Shown piece by piece: positions 1-64,000 of a stretch of 64,000 nucleotides of DNA. The position numbers and the translations under genes are program-made. How positions within the stretch are numbered: the first letter of the stretch is position 1; each line of letters begins with the position of its first letter. The DNA is from Daphnia carinata (taxonomy: Eukaryota). The DNA lies in the NCBI RefSeq assembly GCF_022539665.2, contig NC_081332.1, positions 1,302,001-1,366,000 of the forward strand. Reading direction: 5' to 3'. A model generated the notes under the pieces. It made no database searches. It saw only the letters and a list, made by a program, of their open reading frames with translations, and was not told the DNA's origin.

Positions 1-77
1 GACTTCCGATTTGGCACGAATATTTAAACTTAAAACGACGCCATTCTCAGAGCGTGAAAACTGAAACTGTAACTTAC

Positions 78-1651
78 TTCGAGCCAACGGAGCTAAGCGG
101 TGGTTGATCCGGAATTTCTTCATCATTTAGCATTTGTAGGATACGACTAACTTCGGCATGTAGGTCATCTTCCAAGATTTCTGAAAGTAATAAAACAGAA
201 TGGGAACCAAGTAGAATAGATAAATAAAAAAAAAGGGTAAAAATATGGTGAATTCTAAAAAATGCGATAAACTTCAACAAATGAAGAAGATAACTAACTA
301 TATGTTTTCTCTTGGATCCAATCTTCGAATTTCTTTTCGCAGTCCATCACTTCTTTTACAGGTTTAGGTGCTGCTGGAAAAGTAATCAAAACTATGCTCA
401 TGTTATCTCGGCTTCCCTAAATAATCCAAAAATCGACGCTGAAAACCCAATTCGTAAAAAAACGATTCAAGTAGCTCTGATACCTTAAAGAGGCAATGAT
501 CAACGACAGCCGCGCAAACTTTTGACAAATCATCCGTGATGGTTAATTGATAACGAATAAAATGGCATAAGTCCTCGTTTGTCATAACGTCCCATATACC
601 ATCGCACGCGAGAACGAGGAACTGGTCCTCATCATCTGGCTTTCGTGTTTCGACGTAAATTTCTGGCTCTGGAGATACCAATTGTTCGGTCGGCCCTACG
701 ATGCATTAAGAAAAAAAATTCATACAGCGTTTAAATTAGATGACAGGGATGAAATGAAAGTTATACCTCTGCCTTCTACGCTTTTGTATTCGAAGTCACC
801 AAGAGCCCTTGAGACTGCCAGTGATCCGTTGACCCTGTGAATCATAACCGAGCCGCCTGCGTCTTGTATTCTTTTTTTTTTCAGCAGCCACTGTCGGTTT
901 GTGGTCCATCGTGCACACGGCTGCCTCGCCGTTTCGACACAAAACAGCTCGCGAGTCACCGCAATTAGCAATGTAGAAGTGGGTTGGTGAAATTAATGTG
1001 GACACTGCTGTTGATCCGCTCTTATCTTCGCCCTTTACCACACACGGCATTTGCCTCATGGTCTCATCTAATCTATTAGACAATAAATTCTTCTTAAAGA
1101 TAGCGCAACTAACATGTGACTTTTTTTTTTTTTACTTAAGAAATCCCGCGTGAATGGCACCTCTAATGCTTTTTTCAAGTTCGTTGTTTTCTTCATCAAT
1201 TTCAGCTGTCTTTGGTGAAATTTTCTTGAAGTCCTCTGTTTCTGTAATGGTTGGCAACAAATGACTTGCACAATGAGCTGAAACAGTCGAGCCGCAGTGC
1301 CCGTCAAAAACGGCGAAAAATGACCAATCTGCATGTCAAAAACAGGAGAGAATGAGGAATTATGTTAGTCATATGCTGCACTTTCTCAGGAACACACATA
1401 CTACTAATTCAACTTAACATGGAATCCAGCAGGACACAAAATTAACCTAAAACTGACAAAACCATACAGGCAAATGAAGACTTGACATTTATAATACCTT
1501 CGAAACCACCTGGTAGCCCAATAACTGCAGTATGTGAATCTTCCATTTCTACACGCCAACCTTGCATACTGACAACTCCATATCTGAGTCCATTGCCTTC
1601 ATTACACTCTTGACTTTTATCCGTTTTCGGTTTATCTAGGAATCCCCCCAT
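78..1651 (-). CDS. Protein phosphatase 2C, PPM1A/PPM1B-like (3' end runs off the window; one apparent 1-nt frameshift)
   Basis: Spliced exons read [10 protein letters not shown]...[13 protein letters not shown] | [13 protein letters not shown] | [38 protein letters not shown] | [13 protein letters not shown] | GSRDNMS, the canonical PP2C motifs. All introns are GT-AG. An extra base in the T-run at 872-881 breaks the frame at [10 protein letters not shown]. Confidence 0.92.
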
Positions 1652-2351
1652 TTTTTTTCTCAGGTGAAATAAGGTTAGCAGGTACAGTACAGCCCTTCTC
1701 TTGGCTTTACTAATGATTTGTTTACTCTGGGTGATGACTGTGCTGGATTTCACATCCATGCATTGATGGACGTCCCAACAAATTGCTGGCTGTTTCCTAG
1801 TGCTTTCCTAAGCACATCACACTGCCTACAAAAAGAAAATTTGGAAAGGTAAGATGTTAATTGAAAAATATTGCCAAAGTCGGGAAACATGGTTATTAAA
1901 CATGAATTAAAAAATTATTAGATGTGAGTAAAGTACAAAAGACAAACCATGCAACTTTAACCTCAACATGAAAAGAAGTTTCAGAAAATGGCTACGCCTA
2001 GACGCAGTGGATCTGATAAGCTAGATAAGATGAAATTTATCTTAGGTGATAACGGTCGTAGTCATTTCTTTACCTGGTATGTGACGTTCGTTTACTCTTG
2101 TAACTTTTTTTTTATTGATTTGCTTTTTTCGGCCCGTGTTAATTACAACTGCCAAGACTCCTTCAATAATAATTATAATAGGCGACGGCAAGTCAATAAA
2201 AATTTGAGACACTGCAGATTATTATCGCCTGCCTTAACTCAATATCCTCGTCGTTGCAAAATCAATTCGCCAAAACTGTTACTATTGTACTACTATCTCC
2301 TCCCAACAACGTTCTTCTAATGGCGCCATCGATTATCGAGTTACACGTTTA

Positions 2352-2359
2352 TATCGATA
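2352..2359. promoter_or_regulatory. DRE-like element TATCGATA near the probable PP2C transcription start
   Basis: Exact palindromic TATCGATA upstream of the putative 5' UTR exon (donor near 2073). DRE is a known arthropod housekeeping promoter motif. Confidence 0.45.
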
Positions 2360-2829
2360 TGTAGACTTAGGTATCATCCATCGTTTTTCAAAAGTCATAA
2401 CAACTTGGAATCATCATTGCCGTTTCTAAATAATTTTTAATTAAATTGCAAACTGGAATTTTGAAATTTACAAATCCAATATGGGATAAGGTATTGAATC
2501 ACTTTAATACAATAAGGCCATCTAATGAATAATTAGATTACTAATGTAAGGCAATAAGTGAGTGGGACAACTCTGTGCTTTATTTTTGTAATAATACTTA
2601 TCATGTAATATTCACAAAACAAGTTGCGGATAGAAAATACAATATTATCATTCACCATCATGTATTCCATTGTCACAGTCTCACTTTTTACACATACTCA
2701 TGGTAAACAAAAAATTTTTGTGGTCAGCCCAAACCGTAGAAGTCATATCCCTACACAGAGTGTTACATGGATAAAGGAAGGTATGGATATAGCCACTTGT
2801 GAAAAAAAATGCACAGTTTGGAAGATTAG

Positions 2830-4970
<2,141 letters not shown>

Positions 4971-5660
4971 CTATTTCGTCGAGAATTCCCTAATTGTAGT
5001 AATTTGTTGAGTGAAATTTATACTAGCAGAGAACGAACAAGAGCACGTCACTCTCTTACTTCTCTAAACAACTACGGGCGAAGGGCTCCTCTTCTAGCCA
5101 GGAGTAAGAATTGGCGACAAATTTCTAATCGTATTTATTACCATTTTCTTATGGTAATACGAACAAACTAGCTGCCTACCTGCTAGCCGCACTGGTGTTA
5201 GAAACAAAAACTTATTGGTATCGAAGAGGGTCACATATCCCGATGATTAGCTGCCTGCATCCATGAACCTAGTGGCCATGGGGAGATTTACCAACAACCT
5301 ACGACCTACGATTACCTCTTCTCTACCTCAGTTTTGTGGGTCGATCTTTAACATGTAGTGAACGGTACTACAGATCGATGTGAAACGTCTGTATATGTGT
5401 TGTGTAGGTATATGTGTGTATTGTTTTTTTAGTGTGGTGCCATTTTTAGCCCCTTTATAGTAGGCATGGCTCTTCTTTTTTCTTTTTTCTTCTTTCTTCA
5501 TATCCAGCGTTGTCATTTTGTTTTTTGCGTTTAACAAAATCTTATGGAACCTGTGTCCAACCAAATAGAAAAAAAATGAGCGTTGTTTAAAGTTTTGTTG
5601 ACAATTAAAATATTCGTTTCATATGCAAGCAAATTACATAAAAACCATTTGAACCACTTA

Positions 5661-6775
5661 TCAATGTTCATCTCGCGTGGCACCAGGACAACTGGAACTG
5701 AGATCTAGATCGTCATTAAATTTCGTTGCACACCAAGTGCAATACCAATGCACTTGGCGGAGGTATGCCGTGATCAACTCCAATTGTTCACCAGGTTCTA
5801 AAAGTTGTTCTTCTTCTTTTTCTTCAACGTTTTCGTCTTCTTGATCAGATTTGTCCGACTCTTTGACCACTTGGGGCCAAAACCAAAGTTCAGCCGGTTC
5901 CAGGATGTTCTTTTCTTCGTCCAGAACTTGGCACATCCGTTGGCTCTTCCTCAAATCAACGAGCATGAGTTTCTGCACGGTTTCATCCTTTTTACGATTT
6001 CTAAATTCAGTTACACTTGTCGAACTGTTTTGGCTAGAGATTCTGTTCTGCAACATTGTCATCTTTCTTTGTAGTATATCCTTCACGGCAGCCTCTCTAC
6101 CCAATCCAGCTCGCGTAGCCTTTATTTCAACGGCTACAGGCTCCACACGACCTTCTTCTGTCTTTCCCAAGCCTTTGCCTGGATTGTAACCCATTTTTTG
6201 TAACATGGCAAAGCCTGCAATAAAAGTAGAATGCAAATTATTTGTCTAAAGATCTAATTTTATTCTTTCATACCTTTATTCTGGCTACTAATAGCTGTGC
6301 TTAGCCCTTCTTCACGCTTTTCAGCCTCTAAAACTCTGACTGGTTTGTTCAATTTTCTCATTTTTTCATTTGCACTTCGGTGCTGCTCCTCCAACTGGAA
6401 CTGCCTTTTAGTGCTCTGCTTGAAAACTAGTCCTGGCCTGACATCTTTTACACTGTAAAATGATTCAGTATGAAAATGACGTAAGATCCAGAAACATTAA
6501 ACAATTAAACTAATGAATTTTAAACACACTTTTTGTTATAATTTCCTCACTTAATTGATTTTCAGTGAATTTGATATTCATTACGACGACGGAAACCAAA
6601 ACTATACATCTTGAGACAGTAGTTTTCTTTCATTTCTCTGCCTCTTAAATTTGTTTTAGATCCAACCCATAAGCTTGCTTAGATAAAACACCATCATTGG
6701 AGTAAGACATTCATATTACCATGCCGCCAAGAATTCTTCAGACATGTAATCCGGCTCCTCGTCAGTATCTGCCAT
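5661..6775 (-). CDS. GPATCH11: G-patch domain-containing protein 11-like
   Basis: Three exons: MADTDEEPDYMSEEFL | VKDVRPGL...SSQNK | GFAMLQKMGYNPGKGLGKTEEG (G-patch). The C-terminus HWYCTWCATKF..CPGATRDEH* is the Cys-rich tail typical of this family. Confidence 0.88.
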
Positions 6776-7180
6776 AATTGTTATTTCTGGTCAACAAAAT
6801 CGAACAACAATCATTATTTCTCCAGCCTGACTGCTGGAACAGAAACGTCTTTGTAATTTCATGGTGTATAGCAGACAAACTGCTCAGTGGGGAACAACAT
6901 TGCCGCGTTTTTCAAAAAATAAGCGCCAAAATTTGAAGAACAACACAAATCTATTTTCTTCGTGCTTGGATGGACTACTTCTATTTCATGTAACATGATT
7001 ATCGAAAATAACGTCATGATTGAAATAGTGTACCAATCAATGTATTTGACGTACAAGGCTTACAGCATTGGAAATGAAAATGCAATTAATTGGTCGAAAA
7101 TGAATCTTTCTTCCACCACATCAGTTCCAGCTGTGTGGTAGTATTAAATTCAAGGGAATCAAAGCGAGCTGCAAATGCAC

Positions 7181-7709
7181 CTAATATGGAGGCGGTGGTG
7201 CGTAGGCAGGTGCGGGAGGAGAATACGCAGGCGGCGGCGGAGCGTATGATGGTGGGGCATAAGCCGGAGGAGCGTAAGGTGGAGGAGCGTAGCTTGGTGG
7301 GGGAGCATAAGGTGGGGGTGAATACTCTGGAGGTGGTGAATAAGCTGGAGGAGGGTAGGGCGGGTATTCTGGCACGCCGACATGGACAGGAACTGGTTGC
7401 TCCACGAGACCGACCATGGTCATTGCCGGGACTCCAGCGCCTTTCGGTCCAAGACCCAAACCGAGGCCGAACCCGCCTTTCTTGCTGTAGTACAAGAATC
7501 GCTTATGCCGTTCGCCATGGCTCTTGCGTTCTTCCTCTCCTTGGCAACTCCAAAGGCATAGTGAAAGCAATAGAACCTAGCATTACAGCCAAATGAACAG
7601 TTAGAATCTCGGTCTGAAGAATTGTTAGATAAAACACACGTAAAAAACTGAATCGTAATAATGAAAAATTAAAATGAATTACCACGACTGAGACGCAATG
7701 CAATTTCAT
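7181..7709 (-). CDS. Secreted Pro/Tyr-rich (extensin-like) protein, ~140 aa, with RHKR furin-type site
   Basis: Exon 1 7709-7683 (MKLHCVSVV, gtaatt donor) joins exon 2 7576-7181 (VLLLSLCLWSCQG EEERKSHGERHKR FLYYSKKGG...PVPV...(YAPPP)n). Confidence 0.8.
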
Positions 7710-8492
7710 CTTGCCACAGAACCCCGAACAGAGTGGGACAGGTTTCCAATTGGTTTTCGAATTGCTATTGGCTTGAAGCCGGTAGAAGATCGAATGATGC
7801 CGCTCAACATCTCTTCTTCTTCTTTTTATTCATTTTCATTGCTATATTATGGTGTGCGACCTTAAAATTCAAAACAAATTTCCAGTAGAATAAAATGTGA
7901 ATACTCATGGTCAATTATTAATTCAAGGTATTTCAGGTGCTTGACAAGGTCGATTCCACAAAGCTAACGTTTTAAACTCTACATTTTTCGTGAAAAATTC
8001 GGAATAACTCAAGTAGGATCATAAGTTAAACTACAGTAAACCAGATTTTCCAAAATGCAAATTTCTTTTTACCGATAAATAAACCGTGAGGTATTCGTAA
8101 ACCATTAGCATAGTGAGTAACGTACATCGTACTGAAATTACGTACATCTCTACCAAAGTAAATTGTTTTCGCTTCTACTTGTTTCATGGACGAGTATTAC
8201 CTGTGAAAACTGAGATTAACGACTTCCGAGAAAAAAATTACAAGACAACAATGATTACATTTTTGAAAACCTATTAGCTCACGAAGGTCAGAGTTTAACC
8301 TTTGGGTTCTTCCCGGGAAAAGTTTAAACCCCTCGCTACATTACATCGTTTTGAAAGAATGGAAGGCAATAAATACCGACTTGCGTGGTCCTATCAGCAT
8401 CAATCACCAGCCTTCATCGGCCTAGTATTGTTGCCAATCGTTGTTCCAGAAACACGGTTATTGTTCAGAGGTGTAACTGTAACACCTCTACG

Positions 8493-9175
8493 ATGAAGTT
8501 CCGCAAGGTAATTTCGATAATTTCAGATGTTAACATGGTACTTTGAATTTAATTCTATTCGCTATCCTAAAGAATGTAGCGCTGCTGTCGCTGTTGGTTC
8601 TCTTTAGTTTGATGGCTGCTAGAGCTGATGAAGAGGAGAGCACTACGACCACGGAGGGATCTACTTCTACAGAGGAATCTACCGACGACTCGATAAATCG
8701 AGATAAGCGTTTCTTGTTCTTTATGAAGAAGAAAGGCGGCGGAGGAGGTGGTGGAGGAAAAGGATTAGGAGACGTCGACAATCCAATTCCGATGGTGGGA
8801 ATCGTTCAGCGACCTGTGCCTGTTCCTGTTCCTATACCGATGGACTATCCTCCTCAACCTTATGCTCCTCCGCCAAGCTATTCTCCTCCAGCATATGCTC
8901 CTCCTCCTAGCTACCCACCTCCATCTTATCCTCCCCCGAGTTATTCCCCACCTCCGTACGCTCCCCCGCCAAGCTATTCACCCCCACCTTATGCACCTCC
9001 TTCTCCTCCGCAATATGCCCCTCCTTCCCCACCACAATATGCCCCTCCCTCGCCTCCGCAATACGCCCCTCAATCTCCTCCGCAATATACCCCTCCCTCG
9101 CCTCCGCAATATGCCCCTCCTTCTCCTCCAGCTCCTCCTGCTTATTCGCCACCAGCTCCACCTTCTTATCCATAA
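8493..9175 (+). CDS. Secreted Pro/Tyr-rich protein, ~205 aa, with RDKR furin-type site; paralog of 7181-7709
   Basis: Exon 1 8493-8507 (MKFRK) and exon 2 8573-9175 encode a signal peptide, an acidic pro-segment, RDKR FLFFMKKKGGGG, MVGIVQRPVPVPV, then SYSPPPYAPP / QYAPPSPP repeats. Confidence 0.85.
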
Positions 9176-10116
9176 AGGATTCTTTTTAATGTTCCTCATG
9201 GGCGGATTAGCAAACCACCACCTTTTGAGCTGGCTTAAAAGAAAACGTAGTAAATGTCTGTAGTTTTGAATGCTTACCGAATATTGTTAGGTTCGATGTG
9301 AGTTATCGAGAATATAGTAATTCATGGTAGTTGTTTTTTCGTCTCATTTGTTTCTTCCTTCTGTGAACAGTGAATTAGCCTGTAACATTTCAAGTATCTA
9401 TGGCTTTTTTTCCAAACTGTTTCAAGGACTGATAACCCTCCCCACATCTCTCTGAAAATAAAAATACAATTTATAATAAATTAAATTGAATCGTATTACA
9501 TTTACGAGTGAACAAAAATAGAAAATGAAACTGCCGATAAACAGGGTATCTTTGTTATCAGAGAACAAACCGATTACGTCATCGGGTTTTTCTTGCGTGC
9601 TTGTGTTTACGTTACTTGAGTGAGTGATGAAAAAAGGAATGTTTTAAATAACCCCTAACTTGAATCAATAATAATAAACATCAATATGAGTTCCTAAGAA
9701 TTTACCTATTTTATTTTCGACAAGCTGTCAACGATGTTCTGCGCGCGTATTTTCGCATGTGATTTAACCTCCATTAGTTAGAAAAATGATATTTTCCACC
9801 TGAATTTCGGCGAAACGTGCACAAGTAAGCTGTTTTTATTAATCTATTATGCCACCTTAATACTATTTTCGATAAAAGCACGTGAAATCGGCCCACAGAA
9901 ATTGCATGAAATTTCATCGAACCTTGCGATGGCCTTATGAATTCTATACAAATCCATCAATTGGGAATAAAGAAAAGACATTCAGTTGTTCGCATCTATC
10001 GTGTCAACAACTATAAAACAGTGTCTCAATAACAAATCTGACAGTATATAAAACGATGCACCCAAGAAATTAAAGCATTGACTCGATTGTAGACCGGTCG
10101 GCAACACTTGGCAAGG

Positions 10117-10693
10117 ATGAAATTTCAAATAATTTCAGTATTAGTACGACTATTTCATCATGTTATTTTGACAATTTATTTTAATGTTATTTTTTTTTTC
10201 AGGTACTCATTTTCCTTATGGCAGGAGCAGTAAAATCAAGTAAACGTCAAAAACGTTTCATTCTTTTGAAAAGAATTCTACAGATGAACGGTGGAGGGAT
10301 TCCTCTCTCTTCCGAGACCCAGCACCTTCGTGTCCACCCATCTACATTCAACAGCAATCACAAACAGCGGCTACTCAGACACCCTACTACACTACTACAC
10401 CCACTCCTTATTATACCACAACAACCACCCCTTATTATACTACTATGCCAACCCCCTATTATACATCGCCGGCTTACAACCCTCCACCAGTATATCAGTA
10501 CACTACACCAACACCTCCGCCAGCTTACAATAAACCAACTTATCCACCAAGTAAGCCAAGATACGAACAGCTACCGACTTACCTCCAAATGCCACCAATC
10601 TACAAGCCACCTACGCCGTCCGAGCAGATTTATAATCAGCAACAACCTCCGTCATCGTACCAATCTCCACTTTTGCCACACCAAATGTTCTGA
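10117..10693 (+). CDS. Third secreted Pro/Tyr/Thr-rich gene; frame break or extra intron near 10240-10322
   Basis: TATATAAA at 10045. Exon 1 MKFQIIS (10117-10137); exon 2 from 10203 reads VLIFLMAGAVKSSKRQKRFILLK. The TPYYTTT/PPPAY-rich coding continues in a different frame to TGA at 10691-10693. Confidence 0.65.
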
Positions 10694-12149
10694 AATTAAA
10701 ACAAGAAGTTTAGTTTAGTATAGAATGAAAAATGCACGGGTTGCACATGTCAAAATTCATCACTAAGCCTTCGGAATGTAAACTCAATTTGCTACATACG
10801 TCAATTGCTAATACAGAAACGACTTTTGAAAATACGAAACTGGAAATAATATTTCGCTAGAATTATTTGGCTTCATTGTTTCTTTGATAATCTAATTACA
10901 ACACATATCATTGTTGCATCAGAAATTTTCTTTGCTAACACTTCTTTAAACTAATTTAAATGTTTTTCTAGACGGAATACCTAATTAATCACGGCAAGTG
11001 TGCAAGGGAACTTGGCCCAGTACCCAGAAAGCAATAGACGAATGAAGAATGTCTTCTCGTGACTTGGCAAACCGTCACATTCGGTAGCTTTTGAAACACT
11101 GGAAAATAACACGTCATTCAACACAAGAATTTTATGTGCCAGAAAACTCCAATTAGTAACACTACATTGCATTGTAAGCCATATTTCTACTGGTTCATCA
11201 GACGTTAATTTTTAGGGCAGAATCCCTGCACGAGGAATGTATGCCATGTTTAGTTTTTAATTTAAATAAAAACAAAGAGCCATTCTCTGATAGATAAAAT
11301 CACCTAGCAACAAGCAAGGCTTTGTGCAAGTCATACCTGATAAACGTTCGAGTTTCACTCGTACATTAACGTAGAGAAATTGGGACGAGTCACACGATCA
11401 CCACATGCTCGTTGCCGCCTCAGTGCTTGCTGACTGTTATCTTTTACTTCCATCAAGTGAAAGAAAAAGAGCGCCATCTCTGTCGTCTGCAAACATTCCC
11501 GTCATCACATTCCGGACGAGTCTAATTTGATCAGTTGTTAATCTGGCTTCTGTCACTGCCTAGAAAAAATAATTATAACTGAAGGGGAACTACTAGTAGC
11601 GAGCCAACAGTGATGCATATCTCCGGAACAGCGTGATTCACTTTTCCTTCGTATTCTTCTTCAGCTTTGAAAAATCTGGTCTTTCAGAGAATAGTCTTCA
11701 AAAATTTGTCTGCCCCATTGCACATGCCTCAAGTGCACTATTATCTTTGTCGGTTTTGGGATTGCCCGTGTCTGTCGTAATTTTGCGAGCTTTTACCAAA
11801 GTCCCATTGTCGTGCATCAAGTTGTTTTTCCTTTGCATTTCTTGTGTATTTATAATTCCAGGTAACCCAACATAACCAAGAGCTACAATACTACTTACAT
11901 TGTTGTTGAACATAACAGCTGTTTGCACTATTTGTTTAATTGATACTGCTAACAGAAATCAAAATGCAGTCCTTTTCTTTTCTTGACAATAGACGAGATT
12001 TGCTAGGCTGCATCCCATAGGATGAACATGTCTGTGAGAAATCGTAACAAGGTAGCAGACATGTTTTTTACTGTTTTGTTAAATCAATAATAGTTATTTG
12101 AGAAAATACCATGGCTGTCATCCAGTTTACCCCAGAGAAGAATACGACA

Positions 12150-14052
12150 ATGTCTATTAAAGAGAAGACGACTAGCATTTCAAGAGCCTTCCTAGTCATA
12201 CGGATGCTCTTCTTCACAACTGTGATTGCACTGACTGTTCTTATTGCAACAGGTAAGAAATAGTGTAGAAACAAAATGAATTGGATATACCTTAATAGAC
12301 TTTTTACGTTCAAGTTATGGTCAACAACACAACAGGCTGGATTTCTCCCCATCACAGCACGAACCTTTTGGACAAGCTTTCTTTAAGCCTTGGCCTTCAG
12401 GAGCATGTTTACACGGTTGTTATTGATGCTGGTAGTACAGGCTCAAGAGTGTTGGCTTTTACCTTTCATCGGTCATTATCAGGTAAATACAAAGTCCATT
12501 AAATTGTGCCTTCTCTTAAACAATTACTTTTCATAGACCGAAGTGTAAAGCTAGACCAAGAATTCTATTCACATATCAAACCTGGATTGTCTTCCTTCGC
12601 TGATGATCCCAAACAAGGAGCTGATTCGATAAAACAACTTCTAGACAAGGCCAAAATAGTTGTACCCCCTCACCTTTGGCACCAAACGCCCCTAGTCCTG
12701 AAGGCAACAGCCGGCTTGAGACTTTTACCTACTAAAAAAGCAAATCTTATTCTTGAAGAGGTAAATGCCTTTTTCATTACATCGTTTGCCCACTTACTAG
12801 GGTTGTGTACAATTTCAGGTTCGACGAGTATTTGAAGAATCTGGATTCATGGTGACACCGCGGTCGGTGAGCATCATGGACGGCATTGACGAGGGTCTCT
12901 TTTCTTGGTTTACCATCAATTTCCTCCTCGGTTAGTAACTTTGAATTCGTAGCTTACTTGAATAAAAACATGATTTGTTGTTTTACAGATCGTCTGCACC
13001 ATCCTGAACAAACCGTGGCAGCATTAGACTTGGGTGGAGGTTCAACGCAAATTACTTTCGTTCCCAAAGGTAGGAATCCAAAAATTTACTGTTTAGATTA
13101 GAACAATTACGTAATTTTCTAAAAATCTTAGAAAAAAGTACAATGGAGGGAGCCCCTCAAGGATTTATCCACCAAGTAGCCACCCTTCAGCAAAAGATTG
13201 ATGTTTACTCATTTAGGTATATAACGTTTCGGTACTATTTCATTGCACACTGTAACATTATCTTTTGTTTTAAAATAGTTACCTTGGGTTAGGATTGATG
13301 GCAGCGCGAAAACAAATTCTGTCGGCTGGCCAAGAGGAAGGAGAACTTGAATTGCGTTCACCTTGCATTAACCCTATGGTAAAGAAAGGTTGGACTTATA
13401 GTGGCGTGAATTACATTGTGAAAGGAACTCACGATGTTGACGTCGAGAAAATTCCTCTGTCCGAGTGGCAAAAGAAAGGCGGTGTACCTAAAGCTGATTT
13501 TAACGAGTGCCTCAGACTCAGTCGTAGTCTTCTAGAAACTTCTGTTCATAAACCTGCCGAGCTCAATGACCGCGAAGTGTTGGCCATTTCGTATTATTAC
13601 GACAGAGCCAGCGACCATGGTTTGATAGGTATATTTTCTTAAATTCCTTTAAATCCACAGCCACCCTAATAAACTTTCATTTATTCAGACTCATCTGAGG
13701 GTGGAACATTGACCATAAAAGAATTATTTAAAATGGCAGAACAAAGTAATTTGATTTAAATTAAAATTACCATGAATTTTCACTAAATTTTTATGTCGAT
13801 AGTTTGTGCCGTCCCGAATCCGGACCAAGCTTTTGCCTGCTTGGATATGACCTATATTTCTGCCTTGCTTCATCATGGGTTCGGTTTAGCTACCAATACC
13901 AAGTTGCAGGTGTGTTCAATATGGCAAGCGTTTCATCCTTCCATTACATTAATCGTTTCTTTTGTAAAAAACAGTTGAGGAAGAAGATTGACGGCTACGA
14001 GACCAGTTGGGCTTTGGGCGCCGCTTTCCATGTTCTTCATAATGGAATTTAA
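12150..14052 (+). CDS. Ectonucleoside triphosphate diphosphohydrolase, ENTPD5/6-like (GDA1/CD39 family)
   Basis: N-terminal TM anchor followed by the apyrase conserved regions DAGSTGSR, ATAGLRLL, MDGIDEGLFSW, DLGGGSTQ and ETSWALG across about ten exons. The exact start codon is uncertain. Confidence 0.92.
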
Positions 14053-16286
14053 AGTGCCAGTGATAGTGCCGTATCACATTATGATGAATAAGCTTTTCGT
14101 TTTGTACGAGGAATCTTTACTTTCGGTTTCTCTCATTGTGTTGTTGAACTTGAATGTGCCTTCCTCTCTCTCTATTGTTGGTCAACTTAATTTTTCTTCC
14201 TTTCTTCCATTGGTTGCTCCTTTGCTATAGTGTCTGCCCTTTTTATTTTAACATTCCTCAATGGCGCTTGATGTTTGCAGCCCAAGTGCAATGCTATAAG
14301 AGTCGATCTTCCCAAAACACCAAGTTCCGTTTGTTCCCATTTTAATTCCTCGCATAGTCGGAGATCAAGTAGTGTTGGCTTTTCCTTACATTTGCGTGGT
14401 TGGTTACAGCTGTTTTTAATCAACTGTAAATATATAATAGTTTGAAGGTCATGGGTGATGAAATAAATAATATAATGAACAGTTTGGCTTATACTTAATG
14501 GTTCATCATTTGCCATAAAATGATTGCTTTCCTCAACTATTTACTATGAAAGTACCTATAGCATTCCAGAAGAGCGTGTAACAACGTATTGAGTTATCCG
14601 CCTTTGATCTTGGGTGGCTTTATTACTTTCAAAAATTACAACGACATTCCATTTCACTTGAATACTGAACTTTCAAATTCTCGTTTACGTAGGCGAAATA
14701 TATGCCTTGAATCTACATCCAAGAGAAGTAGAATTATGGAAACTTTACTTCCTTAAAAGTCTACAATAATCTAAGATCTATACTCTAATAAATGCTAATT
14801 AAAACTTTGAAAATATTTTCTTGAGGAAAACGACTTACTTGATCCGGGTTTCTTTTGTTTTTCCAGCAACAGGAATATTAAAGGGTCATCTTCTCTTCGC
14901 CAAATTTGGAAAAAACCCATTGATTAGAAATGTCCAAGGTTTTTCTCGGCCATTGGTGTCAGGAATTTCTGGTTTTCAAATGACGTGATTGCTGTCTTTG
15001 ATGATAGCTCAACTATATCACACAGATTTCTCCTCTAACCTGTAACAAAAGCTTTCCTTAATTGTGTGTTAATAACATTATTAGTAAGTTTAAGGTCACT
15101 AATACGAGTCAAAAACGATTTTCAGAGTTACCTGTCTACGGTTCATTTCGTTCTTTTTTCAGCCTATAACACTGACCTGCGCCATAGGTGTACGTGTTTA
15201 CATAACTGGACAGTCTTTATAATGGGCTTGCAGTTGCGTTCCACCAGCATGCCGAGTGATTCAGCATTTTTCTTTAGCCGGAAGCGTGAATCACGACGTG
15301 GGCGGCACCGATACAGGTGTCGATATGCTTTGTTCATTTTTTTTCAATAACTTGGTGACCGATAACAAAACGTTCCATTTGAGTTGCGAGTTGTTCCACT
15401 AACCTCAGTGTCATTTGGCTTGTGATACAAACTGGAATCGCCCACTCCAGTCAGAACACTTTCGAAATTCTATGTAAACGCGTAGAACCTAGAAGAGAAA
15501 AAACAAAATTCAAGCATTAAAATAATCACACAAAAAATAAGTGAAGCCTGCTAGAATATAAACGCTGTAACCAATTATTCTAATTGCACTTTCTATTCCT
15601 ATATGCGATTACGTCTGTTTGGACATTATCGAGATACGAGTAGTAATCTTTCAAGTCGGTTAAACAGAGAGAAATAATTCCGAATAAAATATGTTTACAC
15701 GATAACATTTTCGGGATGCTCCCTCGTCCTTGTCTTGATGGGGAGTAGAAAGGGAACTCCCCTGTCAGGCGGACCAGTTCGCTTTTAATCAAAGCGCTCT
15801 CTCGCAATGACAGAAACCCAAACTGAAACATTTGCTCAATTTCAATGCGTACATATTTATCGTTGCAGAAAAACCGGTCGGGAAAAATAGAAACGCGTGC
15901 GTGTGAAAGCTGACGGTGATGAGTGACCCAATAACAGCTGATAATTCATACACACAGAGTTGCTACAGATGCAACTCGCATCAAAAAAGGAAAAAATCTA
16001 CCGTTAGGTCTGACCAAGTTTTAATGCAATACCGTCCCAATTCAAAAAAACTGGAAGATGAGAATGCCACTCATTTTCTCCGACAGCAAAATCCTTTTTT
16101 TTTTTTTTTTTTTTTTTGGTGCATACAGAAGGTGAAAGCTCAGCGAACACGGGGATCAGTTTTCTCCTATACACCTTCATTGCGAACGAGCTCATCTCAC
16201 TTCACCTCAACTCTGTGACCAGTCAAGTGCTCAAAAACCATTCGCTCGCCGGTGGGGGAAACAATAAACGAAACTCAATATCCACG

Positions 16287-17847
16287 ATGGATGGCATCAT
16301 TGTAAGCATAGCCGTTTTACTCGTATCGTTGCTGGCTATTCTTCTCGGATCTAGCGCCCAGCAGCAGAGCCTCGCCCCGGAGAATCGCACGAGATTAATC
16401 CGATCTTCCATCCCGTACGCGAATGACAGACGAACATGGACGGAAAAATTATTTTCACGAGGAATAACAAGGAAGAGTTCCAGAAGAAGTTCGAAAGACG
16501 ATGGGCGTAGTTTATCGACGTTAACCAAGAAAATGAAGAAATGGTTAAAGAAAAAGGAAAAGAAAGAAGAATTCAATCCGAATATTGTCGTACTGCCAAC
16601 GGACGACGCTACGCCTTTCTTCCAGCAAACGATGCCCGCCAACGGAACGATTCCAGACGATGGTTGCGATTCAAATTCCGTTCGGTTCGCAAAGGATGGA
16701 AAATGCTACCCCGTGCTCGGTCGAGGCCCTTGCAATGACCCCAAGCAGTGGGTCACAGTGGACCCCTACACGTTCAAGGTATGACGGGAAATGTTTGTGT
16801 CAAAAGAAAAGGAAACATAAAAATGCAAATCTTATCAGGGACGATGCACTCCGCGGCTCTGCGGAAGGGAAAGAGTTTTCGTCGTTCGCGATGGACTTTG
16901 TCACGATATCTACGACCCGATCGAATGCCAAGGCGGTCGTCGTCTCTATTATTCGCCTTACGGAGACCCCATTTGCGATTGTCCCGTTGGACATTATCCT
17001 TTCCCGTACCCTCAGGACGATTGTGTCCCACTTTTCACTCAAGGTTAGCCAACTATACTTAGTTCCGCCATCACGTTACTGCAATTCCTCGATTTCTTCA
17101 GGCCCGTGTCCCTACCGACATGTTTTAACTATCGATTCGGAGGGGTTTGAGTTGCACGCCATCTCAATGTCCAGAATTGCCCGCGACAATCTACGGAGAC
17201 GGTGCCATCTACGGCCATGCGCGACAGGTGCAATGGGTACCCACCAAGAACGGAGTCTGTTACGAGCTGGGAACGAGCGGCCCGTGTTCGAGTTATGATT
17301 CTCAAGATAAGCTGTTGGGATATGACGTTTTGAAACGTCAACTGGAATGCGTCGATATCACCAATCCTACTTCGCCCTATTTCTCTTCGTGCGAAGAAAA
17401 CAATTTACTCGATAGCGTTTACGATCAGTTTCATCCCGAATACGACGTCTTCCGCATCTGGTTGGCTTATCAGAGTCTTCACTTTGAAGACGCGGTCAAG
17501 TACGGTAAGAAAAAGAAGAGTAAGAAGATAATCAAAGGCAATGGATACGAACGTCGACAACAGGGAAGTTTAGGAGCCATTCAATTTCCCAGCAGCAATA
17601 TTCCTTTGCTCAATCCTAGTCGGACTGGAACTGGACAGGGCAAAGGCACCAACCCGATAGTGTAAAAGAAAATTTTTAATACCTTTACGATTGTCCACGG
17701 TACGATATTAATTTCTGATGGTTTTCATGCAGACCCGACCGGAACCGAAGGGAAGTGCAGCAAGTTGTTAAGCCGGGCAGTTCAACAAACTGCCAGGGAC
17801 GTCAAGTGTTTAACGCTGCAACTGGTCAGTGTCGAAACGCATTTTAG
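16287..17847 (+). CDS. Secreted cysteine-rich protein, DUF4789-like; apparent frameshift at ~17141-17148
   Basis: Signal peptide MDGIIVSIAVLLVSLLAILLG. Repeated CY.L..RGPC-type modules (CYPVLGRGPC, CVPLFTQGPC, CYELGTSGPC). Last exon reads PDRNRR...CQGRQVFNAATGQCRNAF*. The family name is from recall, not a search. Confidence 0.7.
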
Positions 17848-19830
17848 CTTCCAGCTTCTTATTTATGCATCAACCACCATAAGGGGACAGCCTTCAATAG
17901 TTTTGTTAAATAGACATTATTTCAAATAAATACACTTGTTCAATATATACCTCTGTATATTCAGCTGTAAAAATATAGAGATCTACCATACGCTGTTTTT
18001 CTTTCTGCATTTCGTCGTTCATAATCGCATCCATCAATTCTTCATGAATTGGCCGATAGACATATTTCAGCTTTACCATCAGGCTGTTGGTTCTCGGGAT
18101 TGAGTGATCTGTAACAAAAAACCTCGACCTATTAAGCAGATCTGATCACCTATGACATGTTCTTTGCAGATTTTCATGCAAATGGACGATATTAGCTTTT
18201 TCCGCCCTAACGGTGTGCCGCTTCGTTTCATCTATATTCAATTGATAAAGTTAGAAAATGTCTTCAGATGCTCCTACATTGTAACATTTGAATTATTTAC
18301 CTATCATGCTACACACTGATTTTGTGGATTATCTCTCTGCGGCAGTTGAGTTTTTCAGATAGCCATGACAACAGCACTTCAGTCTTGTAAGATCAAGTAA
18401 AAAACATATCCATATATTCTTGTCTTGATATAAATTTTCCAGGCTGTGCCCACGCAGCCATACTGTGCATATTTAGTGGCCTATCGTTGAAGTATGCCAG
18501 AATGTCTGCAAAGCACAAAAAAAGTAAAGCGATAACTTTAGGTAACTACAAAACTTGTGCAATGAAAACACTTGAATATTTTTTACTGCACTCACATTTA
18601 CATAATCAAGCAGATTTTTAGTAAATTTTACCTTCCCTTTATGCAAGCATAGCACATTCAAAGATAATTAGAGCACAAACGATAAAGATCTACACAATCG
18701 GCCCAGATACATTTTCTTTCACGTTAATATAGACCTTAAAAATGCATTCCTCATGAAAAATAAGTGATTGTAAAAAACTTGAAAGGTTGAAACAAACCTG
18801 GCCTTTCAATCTGGTGACAACTAATTAAAATGGCTGCACTTCGTTAGATTCACCAAGCAAGAATTTTGGCGGCAAAAGATCGGTGTGAAACTGGAATTGA
18901 AGAATGCATAACTAGAAATTTTTACATAAATAATTAAATTAAACAATAAAAAAAAAAACGTTCAACTTGTCTTCAGTTACAAGCATAAATTTTTCATGTG
19001 GGTGAACGGCAACACTTGTCAGTTTTAGAAAGTCTATTGCTTAACGTCTTCAACGTTCATAGTTGTATAGCCAACACATGTGTCGCTCCACCAGCAAGTC
19101 ACGAGATAAAACGTGTTACATCTGGATGCACGAGGTCAACTATTGTACCACAATGGAGACTACGAATATAAAGGAGTTCTCGCCAAGACACGAACCAAAA
19201 AGAGATATCCTTAAATTAAGGTAAGAACGACATTTCTGTGTACTAATGATAAACCAGTTAATACTTGTTGCCTCATGTTACAACTTATCCCATAGAGCAG
19301 GATGTTTCTTTTAATACGGCAGTTTGCCAAGTTGGCTAAGTGTTTTGTGCGCGCCAAAAAATGTCAATATTTTATTTTTTGCAATTGTCACAATTTAAAT
19401 GAAGGTTCATAAAATTTTTTAGCTCATTTAATTATATTTTGATCAAATTTTGACAAGGAATCATGTCACAAACAGATGCAATTTATTCCATGTTTTTTTT
19501 TCAGCAACAACGGAATCAAATGCCCAAGAAACTTTCATTTTTTTCGAAGTCACAATCTAGGAAATTTTATTTTAATACCTCAGTGGAGAATCTGAATACT
19601 ATACTATCGTTAATCAGTACACTGAATGTTAAATACATCCTTTTGAAAATTGTTCGAATAGAGTTACAAATTCGCTTAAACCCTATTTATGAAAAAGGAT
19701 TGTGCAGAGTTATAGAATAATAACCCACGTCACAACCGACAAAAAAAGAGAAATATATCATTAATCTACTTGAGATACAGTAACCAGAACCGACAAAGAA
19801 ATTTTGTAGGATTACAAGATTGCCAAACCT

Positions 19831-20832
19831 TCAATTCTTACCACAAGTTAACGCTACTTTCAATTCACTCTGCCTCACAATAAATATGATTGGGCTATAA
19901 ACAGCGGAAATCAATTCTAATTCCTGGAAATAAGGTACCATCCATTTGAGCAAACGACATTGATATTCGTCTACAATGGAAGGACAGCTAAGATTAACGC
20001 ATGAAAAGATGACGCTAGGAAAAGCCACAACAATCATAGATATAACTCCTATAACTAGAGTGCGAGTAGCTTGCATTATGATTTGGCTTTGTTTCCTTTT
20101 TTCCGCCTGAACAGACATTATCCGTGTGGATTGATAGTTTAAGCTGTCTGATTCCCCTACCTTTCTTTGGCCAGTGATATCCAGTTGAGCGTTAGAATAT
20201 GAACAGATTGTTCGATATTCACAAAGAAGACTCTTCGTCTCTTGATAGACGATGAAATTCAACACTGTACAGACGAAGTATAATAAAATTGTGCTTATCG
20301 TAACTAATTTAACACGAACAAGCCACACCTCGCAGCGTAAGGTTCTCAGTCCGACTATGTAGGAAAAGTTCTGGACAAAGACTGTAAGCAATGAGCTAAA
20401 AATGACAATGGCACAAGCTAGACGCTGTGTCATCTTCCTCCGATGAAACATCGGATGTTTGATGGCTAAATATCGGTCGCCCAATGCGAGCAATAAATTC
20501 AATATCAACAGAGTTTGCGGAAGAGCAGAACAGGCAACGTAAGCCTGGCAAACTGATTCAATCGGATACAGACACACATAAATCAGTTCGATAATAGCAA
20601 CAACAAAAAAAGACAAGTACGAAAAAATTATGCCCAGCAAGAAGACGATGCGTGGTTTCGCACGTAGCTGATGATTTCCAATTAATGCAACGGCGATGGA
20701 TACGTTCAGAGGTATTCCGACGCAACAGGAAATGGATTTAGAAATCATGAAGCCATTTATATAGATGGGGTTGTATACGTCTTCGTTTTCGTTGAGTAAA
20801 ACATCTTCGTTTCCGCTAATGCTGTTATTCAT
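19831..20832 (-). CDS. Intronless class A (rhodopsin-like) orphan GPCR
   Basis: 333-aa ORF with seven hydrophobic segments, GIPLN in TM1, ALGDRYLAI (DRY), Cys at the top of TM3 and in ECL2, and TM7 SPIIF (NPxxY variant). Confidence 0.85.
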   Translation of the reverse strand: MNNSISGNEDVLLNENEDVYNPIYINGFMISKSISCCVGIPLNVSIAVALIGNHQLRAKPRIVFLLGIIFSYLSFFVVAIIELIYVCLYPIESVCQAYVACSALPQTLLILNLLLALGDRYLAIKHPMFHRRKMTQRLACAIVIFSSLLTVFVQNFSYIVGLRTLRCEVWLVRVKLVTISTILLYFVCTVLNFIVYQETKSLLCEYRTICSYSNAQLDITGQRKVGESDSLNYQSTRIMSVQAEKRKQSQIIMQATRTLVIGVISMIVVAFPSVIFSCVNLSCPSIVDEYQCRLLKWMVPYFQELELISAVYSPIIFIVRQSELKVALTCGKN

Positions 20833-21072
20833 GATTGTAAAATATGCCCTAATATTTAAAATAGTTAATTAGTAGAAGCATTAAAGTTAATATATGATAG
20901 TGTTACCTTGATAATTAAGAATATTAAGTAGTACCTTTGTACGCGTAATCGGATGACTTTATATGATGCAGTCTCGACTCGGGATGCTTAATGGAGTCTC
21001 GTATTTTAGTCGATAGTCAAGAAATGATGTGTCGGTCAATTTTTCATTCGCTCTAATTTATATCAACGACCT

Positions 21073-22040
21073 TTACGTAATTAATGGAGTCTGCGCAGAA
21101 AAAAAACCCCAGAAAATTATACGAAATTTATCCGTTATGCTTTTACTGAGGAGAAATAAGTTCGTAATAAAAGAAATGACGAAACATTGAATACCTCGTG
21201 GATATATACTGACAATGTGTAACAACCTATCGGACGAGATCCAAGCAGAATCGGTTTTTATGCTCAACAAAGGAATGGACGACTTAATACTACTATTGAA
21301 AGAACGCCCATTCATAAACCGCAGTGCACTTGGCATAGCGCAAAGTACGGAGAAACGACAAAGGCAACATTTATTTAGTAAAAAATCGTATTTTACCAAA
21401 AAGCAACATGTCGTCGGGTACTTTGGAGCGGAACTGGCGGAAAATAGTGAAAAACGAAAGATTTCCTTAGACAACGTAAAAGGCGGATTAAGAACTAGAT
21501 TGTGTCTCGTGAACGAACGCGTGGGGATACGATGCCATAGCGAAACGTGACAGATGCCGGTAACTGGAGCGGAGAGGTCTTCGGGTACAGTACATTCTTG
21601 TTTGGGGCCAGTGAACTCATTGAAACGCCAGCACGTGTTTGTAGCTCGTGAGGATTACACTATTGCTACTATCATTACTCCAATTCAGGCCTCTGATGAG
21701 ATGATGAATCTAGGAACATTTTTATATCGGACTCAGGTAAAGCATTCGTCGCATGAAACCTGTAGATCACGAGTTCGTCCTAACAAAAGCAGGGAACGCA
21801 TTTACGAGATACAGAATAATGTCAAAACGCCAAGTATGTTACGTATTCCTTGCAAAATCATCAGTTTGGTTCGTATGGAATGAATACGCAAAGCAAATGC
21901 AAAGACAAGTAGTGACCGTTCAACTCGCAAGTAACGGTCATCAACATACGCCCGTCTAGCTATGAAAATCAAAATGCACGATACAAGCGAGTCGGTTATG
22001 ACCACACAACGCACAAGACGACAATAGAAAGCCTCAGTGA
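21073..22040 (+). pseudogene. Degraded ORF remnant, possibly a tyrosine-recombinase (Crypton-like) element
   Basis: Short overlapping ORFs broken by stops and frameshifts carry, in order, RLCLVNERVG, HEFVLTKAGNAF, KQMQRQVVTV and LAMK..MHD...GYD. This loosely matches the motif order of tyrosine recombinases. Confidence 0.3.
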
Positions 22041-24068
22041 TAGCACAGAAAGAAAATTCAATTCGATAGCATACCTTCAATAAACCAATTCCACTATGAC
22101 GGCGGTGAATTACGGCACGTCACTATATGCCCAATAACGAAATGTTGCTCGATGAAGCGGAACAATGGAGGGGTCATGGAAACGGCCATCGGGAATTCTG
22201 GGAGGCCACTCGATGGCACACGAGACTGCGTCGATAATGTAGACGCCATTGTGCAGATCCTCAATGTGTGTCCAGACTACGCCTTCTCAACAATGGCGCT
22301 ACTGTTGCTCATCCTGGAATAGAAGGAAAAATATTGAGATTTCAATTACACAAGTGTAGACATTTCATTATAATGAGACTGAAAAATAATAGAGGCTGCA
22401 GTACCTGCCCTACATCCTTTCACCTAACTCTGTCAAAAAGGTAAAATTTTTTGATTTCATACCCACCAGCCTGGGCTTTGGAGATCGTGATCGTGATTCA
22501 CCCACGTTGTGGGAAACGAATTTAATTGTTCCGTCAATCTGTTCAAAATGGGACAAAACGTACTGGTTACACATGACAAACCACCACAAAAGGCAAATGT
22601 ACACGTATACTATGTAAATCCAGATCTTACCACACGATTTGCGAAACCTCCATTACTACTACTACTACTACTAAAATGTTTTCAAAAAGAAAAGAACAAA
22701 AATATTACCCATCCATTTCTGTAGGACATTGGCGAAAGTAAAGGATAAATTTTTTTTTACCTCCAACTTGTTACAAAGTGCTTCCTCAGCCACGTTGGCT
22801 GCGGAGTTTAGTGTTCCACTGGAAATGTGTACTAGAGATTCACACAACTAAATTATGTTACAATTATTTTGATTGATAAGGTGGTTGAACAACATTTCTC
22901 ACCCAATAGGCTGCTAGGTATTCAGGATGGAAAGTGAAAGTTCGAACCAGGTAATTTCGATTTCAACGACCATATCTGTAATGTCGCAACACGTGCTCAA
23001 CAGGTTGCGGAACCTATGTTAGTTAAGAAATTTATTTTCAAAACGGCCTGTGGTGTCGCTAAAGGAAATTTGGAAATCACTTGACCAAAAACTAAAAGTT
23101 GCCATGAGGAGCACCTGCACACGTGAGATCGTTAGCCAAGAGATGACACCTATGAATTTCAACAATCTAATAACTAGTGATAGTATAGATACAATACACA
23201 TGATAAATTTCGTTTCAGTGCCAACAATTGATGCCCAATTAATATTTTTCTTTACCATTATACACGCAGCTGGGAAAGTTCGATGTGCAAGTTTTCAAAA
23301 TCGTCCACGCCGCCATGATGTCTTCACAGCTTTGCACCTAACTCACGTATATCACTATCCCAACGTACAGATAAGATAACTATATCAAGATCTTAAAAAT
23401 CATCAGAAAACCGATAAGATTATATGAAAACTTAATTATGTAGCTGTTATCGAGAGATAAACATCTCCATTTTCTCGGGAGATGCAACCTTAACTACGCA
23501 GAGAAAAGAAATGAGACGAAGAAATTTCAGGACAACCTTAGGCAAAAAGAAGCTCTCTTAACCCTCTGCGAAAGGCGGGAAAAAACATGGCCGTCATTAA
23601 CCAATAAGATTCGAGAAGATGGTGGATGAGGTTGGGGTGAGGAAATGAAGCATTCTGGATCCTTTTGATTCCAATTATCAATTTGTCAGTTACTAACCAA
23701 AACATGGATTTAAGCCCCATGCACGTAATATAGAGAATTTTTTTTTAGAATCATATTTGAATGATTCTGTAATTATCACGACTGATAAGGTTCAGGCAAC
23801 ATTGCATTTCGTCATGGATTGGACATCTTTGATTCATACTAACCGGAGCCTTCAGATTGCCTAGTTCATACTGCATGTGTTAAGCCTGTGACACGATACC
23901 GAAAACGTAATTGTAATTTCTAACTCAATAGGGTAATATACCTTCCCAAATGTGTGACAATATGTTGCTTGTTTTTGATCATGGCTAAAGTATCGCCCAA
24001 TCGAGAACCGATTCAATTCAAAGCAGACGATTCTGTCGAATACTAAGTGTATTCCAACGTTTTTGAAG

Positions 24069-24954
24069 ATGATAACGTTCTGGATGGTTGCTTTGTTTAT
24101 GCTCATTGGATCTCTATTACCGAGTATTGTGAAATGGGTAAGTTCTTGGTTTAGTTTCATTACATTTTTTCTAAATTTTATGGACTAGGTTGGCAAAGTA
24201 GAAAGTTCTGGACAGAATACTTTGAATATCTTTCGAAACATGTAAATGCATATCTCTATCAGGCAGGTTGAGATAAGATAAGTTTATAAAAAATAAGACT
24301 TTTTTTATGACTGATTATATTTCTTTTATTACTATCATCAATTTCACCATTCTGTTGGCACACCATCTACGTGACTTTAATCATAATCCTAGTGCACATC
24401 GAGATAGTGTTGAAATTGTTGTCTAGACTAAAACAAACATTTTCCAACGATTTATGTTTTTAGGGCACACACTTCATATTTAAGATAACTGACGAAGAAA
24501 ATATACATAGAGAAGAATTCAAAGAACTCAGGAAAGAGTTGGCTGGTATATCTGCTGTAGATGAATTTGCACGTTACGCCCGCACTCAGCGAAAAATGAA
24601 CAAGCTGGAGGAACAAATCCAAGCTCTTGGTCAGTCGAGAATGGACGATCGGGAATCTATCAGATGGAAATTTACTAAAACCATACAGGTTATCAATGTA
24701 AGGTGTAGCATGTGAATATATTTCTAACGTCATTGAACTCTGATTTAGTTAACCCTCGTTTGCTTGTCTGACAGGGTGCCGTTCTTGTCTACCTGGCTGT
24801 CACTCAACGGTACGAACCAGTTCTTACTGGAGTTCCTGACTGGTTCTGGCCACTGAATCTCGTGATTAGTTACCCCACCGGGGTCGAAGGCGCACTCAGC
24901 ATTGTATTCTGGTTATTTATATGTAACAACGCCTGTCGGGCAATCCTCAAATGA
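24069..24954 (+). CDS. GET1: Tail-anchored protein insertion receptor WRB/GET1, 160 aa (absent from the ORF track)
   Basis: Exons 24069-24137, 24464-24697 and 24775-24954, all phase 0: MITFWMVALFMLIGSLLPSIVKW | ...ELRKELAGISAVDEFARYARTQRKMNKL... | ...WFWPLNLVISYPTGVEGALSIVFWLFICN. DEFARYAR is the WRB signature. Confidence 0.92.
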
Positions 24955-25089
24955 AAACACTTGCACGTGGTATGAACACCAATTTCCGAATGATGTATTT
25001 TGAAAAGAATGTAGAAAAAAAGAGGGAAATTAAGCGTTTCTTAATTGTGGAAATGTGGGATGAAAACATTCTATTTAAAAAATAATCAT

Positions 25090-28000
25090 TTAAGAAAATT
25101 TGCACTTGCTGAAATCCATTTCAGGATGTTGTTCCATGAACCTGTTAAAAATAGAAAAGTTCACTTGTCGTGATGTAAGCTGATTGCTTATTCAATGAAA
25201 TATTTACTTTTTGAGCATGTCTTGCTTCTTTTGCTCCTCGGACGTCGGCAGTCCCATTTCCTTCTGGCGCTGGTCGTACATCATCTTCTCGACGAGCCCG
25301 CGCGTCTCCCCGTCCAGATCAGACAGCTTCGACGGCTCCGGATTGATCTTTTTGGTGTTGATCTCCGGATCCGACACGACTAGGCGACTCCACCACTCCA
25401 TCTTGTTCACCTTCTCGAGCGTGATGAGCACCGTCTGTTTATCTTCAAGCAGCCACGTTGATTCTTCCATCTTGACGTCATGCAAGAGCCGGTCGTCGAG
25501 CATGGCCGGCAGCTGATTCTTGACGGCGGCCTTGACGTGATTTTTCTGGATCTCGACCGTCAGATCGCGCGAACGGAGTCCGGCCCTCGGCAACGGGATC
25601 CGCACCTGTACGGCCCAAAAAAAAAATTGTAATTACGAACTGAATCATGGAATAACCCACCCTAAGGCACTACAGACAGTTTTAAGAGATTATCGTGTGG
25701 TGTTCTACCTGTTGGGAGGGACTGGTCATGGGGAGAAAGAAAAGCAAGAGTGTAACAGAGGAGGAGGAGGAGGAGCAGAGAGAAGAGGGGGGTTTGGTCC
25801 GTTTGGAAGGAGAGGTCGTGGATCAGTTACACAGAGTGAGTCCACCTTTACGGTTGCCTATTTTTTTTGCCCACACAACAAAGTAGGAAATAACAAACAA
25901 CCAGGAAATATTCAAAGTGACGCGAGAAAATGTCATTCAACGGCCACTGGATTCCATCCAACGCTAATTTCATCCCGCCCGTCGCTCAAGTCCATCGCCA
26001 ATATCTGCATCATCAACAGGAGCAGGTCAGAATGAATAAACTTATTCTACTGTTTCGAAGACGTCGATGGCTTCTGGGAACGCGTTAAGCGAACGTGACA
26101 TGTGAGGACGGCGGAATGTCAAGGCCGAATGGCAACAGATTCCTGGGGTTAACGTACTGGTTAAGACCACTGCTTCTATTCTCCGTTGTCAACACATGTC
26201 ATAGTCCCGTGCTCGTGGTGCCATTATACAAAGGTAGATAAATGAAGAGGTAAATGACCTCACCCTTGACCTTGACTGCCCGTGATAAAGGAAACCAGTT
26301 TCAAAAGGAAAAAAAAACGAGTGTGGTTACCGTAGTACGTTTTTCAAGATGGGCCATAGTTATCCGGGAAAACCCTTTTTTTTTTCCCCTAAAAAAAATC
26401 TTCTCATAATTCAACGGACCCGTTATTTTCTAGTTTTGGAGAAGCAAACAGTGTTCTTAGGTAGTTTCCAGGAAAGGTAGGAGGTTGTTGGGGACGAATG
26501 GGCCGAAGCATCGCAGAGATCACGTATAGATAGAAGAGCAAGTGCCCCCTTTCAGCTTAAGAGTATTCGCATTTTTTTTTGCTAGGTGACCTTCTACAAG
26601 TGTCCTCCCAAAAAGGGACAAATGGCCATCAAGTTCAATAGTCAAACCACAATGGAATTCTAATCTAAGCTGGCGAAAAGATACAGACAATATGATTCAA
26701 CTCGGAATTTCCACAATTACTATTAAACTTGCTATTATTTACAATATACAATACCCGGGGAAAAACCAGTTGGTGAGGAAACGCACCACCGGCGCCTACC
26801 TATTATAAACAGCCTCACCATACAAAGAAACTATAGGAGAAATAATAGAGGTAGAGTACGTAGACTCGCCCTGAGGGGCCAAAACACAAATAAAAAATTT
26901 TAATAGATCAGTGGAGAAGGTTCTCTTAGCACTTTCAGTTTTTTGTTTTTATTCATACGGTAAATTTTACTGTACCCGGACTTGACGATCAAAACCTTGA
27001 ACTCTGTCGTGCTCTATCATCGTGGGGATGCGGCGCTTAACATTCACAAATGCCTTCTATTAACTATTTCGAATTTGCTTAACGAAAATTTTTCCAGGGA
27101 ACTCTTCACATTCCTCGTCCTGTTCTCACTATCGTACAAATGCCTGGGGAACAACATAGCTTGGATAGCATCAATTTGCCGCCTACACCACCGTCGTCAT
27201 CGTCTAGCAATGAGCTGACAATGTCCGTCTCAAGCAGCTACATTTACGATCGCTGCGGCACGCCGACGAGATTCACCTTATTGGGAGAGTCGGGAGCTAT
27301 TACTCGGAAAAACCGAACTACACCCACCACTTGTCAACTGTCCCTCACGTTTTGTACTCTGGCCCTTTTGGCCTTGGTCGGCATGATCGTCTACATGGAA
27401 GGTAAACATTTGTCCCATCCAAAATTTATTACAATTAACTACTTATATAATTATAAAGTTTACATGAAGGAAAGCCGAGTCTGACCTCAATGTCGGAGAG
27501 GGTCTGAGTCCATCGGTAGTTGGGCATATCGCAACCATTGCCGGCATTGGGTTTGAGTTTGCCAGCGTCCTGTGGATCCTCCTCTTCTTCATCCTTTTTT
27601 GTGGTGTCAACGTCCTTTGTGGCTGCTTTAGCCACCGCCGTCGACGATTCCTTTTGCTTTTGTTGTTGCATCATCTCAGCGGCTTCTTCATCCGTCAATT
27701 CTCTGATTTTCGGCTCGAGAGCTTCACGTTTTTCCTGCTCTTCCAATTGTTTCTGCTCTTTTTCTCTACGTTCCTTGATTTTTCTTTCCCGTTCCTCGAC
27801 TTCGGCTCGTTTTTTGGCTGTTTCCTGGTCTGCCTTTACCCTATATTTGTTAAACTTCTCCATCAGCAGCTGGAGCAACAAGAAAGTGATCATCAGTTCT
27901 CGTACAAAAAGAATAGAAAACATTTAAAATTCAGCAAGAGACCAAATCATGCTATGTCAGAATAAATGCTATTAATATTTATTGCCTGTGTTTTGCTGCC

Positions 28001-28351
28001 TTCAGACATACTTGTACGACATGTTTTCATGAATTCTGTCTCTCGGTTTCTCTTTTGAGTTGTTACCCTGAAAATACATGTTCGTCCTAGTGGGGCAACG
28101 TCAGTCACTCATTATTACCTTTTCAGCTGCTTGAATTCCTGCACCAGTATAAAAGTCTGTTTTTCGACACAGGAAACTGAAGATCGTGTCGAGCAACTGA
28201 AAATAAACATTTTAGTACATACAAAAATCAAGCATGGAACAGAAACAAAAACCAAGCGACAAAGAAATAGTATTACGTCTTGAACACCCCCTTCATGTTG
28301 GGTGGCTATGGACAACAAAATTCCATCAAAAGCTTCCGTTTTATCAGCCAT
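25090..28351 (-). CDS. NUDC: Nuclear migration protein NudC
   Basis: [25 protein letters not shown] | [16 protein letters not shown] | [21 protein letters not shown] | CS domain ..[27 protein letters not shown] | [16 protein letters not shown]. Confidence 0.96.
27140..27484 (+). CDS. Small antisense gene nested in NudC intron 3; ~95-aa protein with a C-terminal TM helix
   Basis: Acceptor ttccag at 27097, ATG at 27140, Ser/Pro/Thr-rich N-terminus, [22 protein letters not shown], a 57-nt GT-AG intron at 27402-27458, end EVYMKESRV*, and AATAAA at 27961. Confidence 0.6.
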   Translation: MPGEQHSLDSINLPPTPPSSSSSNELTMSVSSSYIYDRCGTPTRFTLLGESGAITRKNRTTPTTCQLSLTFCTLALLALVGMIVYMEGKHLSHPKFITINYLYNYKVYMKESRV

Positions 28352-29048
28352 TATGCTATGAAATGAGTTTCACGTGTTAAATTCGAGAATTTTCCGGCCG
28401 AAATTTGCACGCAACTTCGAACGGACGACGTTTTGATAAAAAACAACGAGCTTGGTAACCAGCGTTGCACAACAATAACAAGTAAAATTTTCAAAAAATC
28501 AGAAAATATGTAATCGTGTTTTACATACTTAAATTCAAGAAGTTTTGAAAACCTGATAATTTTCATTAAATATATGAATAACTTTATTAGCATATACTAT
28601 TACGCAACGTTGCCTTAAGACCAAAACATGGCCGTATGGTAAAGGTGGGAAAACTGTGGGGCGGTCTGCTGCGAGCGATCCTGAAATAAACACTGACGTG
28701 AGTTTTATGGGAATTTGAGAAGACCCATTCCCCCATTGTGAACCGTCTCCCTTTGGGAATCGAAAGCTATTTCTCGTTTTAATTTCCAGCCAAACGTTTG
28801 CAATAGGCAAACTAATTGGTTTGCAATTGGTTATGGTTTGCTAAGTCGATGTACGCTTGGATATTTCACGTCCTTCTACTATTGTTTATTCCCACCTACG
28901 CCTCGAACGTTAATGATGCCAGACGGTAGTGCTTTTGCAAGTACGGTGGTTCTTTATTTTTTTTTTTCTCCTCCCTCCTAATGTGCTGTACTATGAAACA
29001 AATTTTATTATTAGTTGTTTGTTCAGGTTGAATGGATTGTTACCTGTA

Positions 29049-31043
29049 ATGGACCCCATTGAACTCACACAATTTGGGCTGAAACAACTATTTTATCAGG
29101 TAAAGCAAGGCTTTCCTGAGGTGCCTGATTCTGTTGTCAATGATTGCATCAGAAAGGTAAGATCTTGGTTGGAAAATTGCTGTGCAGAAGTTCACCCACT
29201 GTTGTTATTTGCCATCCCATACAGGCTTGTTACAACAGGCAAGCTGCAGAAGCCCTACTGCAGAGAGAGGCTCCTAAATATGGCAGGTTTCCCCTCGTCA
29301 AGAAAACAACTCAGGGAAATCCCAAAAGTCTTTCGGCAGGAAATTCACCCCTCGACGGTGGACCCAAATCTCTCACTGACTGCGTGACACCTACCAAAGT
29401 TCCTCCAGCACTGCCAGTCACACCACCAGTGGCTGCAGCAGCAGCTGCATCTTCCGGTCCTAGTCCACCGATCTACAGCTCGCCACTTTATCGGCCCGAC
29501 ATTGATTTGTCACTGCCTCCTCCAGACATCTCCAGTGGTCGGGAGACAAAAGCTTCGTCCCAAGTCCAAGTCTTTTGCGAACAGCCAAGATCATCCACGT
29601 CAGTCAACGTGATCTTGCAACCCGCCACCGACACTCTTCCCTACGTCACCTACTCGTCAGCCTCCACTGACCATCACAGAGGATTACACTCGCAGCTACA
29701 AATTACAATCAGTCCTCAAGGTATCGAATTCCCTGAAAGAAAATCGTTGTTTAATTATTAAAATTTTAAATTCCTAAATGATAGGAGGAACAGTATCGGC
29801 CGTTCAGCGATCTAATTTACATTCTCCGTGGCATTACGGTGCGATGCCTGTACCTAACCCGGTGAACGGCCTCAGCCAGCAACAGTCGACCTCTTCGTTG
29901 AGCTTACCTGATCAGGCAGAGCACATCAAAGAGCAATGCAAACGACGTGAATCTTTGCGTCGCTCCTTGGAGGAGGACCGCCAACAGTTGATCCTGTTGC
30001 GTCGCAAAGTCGAAAACCTTCAAGAAGAATTGACGAAAGAAAAACAACTCCTCGACACGAGCGAGAGAAATAACGTACCCCAACGATTACCACCAGCGCC
30101 ACCTATTGCCCGGATTCTGCCACATTATCCGCATCAACTCCAGCGCCAACAAGCCGTAATCGCTCATATTTTTTATACGTCATTAAATCATTTGAATATT
30201 TCCTTTCTCTCGCCAGGTGATTGACTTGGAAAACTTGAAAGATGAAATGCGCAACTTGGAGGTGGATTGCCAGCGGATGTATCAAGAGCTGGTCACGCGT
30301 AACAGCGAAAACCCTAATCCATCAACGACTCTGTCTACAGCATCGACTGGCAGCCCAGCGTTCTTTAAGGGAATGCCGCTGCCAATAGCCAGTTTGACGG
30401 AGGAGGAGGATGATGAATCGGACGGCTGGAACTGCAGCCGTTGCACCTTCCAGAACCACCCGGCGTTGAGCAAGTGCGAGGAATGCGAATCGCCACGTCC
30501 CGTCTCCAGCCCGCCATGCGCTCCTTCTTCGTCTATGGTCACCTCTTCAACGCAAGGTGATGAGCTGTCTTTGCTGGGCAGTGGTAGTCTTAATAATGAT
30601 GATATTAGTAGCGATAATAACGTGGTGGGTTGCTTTCTCCAGCGGACGCAGCCGGAGATGGCCAGGTTATTGTTGTTGTGCTTTTATTGGCTTGTTGTGA
30701 CCTTTTGCTTATTCTACCAATTTCTTGTCCTCTTTTCTCGGGTGTGCTGGTTGTGGCTTTCTCTATTCACAGCAGGGGTGATGGCCGTCCGCAGCTTTAT
30801 ACCGTACAGCCGGCCGGGCAACATCCACATCCACGTCCGCCACCGTCCGCGTAAATACCAACATCTCTCATTTTTGCATTTGGTGCCAACCTATTTCAAA
30901 CGTATTCGCTTTTGCAAAACACCTGCCGCTTTTTAAGCTTCTTCTCTTAGTTTTAGTGCCATCCTCTGAAAGACACAAACTAACCATAACAGTCGTTTCT
31001 CTTTGTTTTTGTTCCAGGTACGATCCAAGGGTGGGGTGTCTAA
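29049..31043 (+). CDS. Tab2: TAK1-binding protein TAB2/TAB3-like adaptor
   Basis: N-terminal CUE-like segment [20 protein letters not shown], a coiled coil, and an NZF zinc finger [24 protein letters not shown]. Terminal exons 30773-30850 and 31018-31043 give [17 protein letters not shown]. Head-to-head with NudC. Confidence 0.85.
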
Positions 31044-32918
31044 AAAGAAAACAACGAATCGGATTGGATTTTATCTTTGTTTCACGGCATTTCTTTCTTT
31101 ACAAAAAAAAAATAAGAATTAAAAAAAAAAAAATTAAGTCTCGTCGGACGGCCGTGCGATTCATCATCAGAATCCCCCCTGAAGGAACCAACGGCCGTTT
31201 CTAAAATATTATTATTTTTTACTTCTCCTTCTGCTCATTTGTTTCGATATTTCATATTCTGAAAAAAAAATTTGCAGTGAATGAAAGATTCGTTCATTGC
31301 ATATCCTCTGTATCATCCCTCTCCTTTGAATTCACGTGTGTACATATATTATATACTTATTGATCATTTGCATACATCTGCACATCGTCCGTTAAAACAA
31401 AACGGAGTTGTGGTCATTCAAAATTTCCTCAGTTACAGGTGCGCTCACCCTTCCGGGCCAACAAAATGAAATTCATAAGAAAGGTATACATTTACGTTTT
31501 TCTATTTTCTTTAAGGTCATTGCTCTTTTATTTATTTTTCTTGGCCGTTTCCTCTATTGTTTTTTTTTATAGACACGTACATGCGAAAATTGCGCAGCCT
31601 TAAGAGTTCGTGACAAAGTTTGACAAACACTTGAAATGCAACGTCGAAAAACCTTTGCTGGAACGCCTCAGGCAGTGCCCGGTTATGGTCTTTTTTTTTT
31701 TTAAAAGAAAAGAAGGGAGTGCCATAAACCTTTGTATGTCGAGACATTTCGTCAGACATGCACATGTTGAATGCACTGTTTAATTAAGAAGCAGGTAAAT
31801 ACGTTAAATCAATGAATAATTCAACGCGAACCGTGAAACCGTTTTTCGTTCTTTTACCGGTTGAGGTTCAACCCTGGAACAGGTGCAGTCAACGGTTCGT
31901 GCCAACTAGTAGTTCAACAAATAGGTAAATAAAAAATAAAAAAAAAAGCCAAGTAGCCACACTGAATGCAAGTTGTGCCAATGACTTTAAAAGGAAGAGC
32001 CGGTTATAATCCCAACCCCCCAAAAATGGGGGATTCTGGAACCGGCTTGTAGCGTGATGGAAGGCACATGTTGGCACGGAAGGGCGGTGTGGGAATGTTA
32101 TTTGTTCTATCCTTTAGCGAAAAGGAATGGAGGTCAAACCGTTGTAAACGATGTGTCACGACACATGTGGCCTTCATTTGACCAGACTCGTTTACAATGG
32201 GCGATGACGGCGTCTAAAAGACTCTGAGCTTTTGAAAAAGGAATTGCTCGTTTGAATCCGGAGAAACACATGGTGTGTATTGTAATCAATCATTAGTGAA
32301 TCGAACGGCATGTTAACACGAGGGAATTTTGAAAGGGAAAAGATTTTTGAACTCGGACGGGGGGGGGGGGGATATTTTAAATAATTAAAGCCACAAGTAG
32401 ACGAGAGGCAAAAAGAAAAACATGGAAATTTTTAAATAACCAATCACCAAACAATTTTTTTTTTTCGCGTTTGGGGGAACGGCACGCGATTCGACTGGGG
32501 ATTTTTTTTTTTTTTTATGTTTTGTTTTTAAAATTTTTTCTTTAAAAATCCCGACCCAAAAACAAGAAAAAGTTGCTGTTTTTTGGAAGAAAAATGAGCG
32601 TAAAAAATGGAGAACGGGGTGGTTCAAAATGTGAATGGGAAATTGGGAATTCAAGGTGGTTGTTGTGGAGACGAGTTTTTGTTCAAAATGAAAAACAATC
32701 GAAATTAAAAAATAATCATCTTGATGACACACAAAATAAATTGAAAAGGGCGTGGCTGGATGGCTTTGTTGCGGTCTCCAAACGTTTTGCTAAAAAATAC
32801 GTGGGGCTTTCATTTGCATTTCAAAACGTCATCATTTTTTGAATTGCAAGGCACTTTGTTTTTTTTGAAAAAGGGGGGTTTTATTTCGATGGGAAAGGGC
32901 GTTTGCGATGGATCGTGT

Positions 32919-35900
32919 TTAAAATTTGATGATGCGGCGACCGAGGGATCTCAAACCGAACTTGGACTTTGTGCGGCTGTTGACTCGCGACTCGAAGCGA
33001 GCGGAAGCCGGCTTGGTTTCAGCATCGGCCGAGGTAACGACGATGGCAGCAGAGTCATCCTGCGTTTGGGGCTTTTCTTCGGCCACGTCCTTGGCATCGG
33101 CCGGGGTACCGGCGTCGTTGACGAGGATGTACTCGACTTTGCAGTCGGTGCTCTTCTTCGTCTCGTCAGCGGCTGGGTCAGCTACAACGGCTTCGGCAAC
33201 CTTTTCTTGTTCTTGTTCGACGACGACGGGTTCGGCAACCTTTTCTTGTTCTTGCTCAACAATGACGGGTTCGGCAACCTTTTCTTGTTCTTGCTCAAAG
33301 ACGACGGGCTCGGCAACCTTTTCTTGTTCCTGCTCAGCGACGACAGGTTCGGCAACCTTTTCTTGCTCTTGTTCTGCAGCAACGGGTTCGGCAGCTTTCT
33401 CCTCCTCGGCCACTACGGGTTCGGCAACCTTTTCTTGTTCTGCGGCAACGGGCTCGACAACCTTCTCCTGCTCTACAACGGCTGGTTCGGCAACCTTTTC
33501 TTCTTCAGCAACCTTCTCCTGTTCAACGGCGACGGTTTCAGCAACTTTTTCTTGCTCAACAGCAGCGGGTTCGGCTACCTTTTCCTGTTCATCGGCGACG
33601 GGCTCGGCAACGGGCTCGGCAACCTTCTCCTGTTCAACAGCAACAGGCTCGGCAACCTTCTCCTCTTCAGTGGCAACGGCTTCAGCAACCTTTTCTTGCT
33701 CAACAGCGACAGGTTCAGCTACTTTCTCCTGCTCAACTGGTTCGGCAACCTTTTCCTGTTCAGCAACCACCTCTTGTTCAGCCACAGCAGGTTCAGCAAC
33801 TTTCTCCTGTTCAGCAACGGCAGGCTCGGCAACCTTCTCTTCCTCAGCTACCACAGAGTCGGCAACTTTTTCCTGCTCAGCAACAACGGGTTCGGCAACC
33901 TTCTCCTGTTCAGCAACAACGTGCTCGGCAACCTTCTCTTGTTCAGCAACAACAGGTTCGGCAACCTTTTCTTCTTCAGCAACAACGGGCTCGGCTACCT
34001 TCTCTTGTTCAGCAACAATGGGTTCGGCAACTTTCTCCTGTTCAGCAACAACGGGCTCGGCAACCTTCTCTTCTTCAACAACAACAGGTTCGGCAACTTT
34101 CTCTTGTTCGGCAACAACGGGCTCGGCAACCTTCTCTTGTTCAGCAACAGGTTCGGCAACCTTCTCTTGTTCAACAACGGGCTCGGCAACCTTCTCTTGT
34201 TCATCAGCAACAACGGGTTCGGCAACCTTCTCTTCTTCAACAACAACGGGCTCGGCAACCTTCTCTTGTTCATCAGCAACAACGGGTTCGGCAACCTTCT
34301 CTTCTTCAACAACAACGGGCTCGGCAACCTTCTCTTCTTCAACAACAACGGGCTCGGCAACCTTCTCCTGTTCATCAGCAACAACGGGTTCGGCCACCTT
34401 CTCTTCTTCAACAACAACGGGCTCGGCAACCTTCTCTTCTTCAACAACAACGGGCTCGGCAACCTTCTCCTGTTCGACAGCCACGGTCTGCTCGATCTTC
34501 AAGTCGTCAGCGACGGGCTTTTCCACTTTGTGATCAGACTCGACGGCCTGCACCTGGGCCGGCTCTTCGACTTCCGTGGCCGTGACGCGATCGGGTATGG
34601 CGATGACAGCGGCCGGCTTCAACGACACCTGGGCGTCCCCTTGATGACCAACAGCGAGGCTGCCAGACGAAACGACAATCTCCTCGCGGTAGATCAGCGG
34701 CTGCTCAGCTGGAACTTTCACTTGCGAATCGGCCTGCGGCAATTGGACGGGCTCACCCGACTGGACCAATTCCACTTGGATCTTCTCCACCGAGTTGTCC
34801 TCGTTCGATTCGGTGGCCGTTTCCACTTTCTCGGTCGATGCGTTCTCCATCGAGTTGTCCTGTTCCTTCGAGTTGTCCACCTGCACGGGGCTCACAACTT
34901 TGGCCGGCTGGTCAGCCTCGAGGACGGCCAGGACGGTGTCTTGCTGGTCGACTTTGTTGGGCGTAGCGACGTCGGATTCGATCCACACTTCGGGTTTCTG
35001 GAAGGTCGGCGTAGCTGGGAATGGCCGCGAAGGGACCTGGACGGCGTCCTGTTCTTGAGGGACGGCCGGTGCTACTTGGATCCAGATTTCCTGTTGGCTG
35101 TCGGGATTTGGCTGGGCTTCGGCCACTGGAACAGCAGCGTCTTCTACGGGTTTCTGTTCTGTAGCTTCAATGACGGGCAGAGGGTCGACCTGGACAACGT
35201 CGGCGACGACTGGAGTCTCCTCGACAGCCACAACTGGAACAACATCTTCGACGGGCTTCTGTTCAACTTCGACGACGGGCAGAGGATCGACCTGGATGAC
35301 ATCAGCGACGACTTCCTGTGCGGGCTCTGCGACTGGAACGACGTCTTCTTCGGGTTTCTGTTCAACTTCAACGACGGGCAAAGGATCAACCTGGATAGCT
35401 ACAACTGGAACAACGTCCTCTTGGGGTTTCTGTTCCACTTCGGCGATTGGGGACAACTCGACGACTTGCTGTTCATCAGCAACTGGAACGGCCTCCTGTG
35501 CGGGCTCGACGACTGGAACAAGGTCTTCTACGGGCTTTTGTTCCACTTCGGCGACGGGCAGAGGATCGACCTGGACGACGTCAGCGACGACTGGAGTTTC
35601 AGGAACGACTTGGACGTCGGGTTCGGCAACAGCGATGATTTGTTGTTCGATGTCGGCCAGTGGATCGACGGGCACGAATTCAACGACAGCCTCGGGTTGA
35701 TTGGCGTCAGCAGAGACGACTGGAACGACGATGGCATCATCGGTTTGGCCTACTTGGAAAGCGGTTTCGGCAACTTGAACGGGTTCGTCAACGGGTTGAG
35801 CTTCAACGGTTTCAGCAACCGCGACGGGTTCCTCAACTTTGGTGGATTCGGCAACCTGATCGGCTGAAGCTGCTTCGACGGCTACCTGAACGGGTTCGGC

Positions 35901-37201
35901 AACTTGTTCGACACTGGGTTCGGCAACTTGTTCGACATTGGGTTCGGCAACCACGGCGATCGGCTGGATTTGGGCTTCGACAACGGGTTCGACGACAGCC
36001 ATTGGGGCCGGTTTGTCATCTTGGACGACTTGTTGGACCGCGACGGGCTCTTGGCTGTCGAACGACATTCCTGATGGAACAACCAACGGGCTGAGTTCGG
36101 GCTGATCGAAATCGGCCTCCGATTGGACGGCAGCCACCTGTTGAGTAGGTTCAAACTGGGCCTGTGCCACAGCGCCCAAGAATCCGTCCTGAGTGGCCGG
36201 CTCTTGCAGTTCGGGTTGCTGTTCATTTAGCTGTTGCTGCTGGGCGACGTCCGGCACGAAGTTGCCAACCAATTTGCTTAGATCGAACTCTTCTTCTTCC
36301 TGTGGTTGGTGATGATCTTCGTTGTGATCGAGCACAAGGACGACGGGTTGTTGAGCTTTCAACCCTTCGTCGGCCACGTTGGGCGCCACGACGGCGATCA
36401 CGCCCGCAGCTGTTGGCTTCTGCACCTTCCATTTTTATTCATTGCCAAAAGGTAAAGGTATTTAAACGATGTTATTATTCGATGTCGTCTATACTTTAAC
36501 AACGGTTTTTGTTTTGAACGTAAAAAAGGTCATGTTATTTCTAACATAACAATGTGCCGTAGGATAACATTCCGAATGTATACGTGCAGACGGGGCTCTT
36601 ATCAGCCACCTGTCTTTATTTTTGTTTTTTTTTTGTTTTGTTTTGTTTTTCAACGCTTTCAGGAGTTTTGACATGGACATCACGACGGTAGAAAATGAAT
36701 TTAGCCTCGAGCAATGAGAAATATGCAAAGGTGCTATTGCTCCCCCCCACCGATCGTTTGTGGTCAGTTTCAAAACTTGAATGAAAATGTTAATCTTTTT
36801 TTTTTTTTTTTTTTTTTTTTTTGTTTGGTTTTGACAGCGATCCAAATGGCCCCGGAAATTAAAAAAGTCCTTACCGGTTGAGGTGTGGCGACGTAGCGCG
36901 AGAACGGGGACCAACGGGGCCACCCGAACACGTTCGGGTAACCCGATTGGTAGCCGAGTGACGACGGGTAGCGATAAGCCGAGTAGCTGGTTGGCCTCAT
37001 GTACGGCTGATTTCGATTGTAGCCGCTGTAACTGGAATAGCCGCCGTAAGGGGAGCTGTAGTAGTCGTCGGCCGAGTAAGCAGCCGGCCCGTAATAGGAA
37101 GACGGTGGGTAATAGCCGGCCCGTTGCGGGTAATATTGGCGTTTGTACGGGGCAGCGTCGAGCGCTACCAGGACAGTAGCCAACAGAACGGCGACCTTCA
37201 T
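32919..37201 (-). CDS. Large secreted low-complexity protein (~1,280 aa): Tyr/Ser/Gly-rich head, Glu/Val/Ala/Pro repeat rod, basic tail
   Basis: Exon 37201-36875 (signal MKVAVLLATVLVALDA, Tyr-rich, donor gtaagg, phase 0) joins exon 36425-32919, which is open for 1168 codons. Confidence 0.85.
33184..34480 (-). repeat. Coding minisatellite, ~33-nt unit (EQEKVAEPVVA), roughly 40 imperfect copies
   Basis: Recurrent ggttcggcaaccttctcttgttcagcaacaac units with 30-39 nt in-frame length variants. Confidence 0.9.
35130..35610 (-). repeat. Coding repeat of ~105 nt (VVADVVQVDPLPVVEVEQKPVEDVVPVV), 4-5 copies
   Basis: QVDPLPV..VEQKP.ED repeats visible in the translation. Confidence 0.8.
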
Positions 37202-40200
37202 TTGTTTTTTTTTCAGGTATAAAATGATGTTGAAATATTTGGGTAAATGACGTCATGGCGAAAAGAGCATCAAATAACATCGAATCATTCAACGAGTGTC
37301 TATAAATAAGGAAGTTTGAAATAATAGCCTTGAAGTGGGCAAACAAAAAGGGATGAGCAATAGACTGTGACTCTTTCGATGATCTCGAAAGCCTTGGCCA
37401 ATGTGATGCTTCGTCTATTGGTGCGTGACTGGACCACCAATTTGTCCTTTTGTAGGAAAAAGACATAAAAGGACAACCTTCGTTGATTAGAACAACGAAA
37501 AAAAAAATAAAGGTGGGATCTGAAATGTTCAATTGACATTTCGCAAGTCGACCGTGTCTGGCCTTTCCCATTTTCTACGAATTTATTCGAACATTTGAAT
37601 AGAGTCTAATATTTAAAAAAAAAAAAAAGGGGGGGCGTACTAACAAGTTCAAACACCTTTTTTTTTTTTTTAGACATTCCTGGAACACGAAAAAAAAAAA
37701 AAAAAAGAAATTCATTTTGAAGAAATGGAAAATGAACTTACGTGGAAACGCATGTTGGTTCTCGTACGCAAAATCCTGGCTGATTCAAATAAATAAATTG
37801 GATGAGAACAAGGAAGTGACTTGTCCGGATGATGAGCACCGACTGACGGTTGGACGATGGCGCTTCACCACTTTTCAAGCAAGATTTTTTCCCCAGGTAA
37901 ACAGGGGGTGGGGAAAGGAGGTGGCCAACGTCGTTCCGCGTGTGTCTTCCGGCTGTGACCTTGCACTTGCTGCTTCGTGAGTTGTCTTCTTTCGTCTGCC
38001 AGCCCAAGGCGATTTCCCCTCCAAAAAAACGATGTTCTCTTTTTGTTTTTCAACCCGCCTTCGATTCGCCCAGCAGTGGCCAGCTCCTCAGCTGGCCAAG
38101 TTTTTATTTTGGCTCCTCCTTTTTCCGAGAAACCTTGAAGCTTCTTCCTACCAGCTGATTGCGTCTTGCACAGGTAAAAAAAAACACGTTCCACCTTTTG
38201 CGCTTGTCTCTTAAACGCTCCGCATATGGTGGCCGTCTTTTTCTTTATCTATCGATCCATCTCGAATTCCAAAATGAAAACATTCAGCGTAGGCCATTTC
38301 TCCTATCGGCAAACGTTTGAAATCGAAAGGTTGTCGGCCCTCAACAACACGATTTCTCTTTTTTTTTTTTTTTTTTTTTTTTGTCTTCTTCCTCCTCCTT
38401 TTTTTAAGGGTCAGCAGAGTGAAAAGAAGAAGGCCCAAGTTCAAGGTTTGTTTAAAAAGAATCTCTTTTATGTTTGCCTCTCTCTTTAAGATGATAACGA
38501 GTGACAAGAAGACTCAGCTAAAACCGGCCCGTTCGTCTCTTGTTTGATTGGGCCATGTACGTTTGCCCTTATCAGGTGAACGCTGATGATGACCGGGCTC
38601 CTTTTGCGTCCTCATCAAATTTTATTGTGCGAAATTTTAAAAGATTTTTACACGAATGATGCAATGACGTTGCGATGCTTGGAAATCCCGATTGATGTTA
38701 GTCATCCGACTTTCATCATTTTGCCCTAATGATTCCAATGCGCTCAAAGACGAATTGAGAATAATAAAAAAGGAGAAACTTGTTTTGATCGTCAAACTAC
38801 TCTGCAATTTCGTATTTTTTTTTTTTTTTTTTAAAAAGAATTGTTTTTATTTGAAAACATACATAATGCCGCATTCTTTGGTGTATGATGGGACGCAAGG
38901 TCGCCTGGCGCCATAGCAAGAATATAAGCCGTTGGGCCGATTGTCCACTAGCAAATTGTTCCAAACAATGGCCCCCTTTTTTTTTTTTTGTTATCTCTTT
39001 CAAGAATAAATTGCAAGGTAGAACGCTGATCCCGTTTAATGTGTCAGCCACACGTTAGTAGGGATCGTATAACGCACGTTGTAATGAAAAGCCACTGTGT
39101 GTTCTTTAGAAATAAGGCACGCAGATTTAGGCGTTTGGAGCCCAACCCACGTTGTGTGTCTTTGAAAAGAGCCTCTTCTTATTATGGGCTTTTCGGAATA
39201 GCGTGTAGCTATCACGCTCCCGATGGCTTTTTTTGGTGGGGGGGGGGACGCTCGGTGTCGTTGACCCTCCGTGCACCTTTGCTTCATTCTTCAGCTGCTT
39301 CTATCCAGCGAATAGGAAAAAAAAAAAAAATAAAAAATAGGAGCAGCTCCATGAAATATTCATTTCTTGTTTTTGAAATAGATATATAGGGCGTTGTGGT
39401 TTTATAAAATAGATTGAAACAATTCGGGTATTGCGGAATTGTTGAAATAGCCATTAAATAATAGGATACTTGAAAATTCCTGTAGAAATGTGGAAATGCG
39501 GGACTTGGCAATGCAGCCGTTCGTTTCACGCGGACTGAAGGGAAAACTTCTCACGTTTTATTACGTTTTCATTTTGCCTGTTGGCTTTTTATTCTGAAGC
39601 CATCATCGTTCTTCGTGAATTCTTTGTCAGGAGGTTTTTCTTCTTCTTTTCGGCGCCGTACACTATTATATACCCATCACCAGACTTATTCTATTATATA
39701 ACTATCGTGACCACCCCATTTCTATATGGATGTATTAAATCTTAAAGAATTCAAATAAAAAAATGGCAGACAAATATTTGATGATGTGCCACTCTATGCA
39801 GACGTTCATTTTCACCTCTATAATATTTTTGTTGAACATCTCGTACCAAGTGTACAGACATGGGCGTGTGTGTGTGTGTCGTGATTTCACGCTAACCTTC
39901 ACCTTTTTCTCTATGCACGTTTTCAACGACATTCTTTTGTTTGCTGGCCTCAAGGGCTAAACGCGTCTCATTCTTAATTGCATTTGAATAAAGATATTAT
40001 TCACGTAGGAGTCGGTCCTTTTGCATTGCCCAAAATAAATACGCACTGTTTGACCTTGATTATAATTATACGCTTCTCACGTCCCGCGTGTTGTGTCCTA
40101 CACATATACCCAAAAAAAAAAAAACTGGTACGAAAAATAAAAAATAATCTATTTTAAAAGATCCGGGTCAAAAATGGAGTGGGCCCCTTCTATATGCGTG

Positions 40201-41209
40201 TCATGCCATTCCCGTTATGTCACAATCATCAATCGATGATATCAAATTGCGGGCTCTTACGCAAGAATTGAAAAAAAAAGAAGGTCTCTTCAATGAGGTG
40301 GCGTGAATTTCCGATCGGCTGTTCCACTATAGTCACATGACCGCAAGGGTGGGTCGTGCCCCATTTCACGCGGCCACCCGTTCGAGGAAATCATTTGGTT
40401 TGCACTTACATTTAGTCGACACGATTTGAAACATGGCGATAAACTTCTAGAACGAAAATCATCTTACATTACAACCGGTTCAGCGACAAGCGTTTTTCCT
40501 TTGAAATGCTTTCGTGATAACCGTAAAAACTTTGGACCGAGGACGACAGTCGCATACCAAATGAGCAGCGTGAAATTTAACATACAATGGATGCGTTTGC
40601 ATATGCCGCGGGCTCTATACAAAAGAAAGACGGGCCTTTCAGGCCTATTGTACGTACGATGCAAGTTTCAAGCACATAACGTAATTGAACGAGAGAAAGC
40701 CAGTTTGATCGTCAAAAGCTAATTGATTCGTATAGGCAGCGCAGGTGAAGCCGTCCATTCACATTATTTATTCCAAAACGGCACAATTCTATTTTTATTT
40801 TGGATTTTTTCGTGAACCATCTCGTTAGTGAAACGCCTCAGGCCGTGGTGGACTATCACGAAAATAAAATTTCGAACGTGGCGCCACATTTCAAAGTGAG
40901 TCGGACATCTTTAACTCGATGAGAAATAAAGGGATCTTCCGCGAATCGCTTTACTGGAGCGTGCAAACGTCTTCCAAAATATGTTTACACGAACAAAACC
41001 AAGACACGAGGAAAAACATTCGATCGACAGACTTTTCGGAATGCGCTTTTTATTTTCTAACCGGAAGTCGTTACGTAAGCTAAATAATTTTTTTTTTTTC
41101 ATATTATTTATTGGCGTTTTGAGAGAGATGAACAAATATTTTTAATTTCCAATGATATAAAAAGAAAGACAATTAGAAATCATCTAAAAAAAAAAAATGG
41201 CTTTCAAAA

Positions 41210-42385
41210 TTAGAAACGCTCGTCTTTGTTATATCCTGAGGGTTCCTCGTAGTAATCGGGTTGCGGTGCTGGAACATTCGACTTTGTCGAACTGCTCCGC
41301 GATCGAGTTGGGGCAAGTCTTCCGTTAATTGGAATTAAATTGCGTCTACTCAACTCTTGTCGCAGCTCCTCCAGGAACTGGTGCTGCATGTGCTCGCCCA
41401 GCCGACGTTCCAGTTCCTCCCTGGACATCATTTTCAATTGTTCCATGAAAGGTCCTCTGCTCATATTCGTCGACTCCTTTTCTGCCTCTTTTTCTTCTTC
41501 TTGTTCTGAAGATGAAATTTGGACATCAGCTGGCTGTTCTTGCATCCCAACCATCGGATACATCTGTTCCGGCTGGACAGGTTCCATATCCATCATCCCG
41601 CTGATGCTGGGCGCTGTTTGTTCATAAACCACGTCAGGTTGATAATGAATCTCTCTCACCTTTAGATCCCCAATTTTTTTAATTCAAATTTTTTAAATTG
41701 AAAATTGTGAGGTGTGTACCTTGGGCCGTTTCATGCCCATTGATATGAGGATAACTAAAGTTAATGCCAGGACGAAATTAACTCCGCTGATCACAGCGAC
41801 TCCTATTTCCAAATCAAACCACAGCGAGCAGTTGATGCTAGTGTTTGATGTACACGGATGTTGGGCATCGTCGGAGCCGATCCGCGATGATTCCATGGCA
41901 GTGACGGCCGTGGAACCGATGGCCCCGATAGCGGCCATTACGTTCATAAAGACACTGAATCCCAATCTGAATACGAATCAAAACGACGTCAATAATAAAA
42001 AAAAAATAGACGTTAAAAATGGATGATGATGGATTGTGTTTGTTACGTGGATGAGGAACGTTTGGAAGAGACGCAGCAAAGGCAAAGAATGCCGGTCAAG
42101 AGGCAAACAGCGCCGCTGGCCATGGCCATCCCGTTGCAAACGAGGAAGAACTCGTACGAGTCAGCGGCGTCTCCGAACGTGATGAATACGTACGTCTGCA
42201 CATGTGAAAACAAATGAATAATCATTGGATTTGAGGTGTTTGAAATAGTACACAGGTACCTGAATGGCTACAACAGCAGCGCCTGTGAGGGCCATCAAAA
42301 CGGACGGGACGTTGGCACTGTCCGTCGTTGGTTTTCGATGCCCATGTCCAGGTGATTTGTCGTGATTGTCACCAATGTCCGACAT
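41210..42385 (-). CDS. Four-TM protein, CD20/MS4A-like, paralog B (long acidic C-tail)
   Basis: Four exons: ..VLMALTGAAVVAIQ | TYVFITF..GMAMASGAVCLLTGIL | ..TAMES..DAQHPC..C.LWFDLEIGVAVISG.. | cytoplasmic tail. Confidence 0.75.
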
Positions 42386-42788
42386 GTTTTGACCTTCAAC
42401 GTTTGAGAACAAAGACGGTCCACTTCCTTATTTGAAACTGCGCGTATTGAAATGCTAAATCGAACTAGGTTCGATTGCGCCAACTGACGGACAGACCACC
42501 AGCCATAAGGACGTCGAACGATGATATCCCCGATGTCACGATAAAATAGGTGGAAAATGTCCTGAACTGATAATAAGAAACAAGGTTCGAGACTGCGTGA
42601 GTCTGATAAAAACTAGATGTTTACATTGATGCTGATAACAAACGATTACAAACACATTATCAGTTCATATAGTCTCATGCATCGTGCCAATCTGCTTCCC
42701 ATCTTAAAAAAATAAATGACACATTCAAATGATGATGACAAAAACGATTTTTATTTTCTGTCCAAAAATCAATAGGGGGAAAGAAATT

Positions 42789-44221
42789 TTAATAGCGATA
42801 AAGGCTGCTGTTGTTGGTGGATGGTTTGGACGGGACGGGCGGAGCTGGAGCGCGTTGCCTTTGATTGTGCAGCACTTGCAATCGTCCTCGATTCGTTTGG
42901 CTGTGCAGAGGCACTTCGGGAGCGACGCGTTGAGGCGGGCGGTATTGCAAAGTGGGCGATGTCTTTGGCGATGGTTTGACGGCCGCCTGCTGGGCCATTT
43001 GCTGTTGCAACGACAATTGCTGCAAGTGATAGCTGTACTGCGGATTCAAATCCTGGTACGAATGTCGGCTAGGCTCGGGCGATCTCGGCTTGCTGGGCAA
43101 GTTGTTGTTGTAGGCGCTGTACGGCCCGTCCTCTCCCTTCACTTGCGGCTTGTTGTTGTTGTTGATGCGCACGATGGGCTGTTGCGGCTCCATGGCCGGT
43201 GAGTGATACGGTGTCACGTGATGCTCGTGTTTGTCGGCATGTTTGCCACCCGAGAGGCCCATAAAGATCACGCAGCCGATGAAAATGTACTCGCCAAATG
43301 CCAGTCCGCTCAAGACGGACACGGTCACTTCCAGGGCCAGCCAATTGGTGCCTTTTTTGAAAATTGTATTTCATTATTAATCAATTATATTGATTGAATT
43401 GTGTTCATACAAATGAGAGGCGTGGGCACTGATGTGTTTGTTTGCGAATCGGATGATGCGCTGCACGGATGTTGCGAGTCCGTGTTGACGGGCGTGTTGA
43501 GCCAATCGGCTTCCAGGGCCGTCAGAACGGTAGACGCTGCAGCCGCACCTGCTCCCACGACGGCCAATATCATCCCCCATAAAAGCCTGTTATGTCCACA
43601 CACAATTTTGAAACAAGAAAATGGCATTCGTTGTTAACACTAAAGGATACAGTTAGAAATAGCCTATAGCGTTTGCGTTGAATGTTGCACTTGTCTCTTA
43701 TTGACGAGATTACGAATGTTGGACTCGTTTTTGAGGACGCCAAGATAAAAACGTACAGTGCCACTCGCTAACGGTTTCCGTTTGCCCGAAAACCTGATGA
43801 GCAACTACACGTCCGATCTTATTCCAATTGGAATCAAACAAAAACTAAACGTTCCAAAAGGTGTTCAACTGAACAATTCAATTCATCTAAAGGTTATTTA
43901 CATTTTGGTAGTTGTCTCTTCGGTGAAGGCGACGATGTAAAAAATGCCAAAGAACAAAGAGGCAGCGCTGTTGGCCAGGGCCATTCCGGTGTAGGCATTG
44001 CTCCAGCTCGTGCTGTCCGTCCCTTCGCCGTACACTTGGCTGTAATAGCCAAACACGTACAACTGCGCGGGTAAACATCAATCGAACGTGTCAAATCAAA
44101 TGAATGCCTGAATGAGTTTTGAAAATAAATACAACACCTGCATGCCGAGGATAAACAGACCCCAAACAGTCAAACAAATGGCCCCGATCAGCCCCATTTT
44201 CTTGTTCAATTTCGGATACAT
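42789..44221 (-). CDS. Four-TM protein, CD20/MS4A-like, paralog A (Pro/Gln-rich C-tail)
   Basis: Four exons: MYPKLNKKMGLIGAICLTVWGLFILGMQ | LYVFGYY..GMALANSAASLFFGIF | ..TALEA..DSQHPC..PLI | CTNWLALEVTVSVLSG... Motifs and the first two intron positions match paralog B. Confidence 0.75.
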
Positions 44222-47200
44222 GGCCAAATTCGGTCAGTTCGGCTTGTTACGACCTCAACTTGTCAATGACTAATGTCCTAGGTATGGACATTACGCTTTT
44301 TTTACGTTATCATAACGTTAAAACAAAAGCAAAATGGAGCTTAGTACGATGCAGACGGCCTACTATCATCGCAACAAGATGGAAGCTGTTCCACATGTTT
44401 TGTAATGATAACCGTCACTCCTTGTCTATCGCATTACAGCCCTAAAAAAAAAAAAAAAAAAATAGATAAAGGCTATATAGGGTAGTGACGTTATCTGTTT
44501 TATCATTCACGTTGTCCCGACATTATATTTTCACGAGTGTTTAATTTTTGACATTTAAAATAAACGTGGGACTAAGCGCTGATGTCACTGCATCCGGAAT
44601 TATCGTGCGTGTAGAACCCAAGAAATGAGTAATAATTGCGTGTGTGTGTGTTGCGCAAAACTAAACGAAAAGCGAAATAGGGGACAGTTGCGTATCTTGC
44701 AGCGAGTGGCCAGCCCGACGGGCGTGAATGCGACTACATAGCGCACCTGTTGCATTCTGCACGGCCAAATAGAAAAATCCCGTTTTCTTATTATTTTATC
44801 CCGTACGTAATCGATTGACTTGGCGTTTGAACCTTTGCATATTCAGCGTTTCTATAACGCCGTAAACGCAATCGTTCACCTTGCGTGTCCGTCGACCACA
44901 CGCCGGGCCATAATAAACAATTCTTTTCCCTTTAAATATATACACGAACACACCCTTTTTTTTCTTTTATTTCGCTTCTTTTTATAAAAGAAAAAACTCT
45001 CGTTCGAATAGAAATTTTGATCGTGCGATCGTATTCACTGATTCGGCAGCATTTTTTCAAAACAAAAACGAATAACAATCCTACGGCGTTATTCGGCCGT
45101 CCATCAAGGTGGAAAAAGCCTTTTTTTTTTTTTTCTTGAAAATGCACTGGCGAAAGGAAGTCGCACCATTTGTGCGTCGAGTGCCATCTTCTTTCATTGC
45201 TTTTTCCCCGCCGGCTATTTTTCAACTCGTTTTTCTTTTGGTCCTCTTCCATCGTGCGTGATTAGCGCTCGTTTGTTTTTATTTCGGTCAAAGAATGACG
45301 TCGCGGACAAAATGCGAAAAACAAAAGACGACACCTAAATGAACTTTATGCATTTCATTAATTTAAATAAATGATGCGACAATAGAAACTTTCTTTTTCG
45401 TTTTTATTTGTTTTGTTTTTTTTGGCGACCGTGAACCCTCCGACAAGTCCATGTGTGTCCATGACTTTCATTCTTCTTTTTTTTTAAAAAAAAAAGGGAA
45501 ATGTTGTTCCCACACTCTCGCCCTGGAGGGGGCAAAAGGAAATACTTTTCTACGACTATAAGAAAATTAAAAAAAAAAAAAAAAACACTTAAAAAAAATA
45601 AAACACACGCTGCGCTGCCGTGAATACTGATATATACATGGTGTGTTAACCCCTTACAGGTCGTCTGTGTTTGGACGCAAGGGGGAAACAAAATATATCG
45701 ACGTAGACGGCGGACCTATGAACACATTTTCATCCGGCCGGAGCAAGCGGTTCATTTTTTTTTTTTTTTTATGTGCACGGACCCTCGTGACAAATGACCG
45801 CAGTTCCGGGCCGCGTGATTTCCTTCGACAGTGTGGGGTTGAAAGATGGTCAAACTCTGATAAAAAAAAAAAAAAACAACTAAAGAGAAATTTAACGAGT
45901 ACTTGACTGTGTTTGTGACCTGAACGCCCGACTCGATAATTGGTGCCGTAAAAACGCGCATTAAAAAATTGAGAAAGAAACGTGCAAGAGGTGGGAAATG
46001 CAAGTTGATTACACAAAGCCGATAGCGCCAAAAGGAAGGATTATTTCGAATGTTTTATTTTTAGGAACCCCCAGGTCCACCATCACGAAAAATATTTCTC
46101 GAATCAATTGCATTTCAGCGAAAGTTATTGCGACATTCAAATCAACGCGCATTTTCTTTTTAAAAAATCGTCTCGCCGCCATTTTCGCAGGTGTTTCACA
46201 TTTTTTTGAAACCATTATCAAGGATCTTGGCCTTGTGGCGATCGTTAGTACAGCCTTGCCAAAATGGGAGGTCAGTTAAGTTTCATCTCTACACGCGTAG
46301 ATATACAAAACGCGCACCGTGACGTTACGAAAGGCCCCACAAGGTTGGCATAATCTTCGCATTGTCCATCTCTTTTTTATTTTAAAAAAGACTGGCGAAA
46401 ATGGCCCGAAAGCAAGTGGTGTAAACGAAGCGAAGAACTTGAATTATGTTTGTTAACAAACTACACTTTGTTTATGACGGGATAGAAGCGACGCTCTTTC
46501 GAAAATGAGCTTAACAGCTTTTCTTTTTTCTAAAATATAAAAAATGATGGCAGATCATTTACAATGTTTAGAGATCTCTAGTCAGGTAGAAAGAAATTTT
46601 AGTTCGTTTCATTTTTTTTTTTTTTTTCGCTAAATAAATGGCGCAATTTACGACCTCTTCTTCTATTTCCTGCTACGCGCATAAGAGCAATTGTGTATCA
46701 CGCAGAACGTTAGTATTTTTTTTTTTTAAACAGATAGACACTGTCTGGCAAACCGAAAATTTTGTGTCTGTAAAAAAGAAAAATTCTTGAATTGATGATC
46801 CGCAAATGCGCTTGATTTTTTTTAAGGACGGCGCCGGAGAACCTACAAAATGAAATGTTTTTAAACGAAGAAGGAGGAAACCTGTTGGATGATTATCACA
46901 ATAGAGAAGACAGACAGAAAAAATAAAAGAGGACGTGCACACAAGTTCAACAGACGTGATTGCGTAGGTCGGCGGGAGACGAACGTCCGTATCGGTACTC
47001 GAGAAACTCCATTAACAGGAGAAAAAACAATCTGATGCATTTGAGTCAATCGCGCATTAAAAATTGAAACTTGTTTGGATTTTGAAGTCCGTCAAAGATG
47101 GCATCCATCATCGTCGGAATTTCCCGAATTATTTGATTCGACATTCGAATTTCTTTTGTCGTCTGAAAAAACGAATAGTCTTTTCAAGATTTCGGCTAGG

Positions 47201-50105
47201 AATTTAAATGCTATTAGATCCGGCATATTAATGCAATCAGTTTTCATGGGCAGCACTTAAAGAATAGACTTAGATAATGCGCCAGCTTATAGAATCCAGC
47301 ACGAGCCCGCGATATTTCAAATTGCTTTTGTTTTTCTTCTCGATGCCTCTGAAACACATTATTTTTTTTTTTTTTTTATGCCATAAGAGGTATGTACTAA
47401 CGGTAAAAACATATAAGGATGCTGCTTAGCCATCTTTCTCTTCACTGCGGGATTTTTTTTTTTTTTTCCAGAAGTTTATTGCACACAAGAGCTATTTCCT
47501 GCCCGCTTTGGTCTTTACTGATTTATTCTTCTTCGTGCTGATCCTTTAGGCTATAAGATTCATACGTATTATACAAGTCAAGGAACAAGAAATGGCGGCG
47601 TTCTATAGTTTTTCTTTTGGTCTGGTCGTGCAGCGGTTGACGGCCGCCAAAAATTCCACCTTTGGTTCGGTGGGGTTACAACTAAACATCTCCATGGGTA
47701 TTCTCAATCTCTTGCCCATTCTTCACGGCGTCCGAGAAGACACAACGTCTCTCTTGTCCGCCCAGGTCTCCACTTACAGCCACATGTGCAGCTTTTTTAG
47801 AAATATGCTAGACACAAGAGATAGTCATTTGCATTTTAGACACTTTAGGGAGAAGGAACAACATTTAAACGTTTCTTTACCTATCGCCTATTGGTGGCTC
47901 GTCGTCAAGTGCGGTTCAAGTTGGCCATGATTGTGCATTACAAGCCGTACGCGTTTATTTTTCTTAAACGAATGCCTGAGATTTTTGAATGCGTGGCTAT
48001 CTAAATTCTATTAGGTATCTCTCTGTACAACATTGCTTTTGGCATCATAATGAGTCAGACGTACAGAGAAGGTGAATCGTCGGATAGAGGTAGACGGACC
48101 GGTTGGCTCTAATGGACGAGGAAAGTAGGGATAAGCACGGGAGAAAATGCTACATGTTTTCAAGGCCAAGTCGGTAATGACACAGCTAATTGGAGAATTG
48201 AATATTGAAACAAGGTATACTGGTACTAAAGGCACAGGACGTACGTGAAAAAGACTCTTCTCTTTCCTATTTTTAACGAATCGAAGAGTTGATTGCTTGA
48301 CTCAAAAGAGAAATAAAAGACAAAGGAGATTTAATTCTGTTTGGGTTCTCATTACTTTTTGTTTTCATTAAGGACCTAACGAAAGCCAAAGGTTTTGTTC
48401 ACAGATGGAGGCTTAACTATTTGTTTTTTTTTTTTGCTTTGCGTGAATGCAGTATCAAACAGGAGGAAAGTCGGTAGAAAAATAATTGTCATTGATGGAT
48501 TGAATTTATTTCGTGTTCAAACAAGAAGAGGAAAAACTAAAAAGGAGTTTTTTGGACATTTAACCACTTCCGTTTTTTGGCCCGACTATTTCAGTCGATA
48601 GATGGCATTGGGCTTTAATAGTGGTCGATGATTAATGATAGATGGCACCACTTCTTGCAGCAGTCGATGTTCGATGATGAAATGGAGCTAAACAAAAAAT
48701 AATTTAAAACCATTTCATTGAAGTCGAGGATTAAGATCAAATTTAAAGGCGTTCTTGTCAGAAATGGTACTTAAAAGGAAATTCATGTATATAATATGGA
48801 GCTTAGTTGAAGGTGACTCAACAGACAATATGATTTGACTAAAGGAAAAAAAAATCGGAAACCATGCTTGCATGCGTATTCGATCATGCTAAACCGTGCA
48901 TTTGATTTTTGATAAAACTGGAACCGTTTCCAGTATGGGTAAGCCCTAATTTTTTTCCCCCTTCTGAATCCTCGTTCTAGTGGCAACCCCTTGAGCTGTT
49001 TGGTTCTAGATGAGTTCAAATTTTGATTTTTAAGCAGCAATATCACAAAATTTTTAACCAGTAATACCAGTTAATCCAGAGAGTAACCATCACTTCCTTT
49101 TAATATTTCAGGTGAAAATGAAGCTCACCTATACAGGCTGTGTTGTGGGGAATCACAATTAACCAGGTTTCTGATGTTGACTGCAATTTTAACCTGTGGC
49201 AGGAATCCATATTCTTGATGTAAGTGGCTTTATCTTTTCATTCAGGTCTTCAACATTTTCTCGTCTGTGTTAATAAGATTTCCTTGAGATGACATTCATT
49301 TAGTACTATATGGCACAGCAATAAGTTATTAATTGGTTTATGGCTGCACATGCTTCATCTATCACCTGATAAATTTGGTTTAAATCAACCATAAATCTAA
49401 AGTAGTTGGATATGTTTCCTATTCAATCCATTTATTTGCATGGTGAAGAACTGTACATAATTCATAAAAAAAAGGTATAGCAAAACATTTGATTCAAAAA
49501 ACATATTTCATTCCAGTTTTTATCTTGAATCATTTGACTAAGAGCTTGTTTACATTGTCTTGGTATATGTTTTTGTGAATCATGCTACATTCACTGTTTT
49601 CAGAGACATGGCTAATGTTTAAAAATTCCTTTAATCTCTGTTTATCTTTAGACCTACTGGGCCATTCAATTACTTGGTAGTTTTTATAGCTCTATTCAAA
49701 ATTTATCAAGTTATATTTGCATACGACCCTTAAGCAACAATGGTCAGGTAGAATATTTTTAAACGATATTTACAACAATTTTGTGTTGGTTTAATGGGCG
49801 CACTTATAATTAATTATGTTCGCGTGTGTTCAGCACACACACGAATATTTACTATGAGGACATGCATTCTATTTAGTTGTGCCAATACTTGTGAAAGGTC
49901 CCAAAGTCTAATCTCGAGTGTAAATATTTGTAATAGACAGTATCTGCTATCACTGCCTGGCTCTCATAGCCCTTTTGCAATTACTGTGTGAATTTGCAGT
50001 CTGCATATGTTTAAAGAACCTGTTTAAACAAAAAAATTTATTGGATCGCTTTTATTTGCTAGACCCTCATAACCATTTGGGGAAATTATCGTCGACGTGG
50101 AGGGG

Positions 50106-50112
50106 TATAAAA
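50106..50112 (+). promoter_or_regulatory. TATA box of peptide precursor gene (same motif at 52864, 56940, 61943)
   Basis: TATAAAAGCGCATCGGTAA is conserved in all four complete copies, ~30 nt before an initiator-like TCAGCT (TCGGCT in copy 5) and 70-80 nt before the ATG. Confidence 0.8.
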
Positions 50113-50183
50113 GCGCATCGGTAACACATGCAAAATCATCAGCTACATCTCGTCGCTTCCCCTGTTCTCACCAGATATTCAAA

Positions 50184-50955
50184 ATGCGTTCGCAGTCAAC
50201 TTGTGGGTAAGTCTGCTAATTCCTTCTTTGTCTTCAAATAATTGAATTGCTCTTTAAAAAATTGTATCTGAAAGAGAAAAATTGAAACCACAGTGTAAAT
50301 GTATTCCAATCAGATTTTTAGCCCTGGTCGTTCTCGGTTGCGTATTACCGAGCATCTTGGCCGCTCCGTCGATTGCCGCAGCCGGTCATGAAGAAAATGG
50401 GCTGGAGCTTAATAATGGCAGAAACGATCCGAATGAAAATCGGGATAGCCTGGCAGTCGCATCAAAGTTGGTTCAGGTGCGTTGAAATCTTTGTCATTTT
50501 GTCTTGCAAATTTGGCAGTTATTAATTGATTAGTTTGAATTTAGTTAATGGATGGGGAGTTAAAAATTTTTTTTATGTGTAGACATTGATAATTCCTTAA
50601 ATTTCGACAGGCATACGGTAGCGATATTGCAAAGGTAGCAGCACGCGTGTGTGATAGATTAGCCTACGGAGAGACCATTGACAAGGGTAAGAATTAAGCT
50701 CAACTCGTTAACAGGATCTGAATTTCCTCATTCTTATAATAATTCGTTATAAAAGTAATGCTGGAAATAGCTAAAGAAGAGGGCATGGATAAAATTGACA
50801 TGAAACAAGTCCGTGAGATGATTGAGGTAATAGAAAACAAAAAAATATTTTCGTTATTTAAAATCCATAACCTGTATGGCCAATTTCAGAAATTTGGCTG
50901 TTCGGCAACCAAATGGACCTGCCTGCTCTGGGGAGCCGTATGCTGGGGTCGTTAA
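50184..50955 (+). CDS. Secreted two-module peptide precursor, copy 1 (type A, 132 aa)
   Basis: Exons 50184-50206, 50314-50476, 50611-50686, 50756-50826, 50890-50955: MRSQSTCGFLALVVLGCVLPSILAAPSIAAAGHEENGLELNNGRNDPNENRDSLAVASKLVQAYGSDIAKVAARVCDRLAYGETIDKVMLEIAKEEGMDKIDMKQVREMIEKFGCSATKWTCLLWGAVCWGR*. Confidence 0.85.
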
Positions 50956-52941
50956 ATTTAAATAACAACTGGTTGGAATTTCAAGACGGAAGCTGCTAAT
51001 CGACACCATTATGTTTTGATTGATAATCAATAAAAAGAGAATTTGCAAAATCAATAGTGTGTTATGTTTACAATTATTAGTTCTGCAACTTGGCGATTTA
51101 CTTTGTTTCGTACTTACAAAATCCATTTCGATTTATACGGGACCGAGGACCTAATTATAGCCAAAGGTTTCGTTCGGAGATGGAGGTTTAAATATTGTTT
51201 TTACTTTGCGAAAATGCAGTATCAAACAGGAGGAAAGTCGGTAGAAAAATAATTGTCATTGATGGATTGAATTTATTTCGTGTTCAAACAAGAAGAGGAA
51301 AAACTAAAAAGGAGTTTTTTGGACATTTAACCACTTCCGTTTTTTGGCCCGACTATTTCAGTCAATAGATGGCACTGAGCTTTAATAGTGGTCGATGATT
51401 AATGATAGATGGCACCACTTCTTGCAGCAGTCGATGTTCGATGATGAAATGGAGCTAAACAAAAAATAATTTAAAACCATTTCATTGAAGTCGAGGATTA
51501 AGATCAAATTTAAAGGCGTTCTTGTCAGAAATGGTACTTAAAAGGAAATTCATGTATATAATATGGAGCTTAGTTGAAGGTGACTCAACAGACAATATTT
51601 GATTTGACTAAAGGAAAAAAAAATCGGAAACCATGCTTGCATGCGTATTCGATCATGCTAAACCGTGCATTTGATTTTTGATAAAACTGGAACCGTTTCC
51701 AGTATGGGTAAGCCCTAATTTTTTTCCCCCTTCTGAATCCTCGTTCTAGTGGCAACCCCTTGAGCTGTTTGGTTCTAGATGAGTTCAAATTTTGATTTTT
51801 AAGCAGCAATATCACAAAATTTTTAACCAGTAATACCAGTTAATCCAGAGAGTAACCATCACTTCCTTTTAATATTTCAGGTGAAAATGAAGCTCACCTA
51901 TACAGGCTGTGTTGTGGGGAATCACAATTAACCAGGTTTCTGATGTTGACTGCAATTTTAACCTGTGGCAGGAATCCATATTCTTGATGTAAGTGGCTTT
52001 ATCTTTTCATTCAGGTCTTCAACATTTTCTCGTCTGTGTTAATAAGATTTCCTTGAGATGACATTCATTTAGTACTATATGGTACAGCAATAAGTTATTA
52101 ATTGGTTTATGGCTGCACATGCTTCATCTATCACCTGATAAATTTGGTTTAAATCAACCATAAATCTAAAGTAGTTGGATATGTTTCCTATTCAATCCAT
52201 TTATTTGCATGGTGAAGAACTGTACATAATTCATAAAAAAAAGGTATAGCAAAACATTTGATTCAAAAAACATATTTCATTCCAGTTTTTATCTTGAATC
52301 ATTTGACTAAGAGCTTGTTTACATTGTCTTGGTATATGTTTTTGTGAATCATGCTACATTCACTGTTTTCAGAGACATGGCTAATGTTTAAAAATTCCTT
52401 TCATCTCTGTTTATCTTTAGACCTACTGAGCCATTCAATTACTTGGTAGTTTTTATAGCTCTATTCAAAATTTATCAAGTTCTATTTGCATACGACCCTT
52501 AAGCAACAATGGTCAGGTAGAATATTTTTAAACGATATTTAGAACAATTGTGTTGGTTTAATGGGCGCAATTCATATTCGTGTGTGTTCAGCACAGACAC
52601 GAATATTTACTATGAGGACATGCATTCTATTTAGTTGTGCCAATACTTGTGAAAGGTCCCAAAGTCTAATCTCGAGTGTAAATATTTGTAATAGACAGTA
52701 TCTGCTATCACTGCCTGGCTCTCATAGCCCTTTTGCAATTACTGTGTGAATTTGCAGTCTGCATATGTTTAAAGAACCTGTTTAAACAAAAAAATTTATT
52801 GGATCGCTTTTATTTGCTAGACCCTCATAACCATTTGGGGAAATTATCGTCGACGTGGAGGGGTATAAAAGCGCATCGGTAACACATGCAAAATCATCAG
52901 CTACATCTCGTCGCTTCCCCTGTTCTCACCAGATATTCAAA

Positions 52942-53713
52942 ATGCGTTCGCAATCAACTTGTGGGTAAGTCTGCTAATTCCTTCTTTGTCTCCAAATAAT
53001 TGAATTGCTCTTTAAAAAATTGTATCTGAAAGAGAAAAATTGAAACCACAGTGTAAATGTATTCCAATCAGATTTTTAGCCCTGGTCGTTCTCGGTTGCG
53101 TATTGCCGAGCATCTTGGCCGCTCCGTCGATTGCCGCAGCCGTTCATGAAGAAAATGGGCTGGAGCTTAATAATGGCAGAAACGATCGGAATGAAAATCG
53201 GGATAGCCTGGCAGTCGCATCAAAGTTGGTTCAGGTGCGTTGAAATCTTTGTCATTTTGTCTTGCAAATTTGGCAGTTATTAATTGATTAGTTTGAATTT
53301 AGTTAATGGATGGGGAGTTAAAATTTTTTTTTATATGTAGACATTGATAATTCCTTAAATTTCGACAGGCATACGGTAGCGATATTGCAAAGGTAGCAGC
53401 ACGCGTGTGTGATAGATTAGCCCACGGAGAGACCATTGACAAGGGTAAGAATTAAGCTCAACTCGTTAATAGGATCTGAATTTCCTCATTCTTATAATAA
53501 TTCGTTATAAAAGTAATGCTGGAAATAGCTAAAGAAGAGGGCATGGATAAAATTGACATGAAGCAAGTCCGTGAGATGATTGAGGTAATAGAAAACAAAA
53601 AAATATTTTCGTTATTTAAAATCCATAACCTGTATGGCCAATTTCAGAAATTTGGATGTTCGGCAACCAAATGGACCTGCCTGCTCTGGGGAGCCGTATG
53701 CTGGGGTCGTTAA
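52942..53713 (+). CDS. Secreted two-module peptide precursor, copy 2 (type A)
   Basis: Same five exons as copy 1, with three replacements seen (G>V, P>R, Y>H) plus several silent changes. Confidence 0.85.
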
Positions 53714-55570
53714 ATTTAGATAATAACTGGTTGGAATTTCAAAACGGAAGCTGCTAATCGACATCATTATGTTTTGATTGATAATCAATAAAAAGAGAAT
53801 TTGCAAAATCAATAGCGTGTTATGTATACAATTATTAGTTATGCAAATTGACGATTTACGTTGGCAAGTGTTCCTTACTTACGAAATCCATTTTGATTTA
53901 TACGGGACCGAGGACCTAATTATAGCCAAAGGTTTCGTTCGGAGACGGAGGTTTAAACATTGTTTTTACTTTGCGTGAATGCAGTATCAAACAGGAGGAA
54001 AGTCAGTAGAAAACTAACTGTTACTGATGAATTGATTTTACTCCTGTTCAAAAAAGAAGGGGAAAAGCTAAAAATAATGTTTTTTTGCACATTCAACCAC
54101 TTTCTTTTTTTTGCCCGAATTTTGGCCGACAGATGGCACTGACTTCAAAGAGAGGTCGTAAATGATAGATGGCACTTTCGCTAACAGTGGCCGTTCTACG
54201 ATAATGTGAAATGTAAAATGGAGGTAAACCAAAAAGTCCCATTTCATGTAATGTCTTAAGTGTTGGATGAAATTTAAAGACGTATTATTGAACAATAGTA
54301 CTTAAAATGCATCATATGGAGCTTAGTTGAAGGTGGCAACAAAATACGTGATTTAACTAAGGGAAAAGAACTGGGAAACCATGCTTGTTATTCCATCGTG
54401 CTAAACCGTGCATTTTATTCACGATGAAACTGAAATGGTTTTCAGTGAGGGTAAGTTCTATAGGTTTTCCCTTTCTTTATCTCATTTTTGTAGCCACCCC
54501 ATGAGCTGTTAGCTTCTAGATGAGTTTACTTCTTAATTTAAAACACATGAACCTGGTTTTTGTCACAAAACTCTGTACTAATAATGCCATTCAATTCAGA
54601 AAAGCATTATCATTTCTTTCTAATATTTCAGTTGAAAACGAAGATCACCTGTACAGGCTGCGTGTGATGAATCATGACTACCATGGATTCTGTTCTGGAC
54701 TGCAGTCTTAACCATTGGCACAAATCCATATCTTGACGTAAGTGACTGGTTCATTTAAGTCTCCATTATCTTTCTATCTGTTCATAAAATTTCTTGTGAA
54801 TTTCAGAAATGACTTATATTCCTTAAGTACTATATATGCCATAGTGATATTTTATGATTTAGAATTTAAATTGTTACCTAAAAGCCTTTTGATTTTCCAA
54901 TTCAAGCAATGGTGAATCTTAAAACTAAATGGGTTTTTAAATTTTGTTCTTTTCTATTTTGCTTGAGATTGTAATCAATAGCTATAAACACTATTGTAGG
55001 AAGTAGAACAGGGTAAACACAGGAAGCATAAAACCGAAACTGTTTGAAATCGTGTGCTAAAAGAGGAAAAATAGTAATTGCGTAGTTATCCGTGGTATAT
55101 GCGTGGACCTGTCTCCTCGTGTGAACTTTAACATCATCACTGAGTCATATCTACAATTCCATAGTTATTTGGCTATGGAATTTGAACATTTGACTGTAAG
55201 GGGGTGAATCACAAATGTGCTACGTATTGTGAAACCTAAACTTAAACAGTAAAGATTTTGAGCGGCATTGGTAGTTTTTTCGTCATCGTTTGAGTTGCTT
55301 CAGTTTATGAGTCACCTGTTATCTATTTCCAATATTTAGATTGTATGCTTACAACTCACCTCTAGATAACAGTTGAGCCTTGTATATATAAGCGTAATGT
55401 ACGGAGCCTTCCCTCATCGACAGGAACGCATTCAATTGATACGGGCTCATTAGCTTATCTGGTCGAAATCGTTGTATTGTTTTCCTCCCTTAGCACCTTG
55501 CTACGTGATACCTTTTCACAAATCAAATTGTTGCTGTTCAATTTCGTCGTTATTTTAATCAATTTAAACC

Positions 55571-56256
55571 ATGGAAAAAATTCTAGCAGCAGCCGACGCA
55601 TTTGTGGGTCTTTTGGCATTTAGCTTGCAGGTAATTTCTCGTTGTTGTTAATCTCAAGTACGAGGTCATCTATATCCATGACCCTATTTTACTCACAATG
55701 TGAAAAGGTATCAGCGTTGGCGATTTATTCCAATTGGATTCCAGATGATATCGCTTCAGGCATTTGGGGAGGAATCTACCTTGTCGCCTTTGCAGCTCTA
55801 TTGGCCAGCAAAACGTCGGTTCTATTCTTCTCTTTTTAATCGAAAATTCTTTAAGTCTAACTACAATTTTAAATTAAATTATTAGATTGAAATCGAGCCA
55901 AATTGTCATGGGCATGGCGATATTCGCTTCGTTAATTGGTGCCACGTTAATAGGATTGTACTCTTGGAGTATTGATGGCTACCAAGGTTTGATTGCCGAC
56001 TGTGAATTGTATTCTAGCAATTCAACGTTGACCAATTCTACAGCAGGAGAAATGTATCCCGACATTTTCAGTCCTCCCAAAATATGTGAGTGATTTTTGA
56101 AAAATCTTTATTGACTGAATTGATATGAATATCTCTTGTGTATTGACCAACCTAGGTGACAGAGCGGCCATCGATTCTTTGATGATCATCTGTGGCATTC
56201 TGGCTGTTATCGTCAACGGTTTTATAGCTGCAACTGCTTCATCTATCACTTCATAA
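55571..56256 (+). CDS. Small four-TM CD20/MS4A-like protein (~155 aa), intact
   Basis: MEKILAAADAFVGLLAFSLQ | VSALAIYSNWIPDDIASGIWGGIYLVAFAALLASK | ..GMAIFASLIGATLIGLYSW..DC..PKI | CDRAAIDSLMIICGILAVIVNGFIAATASSITS*. It has a GIWGG motif, a Cys pair in loop 2, and intron phases 0/2/1 as in 42789-44221. Confidence 0.8.
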
Positions 56257-57016
56257 AATTTCTTTTAACTTTTCGTAAATCTTTAGAGTTCGGATTTGTT
56301 TCTATTTAATCCCATTTATCTGCATGAATATGAACTGTACCCTTATCTTTAAAAAAAGCATTGTAAACTATTTGATACGAGTGAAAAATTTCCGTTCCAA
56401 TTTTAATCTGAGCCATTAACCGAGAGTTTGTTTACACCATCTGAGTCTGACGGTTGCACATTGCGACACATTCCCTATGGTTTTAGAGGCAGAGTTTTTG
56501 TTTAAAAATTTCTTTGGATCTTTGTGTTATCTTAGCTTCAGACACATAAGGCATTTAATTACTTGATAATTTTTATTACAAGGCCAGGTAAAAAAAATGT
56601 TTCGACGATATTTCGAACAAGGACTGTTAGTGTAATTAACGTGCGTAATTAATATTCGTGTGTGGACTGAACTAGTGAGACACGCATTACGTGCGGCTGT
56701 GCCAATACTAATTTGGAACTCAAATAGCCAATTCTCGTATTGTGTAAATAGTGTAATTGGACAGTGTGTGTCTATGATACTAGCTTTCATGCCCATTTTG
56801 TGATTACTAATTGGACTCGTTACACGCGGAAAATCTGTGCGTGTTTAAAGAAACTGTTTAAACAAAGAGATTAATTGGATCTTTTTTATTTTCTAGATTT
56901 TCAGGGCCCATGTGGCCAATCATCGTCGATTTGGAGGGATATAAAAGCGCATCGGTAAGACAAGCAAATCATCAGCTACATCACGTCGCTTCTCCTGTTC
57001 TCATCAGAATTCCAAA

Positions 57017-57743
57017 ATGTATTCGCCATCAACATGTGGGTAAGTCATCAAATACTTAAGTTCGCTCAAAAATGTTTGAATTGCTGTGATAAACGTTATC
57101 TCGGAAAAAAAAAAAGTTAATTTGTTCAACGTTCAAATCAGATTTTTAGTCTTGATCGTTTTCGGATGCGTGCTACCAACAATCTTGGCCGCTCCGTCGA
57201 ATGTTGCATTTGGTCACGAAGGAAATGAACTGGCTGTTAACGATAGAAACGATTCGACCGATGTTGATGAAAACCCTTTAACCGTAGCCATGTTAGTTGC
57301 GGTGTGTTGAAATTCCATTTATCTTTTCAGTTTTTTCGTCGAATTATTTGAATTAATTCACCGTTACTGTGATTAATTTTCCATAATTTCTTGAACTTGA
57401 ACAGAGATATGGATGCCCAGTTGCCAAGGCTGCTGCTGTAGCGTGTAAGTTGTTACGCGACGGTGAAACCAACGATGAAGGTAACACTTTGGTTATGGTG
57501 ACTGACATCATCTTAATTATCTTTTTCCCAATTATTTATTGTAAAAGTTCTGTTGGAGAGATCTGGAGACGAAGACATGGATCAAATTGACATGAATAAA
57601 GTCCGTGAAATAGTTCAGGTAGTATAAATAAACATGTTCTTCACTGCAAAAACTATAACCGATACGACATTTCACCTCAGAAATACGGTTGTCCGGTAAT
57701 GAAAGCCTTCGCGTTTGCTTGCAAGCTGGTCCCCGGTAAATAA
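57017..57743 (+). CDS. Secreted two-module peptide precursor, copy 3 (type B, 130 aa)
   Basis: Exons 57017-57039, 57142-57301, 57405-57480, 57548-57618, 57681-57743: MYSPSTCGFLVLIVFGCVLPTILAAPSNVAFGHEGNELAVNDRNDSTDVDENPLTVAMLVARYGCPVAKAAAVACKLLRDGETNDEVLLERSGDEDMDQIDMNKVREIVQKYGCPVMKAFAFACKLVPGK*. Confidence 0.87.
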
Positions 57744-58528
57744 CTGGCTAGGATTTCAAAATGGGTACACTATTGATCGATAATTGTTTGCTTTCTGGTG
57801 GAGAGACAATAAAAAAGGAAATTTACACATCAATGTCGATTTTAGATATTATCAGTTCATCACAGTGATGTTGATGTGCGTTAGCAAAGATTGTTTTAAA
57901 CATCCATTGTCCAGTTTATGTTATTTGCAGGATTGGTGGATCTGCCAAAAATCTTTGAAACCACTCTAGTTAGTATGACGTTGTCGAATTCTAGGAAAGC
58001 TTGTGCAGTAGCCACTCTTCACGCTGATCATCATCGTCGTCAGGTAATATCTAAATGTTTCCTGGAATCTCTTTAATTCAAGGATTAATACGCAGTTTCA
58101 CCTTAGGGATTACCATCATTTTCACGACCGGACATCCTAGAAAACCTGTTAATGGGTTGGAAGGGATACTAATGCTGCTTTAAATACCACGCTTTTTTTC
58201 AGATTGCATCACACTCTTCTTTTAGTCAATAGCGAAGAAACAATGGGCCCGAAACGGTCTTCCGAACTAACTGACATTGTGATCGACATGATGAACAGAA
58301 CTGATTTATCCTTCTATTTCACCGGCACCATGAGGTAACTAAAAATCTTGTTTTATTATGTGAATGTCAAGTAATATATGAGCGAATCTTTGTCATTTGT
58401 CTTGCAGATTTGACACTTATTAATGGATTAGCTTGAATTTAATTAATGGATGGAGACTTAAATTTTTTTTTTTACGTTTAGACTGTTCGTAGTACGAGTG
58501 ATGTTGATAATTCCTTAAATTTCAACAG

Positions 58529-58873
58529 GCATACGGTAGCGATGTAACAAAGGTAGCAGCATGCGTATATGATAAATTAGCACACGATGGAACCATTGAA
58601 AAGTGTAAGAAAAGCTCAACTCGTTAACAGGATCTGAATTTCCTCATTCTTATAATAATTCGTTATAAAAGTAATGCTGGAAATAGCTAAAGAAGAGGGC
58701 GTGGATAAAATTGACACGAATCAAGTCCGTGAGATGATTGAGGTAATAGAAAACAAAAAACATTTTTCTTTATTAAAAATTATAAGCTGTATGGCTTTTA
58801 ATTTCAGAAATTTGGATGTTCGGCAACCAAATGGACCTGCGTCCTTTGGGCAGCTACATGCTGGGGTGGTTAA
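58529..58873 (+). pseudogene. 5'-truncated type A peptide precursor (exons 3-5 only), copy 4
   Basis: AYGSDVTKVAACVYDKLAHDGTIEK | LMLEIAKEEGVDKIDTNQVREMIE | KFGCSATKWTCVLWAATCWGG*. Homology starts inside intron 2 at ~58385, with no promoter or exons 1-2. Confidence 0.8.
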
Positions 58874-60580
58874 ATTTGAATAAAAAATGGTTGGAATTTC
58901 AAGACGGACACTGCTAATCGACGACCATTGTTTTCATTGATAATCAATAACATTAGAAATGACCAAATCAATAATCAAACAGAAAGTCAGTAGAAAAATA
59001 ATTGTCATTGATGGATGGAATTTATTCGTGTTCAAACCAAAAGCGGAAAAGCTAAAAAGGATGTTTTTTTGGACATTCAACCACTTCCGTTTTGGCCTGA
59101 CATTTCAGTCGACAGATGGCACTGAATAGGTCGAAGGTTAACGATAGATGGTACCACTTATAGTGGCCGTTCTCTGATGTGAAATGTAAAATAGAGGTAA
59201 TAAAAAAAATTCATTTCATTTAATCTCTTAGGTGGATTAGATGAAATTTAAAGACGTTTTATTGAACAATAGTATTTAAAAAGAATACTTAAGTGTATAA
59301 TGTGGAGCTTAATTGAAGATGACTCAACAGAAAACATGATTTGTTTAAGGGAAAAGAACTCGGAAACCATGCTTTTTATTCGATCGTGCTAAACCGTGCA
59401 TTTTATTCACGATGAAACTGAAACGGTTTTCAGCAAGGGTAAGTTCTATAGGTTTTCCTTTTTTTAAATCTCATTTTTGTGGCCATCCCATGAGCTGTTT
59501 TCTTCTTGATGAGTTTACTTCTTCATTTAAAGGACATGAACCTTGCTTTTGTCACAAAATTCTCTACCAATAATGCCATTTAATTCCTAGAATCATCATC
59601 GTTTCTGTCTAATACTTCAGATGAAAATGAAGCTCACCTGTTTCAGGCTGTGTGTGATGAATCATGACTACCGTGGATTCTCATCTTGAATGCAATCTTA
59701 ACCAGTGGCAGGAATCCATATTCTTGATGTAAGTGACTTTATGTTTCATTCAAATTTTCAACATCTCCCCATCTCTGATCATAATTCCCTGTGTATTTCG
59801 AAAATGATCTGATAATCATTAGGTATTTAATATTCCATAGTGATATTTTACGTTTTAGATTTAATTTGTTACCAAAAAGCCCTCTTTCTTTCCAGTTCAA
59901 GCAGTGGTGAATCTTAAAACTAAACAGGCTCTTGATTTTTGTTCTTTTCTATTTTGCTTGAGTTTTTAATTAGAAGCTATAAACCACTACTGTAGGAAGT
60001 ATAAAGGCGCAAACACGGTAAGAATAAAACCGAAACTGTTTGAAATTGTATGCTGAAAAAAGAAAAATTGTGATTGCGTAGTTATCTGTGGTTAATGCGT
60101 GGATATGTCTCCTCAGTGCCAATTTAAACATCATCATTGAATCATAGCTACAATTCCATAGTTATTTGGCTATGGAGTTTGGACATTAGACTGTAAGGGG
60201 GTTAGTAACAAATGATAACGTGTTATGAGGCCCACGTTTTAACAGTATAGATTTTGAGGGATTTTCGGGGTATGTTTTTGCGTCATAGAATCCCTTTGAG
60301 TTACAACAATTCACGAGTCACCGGTTATCTATTTCCGATATTTAGATCGTAGACTTACAACTCACCTCCAAATAACAATTTGTGCTTGTATAAATAAGCG
60401 TAATGTATGGAGCCTTCCCTCATCGACAGGGACCCAATCAATTCTTACGGGCTCATCCGCCTACCTAGCCCAAAGCGTTGCATTGTTTCCCCTGCCCCTT
60501 AGCATCTTGCTACGTGATACCTTTTCACAGACCAAATTGTTTCCGTTTCAATTTCGTCATTATTTTAATCAATTTAAACC

Positions 60581-61290
60581 ATGGAAAAAGTTCTAGCTGC
60601 AGCCGACACATTTGTGGGTCTTTTGGCATTTAGCTTGCAGGCAATTTTCCGTTGTTGTTAATCTCAAGTACGAGGTCAACTATATCGATGACCCTATTTA
60701 CTCGCAATGTGAAGCAGGTATCAGCGTTGGCGATTTATTCCAATTGGGTTCCAGACGATATCGCCTCAGGCATTTGGAGGGGGGGGATCTACCTTGTCGC
60801 TTTTGCAGTTCTATTGGCCAGCAAAAAGTCCGTTCTATTCTTTTCTTTTGAATTGAAGAATCTAAAGTCTAACTACAATTTTTAAATTAAATTATTAGAT
60901 TGAAATCAAGCCAAATTGTCATGGGCATGGCGGTATTCGCTTCTTTAATTGGTGCCACGGTAATAGGATTGTACTCTTGGAGTATTGATGGCTACCAGGG
61001 TTTGATTGCCGACTGTGAATTGTATTCTAGCAATTCAACGTTGACCAATTCTACAACAGGAGAAATGTATCCCGACATTTTCAGTCCTCTCAAAATATGT
61101 GAGTGATTTTTGAAAAATCTTTATTGACTGAATTGATATGAATATCTCTTGTGTATTGAACAACACCAGTGACAGAGCGGCCATCGATTCTTTTGTGTTC
61201 ATCTGTGGCATTCTGGCTTTTATTGCCAACGGGTTTCTAGCTGAATGGCTTGAATCATCACTTCGTAACATTTATTTTAACCTTTCGTAA
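60581..61290 (+). pseudogene. Decaying duplicate of the MS4A-like gene at 55571
   Basis: Intron 1 donor GT>GC (60641), GIWGG>GIWRGG insertion, last acceptor cctagGT>accagT (1-nt frame loss), and an altered 3' end. Confidence 0.65.
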
Positions 61291-62012
61291 ATTTTTAGAG
61301 TTCGGATTTGTTTCTATTTAATCCCATTTATCTGCGTGAATATTAGCTATACATTAATCTTTTAAAAAAACATTGTAAACTTTTTGATTTGAGTGAAAAA
61401 TTCCGTTCCAGTTTTAGTCTGAGCTATTTAACTGAGAGTTTGTTTACGTTATCTCAGTCTGACGGTTGCACATTGCGACCCATTCCCTATGGTTTTAGAC
61501 GCATCGTTTTTGTTTAAAAATTTCGTTTTTTCTTTGTGTTATCTTAGCCTCAGACACACTAGGCATAAAATTACTCGATAATTTTATTACAAGGCCAGGT
61601 AAATATGTTTTGACGAAATTTCGAACCAGCTGTGTTAGTTTAACATGCGTACTTAATATTCGTGTGTAGCCTGAACTATCGAGATACACCTTATGTTCGA
61701 CAGTGCTAATACTCATTTGGAACTCAAATAGCCAATTCTCGTATTATGTACATAGTGTCATTGGATAGTGTGTGTCTATGCTACTAGCTTTCATAGCCAT
61801 TCGTGATTACTATTTGGACTCGTTACACGCGGAAAATCTGTACGTGTTTTCAGAAACTGTTTAAACACAAAAATTAATTGGATCTTTTTTATTTCCTAGA
61901 ATTTCACGTACCATATGGCCAATCGTCGTCAATTTGTAGGGATATAAAAGCGCATCGGTAACACAAGCAAAATCATCGGCTACATCTCGTCGCTTCTCAT
62001 CAGAATTCCAAA

Positions 62013-62728
62013 ATGCGTTCGCAGTCAGCTTGTGGGTAAGTCTGCTAATTCCTTCTTGCTTCGAAATAATTGAATTGCTTTTTAAAAAATTGCATCTAAA
62101 AGAGAGAAATTAACGCTTCAGTGTAAATGTATTCCATTCAGATTTTTAGTCTTGGTTGTTCTCGGTTGCGTGCTACCAACAATCTTTGCCGCTACGTCGA
62201 ATATTGCATACGGTCACCAAGAAAACGAACTGGCAGTTAACGATAGAAACGATTTGACTGACGTCGATGAAAACGCGTTGATAGCGTTTATAATTAAGGT
62301 GTGTTGAAATTTCATTTGTCTTTTCAATTTATTCGTCGAATTATTTGAATTCATTAATGGTTACTACGATTAATATTCCATAATTTCGTTCATTTGAGCA
62401 GAAATTTGGATGCGCCGCGGTCAGAGCTGCTGCTACAGCGTGTAAGTTGATACGCAACGCTGAAATCAATGATGAAGGTAACACTTTAGTTATGCTGGCT
62501 GACAGCATCTTAATTATCTTTTTTCTCATTATTTATTGTAAAAGTTCTGCTCGAGAGATCTGGTGACGAATCTATGGACCAAATTGACATGAATGCCGTG
62601 GATTTAGCTAAGGTAGGATAAACAAACATGTTCTTCATTGCAAAAACTATAGCTGATACGGCATTTCATTTCAGAAATACGGTTGTAGGATAGTAAAACT
62701 CTTGGCGAAGGCTTGCAAGATAATCTAG
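62013..62728 (+). CDS. Secreted two-module peptide precursor, copy 5 (type B, 125 aa)
   Basis: Exons 62013-62035, 62142-62298, 62402-62477, 62545-62612, 62675-62728: MRSQSACGFLVLVVLGCVLPTIFAATSNIAYGHQENELAVNDRNDLTDVDENALIAFIIKKFGCAAVRAAATACKLIRNAEINDEVLLERSGDESMDQIDMNAVDLAKKYGCRIVKLLAKACKII*. Confidence 0.87.
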
Positions 62729-63199
62729 TAAATAAGTGGCTACGATTTCAGGATGGGTACTTTATTGATCGATAATCGTTTGTGTTCTGGTGGAGAGGCA
62801 ATAAAAAGGGAATTTGCATATCAATGTCGATGTTATATGTTTCCAGTTCATCAAAGTGGTGTTGATGTGCGTCAACAAAGATTTTTCTAAAATCCGTTGT
62901 CCAGTTTACATTATTTGCAGGATTGGTGAAACTGCCGAAGGTCCTTGAAATCATTCTAGTAAGTATTACGTCATCGAATTCTAGGAAAGCATATGCAGTA
63001 GCCACTCTTAACGCTGATCATCAGTGTCATCTGGTAATATCTAAATGTTTCTTGGAATCTCATTAATTCAAGGATTAATAAGCAGATTCACCTTAGGGAC
63101 TACCATCATTATCACGACCGGACTTCCTAGCAAACCCATTAATGGGATGGGGATACTAAGGGATGCTAAGTTTGATTTAAATACTACGTCATTTTTCAG

Positions 63200-63719
63200 A
63201 ATGTATCACACTCTTCTTCCAGCCAACAACAAAGAAACAATGGGTCAAAAGCAGTCTTCTTCTCTAACTGACATCGAAATCGACATGATGAATAGAACTG
63301 ATTTATCCTCCCATTTCACCAGCACCATGAGGTAACTAACAATTTTGTTTTTATTATTGTGAATGTCAAGTAATTTAACAAATTTCATTTTTAGCAGTTC
63401 CTATCAGCCGGATGAATGTTTTCATTGCGGGGCCAGATTGGAAGACAATATCTTATTTGATTCGAGCAGAGGAAAATCATCTGGAGACATTTCGGCTGTC
63501 CGATGTCGTCCGTGTCGCATTTGTCAGTCGACAAATGTCATCTTGGTGAAATTCCGAGAGGTTACCACGTCATGCCGTCGTTCTTTTCGAAGTCATCCCA
63601 CTGCTGATACAGAATCACAACCTTTCAGTTTAAATGGTAATCACAATAACATGCACCATGCAACATCACATAACCGGACCCAGCCCTCACATGATGGAGG
63701 AGTTTCTACGTTTCTTTAA
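63200..63719 (+). other. Two in-frame exons of an unidentified gene or gene fragment with CxxC...CxxC
   Basis: Exon 63200-63331 (phase 2) joins 63395-63719: ..PDECFHCGARL...CRPCRICQS... The first exon is duplicated at 58203-58334. Upstream exon-like pieces contain stops. Confidence 0.4.
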
Positions 63720-64000
63720 AACCCTTGACCACAAGTTCTATTATAAAAACAATTAGCAAGAAGAACTTTTAATTGCTTTTGTGCAGTTTTGATTAACATA
63801 AAATGTGATAGTCTCAACTTCTTCATTTCGCCTTGTTTTCAACGTTGGGAATGACACCTCTTGAAACGGAGGAAAATTCTAATTAGTTTTTATACTTGTA
63901 GAATAAAAATAAACTGTATGTTTGCTAATAGACATTCATTTATTCATTAAACCTCTGCCATTACAAGGACAAAAGTGAATTTCCCATATCCTGCGATCTT

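What the first reader, a model, noticed from the sequence alone, without database searches (positions are those of the whole stretch)
50184..62728. Tandem family of prepropeptides carrying two cationic amphipathic Cys-containing peptides: candidate undescribed antimicrobial/membrane-active peptide system
Seen: five copies of a gene split into exons too small for the ORF track to assemble. Each complete copy encodes a signal peptide, an acidic spacer, module 1, a second acidic spacer and module 2. Type B modules are ALIAFIIKKFGCAAVRAAATACKLIR (+5), AVDLAKKYGCRIVKLLAKACKII (+5), PLTVAMLVARYGCPVAKAAAVACKLLR (+4) and KVREIVQKYGCPVMKAFAFACKLVP-GK (+4), all with (Y/F)GC-x9-C. Three copies end in Gly-Arg or Gly-Lys. 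Between copies 3 and 5 the signal and spacers stay similar while the modules diverge. Known: an acidic propiece with a cationic amphipathic peptide, a C-terminal amidation Gly, and tandem birth-and-death evolution are hallmarks of animal AMP and venom-peptide precursors. As I recall, homology surveys of Daphnia found no classical AMPs. Inference: these are host-defence peptides. I recognise no named family.
Basis: partly seen in the sequence, partly recalled or inferred. Interest (0 to 1): 0.9.

Follow-up and report, generated by a model that had tools for sequence, protein, structure and literature searches.

The report
Undescribed Daphnia two-module secreted peptide family
Water fleas, which are said to have no antimicrobial peptides, carry a Daphnia-only family of small tandem genes whose relatives are very highly expressed, and one subtype is laid out like a sea-urchin antimicrobial precursor, so it likely yields a disulfide-linked two-chain antimicrobial peptide, though processing and activity are untested.

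Summary
The genes are real. Four complete five-exon copies and one 5'-truncated copy lie at 50184-62728. Three spliced copies match RefSeq Daphnia carinata 'uncharacterized' proteins. Relatives were found only in Daphnia (five species), with no Pfam, PDB or literature name.

There are two subtypes. Type A (copies 1, 2, 4; all D. magna members) is near neutral, has one Cys in module 1 and three in module 2, and a variable, usually Trp-bearing tail.

All 15 full-length proteins keep four Cys, so type A likely needs a bond between modules. The product is therefore more likely one linked unit than two free peptides. 16 of 17 end in an amidation-type Gly.

The layout matches sea-urchin centrocin precursors without detectable homology. 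D. magna type A genes are very abundant (400-1,800 CPM), are not induced by fungal exposure, and fall about 2.4-fold in infected animals.

Verdict: an undescribed family, likely constitutive host-defence peptides (about 0.6). Cleavage, disulfide pairing and activity are not shown.

The parts
50184..50955 (+). Copy 1, type A, complete. Exons 50184-50206, 50314-50476, 50611-50686, 50756-50826, 50890-50955; 132 aa; ends GR
   Evidence: TATA at -78 and AATAAA at +74
52942..53713 (+). Copy 2, type A, complete (same protein as RefSeq LOC130685966, P0016). Exons 52942-52964, 53072-53234, 53369-53444, 53514-53584, 53648-53713
   Evidence: 3 amino-acid differences from copy 1, none in the modules
57017..57743 (+). 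Copy 3, type B, complete (RefSeq LOC130685968, P0001). Exons 57017-57039, 57142-57301, 57405-57480, 57548-57618, 57681-57743; 130 aa; ends GK
57275..57458 (+). Copy 3 module 1 (residues 53-79, split by intron 2): helix, YG kink, helix with C-x9-C; +4; ends at the Arg conserved in type B
   Evidence: boundaries inferred
57459..57591 (+). Copy 3 acidic interchain linker (about residues 80-101, split by intron 3), net -8, fixed length across the family
   Evidence: dN/dS 0.22 against copy 5
57592..57740 (+). Copy 3 module 2 (about residues 102-130, split by intron 4): helix, YG kink, helix with C-x9-C; +3 to +4; amidation-type GK end
   Evidence: start inferred
58385..58873 (+). Copy 4, type A, 5'-truncated: part of intron 2 plus exons 58529-58604, 58672-58742, 58808-58873; no promoter or signal exons; likely a pseudogene
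   Evidence: degenerate poly(A) signal at +73
62013..62728 (+). Copy 5, type B, complete (RefSeq LOC130685969, P0003). Exons 62013-62035, 62142-62298, 62402-62477, 62545-62612, 62675-62728; 125 aa; the most cationic copy and the only one without a terminal Gly
62275..62455 (+). Copy 5 module 1 (residues 53-78), +5
62595..62725 (+). Copy 5 module 2 (residues 103-125), +5 (+4 from the conserved Asp)
48371..54793 (.). Young tandem duplication, period about 2.76 kb (48371-52051 vs 51146-54793, 91% overall, 98% over the gene), holding copies 1 and 2
53986..63377 (.). Older tandem duplication, period about 5.0 kb (53986-58378 vs 58974-63377, 83%), holding copies 3 and 5 and a co-duplicated hydrophobic membrane-type gene

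Best explanation
These are tandem copies of a Daphnia-only gene family whose predicted secreted precursors likely yield a constitutive host-defence peptide made of two helical chains that are likely joined by disulfides, as in sea-urchin centrocins. SHOWN: gene structure, two modules from one internal duplication, four conserved Cys, a conserved terminal Gly, alternating acidic and cationic blocks in type B, and high expression of D. magna type A relatives. INFERRED: the signal peptide (residues 1-24) sends the precursor into secretion. The acidic pro-segment and interchain linker mask the cationic helices and hold the modules in register while the disulfides form. The simplest pairing is nested (C1-C4, C2-C3). 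It fits both subtypes: type A keeps C2-C3 at the same 38-residue spacing, and having lost C1 it closes a small C-terminal ring instead. In type B, cuts at the Arg after module 1 and within the linker would release a two-chain peptide of about +6 to +10 with an amidated end, which would bind and permeabilise microbial membranes. Type A lacks those Arg residues and is near neutral. It likely stays a single folded chain that displays a variable, hydrophobic, amidated ring, so it may act on other targets. My separate odds: host-defence or membrane-active function 0.6; at least one inter-module disulfide 0.75; type B linker excised 0.6.
For: Four Cys in the mature part of 15 of 15 full-length proteins: 2+2 in 6 type B, 1+3 in 9 type A. 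Cys-x38-Cys across the linker in 14 of 15, x37 in copy 5. Both structure predictions put a continuous helix across module 1's second half (H65-80, H66-80), which would hold the two Cys of a C-x9-C motif too far apart to pair with each other (models weak, mean pLDDT 55-58). Arg four residues after the last Cys of module 1 in 6 of 6 type B; charge segregation in 5 of 6 type B. G, GK or GR end in 16 of 17 proteins. Copy 3 vs 5: dN 0.40 in modules against 0.12 elsewhere, with non-modules under purifying selection (p=0.001). Centrocin precursors are 119-121 aa and acidic: 20-aa signal, 30-aa pro-segment, 30-32-aa chain, conserved 24-aa interchain that is removed, 15-aa chain, Gly-Arg, with variable chains (PMC4805251, passages). 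The lengths here are about 24, 28, 27, 22, 27 and G/GK/GR. D. magna relatives reach about 800-1,800 CPM (PMC10253896 supplement) and 415-638 CPM in controls (PMC13587834 supplement); from my own knowledge, unusually high for whole-body neuropeptide transcripts.
Against: No activity, peptidomic or tissue data exist in what I could read. The D. magna homologue is unchanged after fungal exposure (log2FC +0.19, p=0.6) and lower in infected animals (log2FC -1.26, p=0.014; my normalisation on 24 genes, n=3-4). No consensus kappa-B site upstream. Type A, which is 3 of 5 copies here and every D. magna member found, is not cationic, and all expression data concern type A. Module dN/dS of 1.33 is not significantly above 1 (p=0.54). 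No dibasic sites; the single Arg residues are only candidates, and no conserved basic residue sits directly before either module. The linker has no indels, is constrained and is predicted partly helical, as a retained domain would be. Module 2 is strongly conserved between orthologues, which also fits a receptor ligand or a structural protein.
Confidence: 0.45

Rival explanations
1. The linker is not removed. The mature product is one compact helical protein of about 75-80 residues with two disulfides that binds lipids or membranes as saposin-like proteins do (lipid handling, digestion of ingested microbes, or pore formation at low pH).
For: The linker has no gaps in any of 11 pairwise comparisons while spacer 1 varies in length. 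It is the most constrained region between subtypes (dN/dS 0.08 at saturated dS). Type A is modelled with pLDDT 69-79 over residues 61-110, linker helix included. Type A lacks the candidate Arg sites (0 of 9) and has mixed charge. Saposin A, saposin C and the AOAH saposin domain appear among 82 weak Foldseek rows and align end to end over model residues 58/62-126.
Against: Those matches are at chance level: E 6-8, Z 2.7-3.5, rmsd 3.9-4.8, below unrelated rows. Four Cys, not the six that define SAPLIPs. Centrocins also keep a conserved fixed-length interchain and remove it. The type B linker is -5 to -8 and Arg-flanked.
Confidence: 0.23
2. One reading: each module is released as a separate cationic peptide closed by its own C-x9-C loop, as in bombinin-type precursors that carry two peptides.
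For: Each type B module has its own Cys pair, and the modules are duplicates. The top ESM Atlas feature hit for copy 3 is a bombinin precursor cluster at 0.78, which is under the tool's bar and only a lead.
Against: Type A has one Cys in module 1 and three in module 2 in 9 of 9 proteins, so both modules would carry a free Cys. The predicted helix separates the C-x9-C pair. Fixed Cys-to-Cys spacing across the linker would not be needed.
Confidence: 0.12
3. A non-immune abundant secretion: a hormone-like or pheromone-like ligand, or a cuticle, gland or brood-chamber product, using the same precursor logic as insulin-type two-chain peptides.
For: No induction by fungal exposure and no significant change under flumequine (FDR >= 0.21 in 6 of 6 rows). 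Strong orthologue conservation of module 2. Amidation and a C-x6-C ring also occur in signalling peptides (recalled).
Against: Expression is very high for a hormone. No dibasic sites. Rapid paralogue turnover, with divergence focused on the modules and on the last exon in D. magna paralogues. No relatives outside Daphnia.
Confidence: 0.2

Closest known systems
Centrocins (sea-urchin two-chain antimicrobial peptides; PMC4805251 passages; PMC11767717 passages)
   Same: Acidic precursor of about 120-130 aa: signal, pro-segment, chain 1, conserved interchain of about 22-24 aa, chain 2, terminal Gly(-Arg/Lys). Chains variable, spacers conserved. Cys in both chains.
   Different: No echinoderm protein among the hits of any homology search. 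Four Cys rather than one interchain disulfide. Two duplicated, equal-sized modules rather than a heavy and a light chain. A near-neutral subtype exists. No activity shown.
Halocidin and dicynthaurin (tunicate disulfide-linked helical dimers; PMC11767717 passages)
   Same: Two amphipathic helices linked covalently through Cys.
   Different: One disulfide, shorter chains, no detected sequence relationship.
Bombinin-type precursors (Pfam PF05298; Atlas lead at 0.78)
   Same: Signal, acidic spacers and two cationic peptides in one precursor (layout recalled).
   Different: No Pfam PF05298 match. Conserved Cys here. The Atlas score is within what shuffled proteins reach.
Saposin-like proteins (SAPLIPs; PMC5890168 passages)
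   Same: Small, secreted, all-helical, disulfide-bonded, similar mature size if uncleaved.
   Different: Four Cys instead of six; no SapB Pfam match; structural similarity only at chance level.
Hairpin Loop Peptides (PMC13357843, first of 7 parts and passages), a predicted antimicrobial family that occurs in Daphnia
   Same: Secreted, two helices with nested disulfides, found in Daphnia, activity only predicted.
   Different: About 85 aa, six mirrored Cys, almost uncharged, mature start GP, fungal relatives. None of these holds here, and the Daphnia accessions listed there are different proteins.

Membership tests
Centrocins | Precursor order signal / pro / chain / about 24-aa interchain / chain / Gly-Arg | tested here: met
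   Same order and similar lengths in type B; the boundaries here are inferred
Centrocins | One Cys per chain, a single interchain disulfide | tested here: not met
   Four Cys, 2+2 or 1+3, in 15 of 15
Centrocins | Sequence homology to echinoderm centrocin precursors | tested here: inconclusive
   No echinoderm hit; no direct pairwise comparison was possible, and short peptides escape such searches
Centrocins | Interchain excised; antibacterial activity; brominated Trp | not testable with these tools
   Needs peptidomics and assays
Cationic amphipathic antimicrobial peptides (general class) | Net positive, amphipathic mature region masked by an acidic pro-region | tested here: inconclusive
   Met for type B (modules +2 to +5, segregation p<0.03 in 5 of 6), not met for type A (0 of 9); hydrophobic moments modest
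Cationic amphipathic antimicrobial peptides (general class) | Induction by microbial challenge or kappa-B control | tested here: not met
   No consensus site in 4 of 4 promoters within 500 bp; one D. magna type A gene not induced by one fungus at day 12. Many such peptides are constitutive, and type B and bacterial challenge are untested
SAPLIP / saposin-like | Six conserved Cys, three disulfides | tested here: not met
   Four Cys against the definition read
SAPLIP / saposin-like | Saposin fold | tested here: inconclusive
   Weak models; Z 3.5 (rmsd 4.8, 65 aligned) to saposin A and Z 3.2 (rmsd 4.1, 58 aligned) to saposin C, below unrelated rows
Hairpin Loop Peptides | Six mirrored Cys, about 85 aa, nearly uncharged, mature start GP | tested here: not met
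Bombinin precursors (PF05298) | Match to the Pfam model | tested here: not met
   No match
Classical neuropeptide precursors | Dibasic convertase sites flanking the peptides | tested here: not met
   Only single Arg residues in the spacers; KK pairs fall inside modules

The most novel reading that the evidence does not exclude
This is the missing antimicrobial effector family of Daphnia: a lineage-specific, constitutively abundant precursor that independently arrived at the centrocin design but releases two duplicated helical chains cross-linked by two disulfides (type B). A derived type A has re-routed one disulfide into a hypervariable, hydrophobic, amidated C-terminal ring that is swapped among paralogues and alternative last exons to change target range. 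Its drop during fungal infection would reflect suppression by the parasite.
Probability: 0.3. Interest if true: 0.9.

Novelty: new variant of a known kind. Interest (0 to 1): 0.72.

Why it matters
Daphnia is a leading model for host-parasite coevolution and microbiome work. [quoted passage not shown] This family gives named, highly expressed candidates in D. magna and D. pulex with concrete predictions (masses, disulfide map, amidation) that can be tested in weeks. If right, it closes that gap and adds a doubly cross-linked two-chain scaffold. If wrong, it is still one of the more abundant unexplained transcripts of the animal.

Tried and rejected
No whole genome is held for this window. No RNA holder was listed for 56900-63000, so no reads could be laid; this is no evidence on expression. 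Complex prediction of module 1 with module 2 gave no answer (score 0.10 against a mark of 0.34, alignment not used, controls not folded); it is no evidence either way.

Fold searches with two weak models found no family. Foldseek gave no match at E<=0.001. VIA best Z was 4.8 and 5.5, to winged-helix and TetR-type helix bundles; the second looks added nothing. PDB sequence search gave three chance rows, then none. Pfam gave nothing above a curated cut-off; DUF732 recurs in type A at E 0.01-0.1, below its cut-off. The Atlas search on the type A mature part gave no usable hit.

Two metagenome scans found no locus. Earlier scan findings: none. Twelve accession numbers of family members occur in 0 papers. 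Supplements of PMC11331620 and PMC9375365 were tiny and held no member. Two Daphnia single-cell preprints do not name the genes in their main text; their supplements are closed and may hold the tissue of expression. The differential-expression sheets of PMC13587834 lie beyond the stored cut.

Positive selection on the modules was tested and not shown: p=0.54 against module dS, p=0.64 against gene dS. It is significant only against introns (p=0.004), which may be constrained. The profile self-comparison was uninformative.

Rows left out of counts: P0008, P0009, P0010, P0022 (fragments or intron-retaining models), P0011 (bacterial repeat protein, chance), P0023 (shares only the N-terminus), and also P0007 and P0012 (near-duplicates with one extra residue).


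Full report
OBSERVATION. The region 50184-62728 holds five related gene copies on the + strand. Splicing by coordinates gives four complete five-exon genes with GT-AG introns of 62-134 nt and phases 2,0,1,0, plus a fifth (copy 4) with only exons 3-5. Spliced copies 3 and 5 equal RefSeq proteins XP_057365259.1 and XP_057365260.1 of Daphnia carinata letter for letter, and copy 2 reads the same as LOC130685966. An independent annotation therefore gives the same models; the evidence behind those RefSeq models was not visible to me. All four complete copies have TATAAAA at -70 to -78 and AATAAA 65-74 nt after the stop. The copies arose by two nested tandem duplications with periods of about 2.76 and 5.0 kb.

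FAMILY RANGE. A word-based search, a full phmmer scan of 1.84 billion representatives (8 hits at E<=0.001, one a chance bacterial repeat) and a profile search (18 hits at E<=10) found named members only in D. carinata, D. sinensis, D. magna, D. pulex and D. pulicaria, plus four unnamed fragments or intron-retaining models. All are labelled uncharacterized, hypothetical or 'secreted protein'. No Pfam family passes its cut-off. Twelve accession numbers occur in 0 papers of the library, and topic searches listed no description of the family. Subscription journals are mostly outside that library.

ANATOMY. Each protein has a hydrophobic N-terminus ending near residue 24 (signal peptide inferred; no predictor was available), a first spacer of variable length, module 1, a linker, and module 2. 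The modules are an internal duplicate: 14 of 23 residues are identical in copy 3 (shuffle p=0.0005; p<=0.001 in 6 of 6 type B), and a phase-0 intron precedes the (Y/F)G kink in both. Both AlphaFold models show helix-kink-helix modules with low overall confidence (mean pLDDT 55 and 58). The tree splits the family into two subtypes with 100/100 support.

TYPE B (copies 3 and 5; D. sinensis, D. pulex, D. pulicaria). C-x9-C in both modules, module charges +2 to +5, linker -5 to -8, an Arg four residues after the last Cys of module 1 in 6 of 6, and charge segregation beyond shuffles in 5 of 6.

TYPE A (copies 1, 2, 4; all D. magna members). One Cys in module 1 and three in module 2 (spacings 6/6, 9/6 or 6/2), no such Arg in 9 of 9, module charges -3 to +3, and no charge segregation (0 of 9). 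D. magna paralogues are nearly identical up to the last exon and differ there, and RefSeq lists isoforms with different last exons.

CYSTEINES. All 15 full-length proteins analysed keep four Cys in the mature part, and the Cys at the end of module 1 lies 38 residues (37 in copy 5) from the Cys at the kink of module 2. In a secreted protein an odd number of Cys per module implies a bond between modules or between molecules (inference). A nested pairing explains both subtypes with one change: type A keeps the inner bond and replaces the outer bond with a terminal ring. The predicted helix between the two Cys of each C-x9-C also argues against local loops. No tool returned the pairing itself.

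C-TERMINUS. 16 of 17 proteins end in G, GK or GR although the preceding residues differ; several rows are near-duplicates. From established knowledge, and as shown for a centrocin, this is an amidation signal. Copy 5 is the exception.

EVOLUTION. Copy 3 against copy 5: dN 0.40 in modules and 0.12 elsewhere; 27 of 51 against 16 of 74 residues changed (p=0.0005); linker dN/dS 0.22; module dN/dS 1.33, not significantly above 1. Between orthologues the pattern reverses: the second half of module 2 is 16/16 identical with D. sinensis and 13/16 with D. pulex, whose signal is 8/21; in type A it is 13/13 between copy 2 and a D. magna gene. So each paralogue's modules are maintained by selection while paralogues diverge from each other.

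EXPRESSION (relatives only, type A only). In PMC10253896 (supplement rows and methods passages; 21-day adults, brood pouch emptied) three D. magna members have logCPM 10.8, 9.7 and 10.4, about 1,800, 800 and 1,300 CPM, with no significant change under flumequine. In PMC13587834 (supplement rows and passages) APZ42_012653 has 7,204-14,596 reads in 4 controls, 11,365-13,642 in 3 exposed-uninfected and 2,584-5,986 in 4 Metschnikowia-infected animals. With my normalisation on 24 genes from the same page: exposed vs control log2FC +0.19 (p=0.6), infected vs control -1.26 (p=0.014). Reads of close paralogues may be pooled, the sample is one late time point, and the authors' own test lay beyond the stored part of the file. 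The family is spliced into abundant mRNA in D. magna by these counts, but behaves as constitutive. No consensus kappa-B site lies in the 500 bp upstream of the four complete copies.

MECHANISM. The best reading is a constitutive host-defence precursor. The closest proven design is the centrocin precursor: signal 20, pro 30, chain 30-32, conserved interchain 24 that is removed, chain 15, Gly-Arg, with chains far more variable than spacers (PMC4805251 passages). Type B matches this part by part. That precedent also weakens the argument that a conserved fixed-length linker must be retained. I infer that type B is cut to a doubly linked, cationic, amidated two-chain peptide that acts on microbial membranes, and that type A stays single-chain with a variable hydrophobic ring. 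The main rival is a retained single helical domain with saposin-like lipid binding. It fits type A's structured, mixed-charge linker, but the saposin rows in the fold search are at chance level and the six-Cys pattern is absent. A non-immune secretion remains possible.

MEMBERSHIP AND NOVELTY. It works like a centrocin-type precursor, if the inference holds, but is not a member: four Cys, duplicated chains, no detected homology. It is not a Hairpin Loop Peptide, a bombinin or a SAPLIP by the features tested. It is an undescribed lineage-specific family using a known kind of precursor. The genome survey of D. pulex could not recover antimicrobial peptides (PMC2685406 passages), and a 2025 preprint repeats that none are known (passages); predicted Hairpin Loop Peptides in Daphnia were reported in 2026 without experiments. 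PMC4551569 (passages) names no member.

VERDICT. Observation partly confirmed, interpretation partly supported. Interest 0.72: it makes a standing question in a major model directly testable, but function rests on layout and analogy, and the only infection data show no induction.

Noticed in passing
window 55571-56256 and 60581-61270 (+): A small multi-exon gene with several hydrophobic segments is co-duplicated in the 5-kb unit upstream of copies 3 and 5. No Pfam match above cut-off for the exons tried. The second copy looks frameshifted near 60780 (a G run) and lacks the usual GT donor near 60641. Partial relics may lie in the 2.76-kb units.
   Followed up: partly
window 16062-17665 (+) and D. 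pulex protein P0023: P0023 (DAPPUDRAFT_325519) joins this family's N-terminus (37 of 50 identical to the D. pulex member) to a body resembling a DUF4789-like gene 33 kb upstream in this window (35% over 176 aa; Pfam DUF4789 at E 0.003, below cut-off). It is either a chimeric gene model or exon shuffling.
   Followed up: partly
window 58529-58604 (+), copy 4: The single module 1 Cys is lost and a new Cys appears two residues upstream, so the truncated copy still has four Cys in exons 3-5. Its dN/dS against copy 2 is 0.61.
   Followed up: partly
D. magna proteins P0006, P0020, P0021: These lack the first helix of module 1, and two RefSeq isoforms share all but the last exon, which suggests alternative last exons or paralogue exon swapping.
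   Followed up: no
window 57894-58354 and 62884-63716 (+): A duplicated stretch downstream of copies 3 and 5 with short open frames and a Cys-rich 118-aa frame at 63363-63719; no Pfam match.
   Followed up: partly
window 32919-36434 (-): A 1,171-aa open frame made largely of acidic Glu/Val/Ala/Pro repeats; no Pfam match.
   Followed up: partly
window 7181-7576 (-), 8534-9175 (+), 10185-10718 (+): A cluster of small secreted-looking proteins with a Lys-Arg site followed by a short basic, aromatic, Gly-rich segment and Pro/Tyr-rich repeats; one exon tested had no Pfam match.
   Followed up: partly
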